Counted from the stretch's first letter, positions 1 through 64,000 are shown. The stretch: DNA of 64,000 nucleotides from Rhodobacter sp. (GCA_048262455.1 JBLXFD010000018.1:7030-71029), one strand, 5' to 3'. Translations and numbers: made by a program. Notes: a model not told the origin generated them from the letters alone.

Positions 1-1406
1 GACGGCTGTACCTGGTCGAGGGCACGCCCGGCTCCGGCAAGACCACGCTGGCGATGAAGTTCCTGCTGGAGGGGCGCGACGCGGGCGAGAAATCGCTTTA
101 CATCACCCTGTCCGAGACGGTGGACGAGCTGCAGTCCGTCGCGCGTTCGCACCACTGGTCGCTGGACGACATCCACCTGCACGAGGTGATCGCCGAGGCG
201 GATTTCGCGCCCGACCAGGAACAATCTCTGCTGCATCCCAGCGATGTCGAACTGGGCGAGACCGTGCGCGGTGTGATGGCGCAGGTCGAGAAGGTGAACC
301 CGGACCGGGTGGTGCTGGACAGCCTGTCGGACCTGCGGCTGCTGGCGCAGAACCCGCTGCGCTACCGCCGGCAGATCCTGGCGCTGAAGCACTTCTTTGC
401 CCGCCGCAACTGCTGCGTGCTGGTGCTGGACGATTGTTCGTCAGAGCCGGGCGACCTGCAGCTGCATTCCATCGCCCACGGCGTCATCGCGCTGGAGCAG
501 CTGTCGAACGACTTCGGCGCGGAACGACGGCGCCTGCGGATCGTCAAGATGCGCGGGCTGAAGTACCGGGGCGGGTATCACGACATCTCGATCCTCACGG
601 GCGGCATCGCCGTCTACCCCCGCCTGATCGCCGCCTCGCACCACCGCGAGTTCGAGCATGATCTCGTCTCCACCGGGATGTCGCGGCTCGACGCGCTGCT
701 GGGGGGCGGGCTGGCGCCGGGCACCAACACGCTGCTGAACGGGCCCGCCGGGGTGGGCAAGACCACCACCGCCGTCCGCTGCATGCTGAGCTTCATGCAG
801 CAGGGCGGCAGGGCGGCACTGTTCCTGTTCGACGAGCGTCTTGCCACGCTGCTGGCCCGGTCCCAGTCGCTGGACATGGACCTGCAGCCCTATATCGACA
901 ACGGCCAGCTGCAGCTGCGCCAGATCGACCCGGCAGAGCTGTCGCCGGGGGAATTCGCGCACCACGTGCAGACCGCGGTGGAACAGGACGACCGCGGCTT
1001 CGTGGTGATCGACAGCCTTAACGCCTACCTGCACGCCATGCCCTCGGACAACTTCCTGCTGCTGCAGATGCACGAACTGCTGAGCTACCTGTCGCAGCAG
1101 GGCGTGGTGTCGCTCATGGTGCTGGGCCAGCACGGGGTTACGGGCGAGCTGCGCAGCGACGTGGACATCAGCTACCTCGCCGACACGGTGATGCTGCTGC
1201 GCTTCTTCGAGGCGGAGGGGATGGTGCGCAAGTCGGTGGCGGTCATAAAGACCCGCACCACCGACCACGAGCGTTCCATCCGCGAGTTCACGATCGATTC
1301 CTCCGGGATCAACTTCGGCCCGCCGATCACATCCTTTTCGGGTATCCTTTCCGGGGTGCCAAGCTATACCCGGGATGCGAGCGCCCTGATGACCGGCAGC
1401 GAATGA
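1..1406 (+). CDS. kaiC: KaiC-family double RecA-domain ATPase (5' end cut by window edge)
   Basis: Track ORF 54..1406 stays open in frame back to nt 3 (..RLYLVEGTPGSGKTTLAMKF..). There are two RecA/KaiC-like halves, each with a Walker A (GTPGSGKTT; GPAGVGKTT) and a hydrophobic strand plus Asp (VVLDSLS; VVIDSLN). The stop overlaps the next start (ATGA at 1403-1406). Confidence 0.85.
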   Translation, partial: RLYLVEGTPGSGKTTLAMKFLLEGRDAGEKSLYITLSETVDELQSVARSHHWSLDDIHLHEVIAEADFAPDQEQSLLHPSDVELGETVRGVMAQVEKVNPDRVVLDSLSDLRLLAQNPLRYRRQILALKHFFARRNCCVLVLDDCSSEPGDLQLHSIAHGVIALEQLSNDFGAERRRLRIVKMRGLKYRGGYHDISILTGGIAVYPRLIAASHHREFEHDLVSTGMSRLDALLGGGLAPGTNTLLNGPAGVGKTTTAVRCMLSFMQQGGRAALFLFDERLATLLARSQSLDMDLQPYIDNGQLQLRQIDPAELSPGEFAHHVQTAVEQDDRGFVVIDSLNAYLHAMPSDNFLLLQMHELLSYLSQQGVVSLMVLGQHGVTGELRSDVDISYLADTVMLLRFFEAEGMVRKSVAVIKTRTTDHERSIREFTIDSSGINFGPPITSFSGILSGVPSYTRDASALMTGSE

Positions 1407-3775
1407 GGGACGGAGACCACGCCTTGGTGACATCCGACGACACTCCGGCGCCGGATCCGGGCGCGGTTGCGGTCTTCACCCCCTACGGGCGCGACTCTGC
1501 CGTGGCGGCGCAGCTGCTGGAAGGCGACGGTATCGCGGTGGCGCCGGCGGGATCCCTGTCGGAGATCGCCGAGATGCTGCGCAGCGGGATCGGCGCCGCG
1601 CTGGTCACCGAGGAATCCCTGACCGGCGATGGGTTCGAGGCGGTGAGGGCGGCGCTGCGCGACCAGCCCGCCTGGTCCGACACCCCCTTCATCGTTCTGG
1701 CCAACGGCGCGGCCGGCGGGCGATCCTCGCAGGCCCGCGCCCGGGTCGACGCGCTGGGCAACGCGGTGCTGCTGTCGCGCCCGCTGCACAGCGAGGAACT
1801 GCTGCGCGCCGTCCGCTCTGCCCTCACCGCCCGCACCCGCCAGCACGAGGCCCGCGAGCGGCTGGAAGAGCTGCAGCTGCGCGAGCAGCAGCTGCGCGAG
1901 AGCGAGGCGAAGTTCCACGCCATCGCCAACTCTGTCGACCAGATGATCTGGTCCACCCTGCCCGACGGCTACCACGACTACTACAACGACCGCTGGTACG
2001 AATACACCGGCGTGCCGCGCGGCTCGACCGACGGCGAGGCCTGGAACGGCATGTTCCACGAGGACGACCAGGAACTGGCATGGCGGGTCTGGCGGCATTC
2101 GCTGGCGACCGGCAAGCCCTACGAGATCGAGTACCGGCTGCGGCACCGCAGCGGCGAGTACCGCTGGGTGCTGGGCCGGGCGCAGGCGGTGCGCGACGAG
2201 GCCGGCAAGATCACCCGCTGGTACGGATCCTGTACCGACATCCATGAAGAGGTGACGGCCCGCGCCCGGCGCGAGGACGACCTGACGCGCCAGCGCGACC
2301 AGGCATGGCACCAGTCGCTGGACCTGATGGCCGTGGCCGCGCCCACGGGCGAGTTCGTGGCGGTGAACGCCGCCTGGACCCGCCTTCTGGGCTGGTCCGA
2401 GGCGGAACTGATCGGCCGGACGAACGTCGACTTTCTCCCGCCCGAGGATCTCGAAGCCAGCATGGAGGTCTTCCGCTCCGTCGCCGAGACGCCGCTGATC
2501 GAGCCCTACGAGGCCCGGGTGCTGCACAAGGACGGCAGCTATCGCTGGTTCGCCTGGACCGCCTCCATGCACGAGGGCAAGCTCTACGCCTCCGGGCGCG
2601 ACGTGACCGAACGCCGGGCCAAGGACGCCGCCCTCGCCGGGGCCGAGGCGGCGCTGCGGCAAAGCCAGAAGCTGGACATGATCGGGCAGCTGACGGGCGG
2701 CGTGGCGCATGACTTCAACAACCTGCTGATGGCGATCCGCGCCAGCATGGACCTGCTGCGCCGACGCCTGCCCGACACCGACCAGACGGTAACCCGCTAC
2801 ATCGACAACGCCATCAGCGCCACCGAGCGGGGCGCCGGGCTGACCCAGCGGATGCTGGCCTTCGCCCGCAAGCAGGACCTGCGCGCCGAGGCGGTGGACG
2901 TGGGCGCCGTGGTGCCCGGCCTGCGCGATCTGCTGCAGCGCGCGCTGGGCCCGCAGGTGGAAATCGCCATAGAGACCGCGCCGGACCTGCCGCCGGCGAT
3001 GGTGGACACCAACCAGTTGGAGATGGCCATCCTGAACCTCGCCGTGAACGGCCGCGACGCCATGGAGGGGGTGGGAGAGCTGACCCTCACCATCGAGTCG
3101 ATGGAGGCCCGCGACTGCCCCGACCTCGCCCCCGGGCGCTACCTGTGCATCTCGGTGCACGACACCGGCGCCGGGATGGACGAAGAGACCCTGTCGCAGG
3201 CGATGGAGCCGTTCTTTACCACCAAGGGCGTCGGCAAGGGCACCGGCCTCGGGCTGTCCATGGTGCACGGGCTGGCCAAGCAGTCGGGCGGCACCTTCGT
3301 GCTGGAAAGCGCGCCGGGCAAGGGCACCACCGCCAAGCTGTACCTGCCCGTGGCTTCCTCCGATACCGCCGTGCCGGTGCCGGCGGCCGAGGACCCCCGC
3401 GCCGGCGGCACCGGGCCGCGCAAGCTGCGGCGGGTGATCCTGACGGTGGACGACGATTTCCTCGTCGCCATGGGCACCACGGGCCTGCTGGAAGACCTCG
3501 GCCACGAGGTGATCGAGGTGCATTCCGGCCGCGAGGCGCTGGAGGCGCTGGCGCAGCGGCCGGACATCGATCTCGTGGTCACCGACCAGGCGATGCCGCG
3601 CATGACGGGGGTCGAACTGGCCCGCCAGATCCGCGCGCTGCGGCCCGACCTGCCGGTGGTGCTGGCCACCGGCTATGCCGACATGCCCGAGGGCGGCGCG
3701 GAATACATCACCGCGCGGCTGGAAAAACCCTTTTCGGATTCGGCCCTTGCGCGCGTGCTGGCGGAACTCGGCTGA
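1403..3775 (+). CDS. Hybrid sensor histidine kinase/response regulator with N-terminal pseudo-receiver and two PAS domains
   Basis: The N-terminal receiver-like region has altered signature residues (LVTEESL instead of an acceptor Asp; LSRP instead of KP). A coiled linker and two PAS modules follow (..EYRWVLGRAQAV.. and ..SYRWFAWTASMH..). H-box GGVAHDFNNLL; HATPase N/G boxes (LAVNGRDAM, DTGAGM, GTGLGLS). The C-terminal receiver is canonical (VDDD, VVTDQAMP, LATGY, EKPF). Confidence 0.9.
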   Translation: MRDGDHALVTSDDTPAPDPGAVAVFTPYGRDSAVAAQLLEGDGIAVAPAGSLSEIAEMLRSGIGAALVTEESLTGDGFEAVRAALRDQPAWSDTPFIVLANGAAGGRSSQARARVDALGNAVLLSRPLHSEELLRAVRSALTARTRQHEARERLEELQLREQQLRESEAKFHAIANSVDQMIWSTLPDGYHDYYNDRWYEYTGVPRGSTDGEAWNGMFHEDDQELAWRVWRHSLATGKPYEIEYRLRHRSGEYRWVLGRAQAVRDEAGKITRWYGSCTDIHEEVTARARREDDLTRQRDQAWHQSLDLMAVAAPTGEFVAVNAAWTRLLGWSEAELIGRTNVDFLPPEDLEASMEVFRSVAETPLIEPYEARVLHKDGSYRWFAWTASMHEGKLYASGRDVTERRAKDAALAGAEAALRQSQKLDMIGQLTGGVAHDFNNLLMAIRASMDLLRRRLPDTDQTVTRYIDNAISATERGAGLTQRMLAFARKQDLRAEAVDVGAVVPGLRDLLQRALGPQVEIAIETAPDLPPAMVDTNQLEMAILNLAVNGRDAMEGVGELTLTIESMEARDCPDLAPGRYLCISVHDTGAGMDEETLSQAMEPFFTTKGVGKGTGLGLSMVHGLAKQSGGTFVLESAPGKGTTAKLYLPVASSDTAVPVPAAEDPRAGGTGPRKLRRVILTVDDDFLVAMGTTGLLEDLGHEVIEVHSGREALEALAQRPDIDLVVTDQAMPRMTGVELARQIRALRPDLPVVLATGYADMPEGGAEYITARLEKPFSDSALARVLAELG

Positions 3776-3943
3776 TTTCATGAGCGCCATGGTAAAAGCG
3801 GAATTCTGCCTGTATCGATTCGCGCGCAAGTGGCGCTCCTGCGCCCAGAGCAACGCGACGGACGCCGCGACCGCAGGCGCACCCTTCTGTCCGGCGCGTT
3901 TTGTCCAAATTGCCCCGGCGGCAACACATCGAAAGAGAGTTTA

Positions 3944-4825
3944 ATGGCTGCTCCAAAAATCTCCGAGGTACTTGCGATCCTGGAAGAGGAGTTCAACGAG
4001 GTCATGCAGGCCTGGTTCAAGACCCAGCGCCGCGAGGGCGTCCGCCGCCCCGACCTGTTTTCGAACGCCGAGAGCGAGCGCCAGCTGGGAGAACTGCTGC
4101 AGGCCTTCATCGACGGCGCCCGGAAGGTCCAGCTGGACCGCCCCGTCGACCTGAGCGACGACAGCTGGACCAACCTGCGCGACATCCTGTCGGAAGTGGC
4201 GCGCGAGCGGCTGGAACGCGGCGTCTCTCCCACCGAGATGGCCACCATGATCCTCGCGCTGAAACAGCCGCTTCACGCGCGCCTGCGCGAGCGGCTGGCG
4301 GGCAAGCCCGACCGGCTGGTCGAGGAGATCACCCAGCTGTCGCGCATCGTCGACGCCTTCGCGATGCACATCAACGAGGAATTCCTGGCCGAGCGTGACC
4401 AGATCATCGACCGCCAGCGCATGGAAATGATGGAACTGTCCACCCCGGTGGTGCAGCTCTGGGAACGGATCCTGACGATCCCGCTGATCGGCACCCTCGA
4501 TTCCGCCCGCGCGCAGGAGGTGATGGAGAACCTGCTGAACTCGATCGTCGAGCACCGGGCCGAGGTGGTGATCGTCGACATCACCGGCGTCAAGGTGGTG
4601 GACACCCAGGTCGCCCAGCACCTGCTGCGGACCGCCGCCGCGGTGCGGCTGATGGGGGCCGAGGCGATCATCAGCGGCATCAGCCCGAAGATCGCCCAGA
4701 CCATGGTGGAACTCGGCGTCGACGTGGGCGAGGTCACCACCCGCCCCAGCATCCGCGCGGCCTTGGCCGACGCCTTCCTGCGGGTCGGCTTCCAGATCCG
4801 CCGGTCGGAAGACTCCCGTGTCTGA
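3944..4825 (+). CDS. rsbR: RsbR-like stressosome scaffold/sensor protein (N-terminal sensor domain + C-terminal STAS)
   Basis: An internal ATG at 3944 is preceded by GAAAGAGAG; the track ORF upstream of it (from 3830) is Arg-rich junk. The C-terminal STAS domain reads ..ELSTPVVQLWERILTIPLIGTLDSARAQ..VVIVDITGVKVVDTQVAQHLL..ISGISPKIAQTMVELG. Confidence 0.85.
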   Translation: MAAPKISEVLAILEEEFNEVMQAWFKTQRREGVRRPDLFSNAESERQLGELLQAFIDGARKVQLDRPVDLSDDSWTNLRDILSEVARERLERGVSPTEMATMILALKQPLHARLRERLAGKPDRLVEEITQLSRIVDAFAMHINEEFLAERDQIIDRQRMEMMELSTPVVQLWERILTIPLIGTLDSARAQEVMENLLNSIVEHRAEVVIVDITGVKVVDTQVAQHLLRTAAAVRLMGAEAIISGISPKIAQTMVELGVDVGEVTTRPSIRAALADAFLRVGFQIRRSEDSRV

Positions 4826-5180
4826 GGCGGCGTCGGTCTACATGGTTGAGAACGTGCTGTTGATCGCGATCCGCGACAACATCACCGATACCGACATCAT
4901 AGGCCTGCAGGAGGAACTGTCCGAGCGCATCGTGTCCGAGCGCGCCCGCGGCATCGTCATCGACATCGCGGCGCTGGAGATCGTCGACACCTTCGTCGGC
5001 CGCATCCTGGCGCAGCTTTCGGCCATCGGCCACCTGCTGGGCGCCGAGACCTACACCGTCGGCATGCAGCCGGCGGTGGCGATGACGCTGGTCGAGCTGG
5101 GGATGGACTTCAAGGGCAGCAAGACCGCGCTCAGCCTGTCGCACGCGCTCCGCGCGCTCAAGGCGAAAGGCCTGGCATGA
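4818..5180 (+). CDS. rsbS: RsbS-like single-STAS-domain stressosome protein
   Basis: 120-aa STAS-only protein (..LLIAIRDNITDTDIIGLQEEL..GIVIDIAALEIVDTFVGRIL..VGMQPAVAMTLVELG). The GTG start overlaps the rsbR stop by 8 nt; an alternative ATG lies at 4842. Confidence 0.8.
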   Translation: MSEAASVYMVENVLLIAIRDNITDTDIIGLQEELSERIVSERARGIVIDIAALEIVDTFVGRILAQLSAIGHLLGAETYTVGMQPAVAMTLVELGMDFKGSKTALSLSHALRALKAKGLA

Positions 5181-5584
5181 AGCCGCCCCAGCCGGGGCTC
5201 GCCGCGACGGTGCCGCTGGAAAAGGAACGCGACATCGCCGCCGCGCGCATCGCGGTGTCGAACGTGCTGGACCAGCTGGGGGCGAAGACACTGGCCAAGG
5301 TGCGCTTCGTCACCGCCGTCTCCGAGATCGCCCGCAACGCGCTGGTGCACGGGCTGGGCGGGGTGCTGGAGATCACCGTGCTGGACACGCCCCGCGGGAT
5401 CCGGGTGCGTTGTACCGACAGCGGCCCCGGCATCCCGGATGTCGAACAGGCGATGTCGGACGGCTACAGCACCGCCGGCAGCCTCGGCAAGGGCCTCGGC
5501 GGGGCGCGCCGGCTGGTCGACCGTTTCCGCATCGAGGCCCGCCCTGACGGCGGCACGATCATCGAGATGACCACGCATATATGA
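5177..5584 (+). CDS. rsbT: RsbT-like GHKL serine-protein kinase / switch protein
   Basis: 135-aa stand-alone GHKL fold with N-box EIARNALVHG, DSGPGIPD and G-box GKGLGGARRL. ATGA overlap with rsbS. Confidence 0.8.
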   Translation: MKPPQPGLAATVPLEKERDIAAARIAVSNVLDQLGAKTLAKVRFVTAVSEIARNALVHGLGGVLEITVLDTPRGIRVRCTDSGPGIPDVEQAMSDGYSTAGSLGKGLGGARRLVDRFRIEARPDGGTIIEMTTHI

Positions 5585-6588
5585 AGCATTCCCTCGACAT
5601 CACCGAACCCAGCGGCATCGCCGAATGCCGCCGCCTGGCACGCCGGCTGGCAGAGCAATGCGGCATGGACGAGGAGCGGATCGAGCGTGTCTCGATCGTC
5701 GCCACCGAGGCCGCCACCAACCTGCTGCGCCACGCCGGCGGCGGGCAGGTGCTGCTGCAGCAGCAGCCGGTGGACGGCAGCCCCTGGCTGGCGCTGGCGG
5801 CGATGGACAAGGGCCCCGGCATCCCCGACCTGGACGAGGCGCAGCAGGACGGCTTTTCCACCGGCTCCAGCTCCGGCACCGGGCTGGGGGCCATGCGGCG
5901 GCTGTCGGACCGGTTCGAGATCACCTCGACCCCCGGCAAGGGCACGCTGCTGCTGTGCGAGATGGGCCGCGGCACCCGCAGCATCGGCGGCGTCGAGGTG
6001 GGGGCCTTCCTTGCCAACTACCCCAAGCAGGAGGCCTGCGGCGACGGCTGGACCGCGCGTAACCGCAAGGGCGTGGTGGAACTGCTGCTGGTGGACGGGC
6101 TGGGCCACGGCGCCAACGCCGAGGTGGCGGCCGCCGAGGCGGTGGAGGCCTTCGACCGGCTGGAGGACCCGAGCCCCGCCCGGCTGATCGCCCAGGTCTC
6201 GAACGAGTTGGCGGGCACCCGCGGCTCGGTCGGCTGCGTGGCGCGGCTGGAGGCGGCGGACGGGCGGCTTTCGCTGGCGGGGATCGGCAATATCTCGGCG
6301 CTGCTGGTCTCCGGCGCCGGCGAGGTCAAGCGGATGATCAGCCGCGAGGGCCGGCTGGGCGGCGCGGTGCGCATGCCCCCGGTCGAGGAGGCCTCGATCC
6401 GTCCCGGCGACACGCTGATCCTGCACACCGACGGGCTGGCCACCCTGCGCTCGGCCACCGATTTCCCCGGAATGGCGCGTCAGAGCCCCGCCATGGTCGC
6501 TGCGATGTTGATGCAGTCGCAAATCCGTGGCACCGACGACGCGGGGGTGTTGGTGGCGCGGCCGGTGCCGCGCGAGGAAGTGCGCTGA
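5581..6588 (+). CDS. RsbT/RsbW-like GHKL module fused to PP2C (SpoIIE-type) phosphatase
   Basis: The N-terminal module has EAATNLLRHAGGG, DKGPGIPD and GTGLGAMRRL. The C-terminal PP2C has motifs GDGW, LLVDGLGHGANAE and LILHTDGL. ATGA overlap with rsbT. Confidence 0.8.
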   Translation: MKHSLDITEPSGIAECRRLARRLAEQCGMDEERIERVSIVATEAATNLLRHAGGGQVLLQQQPVDGSPWLALAAMDKGPGIPDLDEAQQDGFSTGSSSGTGLGAMRRLSDRFEITSTPGKGTLLLCEMGRGTRSIGGVEVGAFLANYPKQEACGDGWTARNRKGVVELLLVDGLGHGANAEVAAAEAVEAFDRLEDPSPARLIAQVSNELAGTRGSVGCVARLEAADGRLSLAGIGNISALLVSGAGEVKRMISREGRLGGAVRMPPVEEASIRPGDTLILHTDGLATLRSATDFPGMARQSPAMVAAMLMQSQIRGTDDAGVLVARPVPREEVR

Positions 6589-7745
6589 TGCAACTCGCGA
6601 ACCTGAAGATCGAGACCGACAAGGACATCCCGCGTCTGCGCGAGCTGGGTCAGGCCGCCGCAGAGGCCTGCGGCATCCAGCGCTTCCACGTCACCCGCGT
6701 CGTCACCGCGCTGCTGGAGATGGGGCGCAACGTGCTGCAGCACGGCGGCGGCGGCAAGCTGCGGCTTTCGCTGATGCGTCGGGGCGACAAGGTGGTGCTG
6801 ATCGCCGATGCCACCGACCAGGGCCCCGGCATCACCGATGTCGAGGGGCACCTGAGCGGCCGGCTGGCCGGTGTCGGGTCGGGCATGGGGCTGGGGCTGC
6901 GCGGTCTTGCCCGGCTGGCCGAGGATCTCGACGTGCAGACCGGCAGCGAGGGCACCCACGTCGCCGCCAGCTTCTCCACCCCCATCGCCCCCGCCGATTT
7001 TGACAAGCGCGCGGCCGAGGTGCTGGCCACGCTGGAACGGCTGAAGCACTCGGACCCCGCCGAAATGCTGGTGCAGCAGAACCGCGACCTGGTGGACGTG
7101 CTGGCAGAGCGCGACCTGCTGATGGCCGAGCTGCACCACCGGGTGAAGAACAACCTGTCGCTGGTCACCGCGCTGATGCGGCTGTCGCGCAAGTCGGCGA
7201 AGTCCGAGGAGACCAAGCAGGTGCTGCGCGACCTCGAGATGCAGATGCGCGCCATCGTGCTGGTGCACGACCGGCTGCAGCACTCCGGCGCCAGCGACCG
7301 GGTGCCCCTGACCCCGCTTCTCGAGGTGGTGGCGCAGCAGTACCGCACTGCCTTCGGCGTCTCCAACCGCGAGGTGGGGGTCGCGGTGCGCGGCGCCGAC
7401 GTGATCCTTGACGGCCGCGCCATCACCGACATCGCGCTGGCGGTGGGCGAACTGATCACCAACGCCCTGAAGCACGCCTTCGTGGGCCGCGACCGGGGCC
7501 TGATCGAGGTCAACGTGGCGCTGGACGACACGCACCTGCTGATCACCGTGGCCGACGACGGCGTCGGCCTGCCCCCCGAGGTCGACCGGCCGGAACGCTC
7601 GGACTCCCTCGGCTGGGTGATGATCCGCAACGCGGTGCAGAAGCATGGCGGCTTCCTGCGGACCCATTCGGAAAAGGGCCTGTCAGTGGAAATGACGCTG
7701 GTGGCCGAAGCGGTGGGCGCCACCCGGCAGGCCGAGGTAATCTGA
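6588..7745 (+). CDS. RsbT-like GHKL module fused to HisKA_2-type histidine kinase
   Basis: N-terminal third RsbT-like module (EMGRNVLQHGGGG, DQGPGITD, GMGLGLRGL), then a HisKA_2 H-box (ELHHRVKNNLSLVTALMRL) and HATPase_c (ELITNALKHAF, DDGVGLP, LGWVMIRN). TGATG overlap with the previous gene. Confidence 0.8.
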   Translation: MQLANLKIETDKDIPRLRELGQAAAEACGIQRFHVTRVVTALLEMGRNVLQHGGGGKLRLSLMRRGDKVVLIADATDQGPGITDVEGHLSGRLAGVGSGMGLGLRGLARLAEDLDVQTGSEGTHVAASFSTPIAPADFDKRAAEVLATLERLKHSDPAEMLVQQNRDLVDVLAERDLLMAELHHRVKNNLSLVTALMRLSRKSAKSEETKQVLRDLEMQMRAIVLVHDRLQHSGASDRVPLTPLLEVVAQQYRTAFGVSNREVGVAVRGADVILDGRAITDIALAVGELITNALKHAFVGRDRGLIEVNVALDDTHLLITVADDGVGLPPEVDRPERSDSLGWVMIRNAVQKHGGFLRTHSEKGLSVEMTLVAEAVGATRQAEVI

Positions 7746-7747
7746 CC

Positions 7748-8920
7748 TCAGACGTGGGTCAGCACGTCGTAATCGTAAATCGACTTCCGAAACTCGTAAT
7801 GCGCCGCCAGCTCCGCGTCCCGCTGGGCCAGGTCCTGGTAGTGGGAATCGTAGCGCATCCCGTTCTTGCGCGCGTTGCGCTGCACCTCGGCCACCCGTTC
7901 CAGCCGCAGCGCCTGGTAGGCCGCCAGCGCCCCCGGCAGGTCGCCCGCCCGGTCCCGCAGGATCCGCGCCAGCGCCGCGCCGTCCTCGATCGACTGGTTC
8001 GCCCCCTGCCCCAGGTGCGGCAGCATCGGGTGCGCGGCATCCCCCAGCAGCACCAGCCGGCCCTCGTGCCAGCGCGCCAGCGGCTCGCGGTCATAAAGGC
8101 CCCAGCGGAAGGTCTGGTCCACCTGCGCCAGCAGCCCGGTCAGGCGATCGTTCCAGCCCGCGAACTCGGCCCGCAGCTGGTCCGGGTCGCCCGGCGCCGA
8201 CCAGCTTTCGCGCATCTCGCCCTCGGCGGGCACGAAGCCGACGAAGTTGATGATCTCGCCCGCGCGCAGGGGGAAGACCAGGAAGTGCTTGCGGTCGCCC
8301 AGCCACATCTCCCAGGCATCGGTGGGCCAATGCGGCGCGCGGGCGTGAGGGATGGTGCCACGATAGGCGATGGAGCCAGAGAAGACCGGCGTCGAGGGCG
8401 GCACCACGTGGGGTTGCAGGACCGAGTGGATGCCGTCGGCGGCGATCACCAGGTCCGCCCCGGCGCTTTCGCCGTTCTCGAACCGCAGCTTCGCCCGGTC
8501 CGCCGTCTGCTCGAACCCGGCACAGCGGTGGCCGGTGCGCACCACCCCCTCCGGCAGGTTGCGCGCCAGCATGTCCACCAGGTCGGCCCGGTGCATCCCG
8601 TAGGTGGCGTTCCAGCCCGACGAGTCGGTGGTCTGAACCCCGGCGATGCGGCTGCCGTCGGCGCGGTAGTAGGCGGAGTTGCCCCCCACCAGCGCGCCGC
8701 GCCGGTGCACCGCGTCCCCCAGCCCGATCCGCTGCATCTGCCGCACGCTGTTGGGCGTCATGAAGACCCCGGCGCCGATCTCGCCCAGTTGCGGGGCCTG
8801 CTCGTAGACGGTGACGGCAAAGCCCTGCGCCAGCAGCGCGTTCGCGGCGTAAAGCCCGCCGATGCCGCCGCCCACCACGGCGATGTTCTGGATCTCGGGC
8901 ACGGTAATCTCTCCGGTCAT
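7748..8920 (-). CDS. FAD-dependent aromatic monooxygenase (salicylate hydroxylase / 3-hydroxybenzoate 6-hydroxylase / NicC-like group A flavoprotein)
   Basis: Motifs VVGGGIGGLYAA (FAD fold), IAADGIHS and LLGDAAHPMLPHLGQGANQSIEDG. ATGA overlap with the upstream reductase gene makes it the last gene of the oxygenase operon. Confidence 0.8.
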   Translation of the reverse strand: MTGEITVPEIQNIAVVGGGIGGLYAANALLAQGFAVTVYEQAPQLGEIGAGVFMTPNSVRQMQRIGLGDAVHRRGALVGGNSAYYRADGSRIAGVQTTDSSGWNATYGMHRADLVDMLARNLPEGVVRTGHRCAGFEQTADRAKLRFENGESAGADLVIAADGIHSVLQPHVVPPSTPVFSGSIAYRGTIPHARAPHWPTDAWEMWLGDRKHFLVFPLRAGEIINFVGFVPAEGEMRESWSAPGDPDQLRAEFAGWNDRLTGLLAQVDQTFRWGLYDREPLARWHEGRLVLLGDAAHPMLPHLGQGANQSIEDGAALARILRDRAGDLPGALAAYQALRLERVAEVQRNARKNGMRYDSHYQDLAQRDAELAAHYEFRKSIYDYDVLTHV

Positions 8921-9906
8921 TGGGTGGAAACGAAGGCGTCGATGTGCAGCGCGTCCGGCGGCAGCCCGCCGCGCGCGGTGAAGTCCCGTTCCGCCGCCTC
9001 GATCAGCCCGGGGGCGCCGCAGGCGTAGACCTCGTGACCGGCGAGCGAGGGGTGATCCTCCAGCACCGCCTCGTGCACCAGGCCGCGGCGGCCGGTCCAG
9101 TCCGGGCCGGGGTCGGAAACTACGGGCGTCACGGTCAGCCAGTCATGCGCGGCCTCCCAGCCGCGCAGCTGGTCCAGCGCGTAAAGCCCCCCGGCCTCCC
9201 GCGCGCCCCAGTACAGGTGCATCGGCCGCCGCGTGTGCCCCTCGATCTGCGCCTCCAGCACCGATTTCAGCGGCGCGTAGCCGGTGGAGCCTGCCAGCAG
9301 GATCGCGGGCACGTCCGAGTTCAGATCGACGCCGAAGGTGCCGAAAGGCAGCTCCACCGTCAGCCGGTCGCCGGGCTCCAGCCGCGACAGCTCGCCGTCA
9401 GAGAACCTGCCGCCGGGGATCACCCGGATATGCAGCTCGCAGCCGTCATTGCGGCGGGGGGCGTTGGCGAGGGAGAAGTTGCGCGTCTCGCCCTCGCCGA
9501 AGGTCACGCGCAGGTACTGGCCGGGGGCGAAGGGCACCCGCGTGCCGATGTCGTAGCGCAGCGACAGCTGCACCACGTCGGGCGCCACCTGCCGCTTGCG
9601 GCGGATCCGGGCCTCCAGCGTGCGGCGGCGAACCGGGTCGACCACCGAGACCGAGGCGGGGGCGATGCACAGGTCCGACTGCGCCTTGGCCTGGCACAGC
9701 AGCACGTCCTCGGCCGGCCCGGTGATGTCGGTGCCGCGCACCCCCGCGTCGCCCGACACGATGCGCCCCGCGCAGGTGTCGCAGACCCCCTTGCGGCAGG
9801 AGTAGGGCAGCGCCAGCCCCTGGCGCTCTGCCGCGTCCAGAAGGGTTTCGCCCGGCTCCACCTCGAAGCTGTGCGGGGTATCCTCGATCGTCACGCTATA
9901 GGCCAT
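8917..9906 (-). CDS. tphA1: Oxygenase reductase component ([2Fe-2S] ferredoxin + FNR-like FAD/NAD(P)H domains), TphA1-like
   Basis: N-terminal plant-type ferredoxin Cys pattern (CRKGVCDTCAG..C), then FNR-like motifs (RNFSLAN; LLAGSTGYAP). It sits in the same operon position as tphA1 of tph operons. Confidence 0.7.
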   Translation of the reverse strand: MAYSVTIEDTPHSFEVEPGETLLDAAERQGLALPYSCRKGVCDTCAGRIVSGDAGVRGTDITGPAEDVLLCQAKAQSDLCIAPASVSVVDPVRRRTLEARIRRKRQVAPDVVQLSLRYDIGTRVPFAPGQYLRVTFGEGETRNFSLANAPRRNDGCELHIRVIPGGRFSDGELSRLEPGDRLTVELPFGTFGVDLNSDVPAILLAGSTGYAPLKSVLEAQIEGHTRRPMHLYWGAREAGGLYALDQLRGWEAAHDWLTVTPVVSDPGPDWTGRRGLVHEAVLEDHPSLAGHEVYACGAPGLIEAAERDFTARGGLPPDALHIDAFVSTQ

Positions 9907-10813
9907 CGACGCCCCCCACCAGCCGCGCCGCGCGCAGCATTCCCTCGGGCGAGGCGACCCCCTGTCCCGCGATGTCGAAGGCCGCGCCGTGGCCGACCGA
10001 GGAGAACAGCACCCCGGCCCCCAGCGACAGGGCAGAGACCGCCTTGCCGCCCGCCAGCTTTACCGGGATGTGCCCCTGGTCGTGGTAGATCGCGACGAAG
10101 GCGTCGTAGCCCTCCCGCTGCAGCAGGGTGTCGGCACCCTCGGGCCCGTGCACGTCCAGCCCCTCGGCGTGCAGCATCGCGATGGCGGGGGCGATCAGGC
10201 GCGCGTCCTCGTCGCCGAACAGCCCGCCCTCGCCCGCGTGGGGGTTGAAGCCCATCACGCCGATCCGGGGCGCCGCGATGCCCAGCCGCCGCAGCCCCGC
10301 GTCGGTGACGCGGACAGCGCGGGCGACAAGGTTTGGGGACACGCGGTTCAGCGCGGTCAGGATCGGCTCGTGCAGCGTGACATGCGCCACCCGCAGCCCG
10401 CCGCCCACCAGCATCAGGAAGACGCTATCGGGCCCGCTGCCCTGCAGTTCCGCCAGCAGGTTCGGATAGCCGGAGAAGCGGCGGCCGGAGGCGTTGATCG
10501 CGGTCTCGGAATGCGGGGCGCCGACGATGCCGGCGGCATCCTCCGCCGCGCAAAGCTCCAGCGCCCGTTCGAGGTAGCCGACGCAGGCGCGGCCCGAGGC
10601 GGGGGTGGGCCGGCCCGGCGCGGCGTCGGCGGGGGCCAGCAACCCGCAGTCCACCAGCCGCCCGCCGTAGCCCGCGCCCTCGGCGAGATGCGCGTCGCCC
10701 ACCACCACGGGCTCCACCCGCCCCTCGCGGCGCAGCGCCTCGGCGGCCTTCAGCGCGATCTCGGGGCCGATGCCGTTCGGATCGCCCATGGTCAGGATCA
10801 CCCGCGCCGCCAT
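9896..10813 (-). CDS. tphB: PdxA-family NAD-dependent dehydrogenase, TphB-like (cis-diol dicarboxylate dehydrogenase/decarboxylase)
   Basis: PdxA-family motifs ILTMGDPNGIGPEI, GFNPHAGEGG, YHDQGHIP and HGAAFDIAG. TphB of terephthalate pathways belongs to this family. It lies between the oxygenase small subunit and the reductase. Confidence 0.7.
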   Translation of the reverse strand: MAARVILTMGDPNGIGPEIALKAAEALRREGRVEPVVVGDAHLAEGAGYGGRLVDCGLLAPADAAPGRPTPASGRACVGYLERALELCAAEDAAGIVGAPHSETAINASGRRFSGYPNLLAELQGSGPDSVFLMLVGGGLRVAHVTLHEPILTALNRVSPNLVARAVRVTDAGLRRLGIAAPRIGVMGFNPHAGEGGLFGDEDARLIAPAIAMLHAEGLDVHGPEGADTLLQREGYDAFVAIYHDQGHIPVKLAGGKAVSALSLGAGVLFSSVGHGAAFDIAGQGVASPEGMLRAARLVGGVDGL

Positions 10814-10815
10814 GG

Positions 10816-11301
10816 TCAGAGCGGCAGGCCCAGCAAGGTGTCGATGTGGCTGCTGTCGCAGATCACCTCGCGCCGGGCCAGCCGCCAGCCGCAGCCGTCG
10901 CGCCGCAGCCGGTCGTGGTAGCTGCCGCTGGCGAACAGGTCGGTCTGCCCGTCGCGCATGATCCGCACCACCAAAAACGAGGTCTCCACCAGCACCTCGC
11001 CGTCCTCCTCGCCGGTGACGAAGGGCTGGGACAGCACGTGGCGGTAGCTGTGGCGTTCGTAGATGTTGGCGTCGCGCAGGGCGGTGACGCGGTCGCGGAT
11101 CATGCCCTTGCCGTCCAGCCAGATCAGCCCCGCCTCCAGCCCCGCGCGGTGGTTCTCGGCCGAGGTGACCTTGTAGAATCCGTCGTGGGTGAAGAACTCC
11201 GGCCAGTCCTCCAGCGCGTCGGCGTCGATGCAGCGGGCATAGCGGACCTGCAGCTGCGAGATCTCGGCCAGCAGGTCGGTGGAAACGGCGTCTTCGCTCA
11301 T
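10816..11301 (-). CDS. tphA3: Rieske ring-hydroxylating oxygenase small (beta) subunit, TphA3-like
   Basis: 161-aa NTF2/SnoaL-like protein. ATGA overlap with the alpha-subunit gene. Confidence 0.75.
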   Translation of the reverse strand: MSEDAVSTDLLAEISQLQVRYARCIDADALEDWPEFFTHDGFYKVTSAENHRAGLEAGLIWLDGKGMIRDRVTALRDANIYERHSYRHVLSQPFVTGEEDGEVLVETSFLVVRIMRDGQTDLFASGSYHDRLRRDGCGWRLARREVICDSSHIDTLLGLPL

Positions 11302-12542
11302 CCCTGCATCCTTTCGCGGTAGGCGTGCCAGAAGCCGCGGATCGAGCCTTCGGAGATCCGGTTGCCCCCGGTGGCGAAGTCGCGCCCGCCCATCTCCAGC
11401 AGTGCCTGCTTGTCGTCCGCCCCGGCGATGCCGCGCTGGACGAAGCCGCCGATGCAGCCGTCCTCCATCGAGACGTAGCCGGCGGGGCCCACCAGGTTCG
11501 ACTGCTTCAGCCGGGTGCGCCGCTGCTCGGGCGTGTCGTCCTCGAAGCCGAAGTAGGTCCAGACGAGTTCCGTCTTGTCGGTGCCCTTGGGCAGGATCTG
11601 ACGGGTGGCCAGGCAGTTCTGGATCTGCTGCAGCACGAAGTTCGGGAAGGCCGACAGGATCTGCAGGGTGATGTCGTCGTCGAATTCCTTGAAGTTCTCC
11701 AGCAGCGACATGTCCGCCAGCTGGTAATCGCTCTGCGAGCGCAGCTGCTCTTGCTGATAGCTTTTCGAGGCCTCCGCCGCGCGGTCCACCGCCGACCAGC
11801 TGACGTGGCTGCCGCCGTCGTCCGAGATCATCAGCCCGCCCTTCATCGACAGCTTGTTCAGTTCGAAGGTGGTGAAGAACAGGTGCAGGATGCTGGCGTG
11901 GTAGCTGTCCTTGGTGTTCTCGACGTAGAGCTTCCAGTTGTTCGGCAGGATCTGCCGGAAGCGGCCCAGCACCACCGGCTTGCGCCCGTCCAGCACCCGT
12001 TTCACCCGCGCGGTGATGTCGGGGCCCAGCATCTCCTCGATGTCGTCGATGTCAGGATCGAAGCTGCCGAAGACCAGCCCGTAAAGCTCCGCCACCCGCA
12101 GCTTGCGGGGGCCGTGGTCGCTTTTGCAGAAGCCTTCCGCCATGCCGCCGGAGCCGTTCAGCCCGTCCTCGAAGGCCACGCCAACAAGGTCGCCCTGCAG
12201 GCTGTGGCGCCAGGCGTGGTAGACGCAGGTGAAGTCGCGCACGTGGCCGCGGTCATCCAGCGCCAGCAGCGCGCCGCGGTGGGCGCAGCGGTTCTCGAAG
12301 GCGTAGACCTGTCCGTCGTGGTCGCGGGTGACGATCACCGGCGTGGTGCCGACGAAGGTGGCGACGTAGTCGCCCGGCTCGGGGATCTCGGCCTCGAGGC
12401 AGAGGTAGTTCCAGCTGTTGCCGCGGAACAGCCGCTCCTGCTCGGCGGCGAGGATCGCGGGGTCGGTGAAGACACGGTAGGGCACACGGTGCACCCCGCC
12501 CTCCCAGTCGAGCAGGCTGTCGTCGCCGGCGGCATCCTTCAT
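11298..12542 (-). CDS. tphA2: Rieske ring-hydroxylating oxygenase large (alpha) subunit, terephthalate 1,2-dioxygenase TphA2-like
   Basis: Rieske motif CAHRGA..CVYHAW and iron site DSYHASILH. Long stretches agree with my recollection of Comamonas TphA2 (YAFENRCAHRGAL; HGPRKLRVA..LVFGSF; LPNNWKLY.EN.KDSYHAS; LQILS.FP.FVLQQIQN). The true ATG at 12542 has GGAGGA 4 nt upstream. The 103 upstream codons of track ORF 11298..12851 run through the repeat array. Confidence 0.8.
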   Translation of the reverse strand: MKDAAGDDSLLDWEGGVHRVPYRVFTDPAILAAEQERLFRGNSWNYLCLEAEIPEPGDYVATFVGTTPVIVTRDHDGQVYAFENRCAHRGALLALDDRGHVRDFTCVYHAWRHSLQGDLVGVAFEDGLNGSGGMAEGFCKSDHGPRKLRVAELYGLVFGSFDPDIDDIEEMLGPDITARVKRVLDGRKPVVLGRFRQILPNNWKLYVENTKDSYHASILHLFFTTFELNKLSMKGGLMISDDGGSHVSWSAVDRAAEASKSYQQEQLRSQSDYQLADMSLLENFKEFDDDITLQILSAFPNFVLQQIQNCLATRQILPKGTDKTELVWTYFGFEDDTPEQRRTRLKQSNLVGPAGYVSMEDGCIGGFVQRGIAGADDKQALLEMGGRDFATGGNRISEGSIRGFWHAYRERMQG

Positions 12543-12560
12543 CGCGTCCTCCACGGTGTT

Positions 12561-12587
12561 CGTATAGCGAACAATGATCGCTATACG
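12561..12587. promoter_or_regulatory. Perfect 10-N7-10 inverted repeat CGTATAGCGA-acaatga-TCGCTATACG, candidate IclR-type operator upstream of tphA2-like gene
   Basis: Read directly from the sequence. It lies 19 nt upstream of the 12542 start, and a near-identical copy is at 13838-13864. Confidence 0.55.
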
Positions 12588-12590
12588 GTC

Positions 12591-12620
12591 ACGGTAGTTG
12601 GGGAGCGGCGGGAGTGTCAA
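12591..12620 (-). promoter_or_regulatory. Possible sigma70-type promoter of the oxygenase operon (TTGACA-N18-TACCGT on minus strand)
   Basis: The minus strand reads cTTGACActcccgccgctccccaacTACCGTgac, immediately upstream of the palindrome. This is a sequence pattern only. Confidence 0.3.
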
Positions 12621-12656
12621 GGCGGGGCGGTGTGATTGGGGGGTGTGCGCGCTTGC

Positions 12657-13028
12657 GGGGTGGCTGGTGTTGCGTGGTGGCGGGGTGAACCCCGCCCTAC
12701 CGCTTCTTGCGAGCGACGCGCTGATGCAGCCCCGAACAAGCCGAAGACGCGGGGCGAGCGCCTGCCCGTTCCGGCGGGGTGGTGTTGCGCGGTGGCGGGG
12801 TAAACCCCGCCCTACGTCCGCTCGAACGAAGCGCTGACAGCCCCCGGACAAGCCGAAGGCGCGGGGGCGAGCGCCTGCCCGTCCCGGCGGGCTGGCGCTG
12901 TGTCATCCTCGTGCAAGGCTCATTCTGCGCGCGGATATGGCGTGGATAAAGCGCCCATGCCGGAGGGAGGTGGCGCCACCCCACGGGCAGGCTCACGTTG
13001 CGCCTTGGCGGGGTGATCCCCGCCCTAC
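12657..13028 (-). repeat. REP/BIME-like repeat array A (three GTAG-palindrome hairpins plus conserved spacer modules)
   Basis: Hairpins GGCGGGGTGAACCCCGCCCTAC at 12679-12700, 12794-12815 (loop variant TAAA) and 13007-13028 (loop variant TGAT). The spacers are homologous to arrays at 16884-17345 and 31015-31408. The last hairpin overlaps the iclR stop codon. Confidence 0.85.
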
Positions 13029-13804
13029 AGCATCCGCGACAGCGCCTCCGCCCGGCGCTGCATGATCGGCAGGAACTCTCCCTTCGCCTGCTCCGGCCCG
13101 ATCCGCGCGATGGAGGCCGAGATGCTCAGCGCCGCGACAGTGCGTCCCTCGGCGTCGCGCACCGGCACCGCGATGGCCAGCATCCCCAGCTCCAGCTCCT
13201 CGCAGATGATCGCGTGCCCGTCGCGGCGCACGGCGGCAATGCTTTCCATGATGCGCTCCGGCTCCGTCAGGGTCTTGGGCGACAAGGGCTCCAGCGGCAC
13301 GCGGCCGAGGTAGGCGCGGACCTCCTCATCTGTGCGGTCCGCCAGCATCACCCGCCCGGTGGCCGAGGCGAAGGCCGGCAGCTTGGCGCCCAGCCGGACG
13401 AAGCCGGTCACCGGGCGCGAGACCTCGGCGCGGGCGACGAACACGGAATGATCCCCCTCCAGCACCGCCAGCGAGATCGACTCGCTCAGCTCGTCGCGGG
13501 TCTCGTCGAGGTGCGGCTGCGCCAGCTGCGGCAGGCTGGTGGTGCCAAAGAAGGCATCCCCCAGCCGCAGCATCCGCGGCGTCGGAACATAGGCCGATCC
13601 CGCCTGCCGCACGTAACCGAGATCCGCCAGCGTCAGCAGGCAGCGCCGAGCGCTGGCGCGCGACAGGCCGGCGTGGCTGGCGGCGCGAGCCACTGTCAGT
13701 TCGCGCCGTTCCGCGGCGAAGGCCTCGATCACGGCCAGCCCCTTGGCCAGCCCCCCCATGGCCTCCGGCGCGCGGGCTTTGCCCTTTGGCGGTGTCTCGG
13801 TCAT
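13025..13804 (-). CDS. IclR-family transcriptional regulator (TphR/PcaR/PobR-like)
   Basis: Winged HTH (..LTVARAASHAGLSRASARRCLLTLADLGYV..) plus an IclR effector domain. ATG 13804 has GAGGGAG 7 nt upstream; the track start (GTG 13834) would leave no leader. Confidence 0.85.
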   Translation of the reverse strand: MTETPPKGKARAPEAMGGLAKGLAVIEAFAAERRELTVARAASHAGLSRASARRCLLTLADLGYVRQAGSAYVPTPRMLRLGDAFFGTTSLPQLAQPHLDETRDELSESISLAVLEGDHSVFVARAEVSRPVTGFVRLGAKLPAFASATGRVMLADRTDEEVRAYLGRVPLEPLSPKTLTEPERIMESIAAVRRDGHAIICEELELGMLAIAVPVRDAEGRTVAALSISASIARIGPEQAKGEFLPIMQRRAEALSRML

Positions 13805-13837
13805 ACCGGTGCTCCCTCGTACAGATCCCTCCACGTT

Positions 13838-13864
13838 CGTATAACGAACAAAGATCGCTATGCG
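13838..13864. promoter_or_regulatory. Second copy of the operator-like palindrome (CGTATAACGA-acaaaga-TCGCTATGCG) in the iclR/TRAP divergent intergenic region
   Basis: 8 of 10 arm positions are self-complementary. 24 of 27 nt are identical to the 12561-12587 site, and the flanks are also similar (cctccac..gttcg). Confidence 0.5.
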
Positions 13865-13972
13865 AATTAATTTCGTGACAAGCCTTCCGGCTTTGTGTCA
13901 CCTTGCGGCAGATCGGACCGCCTGCGCGCCGCCTGGCACGGGATGCGGGCAGACAGACATCAGGGAGGAAAC

Positions 13973-15010
13973 ATGTCGCAGACCACGCTCACCCGCCGGA
14001 CGCTCCTGGGCTCCGCCGCCGCCGCTGCCGGCGTTCTCGCCGCCCCCGCCGTCCTGCGGGCGCAGGAGGTCAAGCTGCGCCTGCACCACTTCAACTCTCC
14101 CCTGTCGATCGCCCATACCAAGTTCCTGCAGCCCTGGGCGGAACGGCTGGCCGAGGCCACCGACGGCGCCCTGGCGATCGAGGTTTTCCCGGCGATGCAG
14201 CTGGGCGGCAAGCCCGGCGACCTCTACGGGCAGGCCAAGGACGGCATCGTCGACATGATCTGGACCCTGCCGGGCTACACCGCCAATCGCTTTACCCTGA
14301 CCGAGGTGTTCGAGCTGCCCTTCGTGGCGAAGTCCGCCGCCGCCACGGCGCCCGCGATCCAGGAGTTCGCCAAGCGCCACTTCGCCGAGGAATACGCCGA
14401 CACCCACCCGATCCTGTTCCATTCCCACGCGCCGGGCCAGCTGCACACCAAGGGCACTGCGGTACGGACGCTGGAGGACATGAAGGGCTTGCAGCTGCGC
14501 GGCCCCTCGCGTCCGATTACCGCGGCGATCGAGGCGATGGGCGCGGTGCCGGTGGGCATGCCGGTGCCCGCGGTCACCGAGGCGATTTCCCGCGGTGTCG
14601 TGGACGGCGCCGCCCTGCCCTGGACCATCACCCGGCCGATCCGCCTGCACGAGGTGACCGACTACCACACGGTGCTGGACTTCTACGCCTCGGTCTTCGG
14701 GCTGGTGATGAACAAGGGCCGCTGGGACGCGCTGCCGGCCGAGCTGCAGGGCGCCATCGACGAGGCCTCGGGCATGGAGTTCGTGCGCGAGCTGGGTGAG
14801 CTCTGGGACGGCGACGAGGCCCAGGGCCGCGAGCTGGCCGAGGCCGCCGGCAACGAGATCATCGAGGTTTCTGAGGCAGAGCGCGATCGCTTCCGCGAGG
14901 CCTGCCAGCCGGTCATCGACGCATGGATCGCCTCGGTGAACGAGCGCGGGCTGGACGGCCAGGCGCTGTACGACGAGGCGCGGGCGCTGATCGAAGAGAA
15001 CGCGGCCTGA
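13973..15010 (+). CDS. dctP: TRAP transporter solute-binding protein (DctP family)
   Basis: Signal peptide with a twin-Arg-like motif (MSQTTLTRRTLLGSAAAAAGVLAAPAVLRAQ). ATG 13973 is preceded by GGGAGGA. DctP-family length and motifs. Confidence 0.85.
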   Translation: MSQTTLTRRTLLGSAAAAAGVLAAPAVLRAQEVKLRLHHFNSPLSIAHTKFLQPWAERLAEATDGALAIEVFPAMQLGGKPGDLYGQAKDGIVDMIWTLPGYTANRFTLTEVFELPFVAKSAAATAPAIQEFAKRHFAEEYADTHPILFHSHAPGQLHTKGTAVRTLEDMKGLQLRGPSRPITAAIEAMGAVPVGMPVPAVTEAISRGVVDGAALPWTITRPIRLHEVTDYHTVLDFYASVFGLVMNKGRWDALPAELQGAIDEASGMEFVRELGELWDGDEAQGRELAEAAGNEIIEVSEAERDRFREACQPVIDAWIASVNERGLDGQALYDEARALIEENAA

Positions 15011-15017
15011 CACCGTC

Positions 15018-15551
15018 ATGAGACTGGACGACGCGAATAACGGGGCCGGCCCAGCGCCGGCCCCGCCCGGTGCTGCCTTCCGCACCGTAGAGACCATCGC
15101 GCGCGCCTGCGCGGTGGCCGGCGGGCTGGTGCTGCTGGGCATGGCGCTGATGACCTGCGTCAGCGTCCTGACCCGGCTGTTCGCGGGCCGCCCGATCTTC
15201 GGCATCTTCGAACTGGTCGAGCTGTTCACCGGCATCGCCGTCCTGTCGTTCTTTCCCTACACCCATGTCACCCGGGGCAACGTGGTGGCGGAGTTCTTCA
15301 CCCAGCGCCTGCGCCCGCGCCTGCGGGCGCTGCTGGAACTGGTGGCCGACATCGGGTTCCTCGCCATCGCGGCCTTCGCCTTCTGGCGGGTCTCGGCCGG
15401 CTTCGTGGAGTCGCTGCATAGCCTGAACCGCAGCTTCGTGCTGAACATGCCGGAATGGGTGTTCTACGGCCCCGCCGCCGCCTGGCTGGGGCTGCTGGTG
15501 GTGGTTTCCGTGGCGGTGATGCTGCGCTCGGCCCACCGGGTGCTGCGATGA
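15018..15551 (+). CDS. dctQ: TRAP transporter small permease (DctQ family)
   Basis: 177-aa protein with four predicted TM helices between the DctP and DctM genes. Its stop overlaps the dctM start (ATGA at 15548-15551). Confidence 0.8.
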   Translation: MRLDDANNGAGPAPAPPGAAFRTVETIARACAVAGGLVLLGMALMTCVSVLTRLFAGRPIFGIFELVELFTGIAVLSFFPYTHVTRGNVVAEFFTQRLRPRLRALLELVADIGFLAIAAFAFWRVSAGFVESLHSLNRSFVLNMPEWVFYGPAAAWLGLLVVVSVAVMLRSAHRVLR

Positions 15552-16864
15552 GCGACCTGGCCTACGGGCTGATGATGTTCGGCGCCATGTTCGGCCTGAT
15601 CGTGCTGCGCTTTCCGATCGCGCTGGCGATGGCGCTGGTGGGGGGCATCGGCTACGTCGAGTACAATTCCTTCCACGCCCTCAGCCAATTCGTGAAATCC
15701 TCGGTGGTCGGCAAGACCTCGAACTACACGCTGTCGGTGATCCCGCTGTTCATCCTGATGGGCCACTTCGCCACCCGCGCCGGGCTCAGCGCCTCGCTGT
15801 TCGAGTTCGCGCGCTACTGGGTCGGGCACATCCGCGGCGGCCTCGCCATGGCAACCATCGTCGCCTGCGGCGCCTTCGGGGCGATCTGCGGGTCCTCGCT
15901 GGCCACCGGCGCCACCATGAGCCGGATCGCCCTGCCGGAGATGCGCGCCTCGGGCTACGCGCCCACGCTGTCGGGGGGCGCGCTGGCGGCGGGCGGGACG
16001 CTGGGCATCCTGATCCCGCCCTCGATCATCCTGGTGATCTACGCGGTGATTGCCGAGCAGAGCATCGGCAAGCTGTTCATGGCGGCGCTGCTGCCCGGCC
16101 TACTGGCCATCGCGCTCTACATCGCGGTGATCGGCGTGGTCACCTTACTGAACCCGCGCCTCGGCCCCGCCGGGCCGCGGGCCGGCTGGGGGGCGCGGAT
16201 GCGGTCGCTCTGGTCGATCTGGGTGGTGCTGGCGCTGTTCCTGGTGGTGGTGGGCGGCATCTACGGCGGCTTCTTCACCCCGACCGAGGGCGCCTCGGTG
16301 GGGGTGGTGGCGACGCTGTTCATCATGGCCGTGAAGCGTCAGGCCAGCCTCGAGAACATCACCGCCTCGATCCTCGAGACCGGCAAGACCACCGGGCTGA
16401 TCATGCTGATCCTTGTGGCGGCCGAGGTCTACAACAGCTTTCTCGCGATGAACGGCCTGCCGCAGACGCTGGCGCGGACGCTGGCGGAATACCAGCTGTC
16501 GCCGATCCTGCTGCTGTTCGGGATGCTGGCGATCTACCTGGCGCTGGGCTGCGTGATGGATTCCATCTCTATGATCCTTTTGACGGTGCCGGTCTTCCTG
16601 CCGCTGGTGCTGTCGCTCGACTTGGGCATGAGCCAGGAGGCGGCGGCGATCTGGTTCGGGGTGCTGGCGCTGATCGTGGTGGAGATGGGGCTGATCACCC
16701 CGCCCATCGGGCTGAACGTCTTCATCATCGCCGCCTCGGACCCCGAGACGCGGGTGCAGGATGCCTTCGTCGGGGTCCTGCCCTTCCTGGTCAGCGACAT
16801 CCTGCGGGTGGCGGCGATCATCTTCCTGCCGGGGCTGGTGCTCTGGCTGCCGGGGCTGATGTAG
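15548..16864 (+). CDS. dctM: TRAP transporter large permease (DctM family)
   Basis: Polytopic membrane protein starting MSDLAYGLMMFGAMFGLIVLRFPIALAM. The internal ATG 15548 is coupled to the dctQ stop. Confidence 0.9.
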   Translation: MSDLAYGLMMFGAMFGLIVLRFPIALAMALVGGIGYVEYNSFHALSQFVKSSVVGKTSNYTLSVIPLFILMGHFATRAGLSASLFEFARYWVGHIRGGLAMATIVACGAFGAICGSSLATGATMSRIALPEMRASGYAPTLSGGALAAGGTLGILIPPSIILVIYAVIAEQSIGKLFMAALLPGLLAIALYIAVIGVVTLLNPRLGPAGPRAGWGARMRSLWSIWVVLALFLVVVGGIYGGFFTPTEGASVGVVATLFIMAVKRQASLENITASILETGKTTGLIMLILVAAEVYNSFLAMNGLPQTLARTLAEYQLSPILLLFGMLAIYLALGCVMDSISMILLTVPVFLPLVLSLDLGMSQEAAAIWFGVLALIVVEMGLITPPIGLNVFIIAASDPETRVQDAFVGVLPFLVSDILRVAAIIFLPGLVLWLPGLM

Positions 16865-16883
16865 CGACGGGTGACGGGGGGCC

Positions 16884-17345
16884 GTAGGGCGGGGTTCGCC
16901 CACCATTGCGCAACACCAGCCTGCCAGTGGGGTGGCGCCGCCTTCCTCGGAGGTAGGCGATTAATACCAGCCAAGTCCGTGCGCAGAATGAGCGTTGCTC
17001 TGCGGCCCCCACAGCGCCAGCCCGCCGGGACGGGCAGGCGCTCGCCCCCGCGCCTTCGGCTTGTTCGGGGGCTGGTCAGTGCTTCGTTCGAGCGGGCGTA
17101 GGGCGGGGTTCACCCCGCCACCGCACAACACCAGCCTGCCCGTGGGGTGGCGCTAACAACCTATGCCATGAGCACTTTATCCCAGCCAAACCCGCGCGCA
17201 GAATGAGCGGTGCCCTGCGGCCCCCAAAGCGCCAGCCCGCCGGGACGGGCAGGCGCTCGCCCCGCGCCTTCGGCTTGTCCGGGGCGCATCATCGCCTCGT
17301 TCGAGCGGACGTAGGCGGGGTTCACCCCGCCACCGCGCAACACCA
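16884..17345 (+). repeat. REP/BIME-like repeat array B (two tandem ~213-nt units, opposite orientation to arrays A and C)
   Basis: GTAG hairpins at 16884-16904 (degenerate), 17098-17119 (GTAGGGCGGGGTTCACCCCGCC) and 17311-17331. Counted spacings are 214 and 213 nt. Confidence 0.85.
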
Positions 17346-17427
17346 GTCCCCCGTAAAACCCGTACACATATCGACAATCCCCGCTGTTCAAGGCAGTGTC
17401 CCGCGCGACGAACAATGAAGGTATCCG

Positions 17428-18597
17428 ATGCGCACACAGGTCTGTATCATCGGCGGCGGCCCCTCGGGCCTGTTGCTGTCGCAACTTCTTCACCTCAAGG
17501 GCATCGACACCGTGGTGCTGGAACGGCGCAGCCGCGACTACGTGCTGTCGCGGATCCGTGCGGGGGTGCTGGAGAGCGGCACGGTCGACCTGCTGCGCGA
17601 GGCCGAGGTGGGCGAGCGGATGGACCGGCTGGGCATCGTCGATGACGGCATCGTCCTGTCCAGCGACAACCGCGCCTTCCGCATCGACGTACAGGCGCTG
17701 ACCGGCAAGGCGATGATGGTCTGGGGCCAGACCGAGATCACCCAGGATCTCTACGACGCCCGCGACCGCATGGGCGGCAATGTCATCACCGAGGCAGAAG
17801 GCGTCGAACCGCACGGCCTGGAAAGCGGCGCCCCCTTCGTCACCTACGTGAAGGACGGCACCGAGCACCGGATCGACTGCGACTGGATCGCCGGCTGCGA
17901 CGGCTTTCACGGGGTCAGCCGCCGCTCGATCCCCGAGGGCGTGCTGAAGGAGTTCGAGCGGGTCTATCCCTTCGGCTGGCTCGGCATCCTGTCCGAGACG
18001 CCCCCCGTGACCCACGAGATCCTCTATGCCTCGCACCAGCGCGGCTTCGCCCTCGCCTCTCTGCGCAACGAGAACCTCAGCCGCTACTACGTGCAGGTGC
18101 CGGCGGGCGAGGACGTGGCGAACTGGACCGACGACCGCTTCTGGGAAGAGTTCCGCCTGCGCATCCCCGAGGAGATGGCCGCCCGCCTCGTCACCGGCGC
18201 CTCGGTGGAAAAGTCTATCGCACCGCTGCGGTCCTTCGTGGCCGAACCCATGCGCTGGGGCCGGCTGTTCCTGGTGGGCGATGCCGCGCATATCGTGCCG
18301 CCGACCGGGGCCAAGGGGCTGAACCTTGCCGCCTCGGACGTGCGCTATCTCTACCGGGCGCTCTGCGCGCACTACCTCGACAAGGACGATACCGGGGTGG
18401 AGACCTACGCGCAGACCGCCACCGACCGGGTGTGGAAGGCCACGCGTTTCTCCTGGTGGTTCACCACGATGATGCACCGCTTCCCCGACCAGTCGGCCTT
18501 CGAGCGGCGGATGCAGGAGACCGAACTGGCCTTCCTCGAAAGCTCCGAGGCGGCGCAGACCGCGCTGGCGGAGAACTACGTGGGACTGCCCTTCTAG
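17428..18597 (+). CDS. pobA: 4-hydroxybenzoate 3-monooxygenase
   Basis: IIGGGPSGLLLSQLL FAD fold. Colinear PobA motifs: RIRAGVLE.GTVDLL, CDGFHGVSR and GRLFLVGDAAHIVPPTGAKGLNLA. Confidence 0.9.
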   Translation: MRTQVCIIGGGPSGLLLSQLLHLKGIDTVVLERRSRDYVLSRIRAGVLESGTVDLLREAEVGERMDRLGIVDDGIVLSSDNRAFRIDVQALTGKAMMVWGQTEITQDLYDARDRMGGNVITEAEGVEPHGLESGAPFVTYVKDGTEHRIDCDWIAGCDGFHGVSRRSIPEGVLKEFERVYPFGWLGILSETPPVTHEILYASHQRGFALASLRNENLSRYYVQVPAGEDVANWTDDRFWEEFRLRIPEEMAARLVTGASVEKSIAPLRSFVAEPMRWGRLFLVGDAAHIVPPTGAKGLNLAASDVRYLYRALCAHYLDKDDTGVETYAQTATDRVWKATRFSWWFTTMMHRFPDQSAFERRMQETELAFLESSEAAQTALAENYVGLPF

Positions 18598-18615
18598 GGC
18601 GGAAACGGAGGCCAG

Positions 18616-19728
18616 ATGACCCGCACCGCCTTCTTCTGGGACGAACGCTGCTTCTGGCATTCCGGCGGCAACTACGCGCTGACCTTCCCCGTCGGCGGGC
18701 TGGTGCAACCGCTGGCGGCGGGCGGGCTGCCGGAAAGCCCCGAGACCAAGCGGCGGCTGAAGAACCTGCTGGAGGTGACGGGCCTCTGGGGAGAGCTGGA
18801 CACCCGCGGCGCCGAACCCGCCACCCGGGAGGAGCTGGAGCGGGTGCATCCGCCAGCCTTCCTCGACCGGTTCAAGCAGGTCTCCGACGCCGGCGGCGGC
18901 GAGATCGGGCTGCGCACCCCCTTCGGCCGCGGCGGCTACGAGATCGCCGCGCTTTCGGCCGGGCTGGCGCGCGGGGCGCTGCTGCACGTGCTGGAAGGCC
19001 GCGCCCGCAACGCCTACGCCCTGTCGCGCCCGCCGGGGCACCATTGCCTGCCCGACTGGCCCAACGGCTTCTGCCTGCTGGCCAACATTCCCGTTGCAAT
19101 CCGCGCCGCCCGCGCCGCCGGGCTGGCCCGGCGGGTGGCGGTGGTGGACTGGGACGTGCACCACGGCAACGGGACAGAGGCGATCTTTCTCGACGATCCC
19201 GAAACGCTGACCGTCTCGATCCACCAGGAACACAACTACCCGCTGGACACCGGCGAGGTGGAGGTGACCGGCGAAGGCGAGGCCGCCGGCACCAACATGA
19301 ACATCCCCCTGCCCCCCGGCGCCGGGCACGACACCTATCTTGAGGCGATGGAGCGGCTGGTGCTGCCCGCGCTGCGCCGCTTCCGCCCCGACGTGATCAT
19401 CGTCGCCTGCGGCTTCGACGCCTCGGCCTTCGACCCGCTGGGCCGGATGATGTGCACCTCGGACACCTTCCGGCAGATGACCGCGCAGATGATGGCGGCG
19501 GCCGAGGATCTGTGCGGTGGCCGGCTGCTGCTGGTGCACGAGGGCGGCTATTCCGAGGCGCACGTGCCGTTCTGCGGTCACGCGGTGCTGGAGGAGTTGA
19601 GCGGCAGCGCCATTCGCGCCCCCGACCCGCTGGCCGAGACGCTGGCGATCCGCCAGCCCAACGCGCGGATGCGGCAGGCGCTGAGCGATTACTTGACAGA
19701 TTTGGTCGATTACTTTTCCCTGCGCTGA
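18616..19728 (+). CDS. Histone deacetylase-family amidohydrolase (acetoin utilisation / acetylpolyamine amidohydrolase-like)
   Basis: Motifs RPPGHH, DWDVHHGNGTE and ACGFDA. A GGAGG motif lies upstream of ATG 18616. Confidence 0.8.
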   Translation: MTRTAFFWDERCFWHSGGNYALTFPVGGLVQPLAAGGLPESPETKRRLKNLLEVTGLWGELDTRGAEPATREELERVHPPAFLDRFKQVSDAGGGEIGLRTPFGRGGYEIAALSAGLARGALLHVLEGRARNAYALSRPPGHHCLPDWPNGFCLLANIPVAIRAARAAGLARRVAVVDWDVHHGNGTEAIFLDDPETLTVSIHQEHNYPLDTGEVEVTGEGEAAGTNMNIPLPPGAGHDTYLEAMERLVLPALRRFRPDVIIVACGFDASAFDPLGRMMCTSDTFRQMTAQMMAAAEDLCGGRLLLVHEGGYSEAHVPFCGHAVLEELSGSAIRAPDPLAETLAIRQPNARMRQALSDYLTDLVDYFSLR

Positions 19729-19755
19729 GCACTTTCCCCTTTAACGGAGCCTCCC

Positions 19756-20334
19756 ATGCCCGAACAGAACCCGGCCGCGCTGGACTTTCTGCTGACCCGC
19801 CGCTCGCGCCCCGCCAAGACGCTCTGCGGCCCCGGCCCGGACCGCGACACCCTGCGCACCCTGCTGACCGCCGCCGCCCGCACCCCGGACCACGGCAAGC
19901 TGGAGCCTTGGCGCTTCGTGGTGCTGGAGCAGCCTGCGATGGCGCGGCTGGCGCAGACGATTCCGGACCACGGCGCCCGCCTTGGCCAGCCGCAGGACAA
20001 GATCGAGAAAACCCAGGGGGAATACGCCAACAGCTGCCTCGCCGTGGCGGTCGTGTCCTCGCCCAAGCCCTCGGACAAGATCCCCGAGATCGAGCAGGTC
20101 TATTCCGCCGGCGCCGTCTGCCTTGCCCTGCTGAACGCCGCGCTGGCGGCGGGCTGGGGCGCCAACTGGCTGTCGGGCTGGCCCAGCCACGACCCGCGCT
20201 TCTGCGCCGAGGCGCTGGGGCTGGCCGCGCATGAAAAGGTTGCCGGAATGATCCACATCGGCACCGAAACCTCCGCCCCGCCCGAGCGCCCGCGCCCGGA
20301 CATCGAGGCCCTCACCACCTGGATCGAAACGTGA
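19756..20334 (+). CDS. Nitroreductase-family protein
   Basis: 192 aa with N-terminal LDFLLTRRSRPAK and a size and profile typical of the nitroreductase fold. The stop overlaps the next gene's GTG (GTGA). Confidence 0.65.
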   Translation: MPEQNPAALDFLLTRRSRPAKTLCGPGPDRDTLRTLLTAAARTPDHGKLEPWRFVVLEQPAMARLAQTIPDHGARLGQPQDKIEKTQGEYANSCLAVAVVSSPKPSDKIPEIEQVYSAGAVCLALLNAALAAGWGANWLSGWPSHDPRFCAEALGLAAHEKVAGMIHIGTETSAPPERPRPDIEALTTWIET

Positions 20335-21053
20335 TCTTCGCCGACTTCCTGCGCGCCCTGTCGCAGCTGGGCGACCGGCGCTTCCGGCGCGTGCTCTGGC
20401 TGGGGCTGGGGCTGACGGTGGCGCTGCTGTTCGGCGTCTACGCGGTGTTCCTCGGGCTGGTGAACTGGATGACCCCAGACACCGTGGTGATCCCGGTGAT
20501 CGGCGAGGTGACATGGGTCGACGACCTGCTGTCCTTCGGCTCCATCGCGCTGATGCTGGGGCTGTCGGTCTTCCTGATGGTGCCCGTGGCCTCGGCCTTC
20601 ACCGGCATCTTCCTGGAGGACGTGGCCCAGGCGGTGGAGGACCGGCACTACCCCGGCCTGCCCCCCGCCCCGCGCCTGCCCTGGACCGAGGTGCTGGCGG
20701 ACACGCTGAACTTCCTCGGCCTGCTGATCCTCGCCAACGGCATCGCCTTCGTGATGGCGCTGTTCTTCGTGCCGCTGGCGCCGTTCATCTTCTACGGCAC
20801 CAACGGGATGCTGCTGGGGCGGGAATACTTCCAGCTGGCGGCGATGCGGCGGCTGGGCCGCGCCGGCGCGCGCGAGGCCTACCGGCGGAACCTGCCGGCG
20901 ATCTGGATGGCGGGCACCATGATGGCGGTGCCGCTGTCGGTGCCGCTGGTGAACCTGATCATCCCGATCCTCGGGGCCGCGACCTTCACCCACCTGTTCC
21001 ATCGGACACAGGGCAATCGCCCCGAGAGAACAGATCAAAGTCGCATACGGTGA
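20331..21053 (+). CDS. EI24/CysZ-like membrane protein
   Basis: 240-aa polytopic membrane protein whose N-terminus (FLRALSQLGDRRFRRVLWLGLGLT) resembles the CysZ/EI24 family. The family call rests on pattern recognition only. Confidence 0.55.
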   Translation: MIFADFLRALSQLGDRRFRRVLWLGLGLTVALLFGVYAVFLGLVNWMTPDTVVIPVIGEVTWVDDLLSFGSIALMLGLSVFLMVPVASAFTGIFLEDVAQAVEDRHYPGLPPAPRLPWTEVLADTLNFLGLLILANGIAFVMALFFVPLAPFIFYGTNGMLLGREYFQLAAMRRLGRAGAREAYRRNLPAIWMAGTMMAVPLSVPLVNLIIPILGAATFTHLFHRTQGNRPERTDQSRIR

Positions 21054-21279
21054 TGATCCCCGACAGGATGATCCCCGCGATCACCGCCCAGAGAACCGCC
21101 GAGACCAGCGTCACGATGATGAACTTGCGCTTGAGGTGATGCACCTCGGGCGAGCCGGCCATGGTGCCGGGCACGATCTTGCCCGTGTCGCCCTGGGTGG
21201 TCAGCCGCAGCGGCAGCACCACGAAAAGCGTCATGAACCAGATGACGGCGTAGAGCACGAGACCCGAGGTGATGCCCAT
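20986..21279 (-). CDS. DUF1467-family small membrane protein
   Basis: Two-TM small protein (MGITSGLVLYAVIWFMTLFVVLP..) immediately downstream of mce, as is typical in alphaproteobacteria. ATG 21279 overlaps the mce stop by 1 nt (TGATG). Confidence 0.6.
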   Translation of the reverse strand: MGITSGLVLYAVIWFMTLFVVLPLRLTTQGDTGKIVPGTMAGSPEVHHLKRKFIIVTLVSAVLWAVIAGIILSGIITVCDFDLFSRGDCPVSDGTGG

Positions 21280-21683
21280 CACGCCTGCTCCAGCTCGATC
21301 AGGGTGCCGTCGAAGTCCTTGGGATGCAGGAACAGCACCGGCTTGCCATGGGCCCCGATCCGCGCCTCGCCATCCCCCAGCACCCGCGCGCCCGAGGCCT
21401 TCAGGCGGTCGCGCGCGGCGATGATGTCATCCACCTCGTAGCAGATGTGGTGGATGCCGCCGGCGGGGTGCTTTTCGAGAAAGCCGGCAATGGGAGAGCC
21501 CTCGCCCAGCGGGTGCAGCAGCTCGATCTTGGTGTTCGGCAGTTCGATGAAGACCACCGTCACCCCGTGCTCGGGCTCGTCCTGCGGCGGGTTGACCTTG
21601 GCGCCAAGGGTGTCGCGGTACTGCGCCGAGGCGGCCTCGAGGTCGGGAACGGCGATGGCGACGTGGTTGAGGCGGCCGATCAT
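21279..21683 (-). CDS. mce: Methylmalonyl-CoA epimerase (VOC family)
   Basis: 134 aa from the internal ATG 21683 (AGGAGA upstream): MIGRLNHVAIAVPDL .. GGIHHICYEV .. VLFLHPKD. Confidence 0.8.
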   Translation of the reverse strand: MIGRLNHVAIAVPDLEAASAQYRDTLGAKVNPPQDEPEHGVTVVFIELPNTKIELLHPLGEGSPIAGFLEKHPAGGIHHICYEVDDIIAARDRLKASGARVLGDGEARIGAHGKPVLFLHPKDFDGTLIELEQA

Positions 21684-21858
21684 GCGGGTCTCCTGCAGGG
21701 TCCTGCCCCTGACATGGCGCAGCCGGCGCGGGATTTCCAGCACCGCGGCGCCGGCGGGCCGATTTGCCGCAAGATGGGCGGCGGCCTGCAGCGCGCTTAA
21801 CCGGTGATTCACGCTTTGCGCGCAATCTCGGTGGCAGATGGTGAAAGGGAGACCACCG

Positions 21859-22572
21859 ATGCCGACGCTCGACACACCCTTCGCGCCTCACCCCACCGCC
21901 GCGCGGCCGCTGACCGGCCTGACGGTGCTGGTGGTCGAGGACAGCCGCTTCGCCTCGGAGGCGGTGCGCCTGCTGTGCCTGAAAAGCGGCGCGCGCATCC
22001 GCCGGGCGGACAGCCTGGGCGCGGCGCAGCGGCACCTGACGGTCTACCTGCCCAGCGTGGTGATCGTCGACCTGGGGCTGCCCGACGGCTCCGGCACCGA
22101 CCTGATCCGCCAGCTTGCCGGCGCGGCGCAGCGGATCCCGGTGATCCTGGCCACCACCGGCGACGACCGCATGCTGGTGGCAGCGATGGACGCGGGTGCG
22201 GACGGCGCACTTTCCAAGCCGATCGAAAGCCTCGGCGTGTTCCAGCGGGCGGTGCTGGACGTGCTGCCGCCGGACCAGCAGCCCGTCGGCCTGCGGCTCG
22301 CCCCGTCCGAGGTGGTCTCTCCCGACCCGCTGGCCTTTCACGACGATCTCGCCCACGTGGCCGAGGTGCTGCGCGTCAATCCCGACGGACGCACCCTCGA
22401 CTACGCGGTGCGCTTCCTCGCCGGGGTGGCCCGCAGCGCCCATGACGACATCCTCGAACAGGCGGCGCAGTCGGTCGCCCGCCGCCGCGACCGGGGCCAG
22501 TCGGTGGGGCAGGACCTGGCGCGGGTCGCCGGGCTGCTGCAGGACCGGCTGGGGAACCGCGCGCTGATCTGA
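21859..22572 (+). CDS. Response regulator: receiver domain plus uncharacterised C-terminal domain
   Basis: Receiver motifs VLVVEDS, VVIVDLGLPDGSG, ILATTG and LSKPI. The C-terminal ~100 aa contain no motif I recognise. ATG 21859 follows GGGAGA. Confidence 0.75.
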   Translation: MPTLDTPFAPHPTAARPLTGLTVLVVEDSRFASEAVRLLCLKSGARIRRADSLGAAQRHLTVYLPSVVIVDLGLPDGSGTDLIRQLAGAAQRIPVILATTGDDRMLVAAMDAGADGALSKPIESLGVFQRAVLDVLPPDQQPVGLRLAPSEVVSPDPLAFHDDLAHVAEVLRVNPDGRTLDYAVRFLAGVARSAHDDILEQAAQSVARRRDRGQSVGQDLARVAGLLQDRLGNRALI

Positions 22573-22657
22573 TCCCCGCGTTTTTGCCGCCCCTGCCGTC
22601 TTGGCGCCGCGCCGTCACGGGCTAGCTTGGGCGGCAACACACAAAGGGGAAAACGGC

Positions 22658-23134
22658 ATGCCGACGATCTACGAGGCGATCAAGAAGGACCACGACGAGC
22701 ACCGCGCGCTGCTGGAGCGGATCGGGAAGACCGAGGGCGACAGCGACGACCGGCGCGAGGCCTGGAAGACCTTCTACGAAGACGTGAAAAGCCACGCGGC
22801 GGCGGAGGAAGAGACCTTCTATTCCAAGCTGCTGTCGAAGACCTGGGGCCAGGACGCCGCGCGCCATTCCGTGGCCGAGCACAAGGAGCTGGACGACCTG
22901 CTGGAAGAGCTGAACGAGATGGACATGTCCTCCTCCGGCTGGCTGAACAAGTTCCGCACGCTGGAGCATGACTACCTTCACCACATCGAGGAGGAGGAGG
23001 AGGACGTCTTCAGCCGCGCCAAGGAGGAGATCGACGACAGCGAGATCGAGGGCTACGGCGAGCGTTTCCTTGCCCGCAAGAAGGAAGAGCGCGGGCTGAT
23101 CGACGAGAAGCGCGAGGACAGCCTGGAGGATTGA
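22658..23134 (+). CDS. Hemerythrin (HHE cation-binding) domain protein
   Basis: His/Glu-rich helices IKKDHDEHRAL, HAAAEEETFY, EHKELDDLL and HHIEEEEEDVF. ATG 22658 follows AAGGGGA. Confidence 0.7.
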   Translation: MPTIYEAIKKDHDEHRALLERIGKTEGDSDDRREAWKTFYEDVKSHAAAEEETFYSKLLSKTWGQDAARHSVAEHKELDDLLEELNEMDMSSSGWLNKFRTLEHDYLHHIEEEEEDVFSRAKEEIDDSEIEGYGERFLARKKEERGLIDEKREDSLED

Positions 23135-23233
23135 GCGCGGCGTTTCGGGCAACGCGCCCGGTGTCGCGGTGGAGGGGGGCGCTGCCCCCCGCCGCCTGCG
23201 GCGTCTCCCCCCGGGATGTATTTGGACCAGAAG

Positions 23234-23255
23234 AAGCCGGGAAGAGCGGCTTTTT
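23234..23255 (+). terminator. Weak hairpin plus T-run downstream of the hemerythrin gene
   Basis: AAGCCG-ggaagag-CGGCTT followed by TTTGG. The stem is only 6 bp. Confidence 0.35.
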
Positions 23256-23396
23256 GGAAGGTGGCGCCTTTTCGGGGGCGCGGCGATGCGTGTCTTTTGC
23301 ACCACAGTGGCGGCGAACGGCGCCCCGTGGTGACAAAATGCTGCCCCATTTCCCTGCCACGCTCCGCATAGTGCGGAGGGGGAGAGGGGCTACGTC

Positions 23397-23549
23397 ATGC
23401 ATCAGTCATTTTCGAAACTCGTCGATTGGGCCGTTCTCGCGCTTGGCGCGGCGGCCCTGATCTCTGCCATCGCCGCCACTGCGGTGCAGCGGGTGCAGGC
23501 GGACGCGGGCACCCCGCCGGCCGCCGCCGCGCCGGTGCTGCCGGTCTAA
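23397..23549 (+). CDS. Possible 50-aa single-TM protein (below the ORF-track size cutoff)
   Basis: The ATG is preceded by GGAGGGGGAGAGGGG. It encodes MHQSFSKLVDWAVLALGAAALISAIAATAVQRVQADAGTPPAAAAPVLPV. The TAA stop overlaps the convergent DUF1501 stop by 4 nt. Confidence 0.3.
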   Translation: MHQSFSKLVDWAVLALGAAALISAIAATAVQRVQADAGTPPAAAAPVLPV

Positions 23550-24736
23550 AGCACCAGCCCGGGGTCGGCGCCCATGTCGAGGCCCGGGAACACGCCCTGC
23601 TCCAGCAAGGCGCGATCAAGCCCGAACAGCCCGCGCAGGGACCAGGCGGCGTAGGCGCGCACGTCGGCGGTGGGCATCAGGTCGCGCCGGTCCAGCAGCG
23701 CCGCTTCCTCCAGCCCCGGCCAGTCACCGAACACCCGGCCGCCGCGCAGCGCGCCGCCGGCCATCACCATCGCCCCGCCGGTGCCGTGATCGGTGCCGCC
23801 GGATCCGTTCTCGGCCACCGTGCGCCCGAACTCCGTCACCGCCAGCACCGCCGTGCGCGACCAGTTCGCCCCCAGCCCCTCTCGCAGGGTCAGGATCGAG
23901 CGTTGCAGCCGGTCCAGCGCCCGGTCCAGCCCCCGCGCCTGCCCCCGGTGGGTGTCCCAGCCGGTGAGCGAGTAGGAGGCGATGCGCGCGGTTTCGTTCA
24001 GCCGGTCCGCGGCGAAGGCGGCCAGCGGTTCGCGCCGGGCGCCCGAGGCCAGCGGCGGCAGGTCGGCGCGGTCCAGCCGCTCTGCCAGGTCCAGCGCCTC
24101 GGCGGCGGCGGCGGCGAAGGCAGGATCGGGGTCGTAGACGTGTTCCAGCAGCAGCCGGGCCTGGGGCGTCACCTCCAGCTCCAGCCCCGGGTCCCAGCGC
24201 CGCACCGGCGCCGCGCCGCGCAGGATGCCCATCTCGCCGTCGCCCACGGCAAAGGCGGTCTCGGCCCCCGCCCCCGGCAGCGCCTGCAGCAGCCGGTTCA
24301 GCCAGCCGCCGCGCCGGGCGCCCGGGGCCACGTCCATGCCGGTGCCGGCCTCCAGCAGGTCCTGTCCGTCGAAGTGGCTGCGCTTGTCGCGGTAGGGGGT
24401 GGAGACCGCCTGCGCGAAGCCCAGCTCTCCCGCCTGCCACAGCGGCAGCAGCGGGGCGAAGGCGGGGTGCATGCCCCAAAAGCCGTCCAGCGCCAGCGCG
24501 TCCGCCCGCGCCAGGGTGGGCCGGTGCGCGGCCAGCAGCGGGTCGCCCAGCGGCGGCAGCAGGCCCAGACCGTCCATCGCGCCGCGCAACACGATCACCA
24601 CCAGCCGCGCCTCGCCGGGCACCGCCGCGAAGGTCATGGGCGCGGTCAGCGGGTGCGCAGCGGCCGAGCAGGCCAGCCCCAGCGTGCCGCGCAGCATCCC
24701 GCGCCTGGTGATCCTGCCCATGCCCTGCCCCCTCAT
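23546..24736 (-). CDS. DUF1501 (sulfatase-like, Tat-exported) protein
   Basis: Tat-like motif RRGMLRG. Motifs RSHFDGQDLLE, GWDTH and EFGRT..N..GGTDHG. ATGA overlap with the upstream DUF1800 gene. Confidence 0.75.
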   Translation of the reverse strand: MRGQGMGRITRRGMLRGTLGLACSAAAHPLTAPMTFAAVPGEARLVVIVLRGAMDGLGLLPPLGDPLLAAHRPTLARADALALDGFWGMHPAFAPLLPLWQAGELGFAQAVSTPYRDKRSHFDGQDLLEAGTGMDVAPGARRGGWLNRLLQALPGAGAETAFAVGDGEMGILRGAAPVRRWDPGLELEVTPQARLLLEHVYDPDPAFAAAAAEALDLAERLDRADLPPLASGARREPLAAFAADRLNETARIASYSLTGWDTHRGQARGLDRALDRLQRSILTLREGLGANWSRTAVLAVTEFGRTVAENGSGGTDHGTGGAMVMAGGALRGGRVFGDWPGLEEAALLDRRDLMPTADVRAYAAWSLRGLFGLDRALLEQGVFPGLDMGADPGLVL

Positions 24737-26118
24737 CGCCGGTTGAACTCGGCCGAGGCCAGCACCAGCCCCAGCCCCTCCTCGCGGGTCTCCGCCACCC
24801 GCGCGGCCCAGAGCAGCCGCTCGCCCGCCACGTCGCCCAGTGCCATGGAGGCGAAAGCCTCGGGCTCCCGCTCCGCTGCCCGCCGCCCCGCCGCGCCCAG
24901 GGCCCAGCGGATGCGCGGCGCCAGGGCCTGGGGCTGCACCCAGGCGGCGCTGTCGTCCGGGAAGCCGTCGGGGCCGGAGGGGCCGGCGTAGTCCTGCCCC
25001 ATGGCCGAGAGCGGGCGCAGCAGGTCGCGGGCGAAGGGACCGGGCGCCATGGCCACCAGTTCCGCCCCCGTGACCCCCAGCGCGCGCAGGGCCGAGCCGA
25101 GGTATTCCAGCGGCAGCTTCACCTTGGCGCCGAAGCCGCGCCAGGCCGCCGGGTGGTCCAGCATCGCCGCGTAGACCTGCGCCAGGTCGCCGCCGCTGTC
25201 CGTCCAGGCCCCCGCCATCGCCGTCACCAGCGCCGGGTCCGGGGTGTCGGAAGTAAAATGCGCCGCCAGCTTGGCCGACAGGTGCCGCGCGGTGGCCGGG
25301 TGTACCGCGAGGTCGTCCAGCGCGGCATGGATGTCCGACAGCTGCGCCGTGCCGTCGCCGCCGTAGCTGCGGCCCAGCACCGTTTCCGCCCCCGGCTCGG
25401 CATTGGCGGAGCGGAAGACCAGTTCGTCGTGGCGGCGGATGTTGAAGGTCAGCCCGGTCAGCAGCTCGGCCAGCTGGCGCACGTCCGCCTGCCCGTAGGG
25501 GCCGGCGACGCCGAGGGTGTGAAGCTCCAGCACCTCGCGGGCGAGGTTCTCGTTCAAGCCGCCGCGGCCCTTCTTGCCGACCTTGGAGTTGGGGCCGATG
25601 CTGGCGGTCTGGTCGAGGTAGATCAGCATCATCGGGTGTGTCACCGCCGCCTTCAGCAGCGCGCCGAAGCTACCGGCAAGGTGCGGGCGGATCGCCTCGT
25701 CGCGGTAGGCGGGGCCGGCGGCGCGGTGGGTGATGGGGCCGAAGCGCACGGCGAAGTGGTTGCCCCAGAACTGCGCCAGCCGTTCGCGGAAGGGATCGTC
25801 CGTCTCGGCCATGCGCGCCAGTTCCGCCGCCAGCCCCTGCCCCAGCGCCCGCTGCAGTCCGCTGCGCAGGCGCTTGACGCGGTCCTCGGCGCCGGGCTCC
25901 TGCTTGCGCCGGGCGCGCAGGGCCTCGGCCCAGGCACCGCCCAGCGCGGCGGCCTCGGGGAAGGGCATCTTGGGGAAGCGGGCCAGCGCCGTGTCCGGCC
26001 CGGCCAGCCGGTCCAGCATCGCGGCGGGCGCGGTGGGAGCGCCCAGCGCGGGATAGCCGCAGCCATAGCGGATCAGCGCGTAGCTGTCGCGCGAGATCGG
26101 GCGGTCGAACAGGGTCAT
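24733..26118 (-). CDS. DUF1800 protein
   Basis: Motifs FWGNHFAV and NENLAREVLELHTLGV. It has the usual partner arrangement with DUF1501. Confidence 0.75.
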   Translation of the reverse strand: MTLFDRPISRDSYALIRYGCGYPALGAPTAPAAMLDRLAGPDTALARFPKMPFPEAAALGGAWAEALRARRKQEPGAEDRVKRLRSGLQRALGQGLAAELARMAETDDPFRERLAQFWGNHFAVRFGPITHRAAGPAYRDEAIRPHLAGSFGALLKAAVTHPMMLIYLDQTASIGPNSKVGKKGRGGLNENLAREVLELHTLGVAGPYGQADVRQLAELLTGLTFNIRRHDELVFRSANAEPGAETVLGRSYGGDGTAQLSDIHAALDDLAVHPATARHLSAKLAAHFTSDTPDPALVTAMAGAWTDSGGDLAQVYAAMLDHPAAWRGFGAKVKLPLEYLGSALRALGVTGAELVAMAPGPFARDLLRPLSAMGQDYAGPSGPDGFPDDSAAWVQPQALAPRIRWALGAAGRRAAEREPEAFASMALGDVAGERLLWAARVAETREEGLGLVLASAEFNRR

Positions 26119-26268
26119 GGCAGGGCCGGCAGGATCATCGCGTCAGCATAGCAGGATGGCGGGCGGCGCCACAGTGCCATGCACGCCGGATGCGCGCCGC
26201 CCCGCTTACGCCAGCGGCGGTGTTGCCGGGGCCGCGACAATGCGCGGCCGCCCGGCGGATTGTCGACC

Positions 26269-28047
26269 TCAGTCGTCCTTCGGCAGCACCCGCAGGCGCA
26301 GTTCCATCAACTGGTCCGAGGTGGGCTCCGACGGGGCGCCCATCATCAGGTCCTCGGCGCGCTGGTTCATCGGGAACATGATGACCTCGCGGATGTTCTG
26401 CTCGTCCGCCAGCAGCATCACCATCCGGTCGATCCCCGCCGCGCAACCGCCGTGGGGCGGGGCGCCGTAGCGGAAGGCATTCAGCAGGCCGGGGAACCGG
26501 TTCTCCACCTCTTCCTTCGGGTATCCCGCGATCTCGAAGGCGCGGTACATGGTTTCCGGCTTGTGGTTGCGGATCGCGCCCGAGATCAGCTCGTACCCGT
26601 TGCAGGCCAGGTCGTACTGGTAGCCCAGCACCTGCAGCGGGTCGCCCTGCAGCGCGTCGATCCCGCCCTGCGGCATCGAGAAGGGGTTGTGCGAGAAGTC
26701 GACCTTCCCGGTCTCCTCGTCCTTCTCGTACATCGGGAAATCGACGATCCAGGCGAAGGCGAAGCGGTCCTTGTCGGTCAGCGACAGTTCCTCGCCGATC
26801 ACGGTGCGGGCGCGGCCGGCGACGGATTCGAAGCTGGCAGGCTTGCCGCCGAGGAAGAAGGCGGCATCGCCGACGCCGAGATCCAGCTGCTGGCGGATCG
26901 CCTCGGTCCGCTCGGGCCCGATGTTCTTGGCGAGCGGGCCGGCGGCCTCCATCCCGTCGGCGCCCTCGCGCCAGAAGATGTACCCCATCCCCGGCAGCCC
27001 CTGCTGCTGGGCGAAGGCGTTCATGCGGTCGCAGAACTTCCGGCTGCCGCCGCCCGGCGCGGGGATGGCGCGGATCTCTGTCCCGTCCTGTTCGAGGATC
27101 TTCGCGAAGATGGCAAAGCCGGAGCCGGCGAAATGCTCGCTGACCACCTGCATCCTGATCGGGTTGCGCAGGTCGGGCTTGTCGGTGCCGTACCAGCGCA
27201 GCGCGTCGGCATAGGCGATGCGCGGCCACTCGGCGTCGACGCGGCGGCCCTTGCCGAACGTCTCGAAACAGCCACGCAGCACCGGCTCGACGGCGGCAAA
27301 GACGTCCTCCTGCTCGACGAAGGACATCTCGACGTCGAGCTGGTAGAAATCGGTGGGCGAGCGGTCGGCGCGCGGGTCCTCGTCGCGGAAGCAGGGGGCG
27401 ATCTGGAAGTAGCGGTCGAAGCCCGAGACCATGATCAGCTGCTTGAACAGCTGCGGCGCCTGGGGCAGCGCGTAGAACTTGCCCGGGTGCAGCCGCGAGG
27501 GCACCAGGAAGTCGCGCGCGCCCTCGGGGCTGGAGGCGGTGATGATCGGGGTCTGGAACTCGTTGAACCCCTGGTCCCACATCCGCTGGCGCAGGTCGCG
27601 CACCACGGCAGAGCGCAGCATGATATTGTCGTGCAGCCCCTCGCGGCGCAGGTCGAGGTAGCGGTAGCGCAGGCGGGTTTCCTCGGGGTAGTCCTGGTCG
27701 CCGAAGACCTGCAGCGGCAGCTCGGCGGCGGCGCCCAGCACCTCGATGCCGCGCACGAAGACCTCGATCTCGCCGGTGGGGATCTTGCCATTCACCAGCT
27801 CCGCGTCGCGGGCCTTCACCACGCCCTCGATGCCGATGCACCATTCCGCGCGCACCTTCTCGACCTCGGCGAAGGCGGGGGAGTCCGGGTCGCAGAGCAC
27901 CTGGGTGATGCCGTAATGGTCGCGCAGGTCGATGAACAGGATGCCACCGTGGTCGCGGACCCGGTGCACCCAGCCGGCGAGACGCACGGTCTCGCCCACG
28001 TCATCCTTGCGAAGATCGGCGCAGGTGTGGCTGCGATAGGCGTTCAT
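26269..28047 (-). CDS. aspS: Aspartate--tRNA ligase
   Basis: [31 protein letters not shown]; class II motifs FRDED, GGIDR and GAPPHGG. Internal ATG 28047. Confidence 0.95.
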
Positions 28048-28352
28048 CGGGCGGTCCCTTCGGTTCCGGAAAATCCTGCGCGATACAACGCGCCGTCGCG
28101 CGGAAGTCAAGTCGGGGCGGGCCGGGGCGGCGCGGGGTCACGGGGTCGGCAAGGCGGCAGAAAATGCGCGGGCGGTGGAACCAAGCGCGGCGGCAAAGAC
28201 TTATGGCAATGACCGAAGTACGGGCAAAACTGGACAAGTATCCGTTTTCATTGCAAAGTAATCCCGTGCCTGGACGAACTCGACGGTCCGCGGGGTCCAT
28301 AGAACGCCCGGGCTGCACCGGCGGGGGCCGGTGGACGGCGCAGGGGGTGACA

Positions 28353-29597
28353 ATGCTGGACTTTCTCTTCGACAAGATGGTGCGCACCATGATGCGCAAG
28401 AACGCGCTGCGGATCACCTTTCCGGACGGTCAGACGCGCGACTACGGCGACGGCTCGCCGGGCCCGGTGCACATCACCCTGCACGACCCCGCCATGCTTC
28501 CCCGGCTTGGCCTCAACCCCGAGCTGACGCTGGGCGAGGCCTACATGGACGGCACCATGACCATCAAGGACGACGACCTGCACGGGCTGTTCGCGGCGGT
28601 GATGCCGAACATCTCGAAGGGGCGCCGCACCGGCTGGCAGAAGGCGCTGGGGCGCACCCGCTCTGCCCTGCGCTGGCTGGACCAGTACAACCCGATGACC
28701 CGGGCGCGGCAGAACGTGGCGCATCACTACGACCTGTCGGCGCAGCTCTATGACCTCTTCCTCGACAGCGACAAGCAATACTCCTGCGCCTACTTCCGCA
28801 CACCAGAGGATACGCTGGAACAGGCACAGGCCAACAAGAAGGCCCATATCGCCGGCAAGCTGCTGATCGAGCCGGGGATGCGGGTGCTGGACATCGGCTG
28901 CGGCTGGGGCGGCATGGGGCTGACGCTGGCGCGCGACTACGGGGCGAAGGTGCTGGGCGTGACCCTGTCCGAGGAACAGCACAAGATCGCCACCGCCCGC
29001 GCCCGCGCCGAGGGGCTGGAGGACCGGGTCGAATTCCGGCTGACCGACTACCGCGCCGTGGACGAGACCTTCGACCGCATCGTCTCCGTGGGGATGTTCG
29101 AGCATGTGGGCACCCCGCATTACCGCGAGTACTTCGGCCATGTTCGCGATAAGCTGACCGAGGACGGCATCGCCTTGATCCACACCATCGGCCGCACCCT
29201 GCCGCCGGGCCACACCAACCCCTGGATCGCCAAGTACATCTTCCCCGGCGGCTACACCCCGGCCATGTCCGAGGCGATGCGCGCGGTGGAGCTGGAGGAT
29301 CTCTATCCCACCGACGTCGAGGTCTGGCGCCTGCACTACGCCGAGACCCTGCGCCACTGGCACGACCGCTTCATGGCGAACCGCGACCGGGTGAAGGCGA
29401 TCTACGATGAACGCTTCTGCCGGATGTGGAAGTTCTACCTGGTGGCCTGTGAGATGACCTTCCGCCACCACCACCAGTGCGTGTTCCAGTTCCAGCTGGC
29501 GCGCCGGCAGGACGCGGTGCCGCTGACGCGCGACTATCTCTACCGCGGCGACAAGGCCAAGGCGCGCGCCCCGGCGGCCTCGCACGCGGCAGAGTAG
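28353..29597 (+). CDS. cfa: Cyclopropane-fatty-acyl-phospholipid synthase-family SAM methyltransferase
   Basis: SAM motif VLDIGCGWGG, HYD.S..LY..FLD and the FEHVG family signature. ATG 28353 follows AGGGGG. Confidence 0.85.
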   Translation: MLDFLFDKMVRTMMRKNALRITFPDGQTRDYGDGSPGPVHITLHDPAMLPRLGLNPELTLGEAYMDGTMTIKDDDLHGLFAAVMPNISKGRRTGWQKALGRTRSALRWLDQYNPMTRARQNVAHHYDLSAQLYDLFLDSDKQYSCAYFRTPEDTLEQAQANKKAHIAGKLLIEPGMRVLDIGCGWGGMGLTLARDYGAKVLGVTLSEEQHKIATARARAEGLEDRVEFRLTDYRAVDETFDRIVSVGMFEHVGTPHYREYFGHVRDKLTEDGIALIHTIGRTLPPGHTNPWIAKYIFPGGYTPAMSEAMRAVELEDLYPTDVEVWRLHYAETLRHWHDRFMANRDRVKAIYDERFCRMWKFYLVACEMTFRHHHQCVFQFQLARRQDAVPLTRDYLYRGDKAKARAPAASHAAE

Positions 29598-29618
29598 GTG
29601 TCAGACAGGCGGGCGCGG

Positions 29619-30884
29619 TTAGCCCCGCAGCCGCGCCAGCAGCGCCCGGGTGGCGGCGCCGGTGACCGGCAGGCCCTGCGCCCGCTCGTAGGCCTCGATG
29701 GCGGCGGTGGTGCCCTTGCCCACCACCCCGTCGGCGCCTTTGGTGTCGTAGCCCGCGGCGGTCAGCCGTTCCTGGATCTCCTTGCGGTCGGCCAGCGTCA
29801 GGCCCTGCGCGTCGGGCGGGAAGTTGCCGCGCAGCGGCCCGCCTCCCGCCAGCCGGTCGGACAGGTGGCCCACCGCGATCACGTATTTCTCCGAGTTGTT
29901 GTAGCGCGCGATGGCGTTGAAGTTGCCGAACACCAGGAAGGCCGGCCCGCCCGCGCCCGAGGGCAGCAGGATCGCCCCCGGCCCGTGGTCCGGCAGGTTG
30001 CCGCCGCCCGCCAGCCGCACCCCCTGCCCCTGCCACTCCGCCACGCTGCGATTGCGCCCGCGCCCCGCCTGCCCGGCATTGAATCCCGCCGGCAGCGCCA
30101 CCTCCACGCCCCAGGGCTGGCCGGTGCGCCAGCCGGCGTTGCGCAGGTAGGCGCCGGTCGAGGCCAGCGCGTCGGTGGGATCGTCGGACCAGATGTCGCG
30201 CCGCCCGTCACCGGTGAAGTCGACGGCGTAGGCCTCGTAGGAGGTGGGGATGAACTGCGTGTGCCCCATGGCCCCGGCCCAGCTGCCGGTCATCCGGTCG
30301 ATGGTGATGTCGCCGTTCTGCAGGATCTTCAGCGCCGAGATCAGCTGTTTCTCGAAGAAGGCGCCGCGGCGGCCGTCGTAGGCCAGCGTCGCCAGCGCCG
30401 AGATCACCGGCACCGTGCCGCGCCGGGCGCCATAGCGGCTTTCGATGCCCCAGATCGCCGCCACCACCTGCTTTTCCACCCCGTAGCGCGCCTGCACCGC
30501 GTCCAGCGCCGCCGCGTGCCGCGCCATCATCGCGCGGCCGGTGGACACGCGGTCGGCGTCCACCGTCAGCGCCAGGTAGTCCTGCAGCGAGCGGTCCACC
30601 TCGGCCTGGTTGCGGTCGCGCTCGATCACCAGAGGCAGGAAACCGGCGCTGCCCAGCGCGCGCGTGACCACGGGCTCCGAGATGCCCGCAGCCCTCGCGC
30701 GGGGGCCGAAGGCCTGCAGCCATGCGTCGAAGCCGGGGTTGGGGACGGCCTTGAACTGCACCTCCGGCACGGGACCTGCACCGAGACCGGGGCCGTCGAA
30801 ACGCGCGCCGCCGCTGCAGGCCGAAAGCGCGGCGGCCGAAAGCGTCAGCAGCAGGCTGCGGCGGGAGATTGCGGAAAGCGTCAT
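29619..30884 (-). CDS. Lytic murein transglycosylase (MltB/SLT_2-like) with C-terminal peptidoglycan-binding domain; lipoprotein
   Basis: Lipobox-like signal MTLSAISRRSLLLTLSAAALSAC. Motifs IWGIESRYG and GAMGHTQFIP. C-terminal PG_binding-like ..IQERLTAAGYDTKGADGVVG... The track ORF extension (to 31379) reads through repeat array C. Confidence 0.85.
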   Translation of the reverse strand: MTLSAISRRSLLLTLSAAALSACSGGARFDGPGLGAGPVPEVQFKAVPNPGFDAWLQAFGPRARAAGISEPVVTRALGSAGFLPLVIERDRNQAEVDRSLQDYLALTVDADRVSTGRAMMARHAAALDAVQARYGVEKQVVAAIWGIESRYGARRGTVPVISALATLAYDGRRGAFFEKQLISALKILQNGDITIDRMTGSWAGAMGHTQFIPTSYEAYAVDFTGDGRRDIWSDDPTDALASTGAYLRNAGWRTGQPWGVEVALPAGFNAGQAGRGRNRSVAEWQGQGVRLAGGGNLPDHGPGAILLPSGAGGPAFLVFGNFNAIARYNNSEKYVIAVGHLSDRLAGGGPLRGNFPPDAQGLTLADRKEIQERLTAAGYDTKGADGVVGKGTTAAIEAYERAQGLPVTGAATRALLARLRG

Positions 30885-31014
30885 GGCGGCCCCTCGTTTC
30901 TGGTTCTGTCTGCCCGGCGCGCAGGATAGCGGTTTCGCCGCCCCGCTCCCAGAGCAGATGTGCCCCGCGCCCGCCCCCGCGCGGGATGCCGCCTCGGGTA
31001 GCGGGGACACCGCC

Positions 31015-31408
31015 GTAGGGCGGGCTTCAGCCCGCCACTCCGCGATCCCGGCGGGCGAACCCGCCCTATTGCGCCACGGCGGGGTGAACCCCGCCCTACA
31101 CCTCGTTCGAACGAGGCCCTGACCAGCCCCCGAACAAGCCGGAGGCGCGGGGGCGAGCGCCTGCCCGTCCCGGCGGGCTGGCGTCGCGCTACGGCGGGGT
31201 GAACCCCGCCCTACACATCGTCCGAACGAGGCGCTGATCAGCCCCCGAACAAGCCGAAGCCGCGGGGCGAGCGCCTGCCCGTCCCGGCGGGCTGGCGCTG
31301 TGTCATCTTCGTGCAACGCTCGTTCTGAGTGCGGACTTGGCCGGGATAAAGCGCCCATGCTTGAGGCCGGAAGCGCCACCCCACGGGCAGGCTCACGCTG
31401 CGCCCTAC
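31015..31408 (-). repeat. REP/BIME-like repeat array C
   Basis: Hairpins at 31015-31036 (GTAGGGCGGGCTTCAGCCCGCC, plus orientation), 31050-31069, 31078-31099 and 31193-31214 (GGCGGGGTGAACCCCGCCCTAC). The spacer modules are homologous to arrays A and B. Confidence 0.85.
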
Positions 31409-31421
31409 CTCGCCTTCCGCG

Positions 31422-32279
31422 TCACCCCTGCGCCAACCCCCGCGCCAGCCGCAGCGCCCCGTCCAGCGGGCTGCCCTCGGGCGCCACCAGCGCCGCGCGC
31501 ACCTCTTCCGGCAGAAAGGGCGCGTAGTGCGGGCCGATGCCGCCGATCAGGCAGACCGGCTCGCCCGCCTCCCGCTCCAGCGCCGCCAGCGCCCGCAGGA
31601 TCCAGTCCGCCCCCGCCTGCATCAGGTCCCGCGCCGCCGGGTCCTCGCCCGCCGCCTCCACCACCTGCCGCGCCAACCGGCCGTAGTCCGCCGGCACCGC
31701 GCGCAGGCTGAAAAACACCGCCGCGGGCAGCCCGCCCTGCTGTTCCAGCACCCGTTCCAGCAGCGGCGAGCCCGTGGCCATCCCGTCCTGCCAGTCCGCC
31801 AGTCGCGACAGCAGCCCGCGCCCCAGCCAGGCGCCCGAGGCCTGGTCCGATATCTGCCAACCCCAGCCGCCGACAAAGCCCCGCGCGCCGCCCGCCTGCC
31901 GCCCGATGAAGGAACCGGTGCCGATCGCTGCGAGGCAGCCGTCGCGCCCGCCAAGCGCCCCCACCATGCCGGTGGGACGGTCGTCGCTGACCTCCAGCCG
32001 CCGGAAGGTCAGGCCCGCGCGCAGCCGCTCTGCCTGCCCCGGATCGATCAGCCCGGCCAGCCCGACCCAGGCCGCGCCATTCTCCAGCGCCTCGCGGCTC
32101 AGCCCCGCGGCAATCCGCGCCTCCTCCAGCGCCGCGCGGACGCTGGCCAGCGCGCCTTCCGGAGAGGTGGCGACGTTGGCGGCGGGCCCGCTGCCCTGCC
32201 CCAGCACCCGGCCCTCGCCGTCACAAATCGCCGCGCGGCAGCCGGTGCCGCCGCCGTCCACGCCTACGCAGATCGTCAT
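31422..32279 (-). CDS. BadF/BadG/BcrA/BcrD-type ATPase (N-acetylglucosamine-kinase-like)
   Basis: N-terminal ICVGVDGGGTGCR actin-fold phosphate-1 motif, ~285 aa. ATG 32279 overlaps the upstream stop (ATGA); an alternative ATG lies at 32285. Confidence 0.7.
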   Translation of the reverse strand: MTICVGVDGGGTGCRAAICDGEGRVLGQGSGPAANVATSPEGALASVRAALEEARIAAGLSREALENGAAWVGLAGLIDPGQAERLRAGLTFRRLEVSDDRPTGMVGALGGRDGCLAAIGTGSFIGRQAGGARGFVGGWGWQISDQASGAWLGRGLLSRLADWQDGMATGSPLLERVLEQQGGLPAAVFFSLRAVPADYGRLARQVVEAAGEDPAARDLMQAGADWILRALAALEREAGEPVCLIGGIGPHYAPFLPEEVRAALVAPEGSPLDGALRLARGLAQG

Positions 32280-33679
32280 GCCCATCCTCCCGTCGCCCGG
32301 ATCAGCGACGCGTGCACCGCCTCGGCCCGCCGCAGCGCCTCGGCATCCGCCGCGCCGGCCAGCGCGTAGCCGTCCGGCCGCACCAGCGCCGCCGCCAGCC
32401 CGCGTTCCGCCAGCCAGTCCTCGCCGCCCCGCACCAGCGGCAGCGCCGTCTCAAGAGGCCCCCGCGCCAGCACCCAGAAGCCGCCGCGCGCCGCCTCGTC
32501 GGCCCGCTGGCCGCCTGTCACGGGCTGCGGCACCAACACGCCGCCGGTCCTGTCCCGCTCTCCCAGCCCCGGCCCGAGGTCGGGCCAGATGGAACGCATC
32601 CGTCCCTCCGGCACCTCGCCCCGCGCCGTGCGGTTGATCAGCCGCCCAAGGTCCACCGACAGCGCGATGAAGGCGCGGGCGTTGGGGGCGCGCTCTGTCT
32701 CGTAGCTGTCCAGCAAGTCGGGCGCCGCGCCGCCCTGCAGCGCCGCCAGCTTCCACGCCAGGTTCGCCGCGTCGCGCACCCCGGCGCACAGCCCCTGCCC
32801 CATGAAGGGCGGCATCTGGTGCGCCGCGTCCCCCGCCAGCAGCACCCGCCCCGCCCGCCAGCGCCGCGCCAGGCGCGAGCGGAAGACGTAGACCGCCGAC
32901 CGCTCCAGCCGCGCGTCCCCGGGGCCGATCCAGCGGGCGAGCCATGCCCAGGTCTGTTCGGGCGAGAATTCATCGGGATCGCCGGGGTCCAGCCGGATTT
33001 CCCACCGCCGGCGGTCGCCGACGCCGCGCACGTAGGTGGCGGGGCGGTCCGGGTCGCAGAACTGCACGGAGTGATCGCCGAGATCCGGGCGCGGGCGGGT
33101 CAGCGACAGGTCGGCCACCAGCCAGCGTTCCTCGAACCCCAAGTCTTCCTGCCCGATCCCCAGCGCCTGCCGCAGGAGAGAGCCGGCGCCGTCGCAGGCC
33201 ACCACGTGCCCGGCCCGCAGCGGGCCCGCCGAGGTCTGCAGCGTCACGCCGCCCTCGTCCTGCGCCAGGCCCGTCACCTCGGTGCCGGGGTGGAAGGTGA
33301 TCCCCGGAAACCGCGCCATCCCCGCCCGCAGCGCCCGTTCCACCCCCGGCTGGTGGCAGCGGTAGCTTTCGGCCCAGCCTTGCGGGCCGGTGCCGGTGTC
33401 GCGCGACCAGTCCACCAGCACCTTGCTCGCCGGGTCGCGGAACAGCATGCCGGGGTTCACCCGCGTCTCGGGCAGGATCGCCCCTGCCAGCCCCGCCGAC
33501 TGGAACACGCGCATGGTCTCGCCGTCGAAATGCACCGCGCGCGGCAGGTCATAGATCCGCGCCTGCCGCTCCAGCACCGCCACCCGCAGCCCGCGCCGGC
33601 CCAGCAGGTTCGCCAGCAGCGCGCCCACCGGCCCGCAGCCCACCACCGCCACCCCGGTCTCCTGCGGCAGGGGCGTCAC
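32276..33679 (-). CDS. FAD-dependent aromatic hydroxylase (MhpA / 3-(3-hydroxyphenyl)propionate hydroxylase-like)
   Basis: Motifs VVGCGPVGALLANLL, VACDGAGS and LLAGDAAHQMPPFMGQGLCAGVRDA. ATGA overlap with the upstream VOC gene. Confidence 0.75.
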   Translation of the reverse strand: MTPLPQETGVAVVGCGPVGALLANLLGRRGLRVAVLERQARIYDLPRAVHFDGETMRVFQSAGLAGAILPETRVNPGMLFRDPASKVLVDWSRDTGTGPQGWAESYRCHQPGVERALRAGMARFPGITFHPGTEVTGLAQDEGGVTLQTSAGPLRAGHVVACDGAGSLLRQALGIGQEDLGFEERWLVADLSLTRPRPDLGDHSVQFCDPDRPATYVRGVGDRRRWEIRLDPGDPDEFSPEQTWAWLARWIGPGDARLERSAVYVFRSRLARRWRAGRVLLAGDAAHQMPPFMGQGLCAGVRDAANLAWKLAALQGGAAPDLLDSYETERAPNARAFIALSVDLGRLINRTARGEVPEGRMRSIWPDLGPGLGERDRTGGVLVPQPVTGGQRADEAARGGFWVLARGPLETALPLVRGGEDWLAERGLAAALVRPDGYALAGAADAEALRRAEAVHASLIRATGGWA

Positions 33680-34212
33680 GGCTCCTCGGTGCGCGAGCCG
33701 GGGATCGGCGCGCCCGCCGCGTTGCGGTGGGTGCCGTCGGGGTCGAGGGTGGCGAGGCCCCAGAAAATCTCCACCCGGTGCCCGTCGGGATCGAGGATGT
33801 AGACCGCCTCGTTCTCGCCCCAGGACCCGTCGCCGCGCGGGTCGTGCCAGGAATGCAGCACCGGGCCCCGCACGATCTCGGCCCCCGCCGCGCGCACCCG
33901 GTCCAGCACGGTGTGAAAGTCCGCCTCGCTGTCACATTCCAGCGCGAAGTGGTGGAACGAGGGCGGCCCGTCCAGGTCGTCCTCGGGCCGCACCGGGCGG
34001 CGGCGGTAGGTCTTGGCGGGGTTGTGCACCAGCACCAACTCGTGGTGCCGGTCGCCCAGCCGCAGGAAGGTCAGCTCCACCGGGATCGCCGGCACCTCGT
34101 TGGCCGCGTGCCGCTCTGTCAGCTTGAAGCCCAGCACCTCGCGGTAGAAGGCGATGGACCGGTCGGTGTCGCTGACCTCCACCGAGAAGTGCTGCATCCG
34201 CGCGATCGCCAT
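33676..34212 (-). CDS. VOC-family (glyoxalase/extradiol-dioxygenase fold) protein
   Basis: Motifs MQHFSVEVSDTDRSIAFYREVLGF, HHFALE and EIFW. ATG 34212 follows GGAGGAGAGG. Confidence 0.6.
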   Translation of the reverse strand: MAIARMQHFSVEVSDTDRSIAFYREVLGFKLTERHAANEVPAIPVELTFLRLGDRHHELVLVHNPAKTYRRRPVRPEDDLDGPPSFHHFALECDSEADFHTVLDRVRAAGAEIVRGPVLHSWHDPRGDGSWGENEAVYILDPDGHRVEIFWGLATLDPDGTHRNAAGAPIPGSRTEEP

Positions 34213-34284
34213 CGCCCTCTCCTCCGCCCGCATGATCTTCTGGAAGATCATGCCCCCCGGCATAATCTTCCGGAAGATTTTGCC

Positions 34285-35022
34285 TCAGTACGTCGCCCGC
34301 CCCCCCGACAGGTCGAAGACCGCGCCGGTGGTGAACCCGTTGTCGCGGCTGGCCACGAAGGCGATCATCTTCGCCGCCTCGTCCACCTCGAGGAACCGGC
34401 CTCGGGGGATCTTGGACAGCATGAACTCGATGAACTTCGGCTCCATCTGGTCGAAGATCCGGGTGCGCGCCGCCGCCGGGGTGACGCAGTTGACGGAGAT
34501 GTCCTGCTCCGCCAGCTCCTTGCCCAGCGACTTGGTGAAGCCGATCACCCCCGCCTTCGAGGCGGAATAGGCCGAGGCATTGGGATTGCCCTCCTTGCCG
34601 GCGATCGAGGCGATGTTGACGATGCGCCCGTAGCCCTGCCGCTGCATCGCCGGCACCACGGCGCGGTTGGTGAAGAAGGTGCCGTTCAGGTTGATGTTCA
34701 CGATCCGCTGGAATTCCTCCACCGGGTAGTCGGCGACCGGCGCGTTCAGCCCGGCGATGCCGGCGGAATTGACCAGCACGTCGATCCGCCCCGCCGCCTC
34801 CAGCGTGGCGGTGGCGGCGGCCTCGACGCTGGACCAGTCGCCCACGTCCACCTGCTGCACCAGCGTCTCGCCGCCCAGCGCCTCGGCGGTCTGCCGCGAC
34901 AGCGCCTCGTCCATGTCCCAGATCACGATCCGCGCCCCGGCCTCGCGCAGCGCCTCTGCCACCGCGCGGCCGATGCCCTGCGCACCGCCGGTGATTACGG
35001 CCACCTGTCCGCTGAAATCCAT
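34285..35022 (-). CDS. Short-chain dehydrogenase/reductase (FabG-like)
   Basis: Motifs [12 protein letters not shown] and YSASKAG. ATG 35022 follows AGGAGA. Confidence 0.85.
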
Positions 35023-35144
35023 TGCTGTGTCTCCTGTATGCGGCGCGACTTTCCGTTTGCCGCGCCCGATGGTCAAGCCGAATGCGCCGGGTTGATCCCG
35101 ACCCGGCGCTCTGCCAGACACGCGCCCATCAACGGGAGAGACCC

Positions 35145-36047
35145 ATGGGCGCCGAGATCATCGACGGAAAAGCCTTCGCTGCGCGGCTGCGCGAAAAGGT
35201 GGCGGAACACGTGGCCGGACTGCAGCAGGCGCATGGCCTGACCCCCGGGCTGGCGGTGGTGCTGGTGGGCGCGGACCCGGCAAGCGAGGTCTACGTGCGC
35301 TCCAAGCACAAGGCGACGGTCGAGGCGGGAATGGCATCCTTTGAACATCGGCTGGCGGAGGATACCCCCGAGGCGGACCTGCTGGCGCTGATCGACCGCT
35401 TGAACAAAGACGACAAGGTCCACGGTATTCTCGTGCAATTGCCCCTGCCGGACCAGATCGATTCCGACAATGTGCTGGCGGCGATCGACCCGGCGAAGGA
35501 CGTGGATGGCTTTCACATTTCCAACGTCGGCCTGCTAGGAACCGGGCAGAAGGCCATGGTCCCCTGCACCCCTCTTGGCAGCCTAATGCTGCTGCGCGAC
35601 CGGCTGGGCAACCTCTCGGGGCTGGAGGCGGTGGTGATCGGCAGGTCCAACATCGTAGGCAAGCCGATGGCGCAGCTGCTGCTGGGCGACAGCTGCACCG
35701 TCACCCTCGCCCACTCGCGCACCCGCGACCTGCCGGAGGTGGTGCGCCGCGCCGACATCGTGGTGGCGGCAGTGGGCCGGCCCGGGATGGTCAAGGGCGA
35801 CTGGCTGAAGCCCGGCGCCACCGTGATCGACGTGGGCATCAACCGCATCGACGCCCCCGAGCGCGGCGCGGGCAAGACCCGGCTGGTGGGGGACGTGGAC
35901 TTCGTCGCGGCCCGCGAGGTCGCCGGCGCCATCACCCCGGTGCCGGGCGGCGTCGGCCCCATGACCATCGCCTGCCTGCTGGCCAATACCGTCACCGCCT
36001 GCTGCCGCGCCAACGGGGTGGCGGAACCCGAGGGGCTGACCGCCTGA
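35145..36047 (+). CDS. folD: Bifunctional methylenetetrahydrofolate dehydrogenase/cyclohydrolase
   Basis: Motifs [32 protein letters not shown] and [14 protein letters not shown] 35145 follows GGGAGAG. Confidence 0.95.
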
Positions 36048-36050
36048 GCC

Positions 36051-37412
36051 TCAGCCCCGCTCGAACCCCCGCGCCACCTCCCAGTCGGTGACGCGGCGGT
36101 CGTACTGCCGCACCTCCCACTCGGCGGCGTGGACGTAGTGCTCCAGCACCTCGTCCCCCAGCGCCGCGCGCAGCATCTCCGACCCCTTGGCCAGCTCCGC
36201 CGCCGCGCGCAGGGTGCCGGGGATCCGCCGCGCCTCCTCCGAGCCATAGGCGTCGCCGGTGAACTCCGGCTCCAGCTCCAGACCCGCCTCGATCCCCGCC
36301 AGCCCCGCGGCCAACTGCACGGCGAAGGCCATGTAGGGGTTCAGGTCCGCGCCGCCGATCCGGTTCTCGATGCGGATCCCCTTGCCCCCCTCGCCGACCA
36401 ACCGGAAGCCCGCGGTGCGGTTGTCGCGCGACCAGACGGCGCGGGTCGGCGCGAAGGTGCCGGCCACGAAGCGCTTGTAACTGTTGATGTTCGGCGCCAG
36501 GAACAGCGCCATCTCCGGCGCGTGGGTCAGCAGCCCGGCGACGTAGCCGCGCATGGTCTCCGACATCCCGTAGGTGCCAGACTCGTCGAGGAACGCCGGC
36601 GCCCCGTCCCGCCACAGCGACTGGTGCACGTGGCAGGAGGACCCGGCGGGCGCATCAGCATATTTCGCCATGAAGGTCACCGACTGACCGGCGGCAAAGG
36701 CCACCTCCTTGGTGGCCTGCTTGGTGATGGCGTGGTTGTCCGCCGCCTCCAGCGCGCCGGCGTAGCGCACGTTGATCTCCTCCTGCCCCGCCCAGGCCTC
36801 GCCCTTGGAACACTCCACCGGGATCCCGGCGCCGTACAGCACGTTGCGCAGCCGCCGCATCACCGCCTCCTCCTTGGCGGTCTGGAACAGGTGGTAATCC
36901 TCGTTATAGGCGCTGACCGGCGACAGATCGCGATACCCGGCGGCCGCCGCCGCCTCGAAACTGTCGCGGAACAGGTAGAACTCCAGCTCCGAGGCCATCA
37001 CCGGCTCCAGCCCCCGCTCCGCCAGCCGCGCCAGCTGCCGCTTCAGCACCTGCCGGGGCGAGACCGCCACCGGCTCGCCGTGATGGTCCAGCAGGTCGCA
37101 CAGCACCAGCGCGGCGCCCTCCTGCCAGGGGATGCGCCGCAGCGTCGACAGGTCCGGCTTCATCACGTAGTCGCCGTACCCCTGCTGCCACGAGGCCGAG
37201 CGGTAGCCGGGCACCGGCTCCATCTCCATGTCCACGGTCAGCAGGTAATTACACGAATGGGTCTCCTCCACCGCGCTGTCCAGGAAGTGGCGCACGTGGA
37301 ACCGCTTGCCCATCAGCCGCCCCTGCATGTCCACCTGCGCCATCAGCACGGTGTCGATCTCGCCCGAAGTCGCCGCCTTCTCCAGCGCCTCCAGCGTCAG
37401 GTTTCCTGCCAT
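36051..37412 (-). CDS. Glutamine synthetase-family protein (gamma-glutamyl-amine synthetase-like)
   Basis: 453 aa with the GS catalytic-domain pattern (ELEFYLF, SCHVHQSLW, NSYKR and similar). Convergent with folD, 3 nt apart. Confidence 0.85.
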   Translation of the reverse strand: MAGNLTLEALEKAATSGEIDTVLMAQVDMQGRLMGKRFHVRHFLDSAVEETHSCNYLLTVDMEMEPVPGYRSASWQQGYGDYVMKPDLSTLRRIPWQEGAALVLCDLLDHHGEPVAVSPRQVLKRQLARLAERGLEPVMASELEFYLFRDSFEAAAAAGYRDLSPVSAYNEDYHLFQTAKEEAVMRRLRNVLYGAGIPVECSKGEAWAGQEEINVRYAGALEAADNHAITKQATKEVAFAAGQSVTFMAKYADAPAGSSCHVHQSLWRDGAPAFLDESGTYGMSETMRGYVAGLLTHAPEMALFLAPNINSYKRFVAGTFAPTRAVWSRDNRTAGFRLVGEGGKGIRIENRIGGADLNPYMAFAVQLAAGLAGIEAGLELEPEFTGDAYGSEEARRIPGTLRAAAELAKGSEMLRAALGDEVLEHYVHAAEWEVRQYDRRVTDWEVARGFERG

Positions 37413-37616
37413 CCGTCCCTCTCCCGTCCTGCCGCGGCTTCTGCCCCGGCCCGATCAAGCCCCGCCCCCGCGCGGCTTGTCAAACCTTTCCCGAGGCCAC
37501 CCCAAGGGCGCCCCTGCTGCAAATCTCTGGTTTCGAAATATCCCGGGGAGCGCGAGGGGCAGAGCCCCTCGCCCCGGTCGGATCGCCGAAGACGATCCGA
37601 TCCAACACCCAATCCC

Positions 37617-38507
37617 TCACCAGCCGAACCGCGCCAGCACCCCCCGGTGGTCCGAACCCAGCACCGGCCGTGGTTCGGCGCTGCCCGCGCTGCCCGCCGG
37701 CCCGTAGACATGGTCGATCGGCAGCGGCATCAGTGGCTCCAGCGGCGGGTAGGAGGGCAGCGCGCGGCCGATCCGCACGGTGCCGGTGACCTGCGCCAGG
37801 TGCGCGGGCGCGGTGCCCCAGGGCACCATGTTGAAATCTCCCCCCATCACCGCCGGCCCCTCGACCACATCCAGCAGGCGGCCCACCCGCTTTTCCACCT
37901 GGCTGCGCTGGCTGCCCTCGGGCCAGGGCCAGGTCAGGTGCAGCGACACCGCCCAGAGGGGCCCGTCCGGGGTGTCCAGCTGCAGCGCCAGAACGCTGCC
38001 GGCACCGGGGCGGCAGGTGCGGGTGCCGGGGATCTCGGGCCAGCGCGCGGCGATGGCGACGCCGCCCACGTCGGAGTTGCCGCAATGCGCCTGGGTGGGC
38101 AACATCGCCTTCAGCCCTTCCAGCACCGCCATGTTCGGCTTCGTCACCTCCTGCAGCGTCACCACGTCGGGCCGGGACTCGAGGATGTCGGCGATCACCG
38201 GCGCCGGGTCGGCCAGGCGGAACGACAGGTTCTTCTGGTAGAGCACCACCCGAGGCTCCGCCGGCGCCGCCTGCGGCCGGGCATAGGCCCAGATCACCGG
38301 CGCCGCGCCCAGCAGCGCCAGCGGCAGCAGCAGCCAGCCCCGCCGCGCGCCCGCCAGCCCCAGCGCCGCGCCGGCCAGCAACAGGCCCAGCGCGATCTGC
38401 CAGCGCACCACCGCCAGGGAATCTCCCACCCCGTGCAGCGCGCCGCCGTAGCTGCCCGCCAGCAGCAGCGCCAGGAGGGCCGCGACCGCCCAGAGCGCCC
38501 CGCGCAT
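37617..38507 (-). CDS. Endonuclease/exonuclease/phosphatase (EEP) family protein with N-terminal membrane region
   Basis: Motifs VVTLQEV, GGDFNMVPW and GSDHRGV. ATG 38507 overlaps the upstream stop by 1 nt (TGATG). Hydrophobic N-terminus. Confidence 0.7.
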   Translation of the reverse strand: MRGALWAVAALLALLLAGSYGGALHGVGDSLAVVRWQIALGLLLAGAALGLAGARRGWLLLPLALLGAAPVIWAYARPQAAPAEPRVVLYQKNLSFRLADPAPVIADILESRPDVVTLQEVTKPNMAVLEGLKAMLPTQAHCGNSDVGGVAIAARWPEIPGTRTCRPGAGSVLALQLDTPDGPLWAVSLHLTWPWPEGSQRSQVEKRVGRLLDVVEGPAVMGGDFNMVPWGTAPAHLAQVTGTVRIGRALPSYPPLEPLMPLPIDHVYGPAGSAGSAEPRPVLGSDHRGVLARFGW

Positions 38508-39577
38508 CAGGCGAAGCGGCCCAGGCGGTAGGGGGCGAGCGCCGGGGCGCTCTCTCCCGACATCTCCGCCGCGATCGCCTCGCCCATCAGCGCGGCGAGG
38601 GTCACGCCGGAGTGCATGACGGCGAGGTACAGCCCCTCCGGCCCCACCGGCCCCACCGCCGGCAGCCCGTCCCCGGGCATCGGCCGCCATGCCACGGTGC
38701 ACTCCTCCCAGCGCAGGTCGCAATTCGGAAGGAACCGCCGCAGCCGTTCCAGCGCCTGTTCCGCCAGCGCCTCGGGCGAGACCTCCAGCCGCGCCGTCTC
38801 GTCCCCCTGGTGGTTCGGCGAGGTCGGGGCGACGATGCGGCCCTCGGCGTCCTGCCGGATCTCCAGCCCCGGCGGCACCAGGATCTTCGGCAGGCAGGGC
38901 GGCTGCGGGTTGGTGCGCATCATCACCGCCGGGCGCGGCAGCAGCGGCACCGGCGCGCCGAAGGGCGCGGTCAGCGCGGGCCCGCCGCTGCCCGCGGCCA
39001 CCAGCACGTGGTCCGCCTCCAGCACTCCGCCCTCCACCCGCGCCCCGGCGATGCGGTCGCCGCGGGTTTCCAGCCCCAGCACCGGGCAGCCGGCGAGCAC
39101 CCGGGCGCCGTGGTCCTTCGCCGCCGCCAGCAGCGCGCGCACCACCGGGGTGCCCTCGGCCACGCCCTCCGCCGGGAAGTGCAGCGCCGCCTCCGGCGCG
39201 GCGAGGCTCGGCACCGCCGCCGCCACCTGCGCGCGGTCCCAGCGCTCCACCGGGTAGCCCAGCGCCTCGAGCCGCGAGGCCTTGTCGTCAAGCGCCGTGC
39301 CCCCGGCCTCCCACCAAAGGCAGCCGGGCCAGCTGATCGGCAGCCCCGGCACCTCGGCCTCCAGCCGGTGCCAGGCGGCGATCGCCTCCTGCCGCAGGCG
39401 GAAGTGGGTCTCGTCGGCGAAGAAGCTGGCGTTGATCCAGGCGAAGCTGCGGCCCGAGGCGTCCAGCCCGGGATGCGCCGCCTCGACCAGGATGACGGCA
39501 TGGCCGCGCCGGGCCAGCCGGTAGGCGGCGGCGGCACCGATCAGGCCGGCGCCGACGATCAGCGTGCGGGGGGGCAT
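38507..39577 (-). CDS. FAD-dependent oxidoreductase (DAO / D-amino-acid or amine oxidase-like)
   Basis: MPPRTLIVGAGLIGAAAAYRLARRGHAVILVE dinucleotide fold. The track ORF extension to 39946 reads through repeat array D. Confidence 0.8.
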   Translation of the reverse strand: MPPRTLIVGAGLIGAAAAYRLARRGHAVILVEAAHPGLDASGRSFAWINASFFADETHFRLRQEAIAAWHRLEAEVPGLPISWPGCLWWEAGGTALDDKASRLEALGYPVERWDRAQVAAAVPSLAAPEAALHFPAEGVAEGTPVVRALLAAAKDHGARVLAGCPVLGLETRGDRIAGARVEGGVLEADHVLVAAGSGGPALTAPFGAPVPLLPRPAVMMRTNPQPPCLPKILVPPGLEIRQDAEGRIVAPTSPNHQGDETARLEVSPEALAEQALERLRRFLPNCDLRWEECTVAWRPMPGDGLPAVGPVGPEGLYLAVMHSGVTLAALMGEAIAAEMSGESAPALAPYRLGRFA

Positions 39578-39680
39578 GACGTCTCCTTCGTTGCGGGTCC
39601 GGCGCAGACGATCAGATAGGGGGGGCGGCGGCAAGGGTTGGATGCGGTCCCGGCCCGGAAGCAGGCGCAGGGAGCATGAG

Positions 39681-39955
39681 CACCCGGCCCGGAACAAGGC
39701 ACGCAGTGCCGCCGGGCCAGCGCCCGTCCGTCCCCCGGGCGGGCGCTTCGTTGACGTTGGCGCGGGGGTGGAGCGGGAGCGTGCCGGCGAAATAAAGTGG
39801 CGACCACCAGTGTCAGGGCGCCCACCCACGAACGGGCGCTGTCCCTCTGTCGTGACAAGAGTACCCGGCCCGGAACAAGGCACGTAGTGCCGCCGGGCCA
39901 GCGCCCGTCCGTCCCCCGGGCGGGCGCTGGCCCTCTGTTGTGGCAAGAGTACCCG
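39681..39955. repeat. Repeat array D: diverged sister family (two ~67-nt palindrome-containing units plus repeated flank ccctctgtYgtgRcaagagtacccg)
   Basis: Units at 39681-39747 and 39864-39928 share CCCGGCCCGGAACAAGGCACG(C/T)AGTGCCGCCGGGCCAGCGCCCGTCCGTCCCCCGGGCGGGCGCT. The flank repeat occurs at 39839-39867 and 39927-39955. Confidence 0.8.
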
Positions 39956-39986
39956 CGCCGAAGGACGGGCGCCGGCTTTATGTAGT

Positions 39987-40916
39987 TCAGGCGCGGTTCT
40001 TGTAGATGTCCACCAGCTTGCCCAGCATCTCCAGCGCCTCGCCCCGTTCCCGCTGGAACGAGTTGCGCCCGATGATCGAGCCGTTGCCGCCGCCGTCGCG
40101 GATCGCGCGGGCGTCGTCGTAGACCGAGTCCGCCCCCTTCTTCGAGCCGCCCGAGAAGACGATCAGCCGGCGCCCGTTCAGGGCCGCCTTCACGCAGTCG
40201 GTCACCCGCGCCGCCTGGGTCGAGACGTCGATCTGCTGCTCCTCGTAGACCTTCTTTGCCTCCTTCAGCATCAGGTGGTCGGTGCTCAGCTTCACCTTGA
40301 TGATGTGCGCGCCCAGCAGCGCCGCCATGTGGGCGGCGTAGGCGGCGACGTCCACGGCGGTCTCACCGTCCTTGGTGATCGCCTCGCCGCGCGGGTAGGA
40401 CCAGATCACCGTGGCGATGCCGACCGAGGCGGCCTCGCGGCGCATCTCGACGATCTCCTCCATCATGTCCAGCGCGCTGTCCGAGCCGGGGTAGATGGTG
40501 AAGCCGATGGCCGAACAGCCCAGCCGCAGCGCGTCGTCGACGCTGGCGGTCACCGCCTGGTTCTTGCCGGCGGTGTCGGACATCAGCGAGTTGGCGGAGT
40601 TCACCTTGAGGATCGTCGGGATCTGGCCCGCGAAGGTATCGGCCCCGGCCTCCAGCGGCCCCAGCGGCGCGGCGTAGGCGGTCAGGCCGGCGTCGATGGC
40701 CAGCTGGTAGTGGTAGTGCGGGTCGTAGGAGGGCGGGTTGGGCGCGAAGGACCGGGCGGGCCCGTGCTCGAACCCCTGGTCGACGGGCAGGATGATCATC
40801 TTGCCGGTGCCGCCCAGCTTGCCGTGCATCAGCATCTGGCAAAGCTTGCCCTTCACCCCGGGGTTCTCGCCTTCGTAGTTCGCCAGGATCTTCTTGACTG
40901 TGCCGGTCGCCTTCAT
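39987..40916 (-). CDS. fbaB: Class I fructose-bisphosphate aldolase (FbaB/DhnA family)
   Basis: Motifs ILPVDQGFEHGP and IIKVK (Schiff-base Lys region), with a C-terminal GRNSFQR. ATG 40916 follows GGAGGA. Confidence 0.85.
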   Translation of the reverse strand: MKATGTVKKILANYEGENPGVKGKLCQMLMHGKLGGTGKMIILPVDQGFEHGPARSFAPNPPSYDPHYHYQLAIDAGLTAYAAPLGPLEAGADTFAGQIPTILKVNSANSLMSDTAGKNQAVTASVDDALRLGCSAIGFTIYPGSDSALDMMEEIVEMRREAASVGIATVIWSYPRGEAITKDGETAVDVAAYAAHMAALLGAHIIKVKLSTDHLMLKEAKKVYEEQQIDVSTQAARVTDCVKAALNGRRLIVFSGGSKKGADSVYDDARAIRDGGGNGSIIGRNSFQRERGEALEMLGKLVDIYKNRA

Positions 40917-41079
40917 GGGGGCCTCCTCCGTTGATGAGATTGACTCCCGTTTAGGCCGTCGGCGCGGCAAGGCCAATTGGTGGTTGCGCTAACGCACGGG
41001 ATTTGTGGGTGTTCCTCCCCATCAGCCCCGGCCCGAACAGCGGCGAAGCCGCCGGCCAGGCTCCTGCGCTACTCCTGCG

Positions 41080-41586
41080 TTACTCCTGCCGCTCCTGCAG
41101 CGACGCCAGCAGCGCCTCCTGCCCGCTCAGCCGTAGCTGGATGCGCTCTGCCATCACCTTGGCCTGCGCCGCCGGGGTCACACCGCCGACGCCGATGCGC
41201 CGGCCCATGCGCCACCACAGGCCCGGCTGCCAGGCGCCGGTGCCGGGGGTCTTCAGCCGCACGAGGAAACCGTTCGACGGCTTGAAGGCGAAGGCGCCCT
41301 TGTCCACCCCCACGATGTCGTCGAAGGCGCAAAGCACCCGGCCGTTGCCGTCGCGCAGGCCGGCGTCCGTCAGCTCGAGCCGGGTCTCGGTGGCGCGGCG
41401 GATCTTCTCGCCCATCACCAGCGCGCCGGCGCCCAGCGCCAGCAGGAAGACCCGCAGCGGCAGGCTTTCGGGCGGCCGGGCCAGCGCCAGGTAGAACAGC
41501 AGCGCGCCCAGCACCAGCATCACGGCAACCGCGAACCAGCGGCGCGCCGGCGAGGGCGCGATCACCGCGAGAATCTCGTCGGCCAT
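41080..41586 (-). CDS. Conserved hypothetical membrane protein (two N-terminal TM helices + soluble C-terminal domain)
   Basis: Starts 3 nt after the phaR stop, so it is probably co-transcribed. I recognise no catalytic motif. Confidence 0.5.
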   Translation of the reverse strand: MADEILAVIAPSPARRWFAVAVMLVLGALLFYLALARPPESLPLRVFLLALGAGALVMGEKIRRATETRLELTDAGLRDGNGRVLCAFDDIVGVDKGAFAFKPSNGFLVRLKTPGTGAWQPGLWWRMGRRIGVGGVTPAAQAKVMAERIQLRLSGQEALLASLQERQE

Positions 41587-41589
41587 GGT

Positions 41590-42150
41590 CTAGCGCATCT
41601 TGTTGAGCTTGGCCTGCAACTCTGCGAGCTGGCGCTTGATCTCGTCCAGGTCCTCGCCCTCGCCGCCCGTGCCGCCACCGCCGCCGGGGCGACCCGTGGC
41701 GGGGCCGGTGGTCATCCCGGGCCAGGCGCCGGACATGGCCTTGAGGAAGGCCTGCTGCTGGGCCTTCATCGCCTCCAGCCCCGGCATTCCTGCCATGGGC
41801 GAGGCGAGGTTGCCCAGCATCTTGGACTGCCCGTCGCGCAGCATCTCGAAGGACATCTGCAGGAACTGCGGCACCACCGACTGCACCCCGGTCGCGTAGC
41901 TGCGCACCAGGTCGTTCAGCACGTTGATCGGCAGGACGTTCTCGCCCTGGCTCTCGTGGTCGGCGATGATCTGCAACAGGTACTGGCGGGTCAGGTCGTC
42001 GCCGGTCTTCAGATCGATGATCTGCACCTCGCGCCCCTCGCGGATGAAGCGGGCGATATCCTCCAGCGTGACGTAGTCGCTGGTCTCGGTATTGTAGAGC
42101 CGGCGGCTGGCGTAACGCTTGATCAGCAGCGGAGAATCGGTATCAGCCAA
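41590..42150 (-). CDS. phaR: Polyhydroxyalkanoate synthesis repressor PhaR
   Basis: IKRYASRRLYNTETSDYVTLEDIARFIREGREV.IIDLKTGDDLTRQYLLQII is the hallmark PhaR N-terminus. Confidence 0.9.
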   Translation of the reverse strand: MADTDSPLLIKRYASRRLYNTETSDYVTLEDIARFIREGREVQIIDLKTGDDLTRQYLLQIIADHESQGENVLPINVLNDLVRSYATGVQSVVPQFLQMSFEMLRDGQSKMLGNLASPMAGMPGLEAMKAQQQAFLKAMSGAWPGMTTGPATGRPGGGGGTGGEGEDLDEIKRQLAELQAKLNKMR

Positions 42151-42171
42151 TTCGGTCCCTCCCCGGGCCTT

Positions 42172-42182
42172 TTGCAGTGCAG
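42172..42182. promoter_or_regulatory. PhaR-box-like motif TTGCAGTGCAG upstream of phaR
   Basis: One mismatch to CTGC-N3-GCAG, 22 nt upstream of the phaR ATG. Confidence 0.4.
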
Positions 42183-42206
42183 CGAAAGCCTACGGACTAG
42201 CCGCGC

Positions 42207-42237
42207 AAAAGAAAAGGGCGGGCTTGGCGCCCGCCCC
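42207..42237 (-). terminator. Rho-independent terminator of phaP
   Basis: The minus strand reads GGGCGGGC-gccaa-GCCCGCCC followed by TTTTCTTTT, about 50 nt after the phaP stop. Confidence 0.75.
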
Positions 42238-42288
42238 AGGTGACGCGCCGGCAGGGAGGAGCCGGGCGCGTCGTGTCTTGTCAGTCGA

Positions 42289-42747
42289 TTACTTGGCAGC
42301 GGCGGTGGCCGAGGCCTTCTTGGTCGCGGCGGTGATGTCCGCGGTGGCCTTGCGGGCGGCGGCCGACATGTCCTCGGACATGTCCTTGCCGGCGGCCAGC
42401 ATCAGCTCGACGGTTTCCATCTGCACGCGCTTGGCGACTTCGGCGAAGGCGGCCATGGTCTCTGCCGACATCTCGGCCTGGGCCGAGGCGAAATCGGTCA
42501 GCGACTTGGTGTAGTCGGCCGGATCGTCCTTGGCAGAGGTCATCTGGGCCAGCTTGGACAGGGTGTCCTTGGTCCAGCGGGTCGAGATCTCGGTCGACTT
42601 GTCGGCGGCTTCCAGGGCAACCTTCGACAGCTTGTCGGACAGGGTGGCCTGGGTCTTGAAGGCGTCCTGCATCGCGGTCATGTCGACCGGGAAGGCACCC
42701 ATCATGTCTTTCATCACCTTGGTGTAGTCTTGGGTCTTGGCAGCCAT
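42289..42747 (-). CDS. phaP: Phasin (PHA granule-associated protein)
   Basis: 152-aa Ala/Lys/Asp-rich helical protein next to phaC and phaR. ATG 42747 follows AAGGAGA. Confidence 0.8.
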   Translation of the reverse strand: MAAKTQDYTKVMKDMMGAFPVDMTAMQDAFKTQATLSDKLSKVALEAADKSTEISTRWTKDTLSKLAQMTSAKDDPADYTKSLTDFASAQAEMSAETMAAFAEVAKRVQMETVELMLAAGKDMSEDMSAAARKATADITAATKKASATAAAK

Positions 42748-42839
42748 GTCATTTCTCCTTCGGGTGATCGGCGGGGACGATCGTTGTTGTTCGATGCGCC
42801 CAATATGCATGCTGCAGTGCGGCATTTCAAGGTTTTATT

Positions 42840-42850
42840 CTGCGGTGCAG
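42840..42850. promoter_or_regulatory. Perfect PhaR-box CTGCGGTGCAG upstream of phaP
   Basis: CTGC-N3-GCAG palindrome in an AT-richer stretch. A second imperfect copy, CTGCAGTGCGG, is at 42812-42822. Confidence 0.5.
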
Positions 42851-42990
42851 CATTTTTTTGAAAGGCGTAACGGCGACAGGCACTTACCCTAGGGCATGCG
42901 GCCGAAAACCCTTGGTTTCATGGGAAACCCAAGCTGCCCCTGCACCGGAAAATCCACGGAATCACCCCAGCCCCGCGCCGCGATACGACT

Positions 42991-44790
42991 TCAGGCGGCC
43001 TCTTCCGCCGTCCGTCCCGCCAGCACGTAGGTGCCCGGCGCATCGCCCAGGATCTCGCGGCCCCCTGCCCCCGGTTGCCGCGCCGGCACCTTCTTGCCGG
43101 AGCGCGGCTTTAGCCAGGCTTCCCAGCGCGGCCACCACGACCCCTCGTTGAACTGCGCCGCCTTCAGCCAGTCCTCCGGCTCGGGCCCCACGTCCTCGTT
43201 GGTGTAGTGGCCGTACTTCTTCTTGCTGGGCGGGTTGACGATGCCGGCGATATGCCCCGACTCCGACAGGATGAAGGTCTTGGAACGGCTGCCCATCTGA
43301 CGGATCCCGTTGTAGGACGCGGTCCAGGCGGCGATGTGGTCGGTCTCGCAGGCGATGGCGCAGAGCGGCACCCGCACGTCTTTGATCGACAGAACCTCGC
43401 CCAGGATCTCGATTTCGCCCTTGGCGAACTGGTTCTGCTGGCACAGCCAGCGCAGGTACTCGGTGCACATCCGCCCCGGCAGGTTGGCCCCGTCGCCGTT
43501 CCAGTAGAGCAGGTCGAAGGCGGGCGGCGTCTCTCCCATCATGTAGCTGCGGATGGCGGGCTTGTAGACAAGGTCGTTCGACCGCAGGAACGAAAAGGTC
43601 CGCGCCATGATCGCCGACGACAGGTACCCCTTCTCGGCCATCTCCTCCTCCAGCGCGTCGACGAAATCGTCGGTGAGGAAGGGCGTGAACTCTCCCTGGT
43701 CCGAGAAATCCGACAGCATGGTAAAGAAGGTCGCGCTTTTGACCGACTTGATCTTCTGCTTGTGCATCCAGGCCAGCATCAGGGACATGGTGGTTCCGGC
43801 GATGCAGTAGCCGGCCGCGTTCACCTGCTCCTGCCCGGTGATCTGCTTCACCTCGTCGATGGCCTTCAGGAACCCGTCGCGAATGTAGGTGTCCATCCCC
43901 ACGTCGGCATAGCGGGCGTCGGGGTTGACCCAGGAGACGATGAACAGCGTGTAGCCCTGGTCGACGATCCAGCGGATCAGCGAGTTCTGGGGCTTCAGGT
44001 CCATGATGTAGAACTTGTTGATCCAGGGCGGGAAGATGATCAGCGGCGTCTCGTGCACCTCGTCGGTGGTGGGGCTGTACTGGATCAGCTCGAACATCCG
44101 GTTGCGGAACACCACCTTGCCGGGGGCGGTGGCGATGTTGCCGCCCACCTCGAAGGCGTTCTTGTCCGCCAGCGTCACGTTCAGCACGCCCTCGCTGGCC
44201 TCGATGTCGCGCACCAGGTTCTCCAGCCCGTCCACCAGGCTTTGCCCGTTCGTCTCCACCGCCCGGGCCAGCGCCTCGGGGTTGGTGCCGAGGAAGTTGG
44301 CGGGGCTGAACAGGTCGACGATCTGCCGGCTGAAATAGCGCACGCGCCGCCGCTCTACCTCGTCGAGGTGGTCCAGCTGGTCGACGGCCCCCTGCACCGC
44401 GTCGGCGTTCAGCAGGTACTGCTGGCGCAGGAAGTTGAAATAGGGATTCGCCTGCCACACCGGGTCGGCGAAGCTGCTGGCGGCGGCCGGGTCCGCGGGC
44501 GACGGCATCCCGGGCACCAGCGACTGCTGCGCCTCGACATAGTTCTTCACCGACTGGCCCCAGTAGGCGACCTGCTGTTCCAGCAGTTTGGCGGGGTTCG
44601 ACATGACCTCGGCCACGTAGGCCGCCGCCGCCTTGGCATACAGATCCTGCCCCGGCGCCTGCAGGCCCTGGCGCACCGGCCGCTTCTGCGCCAGCGCCGT
44701 CACCAGGCGCTGCGACAGGTCCTCCAGCCGGGCCAGGTTGGCGTTCAGAACCTCCATGTTACGTCCGGGTTCTTTTTCGTCAGTTGCCAT
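42991..44790 (-). CDS. phaC: Class I poly(3-hydroxyalkanoate) synthase
   Basis: 599 aa from ATG 44790. Lipase-box-like GYCIAGT plus PhaC-wide conservation (WINKFYI.DL and others). Confidence 0.95.
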   Translation of the reverse strand: MATDEKEPGRNMEVLNANLARLEDLSQRLVTALAQKRPVRQGLQAPGQDLYAKAAAAYVAEVMSNPAKLLEQQVAYWGQSVKNYVEAQQSLVPGMPSPADPAAASSFADPVWQANPYFNFLRQQYLLNADAVQGAVDQLDHLDEVERRRVRYFSRQIVDLFSPANFLGTNPEALARAVETNGQSLVDGLENLVRDIEASEGVLNVTLADKNAFEVGGNIATAPGKVVFRNRMFELIQYSPTTDEVHETPLIIFPPWINKFYIMDLKPQNSLIRWIVDQGYTLFIVSWVNPDARYADVGMDTYIRDGFLKAIDEVKQITGQEQVNAAGYCIAGTTMSLMLAWMHKQKIKSVKSATFFTMLSDFSDQGEFTPFLTDDFVDALEEEMAEKGYLSSAIMARTFSFLRSNDLVYKPAIRSYMMGETPPAFDLLYWNGDGANLPGRMCTEYLRWLCQQNQFAKGEIEILGEVLSIKDVRVPLCAIACETDHIAAWTASYNGIRQMGSRSKTFILSESGHIAGIVNPPSKKKYGHYTNEDVGPEPEDWLKAAQFNEGSWWPRWEAWLKPRSGKKVPARQPGAGGREILGDAPGTYVLAGRTAEEAA

Positions 44791-44889
44791 TTGATCGTAT
44801 CCGGTTATTTTGCAGGTGCAGCATAGCGGCGCGCCGGGGCGGGACATACGCGACTAATGGTCATGCTGCACCATCTGAGGACATAATTC

Positions 44890-46290
44890 ATGCGTTATCT
44901 GCCGACCTACGACCTCATGGAGACGGTGCGGAACACCAACCAGTGGCTGGGCGCTACCGCGCTTGCCTTCGGATCCTATCCGATGATGGGCCTCGCCCCC
45001 ACCCCCCTGTTCCGCATGATGGCGGCCTGGGGCGAGGTGACAGAGCGGTCCTTCGACCGGATCGTGGCCAAGCCGGACTGGAACATCACCTCGATCACCG
45101 GCGACGACGGGCGCGACCACGTGGTCTCGGTCGAGACCCTGCTGCACCGGCCCTTCGGCGACCTGCTGCACTTCGACGTGCTGGGCCGGCCCGCGCGCAA
45201 GCGCCGGGTGCTGCTGGTGGCGCCCATGTCCGGGCATTACGCGACGCTGCTGCGGTCCACCGTGCTCAGCCTGCTGCCGGACTGCGAGGTCTTCATCACC
45301 GACTGGCGCAACGCCCGCGACATTCCCGTCAGCGAGGGCAAGTTCGACATCGAGGACTACACCCGCTACCTCGTGGACTTCATGCGCGAGCTGGGGTCCG
45401 ACACCCATGTCATCGCCGTCTGCCAGCCCGCGCCGCTGGCGCTGGCCGCCACGGCATGGCTGGCCGAACATGCGCCGCAGGACCAGCCCCGCACCCTGAC
45501 CCTGATCGGCGGGCCCATCGACCCCGACGCCGCGCCCACCGAGGTCACCGACTTCGGCCGCCGCGTCACCATGGGACAGCTGGAATGGGCCGCGATCCAG
45601 AACGTGGGCGTGAACTATGCCGGCGTGGGCCGCATGGTCTACCCGGGGATGATGCAGCTGCTGAGCTTCATGTCGATGAACGCCGAAAAGCACGGGCAGG
45701 CCTTCTTCGACCAGGTGCTGGCCGTCGCCAAGGGCGCGGCGAGCGAGCATGACCGGCACAACCGCTTCTACGACGAGTACCTTGCGGTCATGGACATGCC
45801 GGCGGAGTTCTACCTTTCCACCGTCGAGCGGGTGTTCAAGTCGCGCGAGATCGCGCGCAACGTCTTCACTCTCGATGGCGCGCCGGTGGACATCGGCAAG
45901 ATCACCGACGTGGCCGTGAAGATCGTCGAGGGAGAGCAGGACGACATCAGCGCGCCGGGCCAGTGCCTTGCCGCGCTGGACCTGCTGACCGGCGTGCCCG
46001 ACGACCGCAAGGCGGCGCACCTGGAACCGGGGGCAGGCCACTACGGCATCTTCGCCGGCAAGTCCTGGCGCAACAACATCCGCCCGTTGGTGCTGGAGTT
46101 CCTCGATGCCAATGGCAGCGATGCTGCGCAGCCGGCGGGGGACGTTCAGGGCGAGGTGCCGCAGCCCGAGGGCGACCTGGCGGAGAAACCGGCACTGACC
46201 GGCGACAGCGCGGTCACCCCCGCGGCGCGGAAACGCGCGTCGAAAGCGGCCAGGAAAGCCAGTCCCGCAGGGAATCAGACACGGCATTAG
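44890..46290 (+). CDS. phaZ: Intracellular polyhydroxyalkanoate depolymerase
   Basis: The N-terminus MRYLPTYDLMETVRN.. and overall pattern fit the PhaZ (intracellular PHB depolymerase) family. Divergent from phaC. It has a low-complexity C-terminal tail. Confidence 0.85.
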   Translation: MRYLPTYDLMETVRNTNQWLGATALAFGSYPMMGLAPTPLFRMMAAWGEVTERSFDRIVAKPDWNITSITGDDGRDHVVSVETLLHRPFGDLLHFDVLGRPARKRRVLLVAPMSGHYATLLRSTVLSLLPDCEVFITDWRNARDIPVSEGKFDIEDYTRYLVDFMRELGSDTHVIAVCQPAPLALAATAWLAEHAPQDQPRTLTLIGGPIDPDAAPTEVTDFGRRVTMGQLEWAAIQNVGVNYAGVGRMVYPGMMQLLSFMSMNAEKHGQAFFDQVLAVAKGAASEHDRHNRFYDEYLAVMDMPAEFYLSTVERVFKSREIARNVFTLDGAPVDIGKITDVAVKIVEGEQDDISAPGQCLAALDLLTGVPDDRKAAHLEPGAGHYGIFAGKSWRNNIRPLVLEFLDANGSDAAQPAGDVQGEVPQPEGDLAEKPALTGDSAVTPAARKRASKAARKASPAGNQTRH

Positions 46291-46948
46291 GGTTTTCCAG
46301 CGCCGGCAGGTGGCCGGCGCGGGGGATCACCTGCAGAACCGCGTTGGGCATCATGTCCGCCATGAACTCGTGACGCCTCAGCGGGAATACCGTTTCGTGT
46401 TCGCCGCACATCACCAGCGTGGGGGTGCGGGTCTTGCGCAGCATCCCCTGCTGGTCGGGCCGCTTCTGCATCGCCCGCGACTGGCGCACAAAAAGGTCGG
46501 GGCCGAGGTCCAGCGCCATCTGCTGCATGATCTCCATCAGCCCCGCGCGGTCGGGCGTGTCCGCCAAATGCTCGGCCCGCAACTCGCTGCGCATCGCCTC
46601 CGACAGTCGGCCGGCCCGCGCGGCGACGATGCGCGGCTCGCGGTCGGCGGCGACCTTCGGCAGCTCCGCCTGACAACTGGTGTCCATCAGCGCCAGCCGC
46701 GTCACCCGCTCCGGCTGGATGCGCAGGATCTCCAGCGCCACCATGCCCCCCAGCCCGTGCCCGCACAGCGCGAACCGCGCCGGCGCGCCGGTGAGAATGA
46801 CCTGCGCCATCTCCTCCACCGTCTCGCCCTCCATGGGCGCGGCGAAGTGGATCGAGGTGGTCCAGCTCAGCTCCACCACCTGCGGCAACAGGCCCCGCGC
46901 GTCGGACATCATGCCGGGGATGAGCACGAGGGGCTCTAGCATGGGCAC
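46214..46948 (-). CDS. Alpha/beta-hydrolase-fold protein lacking the nucleophile serine (GHGLGG)
   Basis: Fold pattern LVLIPGMM .. LCGHGLGGMVAL .. IPRAGHLPALE. The nucleophile-elbow position is Gly (codon GGG). Confidence 0.7.
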   Translation of the reverse strand: MPMLEPLVLIPGMMSDARGLLPQVVELSWTTSIHFAAPMEGETVEEMAQVILTGAPARFALCGHGLGGMVALEILRIQPERVTRLALMDTSCQAELPKVAADREPRIVAARAGRLSEAMRSELRAEHLADTPDRAGLMEIMQQMALDLGPDLFVRQSRAMQKRPDQQGMLRKTRTPTLVMCGEHETVFPLRRHEFMADMMPNAVLQVIPRAGHLPALENPNAVSDSLRDWLSWPLSTRVSAPRG

Positions 46949-47036
46949 CTCCGCAATGTTCGAATCGATGAATTCAGATCGTCAATCAGCCGCAAATCAA
47001 TCCCGCAATATCGAATCTGTCTGATGATGTCTTCCA

Positions 47037-47789
47037 TCACACCCGCTCCAGCACATCCGCCACCGCGCCCTTGATCAGCGCCAGGCACTCGGGGGTGGAG
47101 AAGCGGTGGTCGGCCCCCTTCACCAGCGTCAGGCGGATGTCTTCGCCCTCCGCGTGATCCAGCAGCCGAAGCGCCACCTTCACGTCGACGTCGGTGTCGG
47201 CGGTGCCCTGCAGCAGCCGCACCGGGAAGGGCAGCGGCAGCGGCGTGCGCAGGACAAGGTGGTTGCGCCCGTCTTCGATCAGCCGGCTGGTGATGACGTA
47301 GGGCTGGTCGGAGTAGTCCGAGGGCTGCTCCACCCGCCCGATGGTCGCCAGCGCCTCGCGCTCGGAGGCGTCGAAGGCGGCCCACATGCTGTCCTCGGTG
47401 AAGTCCGGCGCGGCCGCGATGCCGACGAAGCCGCGCACCCGGTCTTCCAGCCGCCGGCACAGGATCAGCCCGATCCAGCCGCCCATGCTGGAGCCCACCA
47501 GCACAACCGGCCCCGGCACCAGCGCCTCGATCGCCGCCTGCGCGTCCTCGGCCCAGTCGCCGATGGCGCCGTCAAGGAAGTCGCCCGAGGACTCGCCGTG
47601 GCCGGAGTAGTCGAGCCGCAGGAACCCCTGCCCCCGCGCCCGCGTCCAGGCCTCCAGGTGCACCGCCTTGGTGCCGTTCATGTCGGACCGGAAGCCGCCC
47701 AGGAACACCACCACCGGTCCTGATCCCGGGGTCAGGTGATAGGCGATGCGGCGCCCCTGCGGGGTGTCCAGAACGGATGGGCTGGTCAT
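47037..47789 (-). CDS. Alpha/beta hydrolase
   Basis: Motifs VVFLGGFRSDM, LVGSSMGGW (GxSxG) and a C-terminal GADH. ATG 47789 follows AAGGGAGG. Confidence 0.75.
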   Translation of the reverse strand: MTSPSVLDTPQGRRIAYHLTPGSGPVVVFLGGFRSDMNGTKAVHLEAWTRARGQGFLRLDYSGHGESSGDFLDGAIGDWAEDAQAAIEALVPGPVVLVGSSMGGWIGLILCRRLEDRVRGFVGIAAAPDFTEDSMWAAFDASEREALATIGRVEQPSDYSDQPYVITSRLIEDGRNHLVLRTPLPLPFPVRLLQGTADTDVDVKVALRLLDHAEGEDIRLTLVKGADHRFSTPECLALIKGAVADVLERV

Positions 47790-47967
47790 GCGGCCTCCCT
47801 TTTCATGCCCGGTGCGCCTTGAATAACCACGCCCGCGCCTGCCACGAAAGGCCAATCTGCCCTTCCCCGTGGTTGACAGCGGCGATCCGCCCCGCCCATA
47901 TGCCGCCCGAGACATATAACCCGCAACCGGGCGTTCCGTGGGCGCCAAACTGACGAGGAAAGCCGAT

Positions 47968-49938
47968 ATGGCCCAGATTTCCCTCACCTTCCCCGATGGC
48001 AATGCGCGCGACTACGCCGCCGGCGTCACCGCCGCCGAAGTCGCCGAGAGCATTTCCAAGTCGCTGGCCAAGAAGGCCGTGAGCGCCACCGTCAACGGCG
48101 CCCATCACGACCTGCAATGGCCGATCGAGAGCGACGCGCAGATCGCCATCCACACCATGCAGGACGACCAGGCGCTGGAGCTGATCCGCCACGACGCCGC
48201 CCACATCATGGCCCGCGCGGTGCAGGAGCTGTGGCCCGACACCCGCGTCACCATCGGGCCGGTGATCGAAAGCGGCTTCTATTACGATTTCGACCGGGCC
48301 GAGCCCTTCACCCCGGAAGACCTCGGCGCCATCGAGAAGAAGATGAAGGAGATCATCAACGCCCGCGACACCGTGCGCACCGAGGTCTGGGACCGCGACC
48401 GCGCCATCGCGCACTACCGCGAGCGGAACGAACCCTACAAGGTGGAGCTGGTGGAGGCGATCCCCGACGACGGCCAGCCGATCCGCATGTACTGGCACGG
48501 CGACTGGCAGGACCTGTGCCGCGGCCCGCACTTCGCCCACACCGGCCAGGTGCCCGCCGACGCCTTCAAGCTGATGCGCGTCGCCGGCGCCTACTGGCGC
48601 GGCGATTCCAACCGGCCGCAGCTGCAGCGGATCTACGGCGTCGCCTTCCGCAACCGCGAGGACCTGAAGGCGCACCTGACCTTCCTCGAGGAAGCCGCCA
48701 AGCGCGACCACCGCCGCCTGGGCCGCGAGATGGACCTGTTCCACTTCCAGGAGGAAGCGCCGGGCATGGTGTTCTGGCACCCCGACGGCTGGACCGTCTA
48801 CCGGCAGCTGGAGGACTACATGCGCCGCCGGCTCGACGCGGCCGGCTACCGCGAGATCCGGACCCCGCAGGTGGTGGACCGCAAGCTGTGGGAAGCCTCG
48901 GGACACTGGGACAAGTACCGCGAGAACATGTTCATCACCGAGATCGACGAGGAACATGCCAACGAGAAGCGCGTCAACGCGCTGAAGCCGATGAACTGCC
49001 CCTGCCACGTGCAGGTCTTCAACCAGGGCATCAAGAGCTACCGCGACCTGCCGCTGCGGCTGGCGGAGTTCGGCAGCTGCCACCGCTACGAGGCCCACGG
49101 CGCGCTGCACGGGCTGATGCGGGTGCGCGGCTTCACCCAGGACGACGCGCATATCTTCTGCACCGAGGACCAGATCGAGGCGGAGTGCGCCTCCTTCATC
49201 GCGCTGCTGTCGCGGATCTACGAGGACACCGGCTTTGGCCGCTTCGACATCAAGCTGTCGACCCGCCCCGAGGTGCGCGTCGGGTCCGACGAGGTCTGGG
49301 ACAAGGCCGAGGCAGCGCTGGAAAAGGCGATCCTGTCGGTGCGCGACGACTACGAGGTGGACCCCGGCGAGGGCGCCTTCTACGGGCCGAAGCTGGACTT
49401 CAAGCTGACCGACGCCATCGGGCGCGAGTGGCAGTGCGGCACCTTCCAGGCGGACTTCAACCTGCCGGAGCGGCTGGACGCCAACTACATCGGCGCGGAC
49501 GGCGACAAGCACCGGCCGGTGATGCTGCACCGCGCGATCCTCGGCAGTTTCGAGCGGTTCATCGGCATCCTGATCGAGAACTACTCCGGCAAGCTGCCCT
49601 TCTGGCTGGCGCCGCGGCAGGTAGTCGTCGCCTCGATCGTGTCGGACGCCGACGACTACGTGCGCGAGGTGGTCGAGACGCTGCGCGCCCGCGGTCTGCG
49701 GGCCGAGGCGGACGTGCGCAACGAGAAGATCAACTTCAAGGTGCGCGAGCATTCGGTGGCCAAGGTGCCGGTAATCCTGGCCTGCGGGATGAAGGAAGTG
49801 GCGGACCGCACGGTCTCGCTGCGCCGCCTGGGCGAGAAGGACACCCGGGTCGAGACGCTGGACGCGGTGGCCGAGGCGCTGGAGACCGAGGCGCTGGCGC
49901 CGGACCTTGCGGCGGAGCGGGCGGGTAAGGCGGCCTGA
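47968..49938 (+). CDS. thrS: Threonine--tRNA ligase
   Basis: TGS start [11 protein letters not shown], then HILA-type editing and class II core motifs (HRDLG, FRNE, and others). Confidence 0.95.
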
Positions 49939-50138
49939 CCCACGTACCCTGCCGGCGCGGGACAAGGCCGAAGGCCGCCGCGCCAGCGCCGGCGCGCCCC
50001 CACGCGGCGGCGCTTTGGGTGCCGCTGGCGCTTAAGCCGGGGGTCGCCCGGATCTGGCTGGCATAAACTTCGTGGTTCTACCGTTGCAGCGCCGCCGCGC
50101 GCGCCGTCACTGGCGCGGCTAAGCACCCCTGCCCCGGC

Positions 50139-50495
50139 TCAAACCGCGTCCGGCTGCCGTGCCGCGAGGGCCAGCAGCCCCGCCAGCCCGCACATCCCGA
50201 TGGGGAACATCGTGAAGACGTTGAACCCGAAGGCGTAGTGCATCCCCGCCGCCGAGAGCAGCAGGCAGATGCCGCCCACCGCCGCCTGGCTGCGTGCCAT
50301 GGCGCCGCCTGCGATCGCGAGGATCGGCGCGAGGAAACTGGTGACCTTGATCAGCCCCGCGTCCCCCAGCAGCCAGTCGAGATCGCCGGGCTCGCCGTAG
50401 CTTTCGAAGAAGGTGACGTAGCCGTAGCTGAAGAAGCCGACGATCATCCCGATGATCCCGCCGATGACACCCAGCGTCAGGGCCGCGTTGCGCAT
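50139..50495 (-). CDS. Hypothetical small membrane protein (4 TM)
   Basis: 118 aa, Gly/Ala-rich TM helices, no recognisable motif. Confidence 0.45.
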   Translation of the reverse strand: MRNAALTLGVIGGIIGMIVGFFSYGYVTFFESYGEPGDLDWLLGDAGLIKVTSFLAPILAIAGGAMARSQAAVGGICLLLSAAGMHYAFGFNVFTMFPIGMCGLAGLLALAARQPDAV

Positions 50496-50556
50496 CTGTC
50501 TCTCCTTGCCATCCGGGCCTTGCCGTCCGGGCTCTCAGATAGGCACCTTCGCGCCG

Positions 50557-50883
50557 CTATCCAAGAAGCTGCGCCTGCACCTCGGGGCCCCAGCCAAGGT
50601 GCAGCCGGCCCTCCGATTCGATCACCGGGCGCTTCATCAGCGTGGGATGCGCCGCCAGCAGGTCGGCCGGGGGACGCGCCCGATCGGCCGCATCGAGCCC
50701 GCGCCAGGTGGTGGAGCGGCGGTTCACCAGGTCGTCGCCAAACGCCTCCAGCAGCCGCGCCAGATCGCCGGGCGTCACGCCATCTGCCCTTACGTCAGTT
50801 ATATGCGGCGCATAACCCGCCGCGCGCAAAGCTTTTTCCGCCTTGCGGCAGGTGTCGCAGGTTTTCAGCCCCCACAGCCGCAT
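50557..50883 (-). CDS. ArsC/Spx-family (YffB-like) redox protein
   Basis: MRLWGLKTCDTCRKA .. LMKRPVI pattern. ATG 50883 follows GGAGGGAGG. Confidence 0.75.
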   Translation of the reverse strand: MRLWGLKTCDTCRKAEKALRAAGYAPHITDVRADGVTPGDLARLLEAFGDDLVNRRSTTWRGLDAADRARPPADLLAAHPTLMKRPVIESEGRLHLGWGPEVQAQLLG

Positions 50884-51110
50884 CGCCGCCTCCCTCCGTG
50901 TTGCCCGTCCTCCATCCTTCTCGCCTCCCGCGGAGTCAGGCTCAAGCGTAAAAAAACTCTTGATTTTCATCGGGAATCGAAGAATCTCGGGACCGTGACA
51001 ACAGACTTTCTTTGACGACCGCTCCTGTCACGGAGCAGCCAAAAGAAGTCGATGGCTGCACCGGACCCGCCGCAATTCCGTGGGCGGGCGTATGACGAGG
51101 GAGAGACGGC

Positions 51111-51317
51111 ATGCCCACCGGCACCGTGAAATGGTTCAACACCACCAAAGGCTATGGCTTCATCGCCCCCGACGACGGCGGCAAGGATGTCTTCGTGCAC
51201 ATCTCGGCGGTGGAGCGTGCGGGCATGACCGGCCTCGCCGACAACCAGAAGATCGGCTACGAGCTGCAGGAAGGCCGCGACGGCCGCGCCTCTGCCTCGG
51301 ACCTGCGCGCGATCTGA
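51111..51317 (+). CDS. cspA: Cold-shock protein (CspA family)
   Basis: GTVKWFN..KGYGFI (RNP1) and VFVH (RNP2). A long AT-richer leader lies upstream. Confidence 0.95.
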   Translation: MPTGTVKWFNTTKGYGFIAPDDGGKDVFVHISAVERAGMTGLADNQKIGYELQEGRDGRASASDLRAI

Positions 51318-51344
51318 CGCGGCGCCTTCGCCTGTGCGATCAAA

Positions 51345-51372
51345 GCGGCCCCCGGGGGGCCGCTTTTTCTTT
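51345..51372 (+). terminator. Rho-independent terminator of cspA
   Basis: GCGGCCCC-cgg-GGGGCCGC followed by TTTTTCTTT. Confidence 0.8.
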
Positions 51373-51381
51373 GCGCGGGCC

Positions 51382-51861
51382 TCAGTACCCCTTGCAGCAG
51401 GGGCGGTAGGCCGGGATCGGCGCGGGGACCGGCGCGGGCGCGTCGTAGGTCTGGCGGTAGGTCGGCTTGGGCGCCGGCGCGTAGGTGGGCTTGGGCGCGG
51501 GCTGGTAGGCGTAGGGCTGCGGCGCGTAATTCGGCTGCGGCGCCGGCTGGTAGCCGTAGGGCTGCGGCGCGTAGTTGGGCTGCGGCGCGGGCGGGCGGTT
51601 CTTCCAGTGCCAGTCCTGGTAGCCCGCCCCCTGCCCGTGCAGCACCACGCGGGTGTTGTAGCCGGCGTAATAGCCGGGGCGGCCGACCGTCGGCATATCG
51701 CGCGAGGTGTCGGTCAGGTGTTTCTCGCCATACCACTTCCCGGGATTGGGGCAGAAGGAATAGACGTCGGCGGTGGCGTTGCCGCAATAGGCCTGCGCAG
51801 CGCCGGCGCTGACGGCCAGGGCCAGCGCGGCGGCGGCGATGCGGAAGGATTTATCAAGCAT
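51382..51861 (-). CDS. Secreted Pro/Tyr-rich repeat protein, function unknown
   Basis: Signal peptide MLDKSFRIAAAALALAVSAGAAQA. Tandem PAPQPNYAPQPY(G/A)YQ and PAPKPTY repeats. Cys pairs at both ends. Confidence 0.5.
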   Translation of the reverse strand: MLDKSFRIAAAALALAVSAGAAQAYCGNATADVYSFCPNPGKWYGEKHLTDTSRDMPTVGRPGYYAGYNTRVVLHGQGAGYQDWHWKNRPPAPQPNYAPQPYGYQPAPQPNYAPQPYAYQPAPKPTYAPAPKPTYRQTYDAPAPVPAPIPAYRPCCKGY

Positions 51862-52000
51862 GCGTTTCCCCTCAGGCAAATGAAAAGGCCCGCGCGGGGG
51901 CGGACTTGCCGGAGGGTAACGGGGGCGGGCACCCGATCAACGAAGGCGCGGGGAAACGGACTGTTTCAGCCCGCCCCGCACACCCGCCGAAGGCCCGGGA

Positions 52001-52375
52001 TCAGTTGTTCGGCCAGCTCTTGTCGTAGGCGATGAAGCCCTCGTTCAGCCCCTTGCCGGTGGCCACGTAGGTGCCGCGCGGCGGCGGCGCGCGGCGCACG
52101 CCGGGGGCGTTGTAGTAGGTGCCCGAGGCGGTGGGCACGCCGCAGCAGATGACCCCGTTGATGGTGACCGGCTGCAGCCCCTGGGGGCAGTAATTGTTGG
52201 CGGTCGGGTAGGCGTAGATGCGCACGCCCGGCGCCACGGAGTGGCGCGGCACGTGGGTCCAGGCGGGACCGGCCTGCTCTTTCTTGTGCTTGTGCTTGAA
52301 CCAGGCCTGCGCCGGCGCGGCGGCGGAGGTCAGAAGGGCCGCGCCGAGAAGCACGGCGGAAATACGGGCGAACAT
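52001..52375 (-). CDS. Secreted Cys-containing protein, function unknown
   Basis: Signal peptide MFARISAVLLGAALLTSAAAPAQA. No recognised domain. Confidence 0.45.
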   Translation of the reverse strand: MFARISAVLLGAALLTSAAAPAQAWFKHKHKKEQAGPAWTHVPRHSVAPGVRIYAYPTANNYCPQGLQPVTINGVICCGVPTASGTYYNAPGVRRAPPPRGTYVATGKGLNEGFIAYDKSWPNN

Positions 52376-52546
52376 GTGGTCTCCATTAATCTACGATGCA
52401 CGCCCCCAGGCAGGGCCAGCGGTATCACGGGGCTGGGGATAACTCAAAAGCCGGGGAACGCCCGGATTGTTTCGATCCCGCGATGTGGCAGAAATGATTC
52501 GCCCCAGAAGGGCGGCAGCGCTTCCCCTGCGTCTGCTCGGACCTGT

Positions 52547-52699
52547 TCAGGCCTGTTCGGGCACGCTCTCGGTCGCGGTGCGGCGGGCGAGGTCGTGTTT
52601 GCGGCCGGGACGGCGGGTCCAGTAGACGAAGATCAGGTAGACCATCGCGAGGATCGCCATGGTGGCGGCTCCGGGGATCAGCAGGGGCGAGAATTCCAT
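52547..52699 (-). CDS. Possible 50-aa single-TM protein
   Basis: An internal ATG gives MEFSPLLIPGAATMAILAMVYLIFVYWTRRPGRKHD... The rest of the track ORF looks non-coding. Confidence 0.25.
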   Translation of the reverse strand: MEFSPLLIPGAATMAILAMVYLIFVYWTRRPGRKHDLARRTATESVPEQA

Positions 52700-52828
52700 G
52701 TGGGGCTCCGTTGCAATTGACTGATCCGCAGCATGTTTCGCGATTGAGCCTAAAATAGGGCGGAATTGCCGCCTCCCCGCGCCGCCCCCTGCCCCGGGGG
52801 CGCGACAACGGAGCGCGGCGCAGAAACC

Positions 52829-52857
52829 TTGACGTGAGAGTGTTTTGTGCCTATTTG
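52829..52857 (+). promoter_or_regulatory. Possible sigma70-type promoter of the DEAD-box helicase gene (TTGACG-N17-TATTTG)
   Basis: Read directly; it would give an ~80-nt leader. Pattern only. Confidence 0.35.
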
Positions 52858-52944
52858 GCAGCCATCGAGGAAAGACGGGCAATATGGCCTGTCGGGCCGC
52901 CCGGACACGCGGCCATAACGTCAGCCGCCATCCGAAAGGGATAC

Positions 52945-54483
<1,539 letters not shown>

Positions 54484-54505
54484 CGCCGGTATCGTTGTAC
54501 CGGCC

Positions 54506-55183
54506 ATGAGCGCTTCCGGAGAGGGCGACCTGCACCGCTACTTCCTCGCCAATGGCGGGGAAGTCCTGCACAAGTGGTTCCACTACTTCGACATCTACGA
54601 ACGCCACTTCGCCCGCTTCCGCCCCCGCCCCGTGCGGATGCTGGAGATCGGGGTGTACAAGGGCGGCTCGCTGCGGATGTGGCAGGACTACTTCCACGGT
54701 GACAGCACCATCGTCGGCATCGACATCCGCAAGGAATGCAAGGCCCTGGAAGGCGGCAACATCCGCGTCCGCATCGGCAGCCAGGACGACCCGGCGTTCC
54801 TGAAACGGCTGGTGAAGGAGTTCGGGCCCTTCGACATCGTGCTGGATGACGGCAGCCACCAGAACGCCCACGTGATCCGCAGCTTCGAGACGCTCTACCC
54901 GCTGCTTTCGCCCACCGGCCTCTACATGGTCGAGGACTGCCACACCTCCTACTTGCCGGCCTTCGGCGGCGGTGTGGGGCAGGAAGGGTCGATGGTGGAG
55001 TTCTTCAAGACCAAGATCGACGAGCTGAACGGCCAGTTCCAGAAACCGCCGGCCGTCACCGACTTCACCCGCGCCACCGCCTCCATCACCTTCTACGACA
55101 GCGTCATCGCGGTGGAGAAACGGCCCCAGGGCCGGCGCCACAGCTTGAAGACCCACGGCATGGGGATCGACCCGGACGCGTGA
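54506..55183 (+). CDS. Class I SAM-dependent methyltransferase (CmcI/TylF-like)
   Basis: Motifs MLEIGVYKGGSL and VLDDGSH. The track ORF start is a TTG inside the helicase gene; ATG 54506 is preferred. Confidence 0.7.
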   Translation: MSASGEGDLHRYFLANGGEVLHKWFHYFDIYERHFARFRPRPVRMLEIGVYKGGSLRMWQDYFHGDSTIVGIDIRKECKALEGGNIRVRIGSQDDPAFLKRLVKEFGPFDIVLDDGSHQNAHVIRSFETLYPLLSPTGLYMVEDCHTSYLPAFGGGVGQEGSMVEFFKTKIDELNGQFQKPPAVTDFTRATASITFYDSVIAVEKRPQGRRHSLKTHGMGIDPDA

Positions 55184-55202
55184 CCGCCTGCCCTCGCCCA
55201 TG

Positions 55203-55237
55203 AAAAAGGCCCGCCCGCGCAAGCGGACGGGCCTTTC
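55203..55237. terminator. Bidirectional hairpin terminator between the methyltransferase and osmC genes
   Basis: AAAAA-GGCCCGCCCGC-gcaa-GCGGACGGGCC-TTT, with an imperfect stem. Confidence 0.55.
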
Positions 55238-55258
55238 CCTATCGCGGCGCCGGCCGGC

Positions 55259-55678
55259 CTACGCCAGCTTGGCGTCCATCGTGATCTCGGCGTTGAAAAG
55301 CTTGGACACCGGGCAGCCTTCCTTGGCCTTGCCCGCGGCTTCCTTGAACTTCTCCTCCGACGCGCCGGGGATGCGGGCCTTGAGGTCAAGGTGCACCTTG
55401 GTGATCTTCAGCTCGCCCGGGTCCAGCGTCACCGTGGCGGTGGTCTCGATCGACTCGGCGGTCATGTCGTAGTCGCCGAGGATGTTCGACAGCGCCATCG
55501 AGAAACAGGCGGCGTGGGCCGCGCCCAGCAGCTCCTCGGGGTTGGAGCCCTTCACACCCTCGAAGCGGGTCTTGAAGCCATAGGGCTGCTCGTTCAGCGC
55601 GCCGGTCTCGGTCGAGATGGTGCCCTTGCCGTCCTTCAGTCCGCCCGACCACTTGGCCGAGCCTTTTTTCGTGATCAT
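55259..55678 (-). CDS. osmC: OsmC-family peroxiredoxin
   Basis: Motifs KWSGGLKDGKG, NPEELLGAAHAACFSMAL and GCPVSK. Confidence 0.9.
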   Translation of the reverse strand: MITKKGSAKWSGGLKDGKGTISTETGALNEQPYGFKTRFEGVKGSNPEELLGAAHAACFSMALSNILGDYDMTAESIETTATVTLDPGELKITKVHLDLKARIPGASEEKFKEAAGKAKEGCPVSKLFNAEITMDAKLA

Positions 55679-55757
55679 CCCAGTCTCCTTTATGCGGGGG
55701 AATCCAAGATCTAGGCGCGGCGCGCGGGTTTTCACCCCCGGCCCGCGCCATTTCCCC

Positions 55758-57422
55758 TTAGGTCAGGCGGCTGATGACCACGGTGACCTCGGGCTTCTTG
55801 CCGATCTCGTCCATCGCCGCGCGGCGCACGATGCGGCGCAGGGCCTCGTCCAGCTTCTCGTCGTTCTTCAGCGTCTTGCGGTCGGCGCGGTTCATGAACT
55901 GGCTCAACTCTTCTTCCAGCACGTCCACCAGCGGCGTATTGGAGCTGCCGGTCTCGGCCAGCCCCTCCAGCTCGCACCAGGGATCGCCCAGCGGCGCGTC
56001 GTCCTCCAGGATCACCGTCACCGTCACCTGCCCGTTCAGCGCCAGGCGAATGCGGTCGCGGATCACGCCGTCGAAGGCCCCCACCAGCACCTTGCCGTCG
56101 AGATAGGTGCGCCCGGTCTCGACATGGCCGATGATCCGCGGCTTCTTGCCCGTCAGGTCCACCATGGCCCCGTTGGGCGCGATGACACCGTCCAGCCCGG
56201 CCTCCTTGCCCAGTTCCACGTGGGCGCGCAGGTGGCGGTGTTCGCCGTGCATGGGCACCAGCATCTTCGGCGCGACCAGGCGGTGCACCTCGGCCAGGTC
56301 CGGCCGGTTGGCGTGGCCGGAAACGTGGTAGCGGCCGCCGTCGTCGTCCACCACCTGCACCCCCATCTCCGAGAAGGCGTTGACGATGCGGCCGACGCCG
56401 CGCTCGTTGCCCGGGATGGTCTTGGAGGAGAACAGGAAGGTGTCGCCCTCCTTCAGCTCCAGCCCCAGGTAGCGCCCGCGCGCCAGCTGCGCGGTAGCCG
56501 CGCGCCGCTCGCCCTGGCTGCCGGAGGTCAGCAGCATCAGGTTCTCGCGCGGGATGTTGCCCGCGTCCTCGGGGCTGACCACGGGGGGGAAGCTTTTCAG
56601 CACCCCGGTCTCCAGCCCCGCCGTCACCATACGGCGCATGGCCCGGCCCAGCAGCACGATCGACCGCCCTGCCCGCTCGCCCGCCTCGGCCAGCGTCTTC
56701 AGCCGCGCGATGTTGCTGGCGAAGGTGGTGGCGGCGAAAAGGCCCGGCGACTTGGCGATCAGCGCCTCGATGTCGCCGCCGATCTCGGATTCGGACCGCC
56801 CGGCGTGGGGCGAGAAGACGTTGGTGCTGTCGCAGACCAGCGCCTGCACGCCGGTCCCCGCGATCTCGCCCCACATCTTCGGATCCCAGGCCTCGCCCAC
56901 CCCGGGATTGCGGTCCAGCTTGAAGTCGCCGGTGTGCACCACGCGGCCGTGGGGCGTGTCGATTACCATGCCGGAGCTTTCGGGGATCGAGTGCGAGATC
57001 GGCGCGAAGCCCACCTTGAACGGCCCCGCCTGCGTGGTCTCGGGCCAGGGGCCCACGGTCTTGACGATATCGGTGTCCAGCCCCGCCTCTTCCAGCTTCA
57101 GCCGCGCCAGGTGGGCGGTGAAGTTGCGCGCGTAGACCGGGGCCTTCAGCTGCGGCCAGAGCCGCGCCAGCGCGCCGATGTGGTCCTCGTGCGCGTGGGT
57201 GATGAAGATCGCCTCCAGCCGGTCGGCGCGGGCGCGCAGCCAGTCCATGTCGGGCAGGATCAGGTCGACGCCGGGGGTGGTGTCCATGTCCGGGAAGGTG
57301 ACGCCGAGGTCGACGAGGATCAGGCGCTCGTTCTCCTCGGTGCCGACGCCGTAGACGTAGGCGTTCATGCCGATCTCGCCGGCGCCTCCGAGGGGAAGGT
57401 AGATCAGGCGGCTTTCGCTCAT
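55758..57422 (-). CDS. rnj: Ribonuclease J (metallo-beta-lactamase/beta-CASP)
   Basis: MSESRLIYLPLGGAGEIGMN .. ITHAHEDHIGAL. The internal ATG 57422 overlaps the coaX stop (ATGA). The track ORF's 256-aa Arg/His-rich N-extension overlaps coaX in another frame. Confidence 0.9.
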   Translation of the reverse strand: MSESRLIYLPLGGAGEIGMNAYVYGVGTEENERLILVDLGVTFPDMDTTPGVDLILPDMDWLRARADRLEAIFITHAHEDHIGALARLWPQLKAPVYARNFTAHLARLKLEEAGLDTDIVKTVGPWPETTQAGPFKVGFAPISHSIPESSGMVIDTPHGRVVHTGDFKLDRNPGVGEAWDPKMWGEIAGTGVQALVCDSTNVFSPHAGRSESEIGGDIEALIAKSPGLFAATTFASNIARLKTLAEAGERAGRSIVLLGRAMRRMVTAGLETGVLKSFPPVVSPEDAGNIPRENLMLLTSGSQGERRAATAQLARGRYLGLELKEGDTFLFSSKTIPGNERGVGRIVNAFSEMGVQVVDDDGGRYHVSGHANRPDLAEVHRLVAPKMLVPMHGEHRHLRAHVELGKEAGLDGVIAPNGAMVDLTGKKPRIIGHVETGRTYLDGKVLVGAFDGVIRDRIRLALNGQVTVTVILEDDAPLGDPWCELEGLAETGSSNTPLVDVLEEELSQFMNRADRKTLKNDEKLDEALRRIVRRAAMDEIGKKPEVTVVISRLT

Positions 57423-58198
57423 GCGGGCTCCTGCCTCTTGTTGTAGCTGTGAATCACGGTCAGGCCGTGCATGGTCAGGTCGTCCTCGACCCGGTCGAAC
57501 AGCACTTCGCCCTGCGCGAACAAAGGCGCAAGCCCCCCGGTGCCGATTATCCGCATCGGGGCGTCGTATTCGCCCTTGATACGCGAGGTAACCTCCTGGA
57601 CCAGCCCCACGTAGCCCCAGAACACCCCGGCCTGCATGCAGGCGACGGTATTGGTGCCGATGACCTTCTGCGGCCGGGTGATGTCCACGTGCGGCAGCGC
57701 GGCGGCGGCCATGTGCAACGCCTCGAGGCTGAGGTTGACGCCGGGGGCAATGACGCCGCCGACATAGGCGCCGTCGTGGGCCACCACGTCGAAGGTGGTG
57801 GCGGTGCCGAAGTCCACCACGATGATGTCGCCGCCGTGCCGGTCGAAGGCGCCGGCGGTGTTCACCAGCCGGTCGGGGCCCACCTGGGTGCCGGCGTCGA
57901 CCCGGGGGGGCACCGGCAGCAGGCAGTCGGGCTTGCCCACCACGTAGGGGCGGGTACCGAAGTAGCGGTCGCACAGGACGCGCAGGTTGAACACCACGCG
58001 CGGCACGGTTGAGGAAATGATGACCGCGTCGATGCGCGCCGCGATGCCCCGGTGCTCCATCAGCTGCGAAAACCAGACGTAGTACTGGTCGGCGGTGCGC
58101 TGGTGTTCGGTGGCGGTGCGGAAGGTGGCGACGAAATCGTGCCCGTCCCAGACCGCGAAGACGGTGTTGGTATTGCCGCAGTCGATGCACAGAAGCAT
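57419..58198 (-). CDS. coaX: Type III pantothenate kinase
   Basis: MLLCIDCGNTNT .. GTATTFD .. the CoaX (Baf) pattern. Internal ATG 58198. Confidence 0.9.
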   Translation of the reverse strand: MLLCIDCGNTNTVFAVWDGHDFVATFRTATEHQRTADQYYVWFSQLMEHRGIAARIDAVIISSTVPRVVFNLRVLCDRYFGTRPYVVGKPDCLLPVPPRVDAGTQVGPDRLVNTAGAFDRHGGDIIVVDFGTATTFDVVAHDGAYVGGVIAPGVNLSLEALHMAAAALPHVDITRPQKVIGTNTVACMQAGVFWGYVGLVQEVTSRIKGEYDAPMRIIGTGGLAPLFAQGEVLFDRVEDDLTMHGLTVIHSYNKRQEPA

Positions 58199-58212
58199 GG
58201 GACCCTCCGGGT

Positions 58213-58974
58213 TCAGAAGAAGACGTCGCCGGCGGCGATGGCGCGGCGGCCTCGGGGCGTATCCAGCACCAGGCGGCCGGTCTCGTCCAGTGTCTCGAAC
58301 CGGCCCTCCAGCGTCTCCTGCGGCAGGCGCACGGTCACCGTCTCGCCCAGCCGCGCCGCCCGGGTCAGCCATGCATGGCGCAGGGGGGCGAAGCCATAGT
58401 CCGCCAGGCGCTGCTCCCAGCCGGCGAAGGCACAGGCCAGCGCCGCGAGAAAGCCCGCAGGGCTGACGAGCGCCCCGGTCTCCTGCGCCAGCGACACCGG
58501 GCGCAGCGCCCCCGGCTCGACCTCGCCCGCCTCGGGCGCCTGCGCCAGGTTCACCCCGACCCCCACCGCCAGCGCCCCGCCCGGCAGCCCCTCCAGCAGG
58601 ATGCCCGCCAGTTTGCCGCCGTTCAGCAGCACGTCGTTGGGCCATTTCAGCGCCCAGCCGGCCGCCGGAGCCAGCGGCGACAGCGCGTCGTGCAGCGCCA
58701 GCGCGGCGACGAAGCTGCGCAGCGCCGCGGCCTCGGGCGCGCCGGGGCGCGGGATCACCAGCGTGGCCGCGAAATTTCCCGGGGGATGGCGCCAGGCCCG
58801 CCCGCGCCGGCCGCGCGCGGCGGTCTGGTGGCGGGCGAGGATCCAGGCTGGGCCGCCCAGCTCGGGCAGCCGCCGGCGGGCCTCGTCCAGGGTGCTGTCG
58901 GTCTCGTCCAGCACGATGCGGGCGTAGCCCTCCGGCCAGGCCCCTGCCCCGCCGGTCGCGGGATCAGTTGACAA
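58213..58974 (-). CDS. birA: Biotin--[acetyl-CoA-carboxylase] ligase
   Basis: Motifs [19 protein letters not shown] and KWPNDVL. The start overlaps the nuoN stop by 11 nt. Confidence 0.85.
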
Positions 58975-60403
58975 GAGACGCCGCCGCCGCCGCCGCCAGC
59001 CCCTCGATGCCGAAGAGGTTGATCACCCCCAGCAGCATCGCCGCCGCCGCGCCCATCAGCATGGCCCATTGCACCGGCGCCATTGTGCCATCCAGCGCCT
59101 CGCGCTCTTCGCCGAAGTACATGTAATAGACGATGCGCAGGTAGTAGAAGGCGCCGATCACGCTGGCCACCGCGCCGGCCACGGCCAGCCAGGCCATGTC
59201 GGCCTCGACCGCCGCGCGCAGCACGTAGAACTTGCCGAAAAAGCCCACCAGCGGCGGCACGCCCGCCAGGCTGAACATCAGCACCAGCATCGCCAGCGCC
59301 TTCAGCGGCTCGCGGCTGGCGTAGTTGTTCAGGGCGCCGATGTCGGTGACCACCCGGCCGTCGCGGCTCATGGACAGGATGAAAGCGAAGGTGCCGACGT
59401 TCATGGTGACGTAGATCGCCATGTAGACCAGCATCGACTGCACCCCGAAGGCGGTGCCCGCGGCCAGGCCGATCAGGGCAAAGCCCATGTGGGTGATCGA
59501 GGAATAGGCCATCAGCCGCTTGATGTCGCGCTGGCCGATCGCGGCGACCGCGCCGAGGAACATCGAGGCGACGGCCAGCAGCGCGACCACCTGGCTCCAG
59601 TCGCCGGTGACGGTGCCGAAAGCATCGTGCACCAGCCGCGCGAACAGGGCCATGGCGGCCATCTTGGGCGCGGTGGCGAAGAAGGCGGTGATGGGGGTGG
59701 GGGCGCCCTCGTAGACGTCCGGGGTCCACATGTGGAAGGGCACGGCGGAGATCTTGAAGGCCAGCCCCGACAGCAGGAACACCAGCCCGAACAGCAGCCC
59801 CAGCGGCAGGTCCGGCGCGCTGGCGGCGGCGAGGATGCCGGCGAACTGGGTGGTGCCGGCGTAGCCGTAGGTCAGCGAGGCGCCGTACAGCAGCAGGCCC
59901 GACGACAGCGCCCCCAGCACGAAGTACTTCAGCCCCGCCTCCGTGGACTTGGCACTGTCGCGGCGCAGCGAGGCGATCACGTAAAGTGCCAGCGACTGCA
60001 GCTCCAGCCCCATGTACAGCACCATCAGGTCGCCGGCCGAGACCATGACCATCATGCCCACCGCCGCCAGCGCCACGAGGATCGGGTACTCGAACCGCAG
60101 CAGGTCGCGGCGCAGCATGTATTCCTGGCTCATCACCAGCACCGCGGCGGCCGAGACCAGGATCACGATCTTGGCGTAGCGCGCGAAGGCGTCGTCGCGG
60201 AAGGTGCCGCGGAAGGCGTTGCCGGCGCCCTCGCCGCTCAGCCCGATCCAGGCGGCCAGCACCAGGAAGACCGCGGCGGTGGCCCAGAGCAGCATCGGCG
60301 CGGTGCGGTCCTTGCCGGTGTAGACGCCGAACATCAGCGCCGCCATCGCGTAGAGCGACAGCAGGATCTCGGGCAGCAGCGTGTTGAGGTCGGCGGAGGT
60401 CAT
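58964..60403 (-). CDS. nuoN: NADH-quinone oxidoreductase subunit N
   Basis: Polytopic antiporter-like subunit in the canonical position after nuoM. Confidence 0.95.
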
Positions 60404-60404
60404 G

Positions 60405-61958
60405 TCAGTGCCCCGTGGTTTCGGCGACGCGGCTGGCCGCCCCGTCCCAGCTGAGGACGGCGGTTTCGTGGTCGCGGATCAGCGCCTCGACCGAGGGGCC
60501 GATGACGTCGAGAACGAGGCTCGGGTAGACCCCCAGCAGCAGCGTCATCGCCACCAGCGGCGCAAAGAGATACTTCTCGCGGCGGTCCATGTCGGTGATG
60601 GTGCGCAGGCTTTCCTTGATCAGGTCGCCCATCACCACCCGGCGGTAGAGCCACAGCGCGTAGCCCGCCGACAGGATCACCCCGGTGGTGGCCACCGCCG
60701 CCACCCAGGTATTGGCCTGGAACATGCCCATCAGGGTCAGGAACTCGCCCACGAAGCCGGAAGTGCCCGGCAGACCGACGTTGGCCATGGTGAACAGCAT
60801 GAAGATCAGCGCGTAGGCCGGCATCCGGTTCACCAGCCCGCCGTAGGCCTCGATCTCGCGGGTGTGCATCCGGTCGTAGATCACCCCGACGCAGAGGAAC
60901 AGCGCCCCCGAGATGAAGCCGTGGCTGATCATCTGGAAGATCGCGCCGTCGATGCCCTGCTGGTTCGCCGCGAAGATCCCGGCGGTGACGTAGCCCATGT
61001 GGGCGACCGAGGAATAGGCGATCAGTTTCTTCATGTCCGACTGTGCCAGCGCCACCAGCGAGGTATAGACGATGGCGATCGCGCTGAGCCACAGCACCAG
61101 CGGCGCCAGGATCTCCGAGGCGACGGGGAACATCGGCAGGCTGAAGCGCAGGAAGCCGTAGCCGCCCATCTTCAGCAGGATCGCTGCCAGCACCACCGAG
61201 CCCGCCGTGGGCGCCTGCACGTGCGCGTCGGGCAGCCAGGTGTGCACCGGCCACATCGGCATCTTAACCGCGAAGGAGGCGAAGAAGGCCAGCCAGAGCA
61301 TGGTCTGCAGCCCGCCCACCACCTGCACGCCCAGCAGGCTGAAGCTTTCCGTCCCGAACTCGTGCCGCAGCAGCGCCTCGATGTCGGTGGTGCCCGCGTC
61401 GTAGAACATCGCCACGATCGCCACCAGCATCAGCACAGAGCCGAGGAAGGTATAGAGGAAGAACTTGAAGCTCGCGTAGATCCGTTCCTTGCCGCCCCAG
61501 ATGCCGATGATCAGGAACATCGGGATCAGCCCGCCCTCGAAGAACAGGTAGAACAGCACCAGGTCCAGCGCCACGAAGACGCCCAGCATCAGCGCCTCCA
61601 GCACCAGGAAGGCGATCATGTATTCCTTCACCCGGTGGGTGACGTTCCAGCAGGACAGGATCACCAGCGGCATCAGGAAGGTGGTCAGCATCACGAACAG
61701 CACCGAGATGCCGTCGACCCCGACCTTGTAGGTCAGCCCCGCCAGCCACTCGTACTGCTCGACGAACTGGAACCCGGGGTTGGCCGGGTCGAACTGCGCG
61801 ATCAGGAAGATCGAGATCACGAAGGTGATCGAGGTGGCGATCAGCGCCAGCCACTTGGCGTTGCGCTGCGCCGCGGCGTCGTCGCCGCGCAGGAACAGCG
61901 CCAGGATCGCCGCGCCCAGCAGCGGGATGAAGGTGATCATCGACAGGATGTTTTCCAT
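60405..61958 (-). CDS. nuoM: NADH-quinone oxidoreductase subunit M
   Basis: [16 protein letters not shown].. from internal ATG 61958. Antiporter-like subunit motifs (WLPDAH). Confidence 0.95.
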
Positions 61959-61972
61959 CGTCGCGGTCCCGT

Positions 61973-64000
61973 TCAACGAAGTGCCATCCAGGTGATCAGG
62001 ATCACGATCCCGAGCACCATGGTGAAGGCATAGGTGAAGATGTAGCCGGACTGCGCCCGGCCCGCGAGACGGGTGAAGAACGGCACGATCCCCATGGCCA
62101 CGCCGTTCAGCGCGCCGTCGATGGTGCCCTGGTCCCCGCGCCGCCACAGCGTCCGGCCCAGCCACAGGGCGGGGCGCACGATGGCGAAGTGGTAGATCTC
62201 GTCGAAGTACCATTTGTTCAGCAGGAACAGGTACAGCGGCCGCTGGTTCGCCGCCAGACGCCCCGGCAGCGAGGGCCGGCGGATGTAGAAGACCCAGGCG
62301 GTGACGAAGCCGATCAGCATCGCGACGAAGGGCGCGACCTTGACCCAGACCGGGGCGTGGTGGGCCTCGTCCATGACGTGGTTGTCCGGGTGGGTGTAGA
62401 CCGCGCCGTCCCCGGGCATCCAGCCGGCGGCGGTGGCGGCGGCCTCGCGCGCCGTTTCCGGCCCGTGGGCGTCGGTGTCGGGAGCGTGGCCCTCGGCGGT
62501 CTCCTCGGTCACCGCCTCGGCGGCGGTCTCGGTATCGCCCTCGGCCAGGGCCTCGACGGCGGCGGCCGGACCCTCGGCGTGGTCCGCTGCGCCCTCGGCG
62601 CCGGCCTCGGCATGGGAGGACACGCCGTAGAAGCGGTTCACCTGCTCATGGGTGCCGAAGAAGCTGCCGAACCAGACCATCCCGGCAAAGATCGCCCCCA
62701 GCGCCAGCACGCCCAGCGGGATCAGCATGGTCATCGGGCTTTCGTGGGCATGCTCGTGGGTGTGCTTGTCGCCCCGCGCGCTGCCGAAGAAGGTCAGGAA
62801 CATCAGCCGCCAGGAATAGAAGCTGGTGAACATCGCCGCGATCACCAGGGTCCAGAAGGCGAAGAGGCCGACGCCGCTGTGGGCGCCCCAGGCGCTTTCG
62901 ATGATGGCGTCCTTGGACAGGAAGCCGGCAAAGCCGATGTGGGTCAGCGGGATGCCGACGCCGGTGATCGCCAGCGTGCCGATCATCATCGCCCAGAAGG
63001 TATAGGGAATGCGCTGGCGCAGCCCGCCGTAGTTCCGCATGTCCTGCTCGTGGTGCATCGCGTGGATCACGCTGCCGGCCCCGAGGAACAGCATCGCCTT
63101 GAAGAAGGCGTGTGTGAACAGGTGGAACATCGCGGCGGAGTAGACGCCGACGCCGGCGGCCACGAACATGTAGCCCAGCTGCGACATGGTCGAATAGGCG
63201 ATCACGCGTTTGATGTCGTTCTGCACCAGCCCGATGGTCGCGGCGACAAAGGCGGTGGCGGCGCCAAGCAGTACGATGAAGCCCGCCGCTTCCGGCGCGA
63301 ACTCGTAGAGCGGCGACATGCGGCAGACCAGGAACACCCCGGCGGTCACCATGGTCGCGGCGTGGATCAGCGCCGACACCGGGGTCGGGCCCTCCATCGC
63401 GTCGGGCAGCCAGGTGTGCAGGAACAGCTGCGCCGACTTGCCCATGGCCCCGATGAACAGCAGCACCGCGATCAGGTTGGCCGCGTTCCACTGCTGCCAG
63501 AGGAAGGACACCTGGGTCTCCGCCAGTTCCGGCGCGCTTTCGAACACGATGTCCATCGAGATGGAATCGGTCAGGTAGAACAGCGCGAAGATCCCCAGCG
63601 CGAAGCCGAAGTCGCCCACCCGGTTGACGATGAAGGCTTTCATCGCCGCCGCGTTGGCCGAGGGCTTGCGGTAGTAGAAGCCGATCAGCAGGTACGAGGC
63701 GACGCCCACGCCCTCCCAGCCGAAGAACATCTGCACGAGGTTGTTCGAGGTCACCAGCGCCAGCATCGCGAAGGTGAAGAACGACAGGTAGGCGAAGAAG
63801 CGGGCGCGGTAGTGCTCGCCCTCGCGGAAGTTGTCGTCGTGGGCCATGTAGCCGAAGGAATACAGGTGCACGAGCGCCGATACCGTGGTGACGACGATCA
63901 GCATGATCGCGGTCAGCCGGTCCAGCCGGATCGACCAGTCGGTGCTGAGGCTGCCGCTTTCGATGAAGCGCAGGATCTGGATGTGCCGGGTCTCGCCGTC
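61973..64000 (-). CDS. nuoL: NADH-quinone oxidoreductase subunit L (5' end beyond window)
   Basis: The frame stays open to the window edge (..[36 protein letters not shown]..). Motif [22 protein letters not shown]. Confidence 0.95.

Follow-up and report, generated by a model that had tools for sequence, protein, structure and literature searches.

A predicted self-contained stressosome-type cassette with RsbT-like fusions and a HisKA_2 output kinase in Rhodobacter sp.

Introduction

Stressosomes with a two-component output have been known since 2005 and were studied in Vibrio (PMC9237108, PMC10014275). The locus of V. vulnificus and V. brasiliensis (rsbRSTX + D1/D2) lacks sigma B and encodes RsbR, RsbS, RsbT and a phosphatase, followed by a sensor kinase as presumed output. 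An interaction between RsbT and D1 was not detectable there, and the coupling step was left unexplained (PMC9237108). In Bacillus subtilis, the pathway is RsbRST-RsbU-RsbV-RsbW-SigB-RsbX; RsbR and RsbS form a STAS scaffold whose phospho-acceptors are conserved, the third protein is a GHKL kinase, and RsbX is a PP2C phosphatase. The system of Moorella thermoacetica (MtR/MtS/MtT/MtX) has a single-domain phosphatase, MtX, and its output is not a sigma factor but a GGDEF enzyme (diguanylate cyclase). In Alphaproteobacteria, HWE/HisKA_2 kinases are reported to coordinate the general stress response (PMC11580852, PMC5898713). Finally, KaiC-like proteins and histidine kinases have been described as conserved, physically interacting pairs that make up an independent module (bioRxiv 10.1101/2022.01.26.477890). 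In Pseudomonas putida/protegens, such partners bind each other and contribute to stress resistance.

Here we analysed 64,000 nucleotides of Rhodobacter sp. (GCA_048262455.1 JBLXFD010000018.1:7030-71029), hereafter called the window. Its first 7,745 nucleotides had been predicted to harbor a KaiC-type ATPase operon abutting a sigma-B-less stressosome, with a HisKA_2 kinase as possible bridge to PhyR.

Results

The coordinates of the seven co-directional genes, all start/stop overlaps and the 168-nt spacer were rechecked and proved to be as originally predicted (Table 1). GC3 of the seven reading frames was 0.84-0.92, as expected of genuine genes at a GC content of ~70%. Pfam HMMs recovered every domain that had been called before (KaiC, hybrid histidine kinase, STAS in two genes, GHKL, PP2C and HisKA_2). 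Some domains had been overlooked, however. The hybrid kinase contains, besides its PAS, HisKA, HATPase_c and Response_reg domains, a pseudo-receiver at the N-terminus, while genes 6 and 7 encode not only the PP2C and HisKA_2 domains but also N-terminal RsbT-like GHKL domains (Pfam HATPase_c_2). As predicted, neither a sigma factor nor an anti-sigma factor or RsbV/W is encoded 3′ of the cassette in the window, where a convergent aromatic-catabolism cluster (7748-18597) is located. Unlike the pathway of B. subtilis, the cassette has no RsbU, RsbV, RsbW or sigma B.

Table 1. Position of genes, predicted domains and gene junctions in the window
Feature	Position	Strand	Evidence or remark
KaiC-like double RecA-type ATPase	1..1406	+	Pfam KaiC ATPase 7e-50, two matched stretches
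Junction kaiC/hybrid kinase	ATGA 1403-1406	+	overlap
Hybrid histidine kinase, KaiC partner	1403..3775	+	Pfam; ATGA overlap with kaiC
Pseudo-receiver, N-terminal in hybrid kinase	about 1460-1852	+	profile match to CheY-fold receivers
PAS_3 of hybrid kinase	1979-2227	+	Pfam
PAS_4 of hybrid kinase	2309-2620	+	Pfam
HisKA of hybrid kinase	2684-2875	+	Pfam
HATPase_c of hybrid kinase	3005-3355	+	Pfam
Receiver (Response_reg) of hybrid kinase	3437-3748	+	Pfam
Spacer separating the gene groups, probable site of a promoter for the cassette alone	3776..3943	.	168 nt
RsbR	3944..4825	+	Pfam RsbRD_N 3e-17 + STAS 2e-15
RsbRD_N, non-haem-globin-type N-terminal sensor of RsbR	3977-4285	+	Pfam 3e-17
STAS, C-terminal in RsbR	4457-4756	+	Pfam 2e-15
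Junction RsbR/RsbS	GTG 4818 vs stop 4823-4825	+	overlap
RsbS, single-STAS scaffold protein	4818..5180	+	Pfam STAS 4e-9
Junction RsbS/RsbT	ATGA 5177-5180	+	overlap
RsbT-position GHKL serine-kinase-type protein, 135 aa	5177..5584	+	Pfam HATPase_c_2 1e-11
Junction RsbT/gene 6	ATGA 5581-5584	+	overlap
Gene 6, two-domain protein	5581..6588	+	Pfam HATPase_c_2 1e-14 + SpoIIE 3e-13
RsbT-like GHKL domain of gene 6 (residues 10-124 by HATPase_c_2)	5581-5955	+	Pfam 1e-14
RsbX-type PP2C phosphatase domain of gene 6	5992-6561	+	Pfam SpoIIE 3e-13
Junction gene 6/gene 7	TGATG 6586-6590	+	overlap
Gene 7, output kinase, 385 aa, without receiver domain	6588..7745	+	Pfam HisKA_2 1e-16, HWE_HK 5e-8, HATPase_c
RsbT-like GHKL domain of gene 7 (residues 1-130, HATPase_c_2 type)	6588-6980	+	Pfam HATPase_c_2, two stretches in protein
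Helical linker + HisKA_2 DHp of gene 7	6990-7286	+	Pfam
H-box His183-His184 of gene 7	7134-7139	+	ELHHRVKNNL
Catalytic HATPase_c of gene 7	7299-7703	+	Pfam

The start of RsbR is best placed at the ATG in position 3944, which has a GAAAGAGAG ribosome-binding site and gives a protein length in line with the orthologues; a start at the first in-frame GTG (3830) is less likely. The closest solved relative of the RsbR STAS domain is that of the V. vulnificus stressosome RsbR (7o0i_B, 7e-37), and Listeria RsbR matched with ~1e-31. An alignment to the latter revealed that both Thr phospho-acceptors of an RsbR-type protein are kept (motifs GTLD and VVDT). The sensors of the two proteins differ, as Vibrio RsbR is haem globin-coupled whereas the window RsbR carries the non-haem RsbRD_N type. 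RsbS was closest to Moorella MtS (2vy9, 3e-23) among solved proteins and also matched Listeria RsbS (1e-20). Its RsbS-type phospho-acceptor site reads DT (Thr), in contrast to DS in Moorella and Listeria. The product of the third gene matched SpoIIAB (1til, 1e-7) and possesses N box, G1 and G2; it is named RsbT by gene position and family, as SpoIIAB and not Bacillus RsbT was the comparison sequence. A GHKL kinase that is third in the R-S-T order, with translation coupled by the overlaps 4818/4825 and 5177/5180, is the arrangement of a stressosome module.

Stressosomes have a pseudo-icosahedral RsbR/RsbS core of ~1.8 MDa, which sequesters RsbT, and the proteins of the cassette would be expected to assemble likewise. 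Fused kinase-phosphatases acting on one STAS protein, such as those of the SypE and HsbR types, exist, and the genes might encode a STAS antagonist, a GHKL kinase and a PP2C that switch partners within a small circuit and never form a megadalton stressosome. This is highly improbable in view of the RsbRD_N sensor on RsbR, the separate RsbS, the strict R-S-T order and the matches to 7o0i_B and MtS, two proteins that form stressosome cores. The Pfam and PDB matches corroborated that the locus comprises an RsbR/S/T module without sigma B, an RsbX-type phosphatase and, in last position, a HisKA_2 kinase.

Genes 6 and 7 each open with an RsbT paralogue. The N-terminal domains of gene 6 (6N) and gene 7 (7N) were 38% (E = 8e-21) and 34% (E = 5e-15) identical to RsbT, respectively, and the remaining comparison among the three paralogues gave 2e-14. 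That the phosphatase as well as the output kinase carries such a fusion is the most informative feature of the cassette. The PP2C half of gene 6 is nearest to Moorella MtX (3zt9, 1e-14), its closest solved relative, followed by B. subtilis RsbX (3w40, 2e-7). The gene lies directly after rsbT and has the PP2C/SpoIIE fold with the metal-binding Asp residues of RsbX-type proteins. Across 24 homologues from several phyla, the ATP-binding and metal-binding residues are invariant, including D155, D172, G173, D284, G285, D319 and D320. Classical RsbX has no GHKL domain, and the RsbX of Vibrio is described as single-domain; gene 6 has an extra RsbT-like domain at its N-terminus and in this respect also differs from MtX.

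Gene 7 encodes a DHp domain with the HxxKN H-box and a HATPase_c domain, as is characteristic of HWE/HisKA_2 kinases (HisKA_2 61 bits, cut-off 22.3; HWE_HK 34 bits, cut-off 22.8). An AlphaFold model (pLDDT 82) showed the same domain order, and the Erythrobacter histidine kinase EL346 (4r39) was the top match in both Foldseek and phmmer. The N, G1 and G2 residues of 7N are invariant across 24 orthologues. Whereas the Vibrio output consists of a large kinase and a c-di-GMP regulator, and that of Moorella of a diguanylate cyclase, the window encodes a 385-aa receiver-less HisKA_2 kinase with no adjacent regulator. Its RsbT-like N-terminus is reported as a feature of the window; the comparison with Vibrio D1 covers the other points.

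In marine Alphaproteobacteria, 72 orthologous loci were compared at the species level. The five-gene order RsbR-RsbS-RsbT-[RsbT-like+PP2C]-[RsbT-like+HisKA_2 kinase] was intact at 66 of them, the other six being explained by contig ends or a divergent RsbR N-terminus. The nearest flanking genes vary from lineage to lineage. Because the order is kept while the flanks vary, the region 3944-7745 is, as judged from gene order, a self-contained five-gene stressosome-type signalling cassette. The seven genes had been thought to form one combined architecture, but only the five-gene rsb unit was constant. One of the loci belongs to the model strain Phaeobacter inhibens DSM 17395, in which a chromid of 262 kb carries the cassette, with the cluster for the antibiotic TDA ~5.5 kb away.

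The first two genes were of a different kind. The kaiC reading frame is cut at its 5′ end by the window start (open from base 3) and lacks ~35 N-terminal amino acids compared with its orthologue in the related locus L085. Its product contains two Walker A sites (GSGKT and GVGKT in translation), in agreement with the two RecA domains of KaiC, and the closest PDB sequence was KaiC (8zn5_B, 2e-47). It stayed below the NCBIfam KaiC equivalog cut-offs, though (218 vs 408 and 133 vs 546 bits), the positions of S431/T432 of S. elongatus KaiC are occupied by S-Y instead of the circadian S-T pair, and no kaiB was found between or next to the genes in either the window or L085. Judged by equivalog score, phosphosite pair and kaiB/kaiA partners, the protein appears not to be a circadian KaiC and is best named KaiC-like. 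A profile of the pseudo-receiver of its partner kinase matched CheY-fold receivers (RR468 4ja2, 8e-5), but Glu takes the place of the acceptor Asp. As in Pseudomonas, a KaiB-less KaiC homologue is translationally coupled to a (hybrid) kinase and the pair is conserved, namely in L085 and in Limimaricola. Unlike the Pseudomonas modules, the window has the pseudo-receiver ahead of the PAS domains and no adjacent single-domain regulator. The pair is a separate module of an already described kind and is probably transcribed on its own.

In the spacer 3776-3943, a simple scan revealed neither a terminator-like nor a sigma-70-like site, and it folded no better than shuffled sequences (z = 0.81). Over the first ~60 nt the spacer shares ~93% identity with that of L085, and the remainder diverges. 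Since no terminator was found, read-through from the kaiC-hybrid kinase pair into the cassette is possible. At most other loci, the gene upstream of the cassette is unrelated or divergent, and an own promoter is required there.

It had been proposed that the KaiC-like ATPase and the hybrid kinase supply the stressosome, and via it PhyR, with a signal of timing or energy state, so that all seven genes form one integrated pathway. The co-directional genes, the 168-nt gap without a detected terminator and the same gene order in L085 speak for it. Moreover, KaiC recurs near the cassette in Limimaricola (seven loci), and independently, beside a different kinase type, in L015 and in Acuticoccus (L084). 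According to a rough estimate that considers 20 kb of each 4-Mb genome, these two or three independent adjacencies in ~25 genera exceed the ~0.1 expected by chance. KaiC was present within 10 kb in only eight of the 72 loci, however, in three arrangements, and absent in 64. It lies upstream in the window and L085, 3.5 kb downstream and separated by two unrelated genes in Limimaricola, and directly downstream in L015 and L084. In the close relatives Tranquillimonas (MAG L086), L. pyoseonensis and L. hongkongensis, KaiC was not found near the cassette. Together with the cassette's own promoter elsewhere and the independence of KaiC-like/kinase modules in other bacteria (bioRxiv 10.1101/2022.01.26.477890), this makes an integrated pathway improbable. 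KaiC is not part of the cassette and is linked to it in some lineages only.

A related cassette was detected at five loci outside the Alphaproteobacteria (L081-L083, L088, L089; Nitrospira, Acidobacteria, Planctomycetes, Methylomirabilota and Massilia). At the Nitrospira, Sulfotelmatobacter, Isosphaeraceae and Methylomirabilota loci, the layout is R-S-T-[HATPase_c_2+SpoIIE]-[HATPase_c_2+HisKA+HATPase_c+REC] and a further hybrid kinase. The Massilia locus has the same layout, but Pfam marks only HisKA and HATPase_c on the output kinase, whose 7N domain is degenerate: the N-box Asn and the G1 box are lost, though the domain is still in place. Common to these loci and the window are the first four genes (~40% identity for gene 6), the RsbT-like domain at the kinase start and a linker behind it ('DPxxEL..QN.EL'). 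A free RsbT is present in every cassette, alphaproteobacterial or not. Profile-profile comparisons between alphaproteobacterial and other-phylum proteins yielded reciprocal best matches for T-T (231), 6N-6N (266) and 7N-7N (190), the orthology signal of 7N being marginal, as 7N scored 177-186 against RsbT. The other-phylum kinase core is HisKA with a C-terminal receiver, followed by the second hybrid kinase, whereas the window has HisKA_2, no receiver and nothing after it. By its predicted domains, the alphaproteobacterial form is a kinase-core swap (HisKA hybrid to HisKA_2) behind a conserved input module, with receiver and second kinase absent.

A literature search found no paper describing the cross-phylum cassette as a class, and no study of the alphaproteobacterial RsbR/S/T-PP2C-HisKA_2 cassette. 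To this extent the novelty that had been claimed for the locus holds, but the stressosome with two-component output was already known and the kaiC-kinase pair already described. The cassette represents an alphaproteobacterial version, so far unstudied, of the known and widespread combination of a stressosome with a two-component system.

Discussion

We consider it probable that 3944-7745 works as a self-contained stressosome cassette as follows. RsbR and RsbS would act as STAS scaffold and sensor, RsbT as switch Ser/Thr kinase, gene 6 as RsbX-type reset phosphatase and gene 7, an orphan HisKA_2 histidine kinase, as output. By means of their fused RsbT-like domains, phosphatase and kinase would engage the RsbR/RsbS STAS scaffold directly, like free RsbT. 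Autophosphorylation of gene 7 would then depend, via the helical linker, on how the scaffold is phosphorylated, and the phosphatase, recruited likewise, would reset the scaffold. Gene 7 might hand its phosphate to a receiver encoded elsewhere, which is the weaker part of the scheme. Compared with B. subtilis, the RsbU-activating role of free RsbT may have been built into the output proteins.

That the fused domains dock on the STAS scaffold is suggested by Massilia, as its 7N domain persists despite the loss of the N-box Asn and the G1 box, so that docking and not catalysis would be what is conserved. The ATP-binding residues, invariant in the orthologues from Alphaproteobacteria and in most others, would be compatible with docking and with genuine kinase activity alike. 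Kinases of the SpoIIAB/RsbW type act as dimers, and the fused GHKL domains could likewise be autonomous Ser/Thr kinases or dimer partners of free RsbT. Released RsbT would then switch gene 7 on by binding it (a GHKL heterodimer, cf. RsbT-RsbU) or by phosphorylating it, as suggested for Vibrio D1. N-box, G1 and G2, invariant in both fused domains across orthologues, and the free RsbT retained in every cassette are in line with this. Its likelihood is rather low, given the decayed ATP-binding motifs of the domain kept by the Massilia kinase and the undetected RsbT-D1 interaction in Vibrio (PMC9237108), though the present data do not separate it from scaffold docking. With docking as the favoured reading, the fused RsbT-like domains would address the coupling step left unexplained in Vibrio (PMC9237108).

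Attempts to link the output to PhyR gave no support for the predicted stressosome-to-PhyR bridge from synteny, promoter motifs or family cut-offs, though it is still plausible. Among the 25 commonest of 73/77 neighbour Pfam families (66 upstream and 67 downstream loci), neither phyR, nepR, ecfG, a sigma factor nor a conserved receiver was found beside the cassette. Upstream of rsbR, EcfG-type motifs occurred at 6 of 71 loci, which is no enrichment over the 4.0 expected, and in the window no EcfG-type promoter precedes the cassette. With 82.5 bits, gene 7 lies far below the cut-off of the NCBIfam PhyK model (HisKinPhyk, 750). Like the kinases PhyK, Pak, LovK and EL346, it has the HisKA_2 H-box and an EL346-like DHp+CA fold, and it is an orphan, as usual in this family. 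In contrast to these kinases, which sense via PAS, LOV or periplasmic domains, it carries the RsbT-like domain and is encoded in a stressosome operon. It does not qualify as a PhyK equivalog and is unlinked to phyR.

The kinase may therefore serve outside the general stress response, with a dedicated partner regulator encoded elsewhere (e.g., in motility, c-di-GMP or secondary metabolism) and HisKA_2 as merely the flavour available in these genomes. This is a serious possibility, though short of probable. The unlinked phyR/nepR/ecfG, the missing EcfG promoter signal and the low PhyK score fit it, as does the Vibrio stressosome, which affects iron metabolism, glucose metabolism and motility and not the classic general stress response (PMC9237108, PMC10014275). 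The vicinity of the Phaeobacter cassette to the TDA cluster points the same way. On the other hand, receiver and second hybrid kinase were lost exactly in the alphaproteobacterial lineage, which fits plugging into an existing orphan-kinase network. Furthermore, the alphaproteobacterial HWE/HisKA_2 kinases studied are reported to converge mostly on PhyR or single-domain regulators (PMC11580852, PMC5898713, PMC5964349). Because kinases of this family act so, we tentatively name PhyR or a single-domain response regulator of the PhyR-NepR-EcfG network as the likeliest target of gene 7.

In its most far-reaching form, the stressosome would capture and release the HisKA_2 kinase via the fused RsbT paralogue, while a second copy recruits the phosphatase; signals would reach PhyR-NepR-EcfG, and the KaiC-like pair would be an extra input in some lineages. 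Taken together, this whole chain is rather unlikely. If true, the stress paradigms of Gram-positive bacteria and of Alphaproteobacteria would be joined in a single pathway of marine Alphaproteobacteria.

Gene organization and domains of the rsb cassette

The original prediction described seven co-directional genes within positions 1-7745, a kaiC/hybrid kinase pair followed by a cassette of five rsb genes. This observation was confirmed, while its interpretation was borne out in part only. The reading frames span this region and show a third-position GC of 0.84-0.92, as real genes do in DNA of approximately 70% GC. ATGA junctions are present at 1403-1406, 5177-5180 and 5581-5584, as are the overlap of GTG 4818 with TGA 4823-4825 and the sequence TGATG at 6586-6590; the two gene groups are separated by the expected 168-nt spacer (3776-3943). 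A Pfam analysis of the seven proteins recovered every proposed domain well above the curated cut-offs. The phosphatase gene (gene 6, 5581-6588) indeed encodes a SpoIIE/PP2C domain and the last gene (gene 7, 6588-7745) HisKA_2 and catalytic domains, but in both proteins a preceding domain had been overlooked, HATPase_c_2 at residues 10-124 of gene 6 and a GHKL domain at residues 1-130 of gene 7. As predicted, no sigma-related genes follow the cassette, whose downstream neighbor is a convergent catabolic cluster (see table).

RsbR is composed of an RsbRD_N (non-haem-globin-type) sensor and a STAS domain, the latter matching the V. vulnificus stressosome subunit 7o0i_B (7e-37) and Listeria RsbR (~1e-31), and both threonine phospho-acceptors are retained. 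RsbS is related to Moorella MtS (3e-23) and has a Thr at the position of the phospho-Ser of other RsbS proteins. By its PP2C half, which resembles RsbX/MtX (3zt9 at 1e-14, 3w40 at 2e-7), gene 6 belongs to the resetting type of phosphatase, and an RsbU-type activating phosphatase was rejected on this ground. The kinase core of gene 7 was found to be nearest to the Erythrobacter HWE/HisKA_2 kinase EL346, both in sequence and in predicted fold.

Promoter scan, terminator scan and RNA folding gave nothing usable for the spacer. The approximately 60 nt following the hybrid-kinase stop codon (3776-3835) are ~93% identical to positions 6190-6250 of the metagenomic locus L085, the remaining spacer having diverged. 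This conserved stretch is a candidate promoter or operator of the rsb cassette. The nearest named relatives of the source organism are Tranquillimonas and Limimaricola.

Three RsbT-like domains in a cross-phylum class of cassettes

RsbT and the N-terminal RsbT-like domains of gene 6 (6N) and gene 7 (7N) turned out to be paralogues with 33-38% identity (pairwise BLAST E-values of 8e-21, 5e-15 and 2e-14), all of which retain the N, G1 and G2 boxes. In 24 gene 7 orthologues the ATP-binding residues of 7N did not vary, and the same held for those of 6N and for the PP2C metal ligands in 24 gene 6 homologues from several phyla. Besides a free RsbT-like module, the cassette thus encodes two fused ones, one on the phosphatase and the other on the output kinase, which brings the total to three. 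Homology between 7N and RsbT was recognized by Pfam, pairwise BLAST and hhalign; a phmmer search of the PDB with 7N alone disclosed only noise. A profile search with the alignment of 7N and its linker returned mostly short gene fragments and gave no census of fused output domains.

Full-length homologues of gene 6 with ~40% identity occur in many phyla. In Massilia, Nitrospira, Sulfotelmatobacter, Isosphaeraceae and Methylomirabilota they share the gene order RsbR(RsbRD_N+STAS)-RsbS-RsbT, followed by a HATPase_c_2+SpoIIE protein, a HATPase_c_2+HisKA+HATPase_c+receiver kinase and a second hybrid kinase. An exception is the Massilia kinase, on which Pfam marks just HisKA and HATPase_c and whose 7N domain is degenerate. 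In Massilia sp. L081 (7029-7440) this domain has neither the N-box Asn nor the G1 DxGxG, while position and linker are retained; it looks like a pseudo-kinase. The 7N domain and the linker motif DPxxEL..QN.EL align across the alphaproteobacterial and cross-phylum kinases, and in profile-profile comparisons of the alphaproteobacterial with the other cassettes RsbT, 6N and 7N each paired with their counterpart, 7N by a small margin. By the common layout, this alignment and the domain pairing, the window cassette is the alphaproteobacterial variant of a broad cross-phylum class. The input module is conserved in both, whereas the kinase core is HisKA_2 in the window and a HisKA hybrid in the other phyla, and the window cassette is missing the receiver and the second kinase.

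Distribution of the alphaproteobacterial cassette

One genome per GTDB species was scanned with an alignment of gene 7 orthologues. The full-length architecture was present at 72 loci, without exception in marine or saline Alphaproteobacteria, comprising many Roseobacteraceae, Erythrobacteraceae and other Sphingomonadales as well as Parvularcula, Oricola, Roseibium, Pararhizobium and relatives of Acuticoccus. The order R-S-T-6-7 was complete in 66 loci, the six exceptions being due to contig ends or a divergent RsbR N-terminus. Since a full HMMER search of 1.84 billion representative proteins yielded no more than some two dozen clusters (at 50% identity) with the complete architecture, the HisKA_2 version is a small family. 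Two copies of the whole cassette were detected in Sphingomicrobium aquimarinum (L058 and L062, same contig) and in Alloyangia pacifica KcN7-14 (L050 and L054).

The flanks of the cassette are lineage-specific. Clustering of 73 loci disclosed no flanking ORF family common beyond single genera, and by Pfam the nearest neighbors (66 upstream and 67 downstream genes) are assorted transporters and enzymes, with receiver domains in just four of these genes. By these two approaches, no conserved partner regulator was found.

The KaiC-like ATPase and its kinase

The predicted kaiC gene exists but is incomplete, as the window begins inside it; the frame is open from base 3 and ~35 N-terminal residues are missing. 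The scores of the ATPase fall far short of the NCBIfam equivalog cut-offs, S-Y takes the place of S431/T432, and no kaiB lies near the window gene. These three features argue that it is KaiC-like and not a clock KaiC. Kinases adjoining KaiC-like genes have in common an N-terminal receiver-fold domain of ~140 aa, with Glu in place of the acceptor Asp (motif TEE; see table). It may be a KaiC-contact domain. In Pseudomonas, KaiC-like/kinase pairs interact physically and play a role in stress resistance (bioRxiv 10.1101/2022.01.26.477890).

Recurrence of the kaiC adjacency was observed to a limited extent, 8 of the 72 loci having a KaiC no more than 10 kb away, in three differing arrangements. It is located directly upstream of the cassette in the window and in the 89%-identical locus L085, 3.5 kb downstream in seven Limimaricola genomes, with two unrelated genes in between, and immediately downstream in L015 and in Acuticoccus L084, where the paired HWE kinase carries the pseudo-receiver domain and, in L084, precedes a single-domain regulator. 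KaiC is missing near the cassette in the close relatives Tranquillimonas (MAG L086), L. pyoseonensis and L. hongkongensis. Proximity to KaiC does not characterize the cassette as such. As two or three independent adjacencies contrast with ~0.1 expected by chance (a rough estimate), there may be a functional link in particular lineages.

Coupling mechanism and the PhyR question

It is established which parts the cassette has, that its three GHKL domains are paralogues, that the catalytic residues are conserved, that the gene order is fixed and that the kinase is an orphan. The fused RsbT-like domains would bring phosphatase and kinase to the RsbR/RsbS scaffold, possibly to free RsbT instead, and phosphorylation of the scaffold would gate the gene 7 kinase via the helical linker. 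In the 7N domain of Massilia the ATP-binding motifs have decayed, a hint that the conserved role of 7N is binding rather than catalysis. This speaks against RsbT, 6N and 7N being three active kinases, a reading that is kept alive by the invariance of these motifs outside Massilia.

HWE/HisKA_2 kinases of Alphaproteobacteria usually feed PhyR (PMC11580852, PMC5898713, PMC5964349). The proposed bridge from the gene 7 kinase to PhyR was derived only from this usual role and from the fact that an orphan, receiver-less kinase fits a PhyR network. Three results speak against it. Synteny with phyR, nepR or ecfG was not found, sigma and PhyR-type families being absent among the 25 most frequent families of the 66 upstream and 67 downstream neighbors. 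EcfG-type promoters were not enriched upstream of rsbR (6 of 71 loci versus 4.0 expected), and the kinase reached 82 bits with the PhyK model, whose cut-off is 750. We regard it as rather unlikely that the stressosome captures a HisKA_2 kinase directly and feeds the PhyR stress response.

Other features of the window

The sole exact EcfG-type motif (GGAAC-N16-CGTT) of the 64-kb window may be a chance match, as 0.55 were expected. It precedes, by 15 nt, the gene of a DeoC/LacD-family aldolase, next to which lies a PHB cluster. For the ~110-aa C-terminal region of a response regulator encoded elsewhere in the window, no Pfam match at E <= 1e-5 was obtained, and no counterpart of this regulator was found near the cassettes of other loci.

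Features of the window and of compared loci (window coordinates unless a locus is named)
Feature	Position	Strand	Remark
Asp->Glu receiver-fold domain, window hybrid kinase	1403-1870		HisKA hybrid core
Asp->Glu receiver-fold domain, Limimaricola loci	e.g. L001 16011-16430		HisKA hybrid core
Asp->Glu receiver-fold domain, Acuticoccus lineage	L084 11793-12230; L015 12776-13220		HWE kinase core
Convergent aromatic-acid catabolism cluster	7748-18597		FAD monooxygenase, Fer2/FAD/NAD reductase, PdxA-like dehydrogenase, Rieske oxygenase alpha and beta subunits, IclR regulator, TRAP transporter (DctPQM), second FAD monooxygenase
Response regulator	21838-22572	+	N-terminal receiver
Hemerythrin-domain protein	22601-23134	+	Follows response regulator
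DeoC/LacD-family aldolase	39987-40976		
EcfG-type motif	40991-41015	-	
PhaR	41590-42150		PHB cluster
Phasin	42289-42825		PHB cluster
PhaC	42991-44847		PHB cluster
PHB depolymerase	44890-46290		PHB cluster

Relation to known stressosomes and significance

A stressosome with a two-component output is a design already known: RsbRST(X) modules whose output is a two-component or c-di-GMP system have been on record since 2005, and Vibrio has served for their study (PMC9237108, PMC10014275, PMC4976288). In Vibrio, an interaction of RsbT with the kinase could not be demonstrated (PMC9237108). In the literature searched we found no description of a HisKA_2 stressosome variant and nothing relevant linking stressosome, HisKA_2 and PhyR; RsbT-like domains on the phosphatase or kinase were likewise not described in this literature, to which the Pane-Farre surveys of 2005 and 2017 did not belong. 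Neither the literature searched nor old-style PGA1_262p locus-tag prefixes led to a study on a roseobacter or Phaeobacter stressosome.

In Phaeobacter inhibens DSM 17395 the cassette corresponds to PGA1_RS18475-18495 (NC_018291.1 79498-83316; L087 6331-10149), annotated merely as 'STAS domain-containing' and 'ATP-binding'. It is carried by the 262-kb chromid pPGA1_262, and paaZ, with which the tropodithietic acid (TDA) cluster begins, lies ~5.5 kb downstream of it. Plasmids of PLSDB with the cassette comprise 58 from Phaeobacter (pPGA1_262 and 57 others), one from Alloyangia and one from Salipiger. As DSM 17395 is genetically tractable, it provides a ready experimental system.

For the coupling of stressosomes to their outputs outside the Firmicutes, the cassette points to a specific mechanism that lends itself to experiment, as output kinase and reset phosphatase each carry an RsbT-like domain, a feature conserved from Nitrospira to roseobacters. 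Since its kinase family normally drives the PhyR response, the alphaproteobacterial cassette could join two textbook stress systems.
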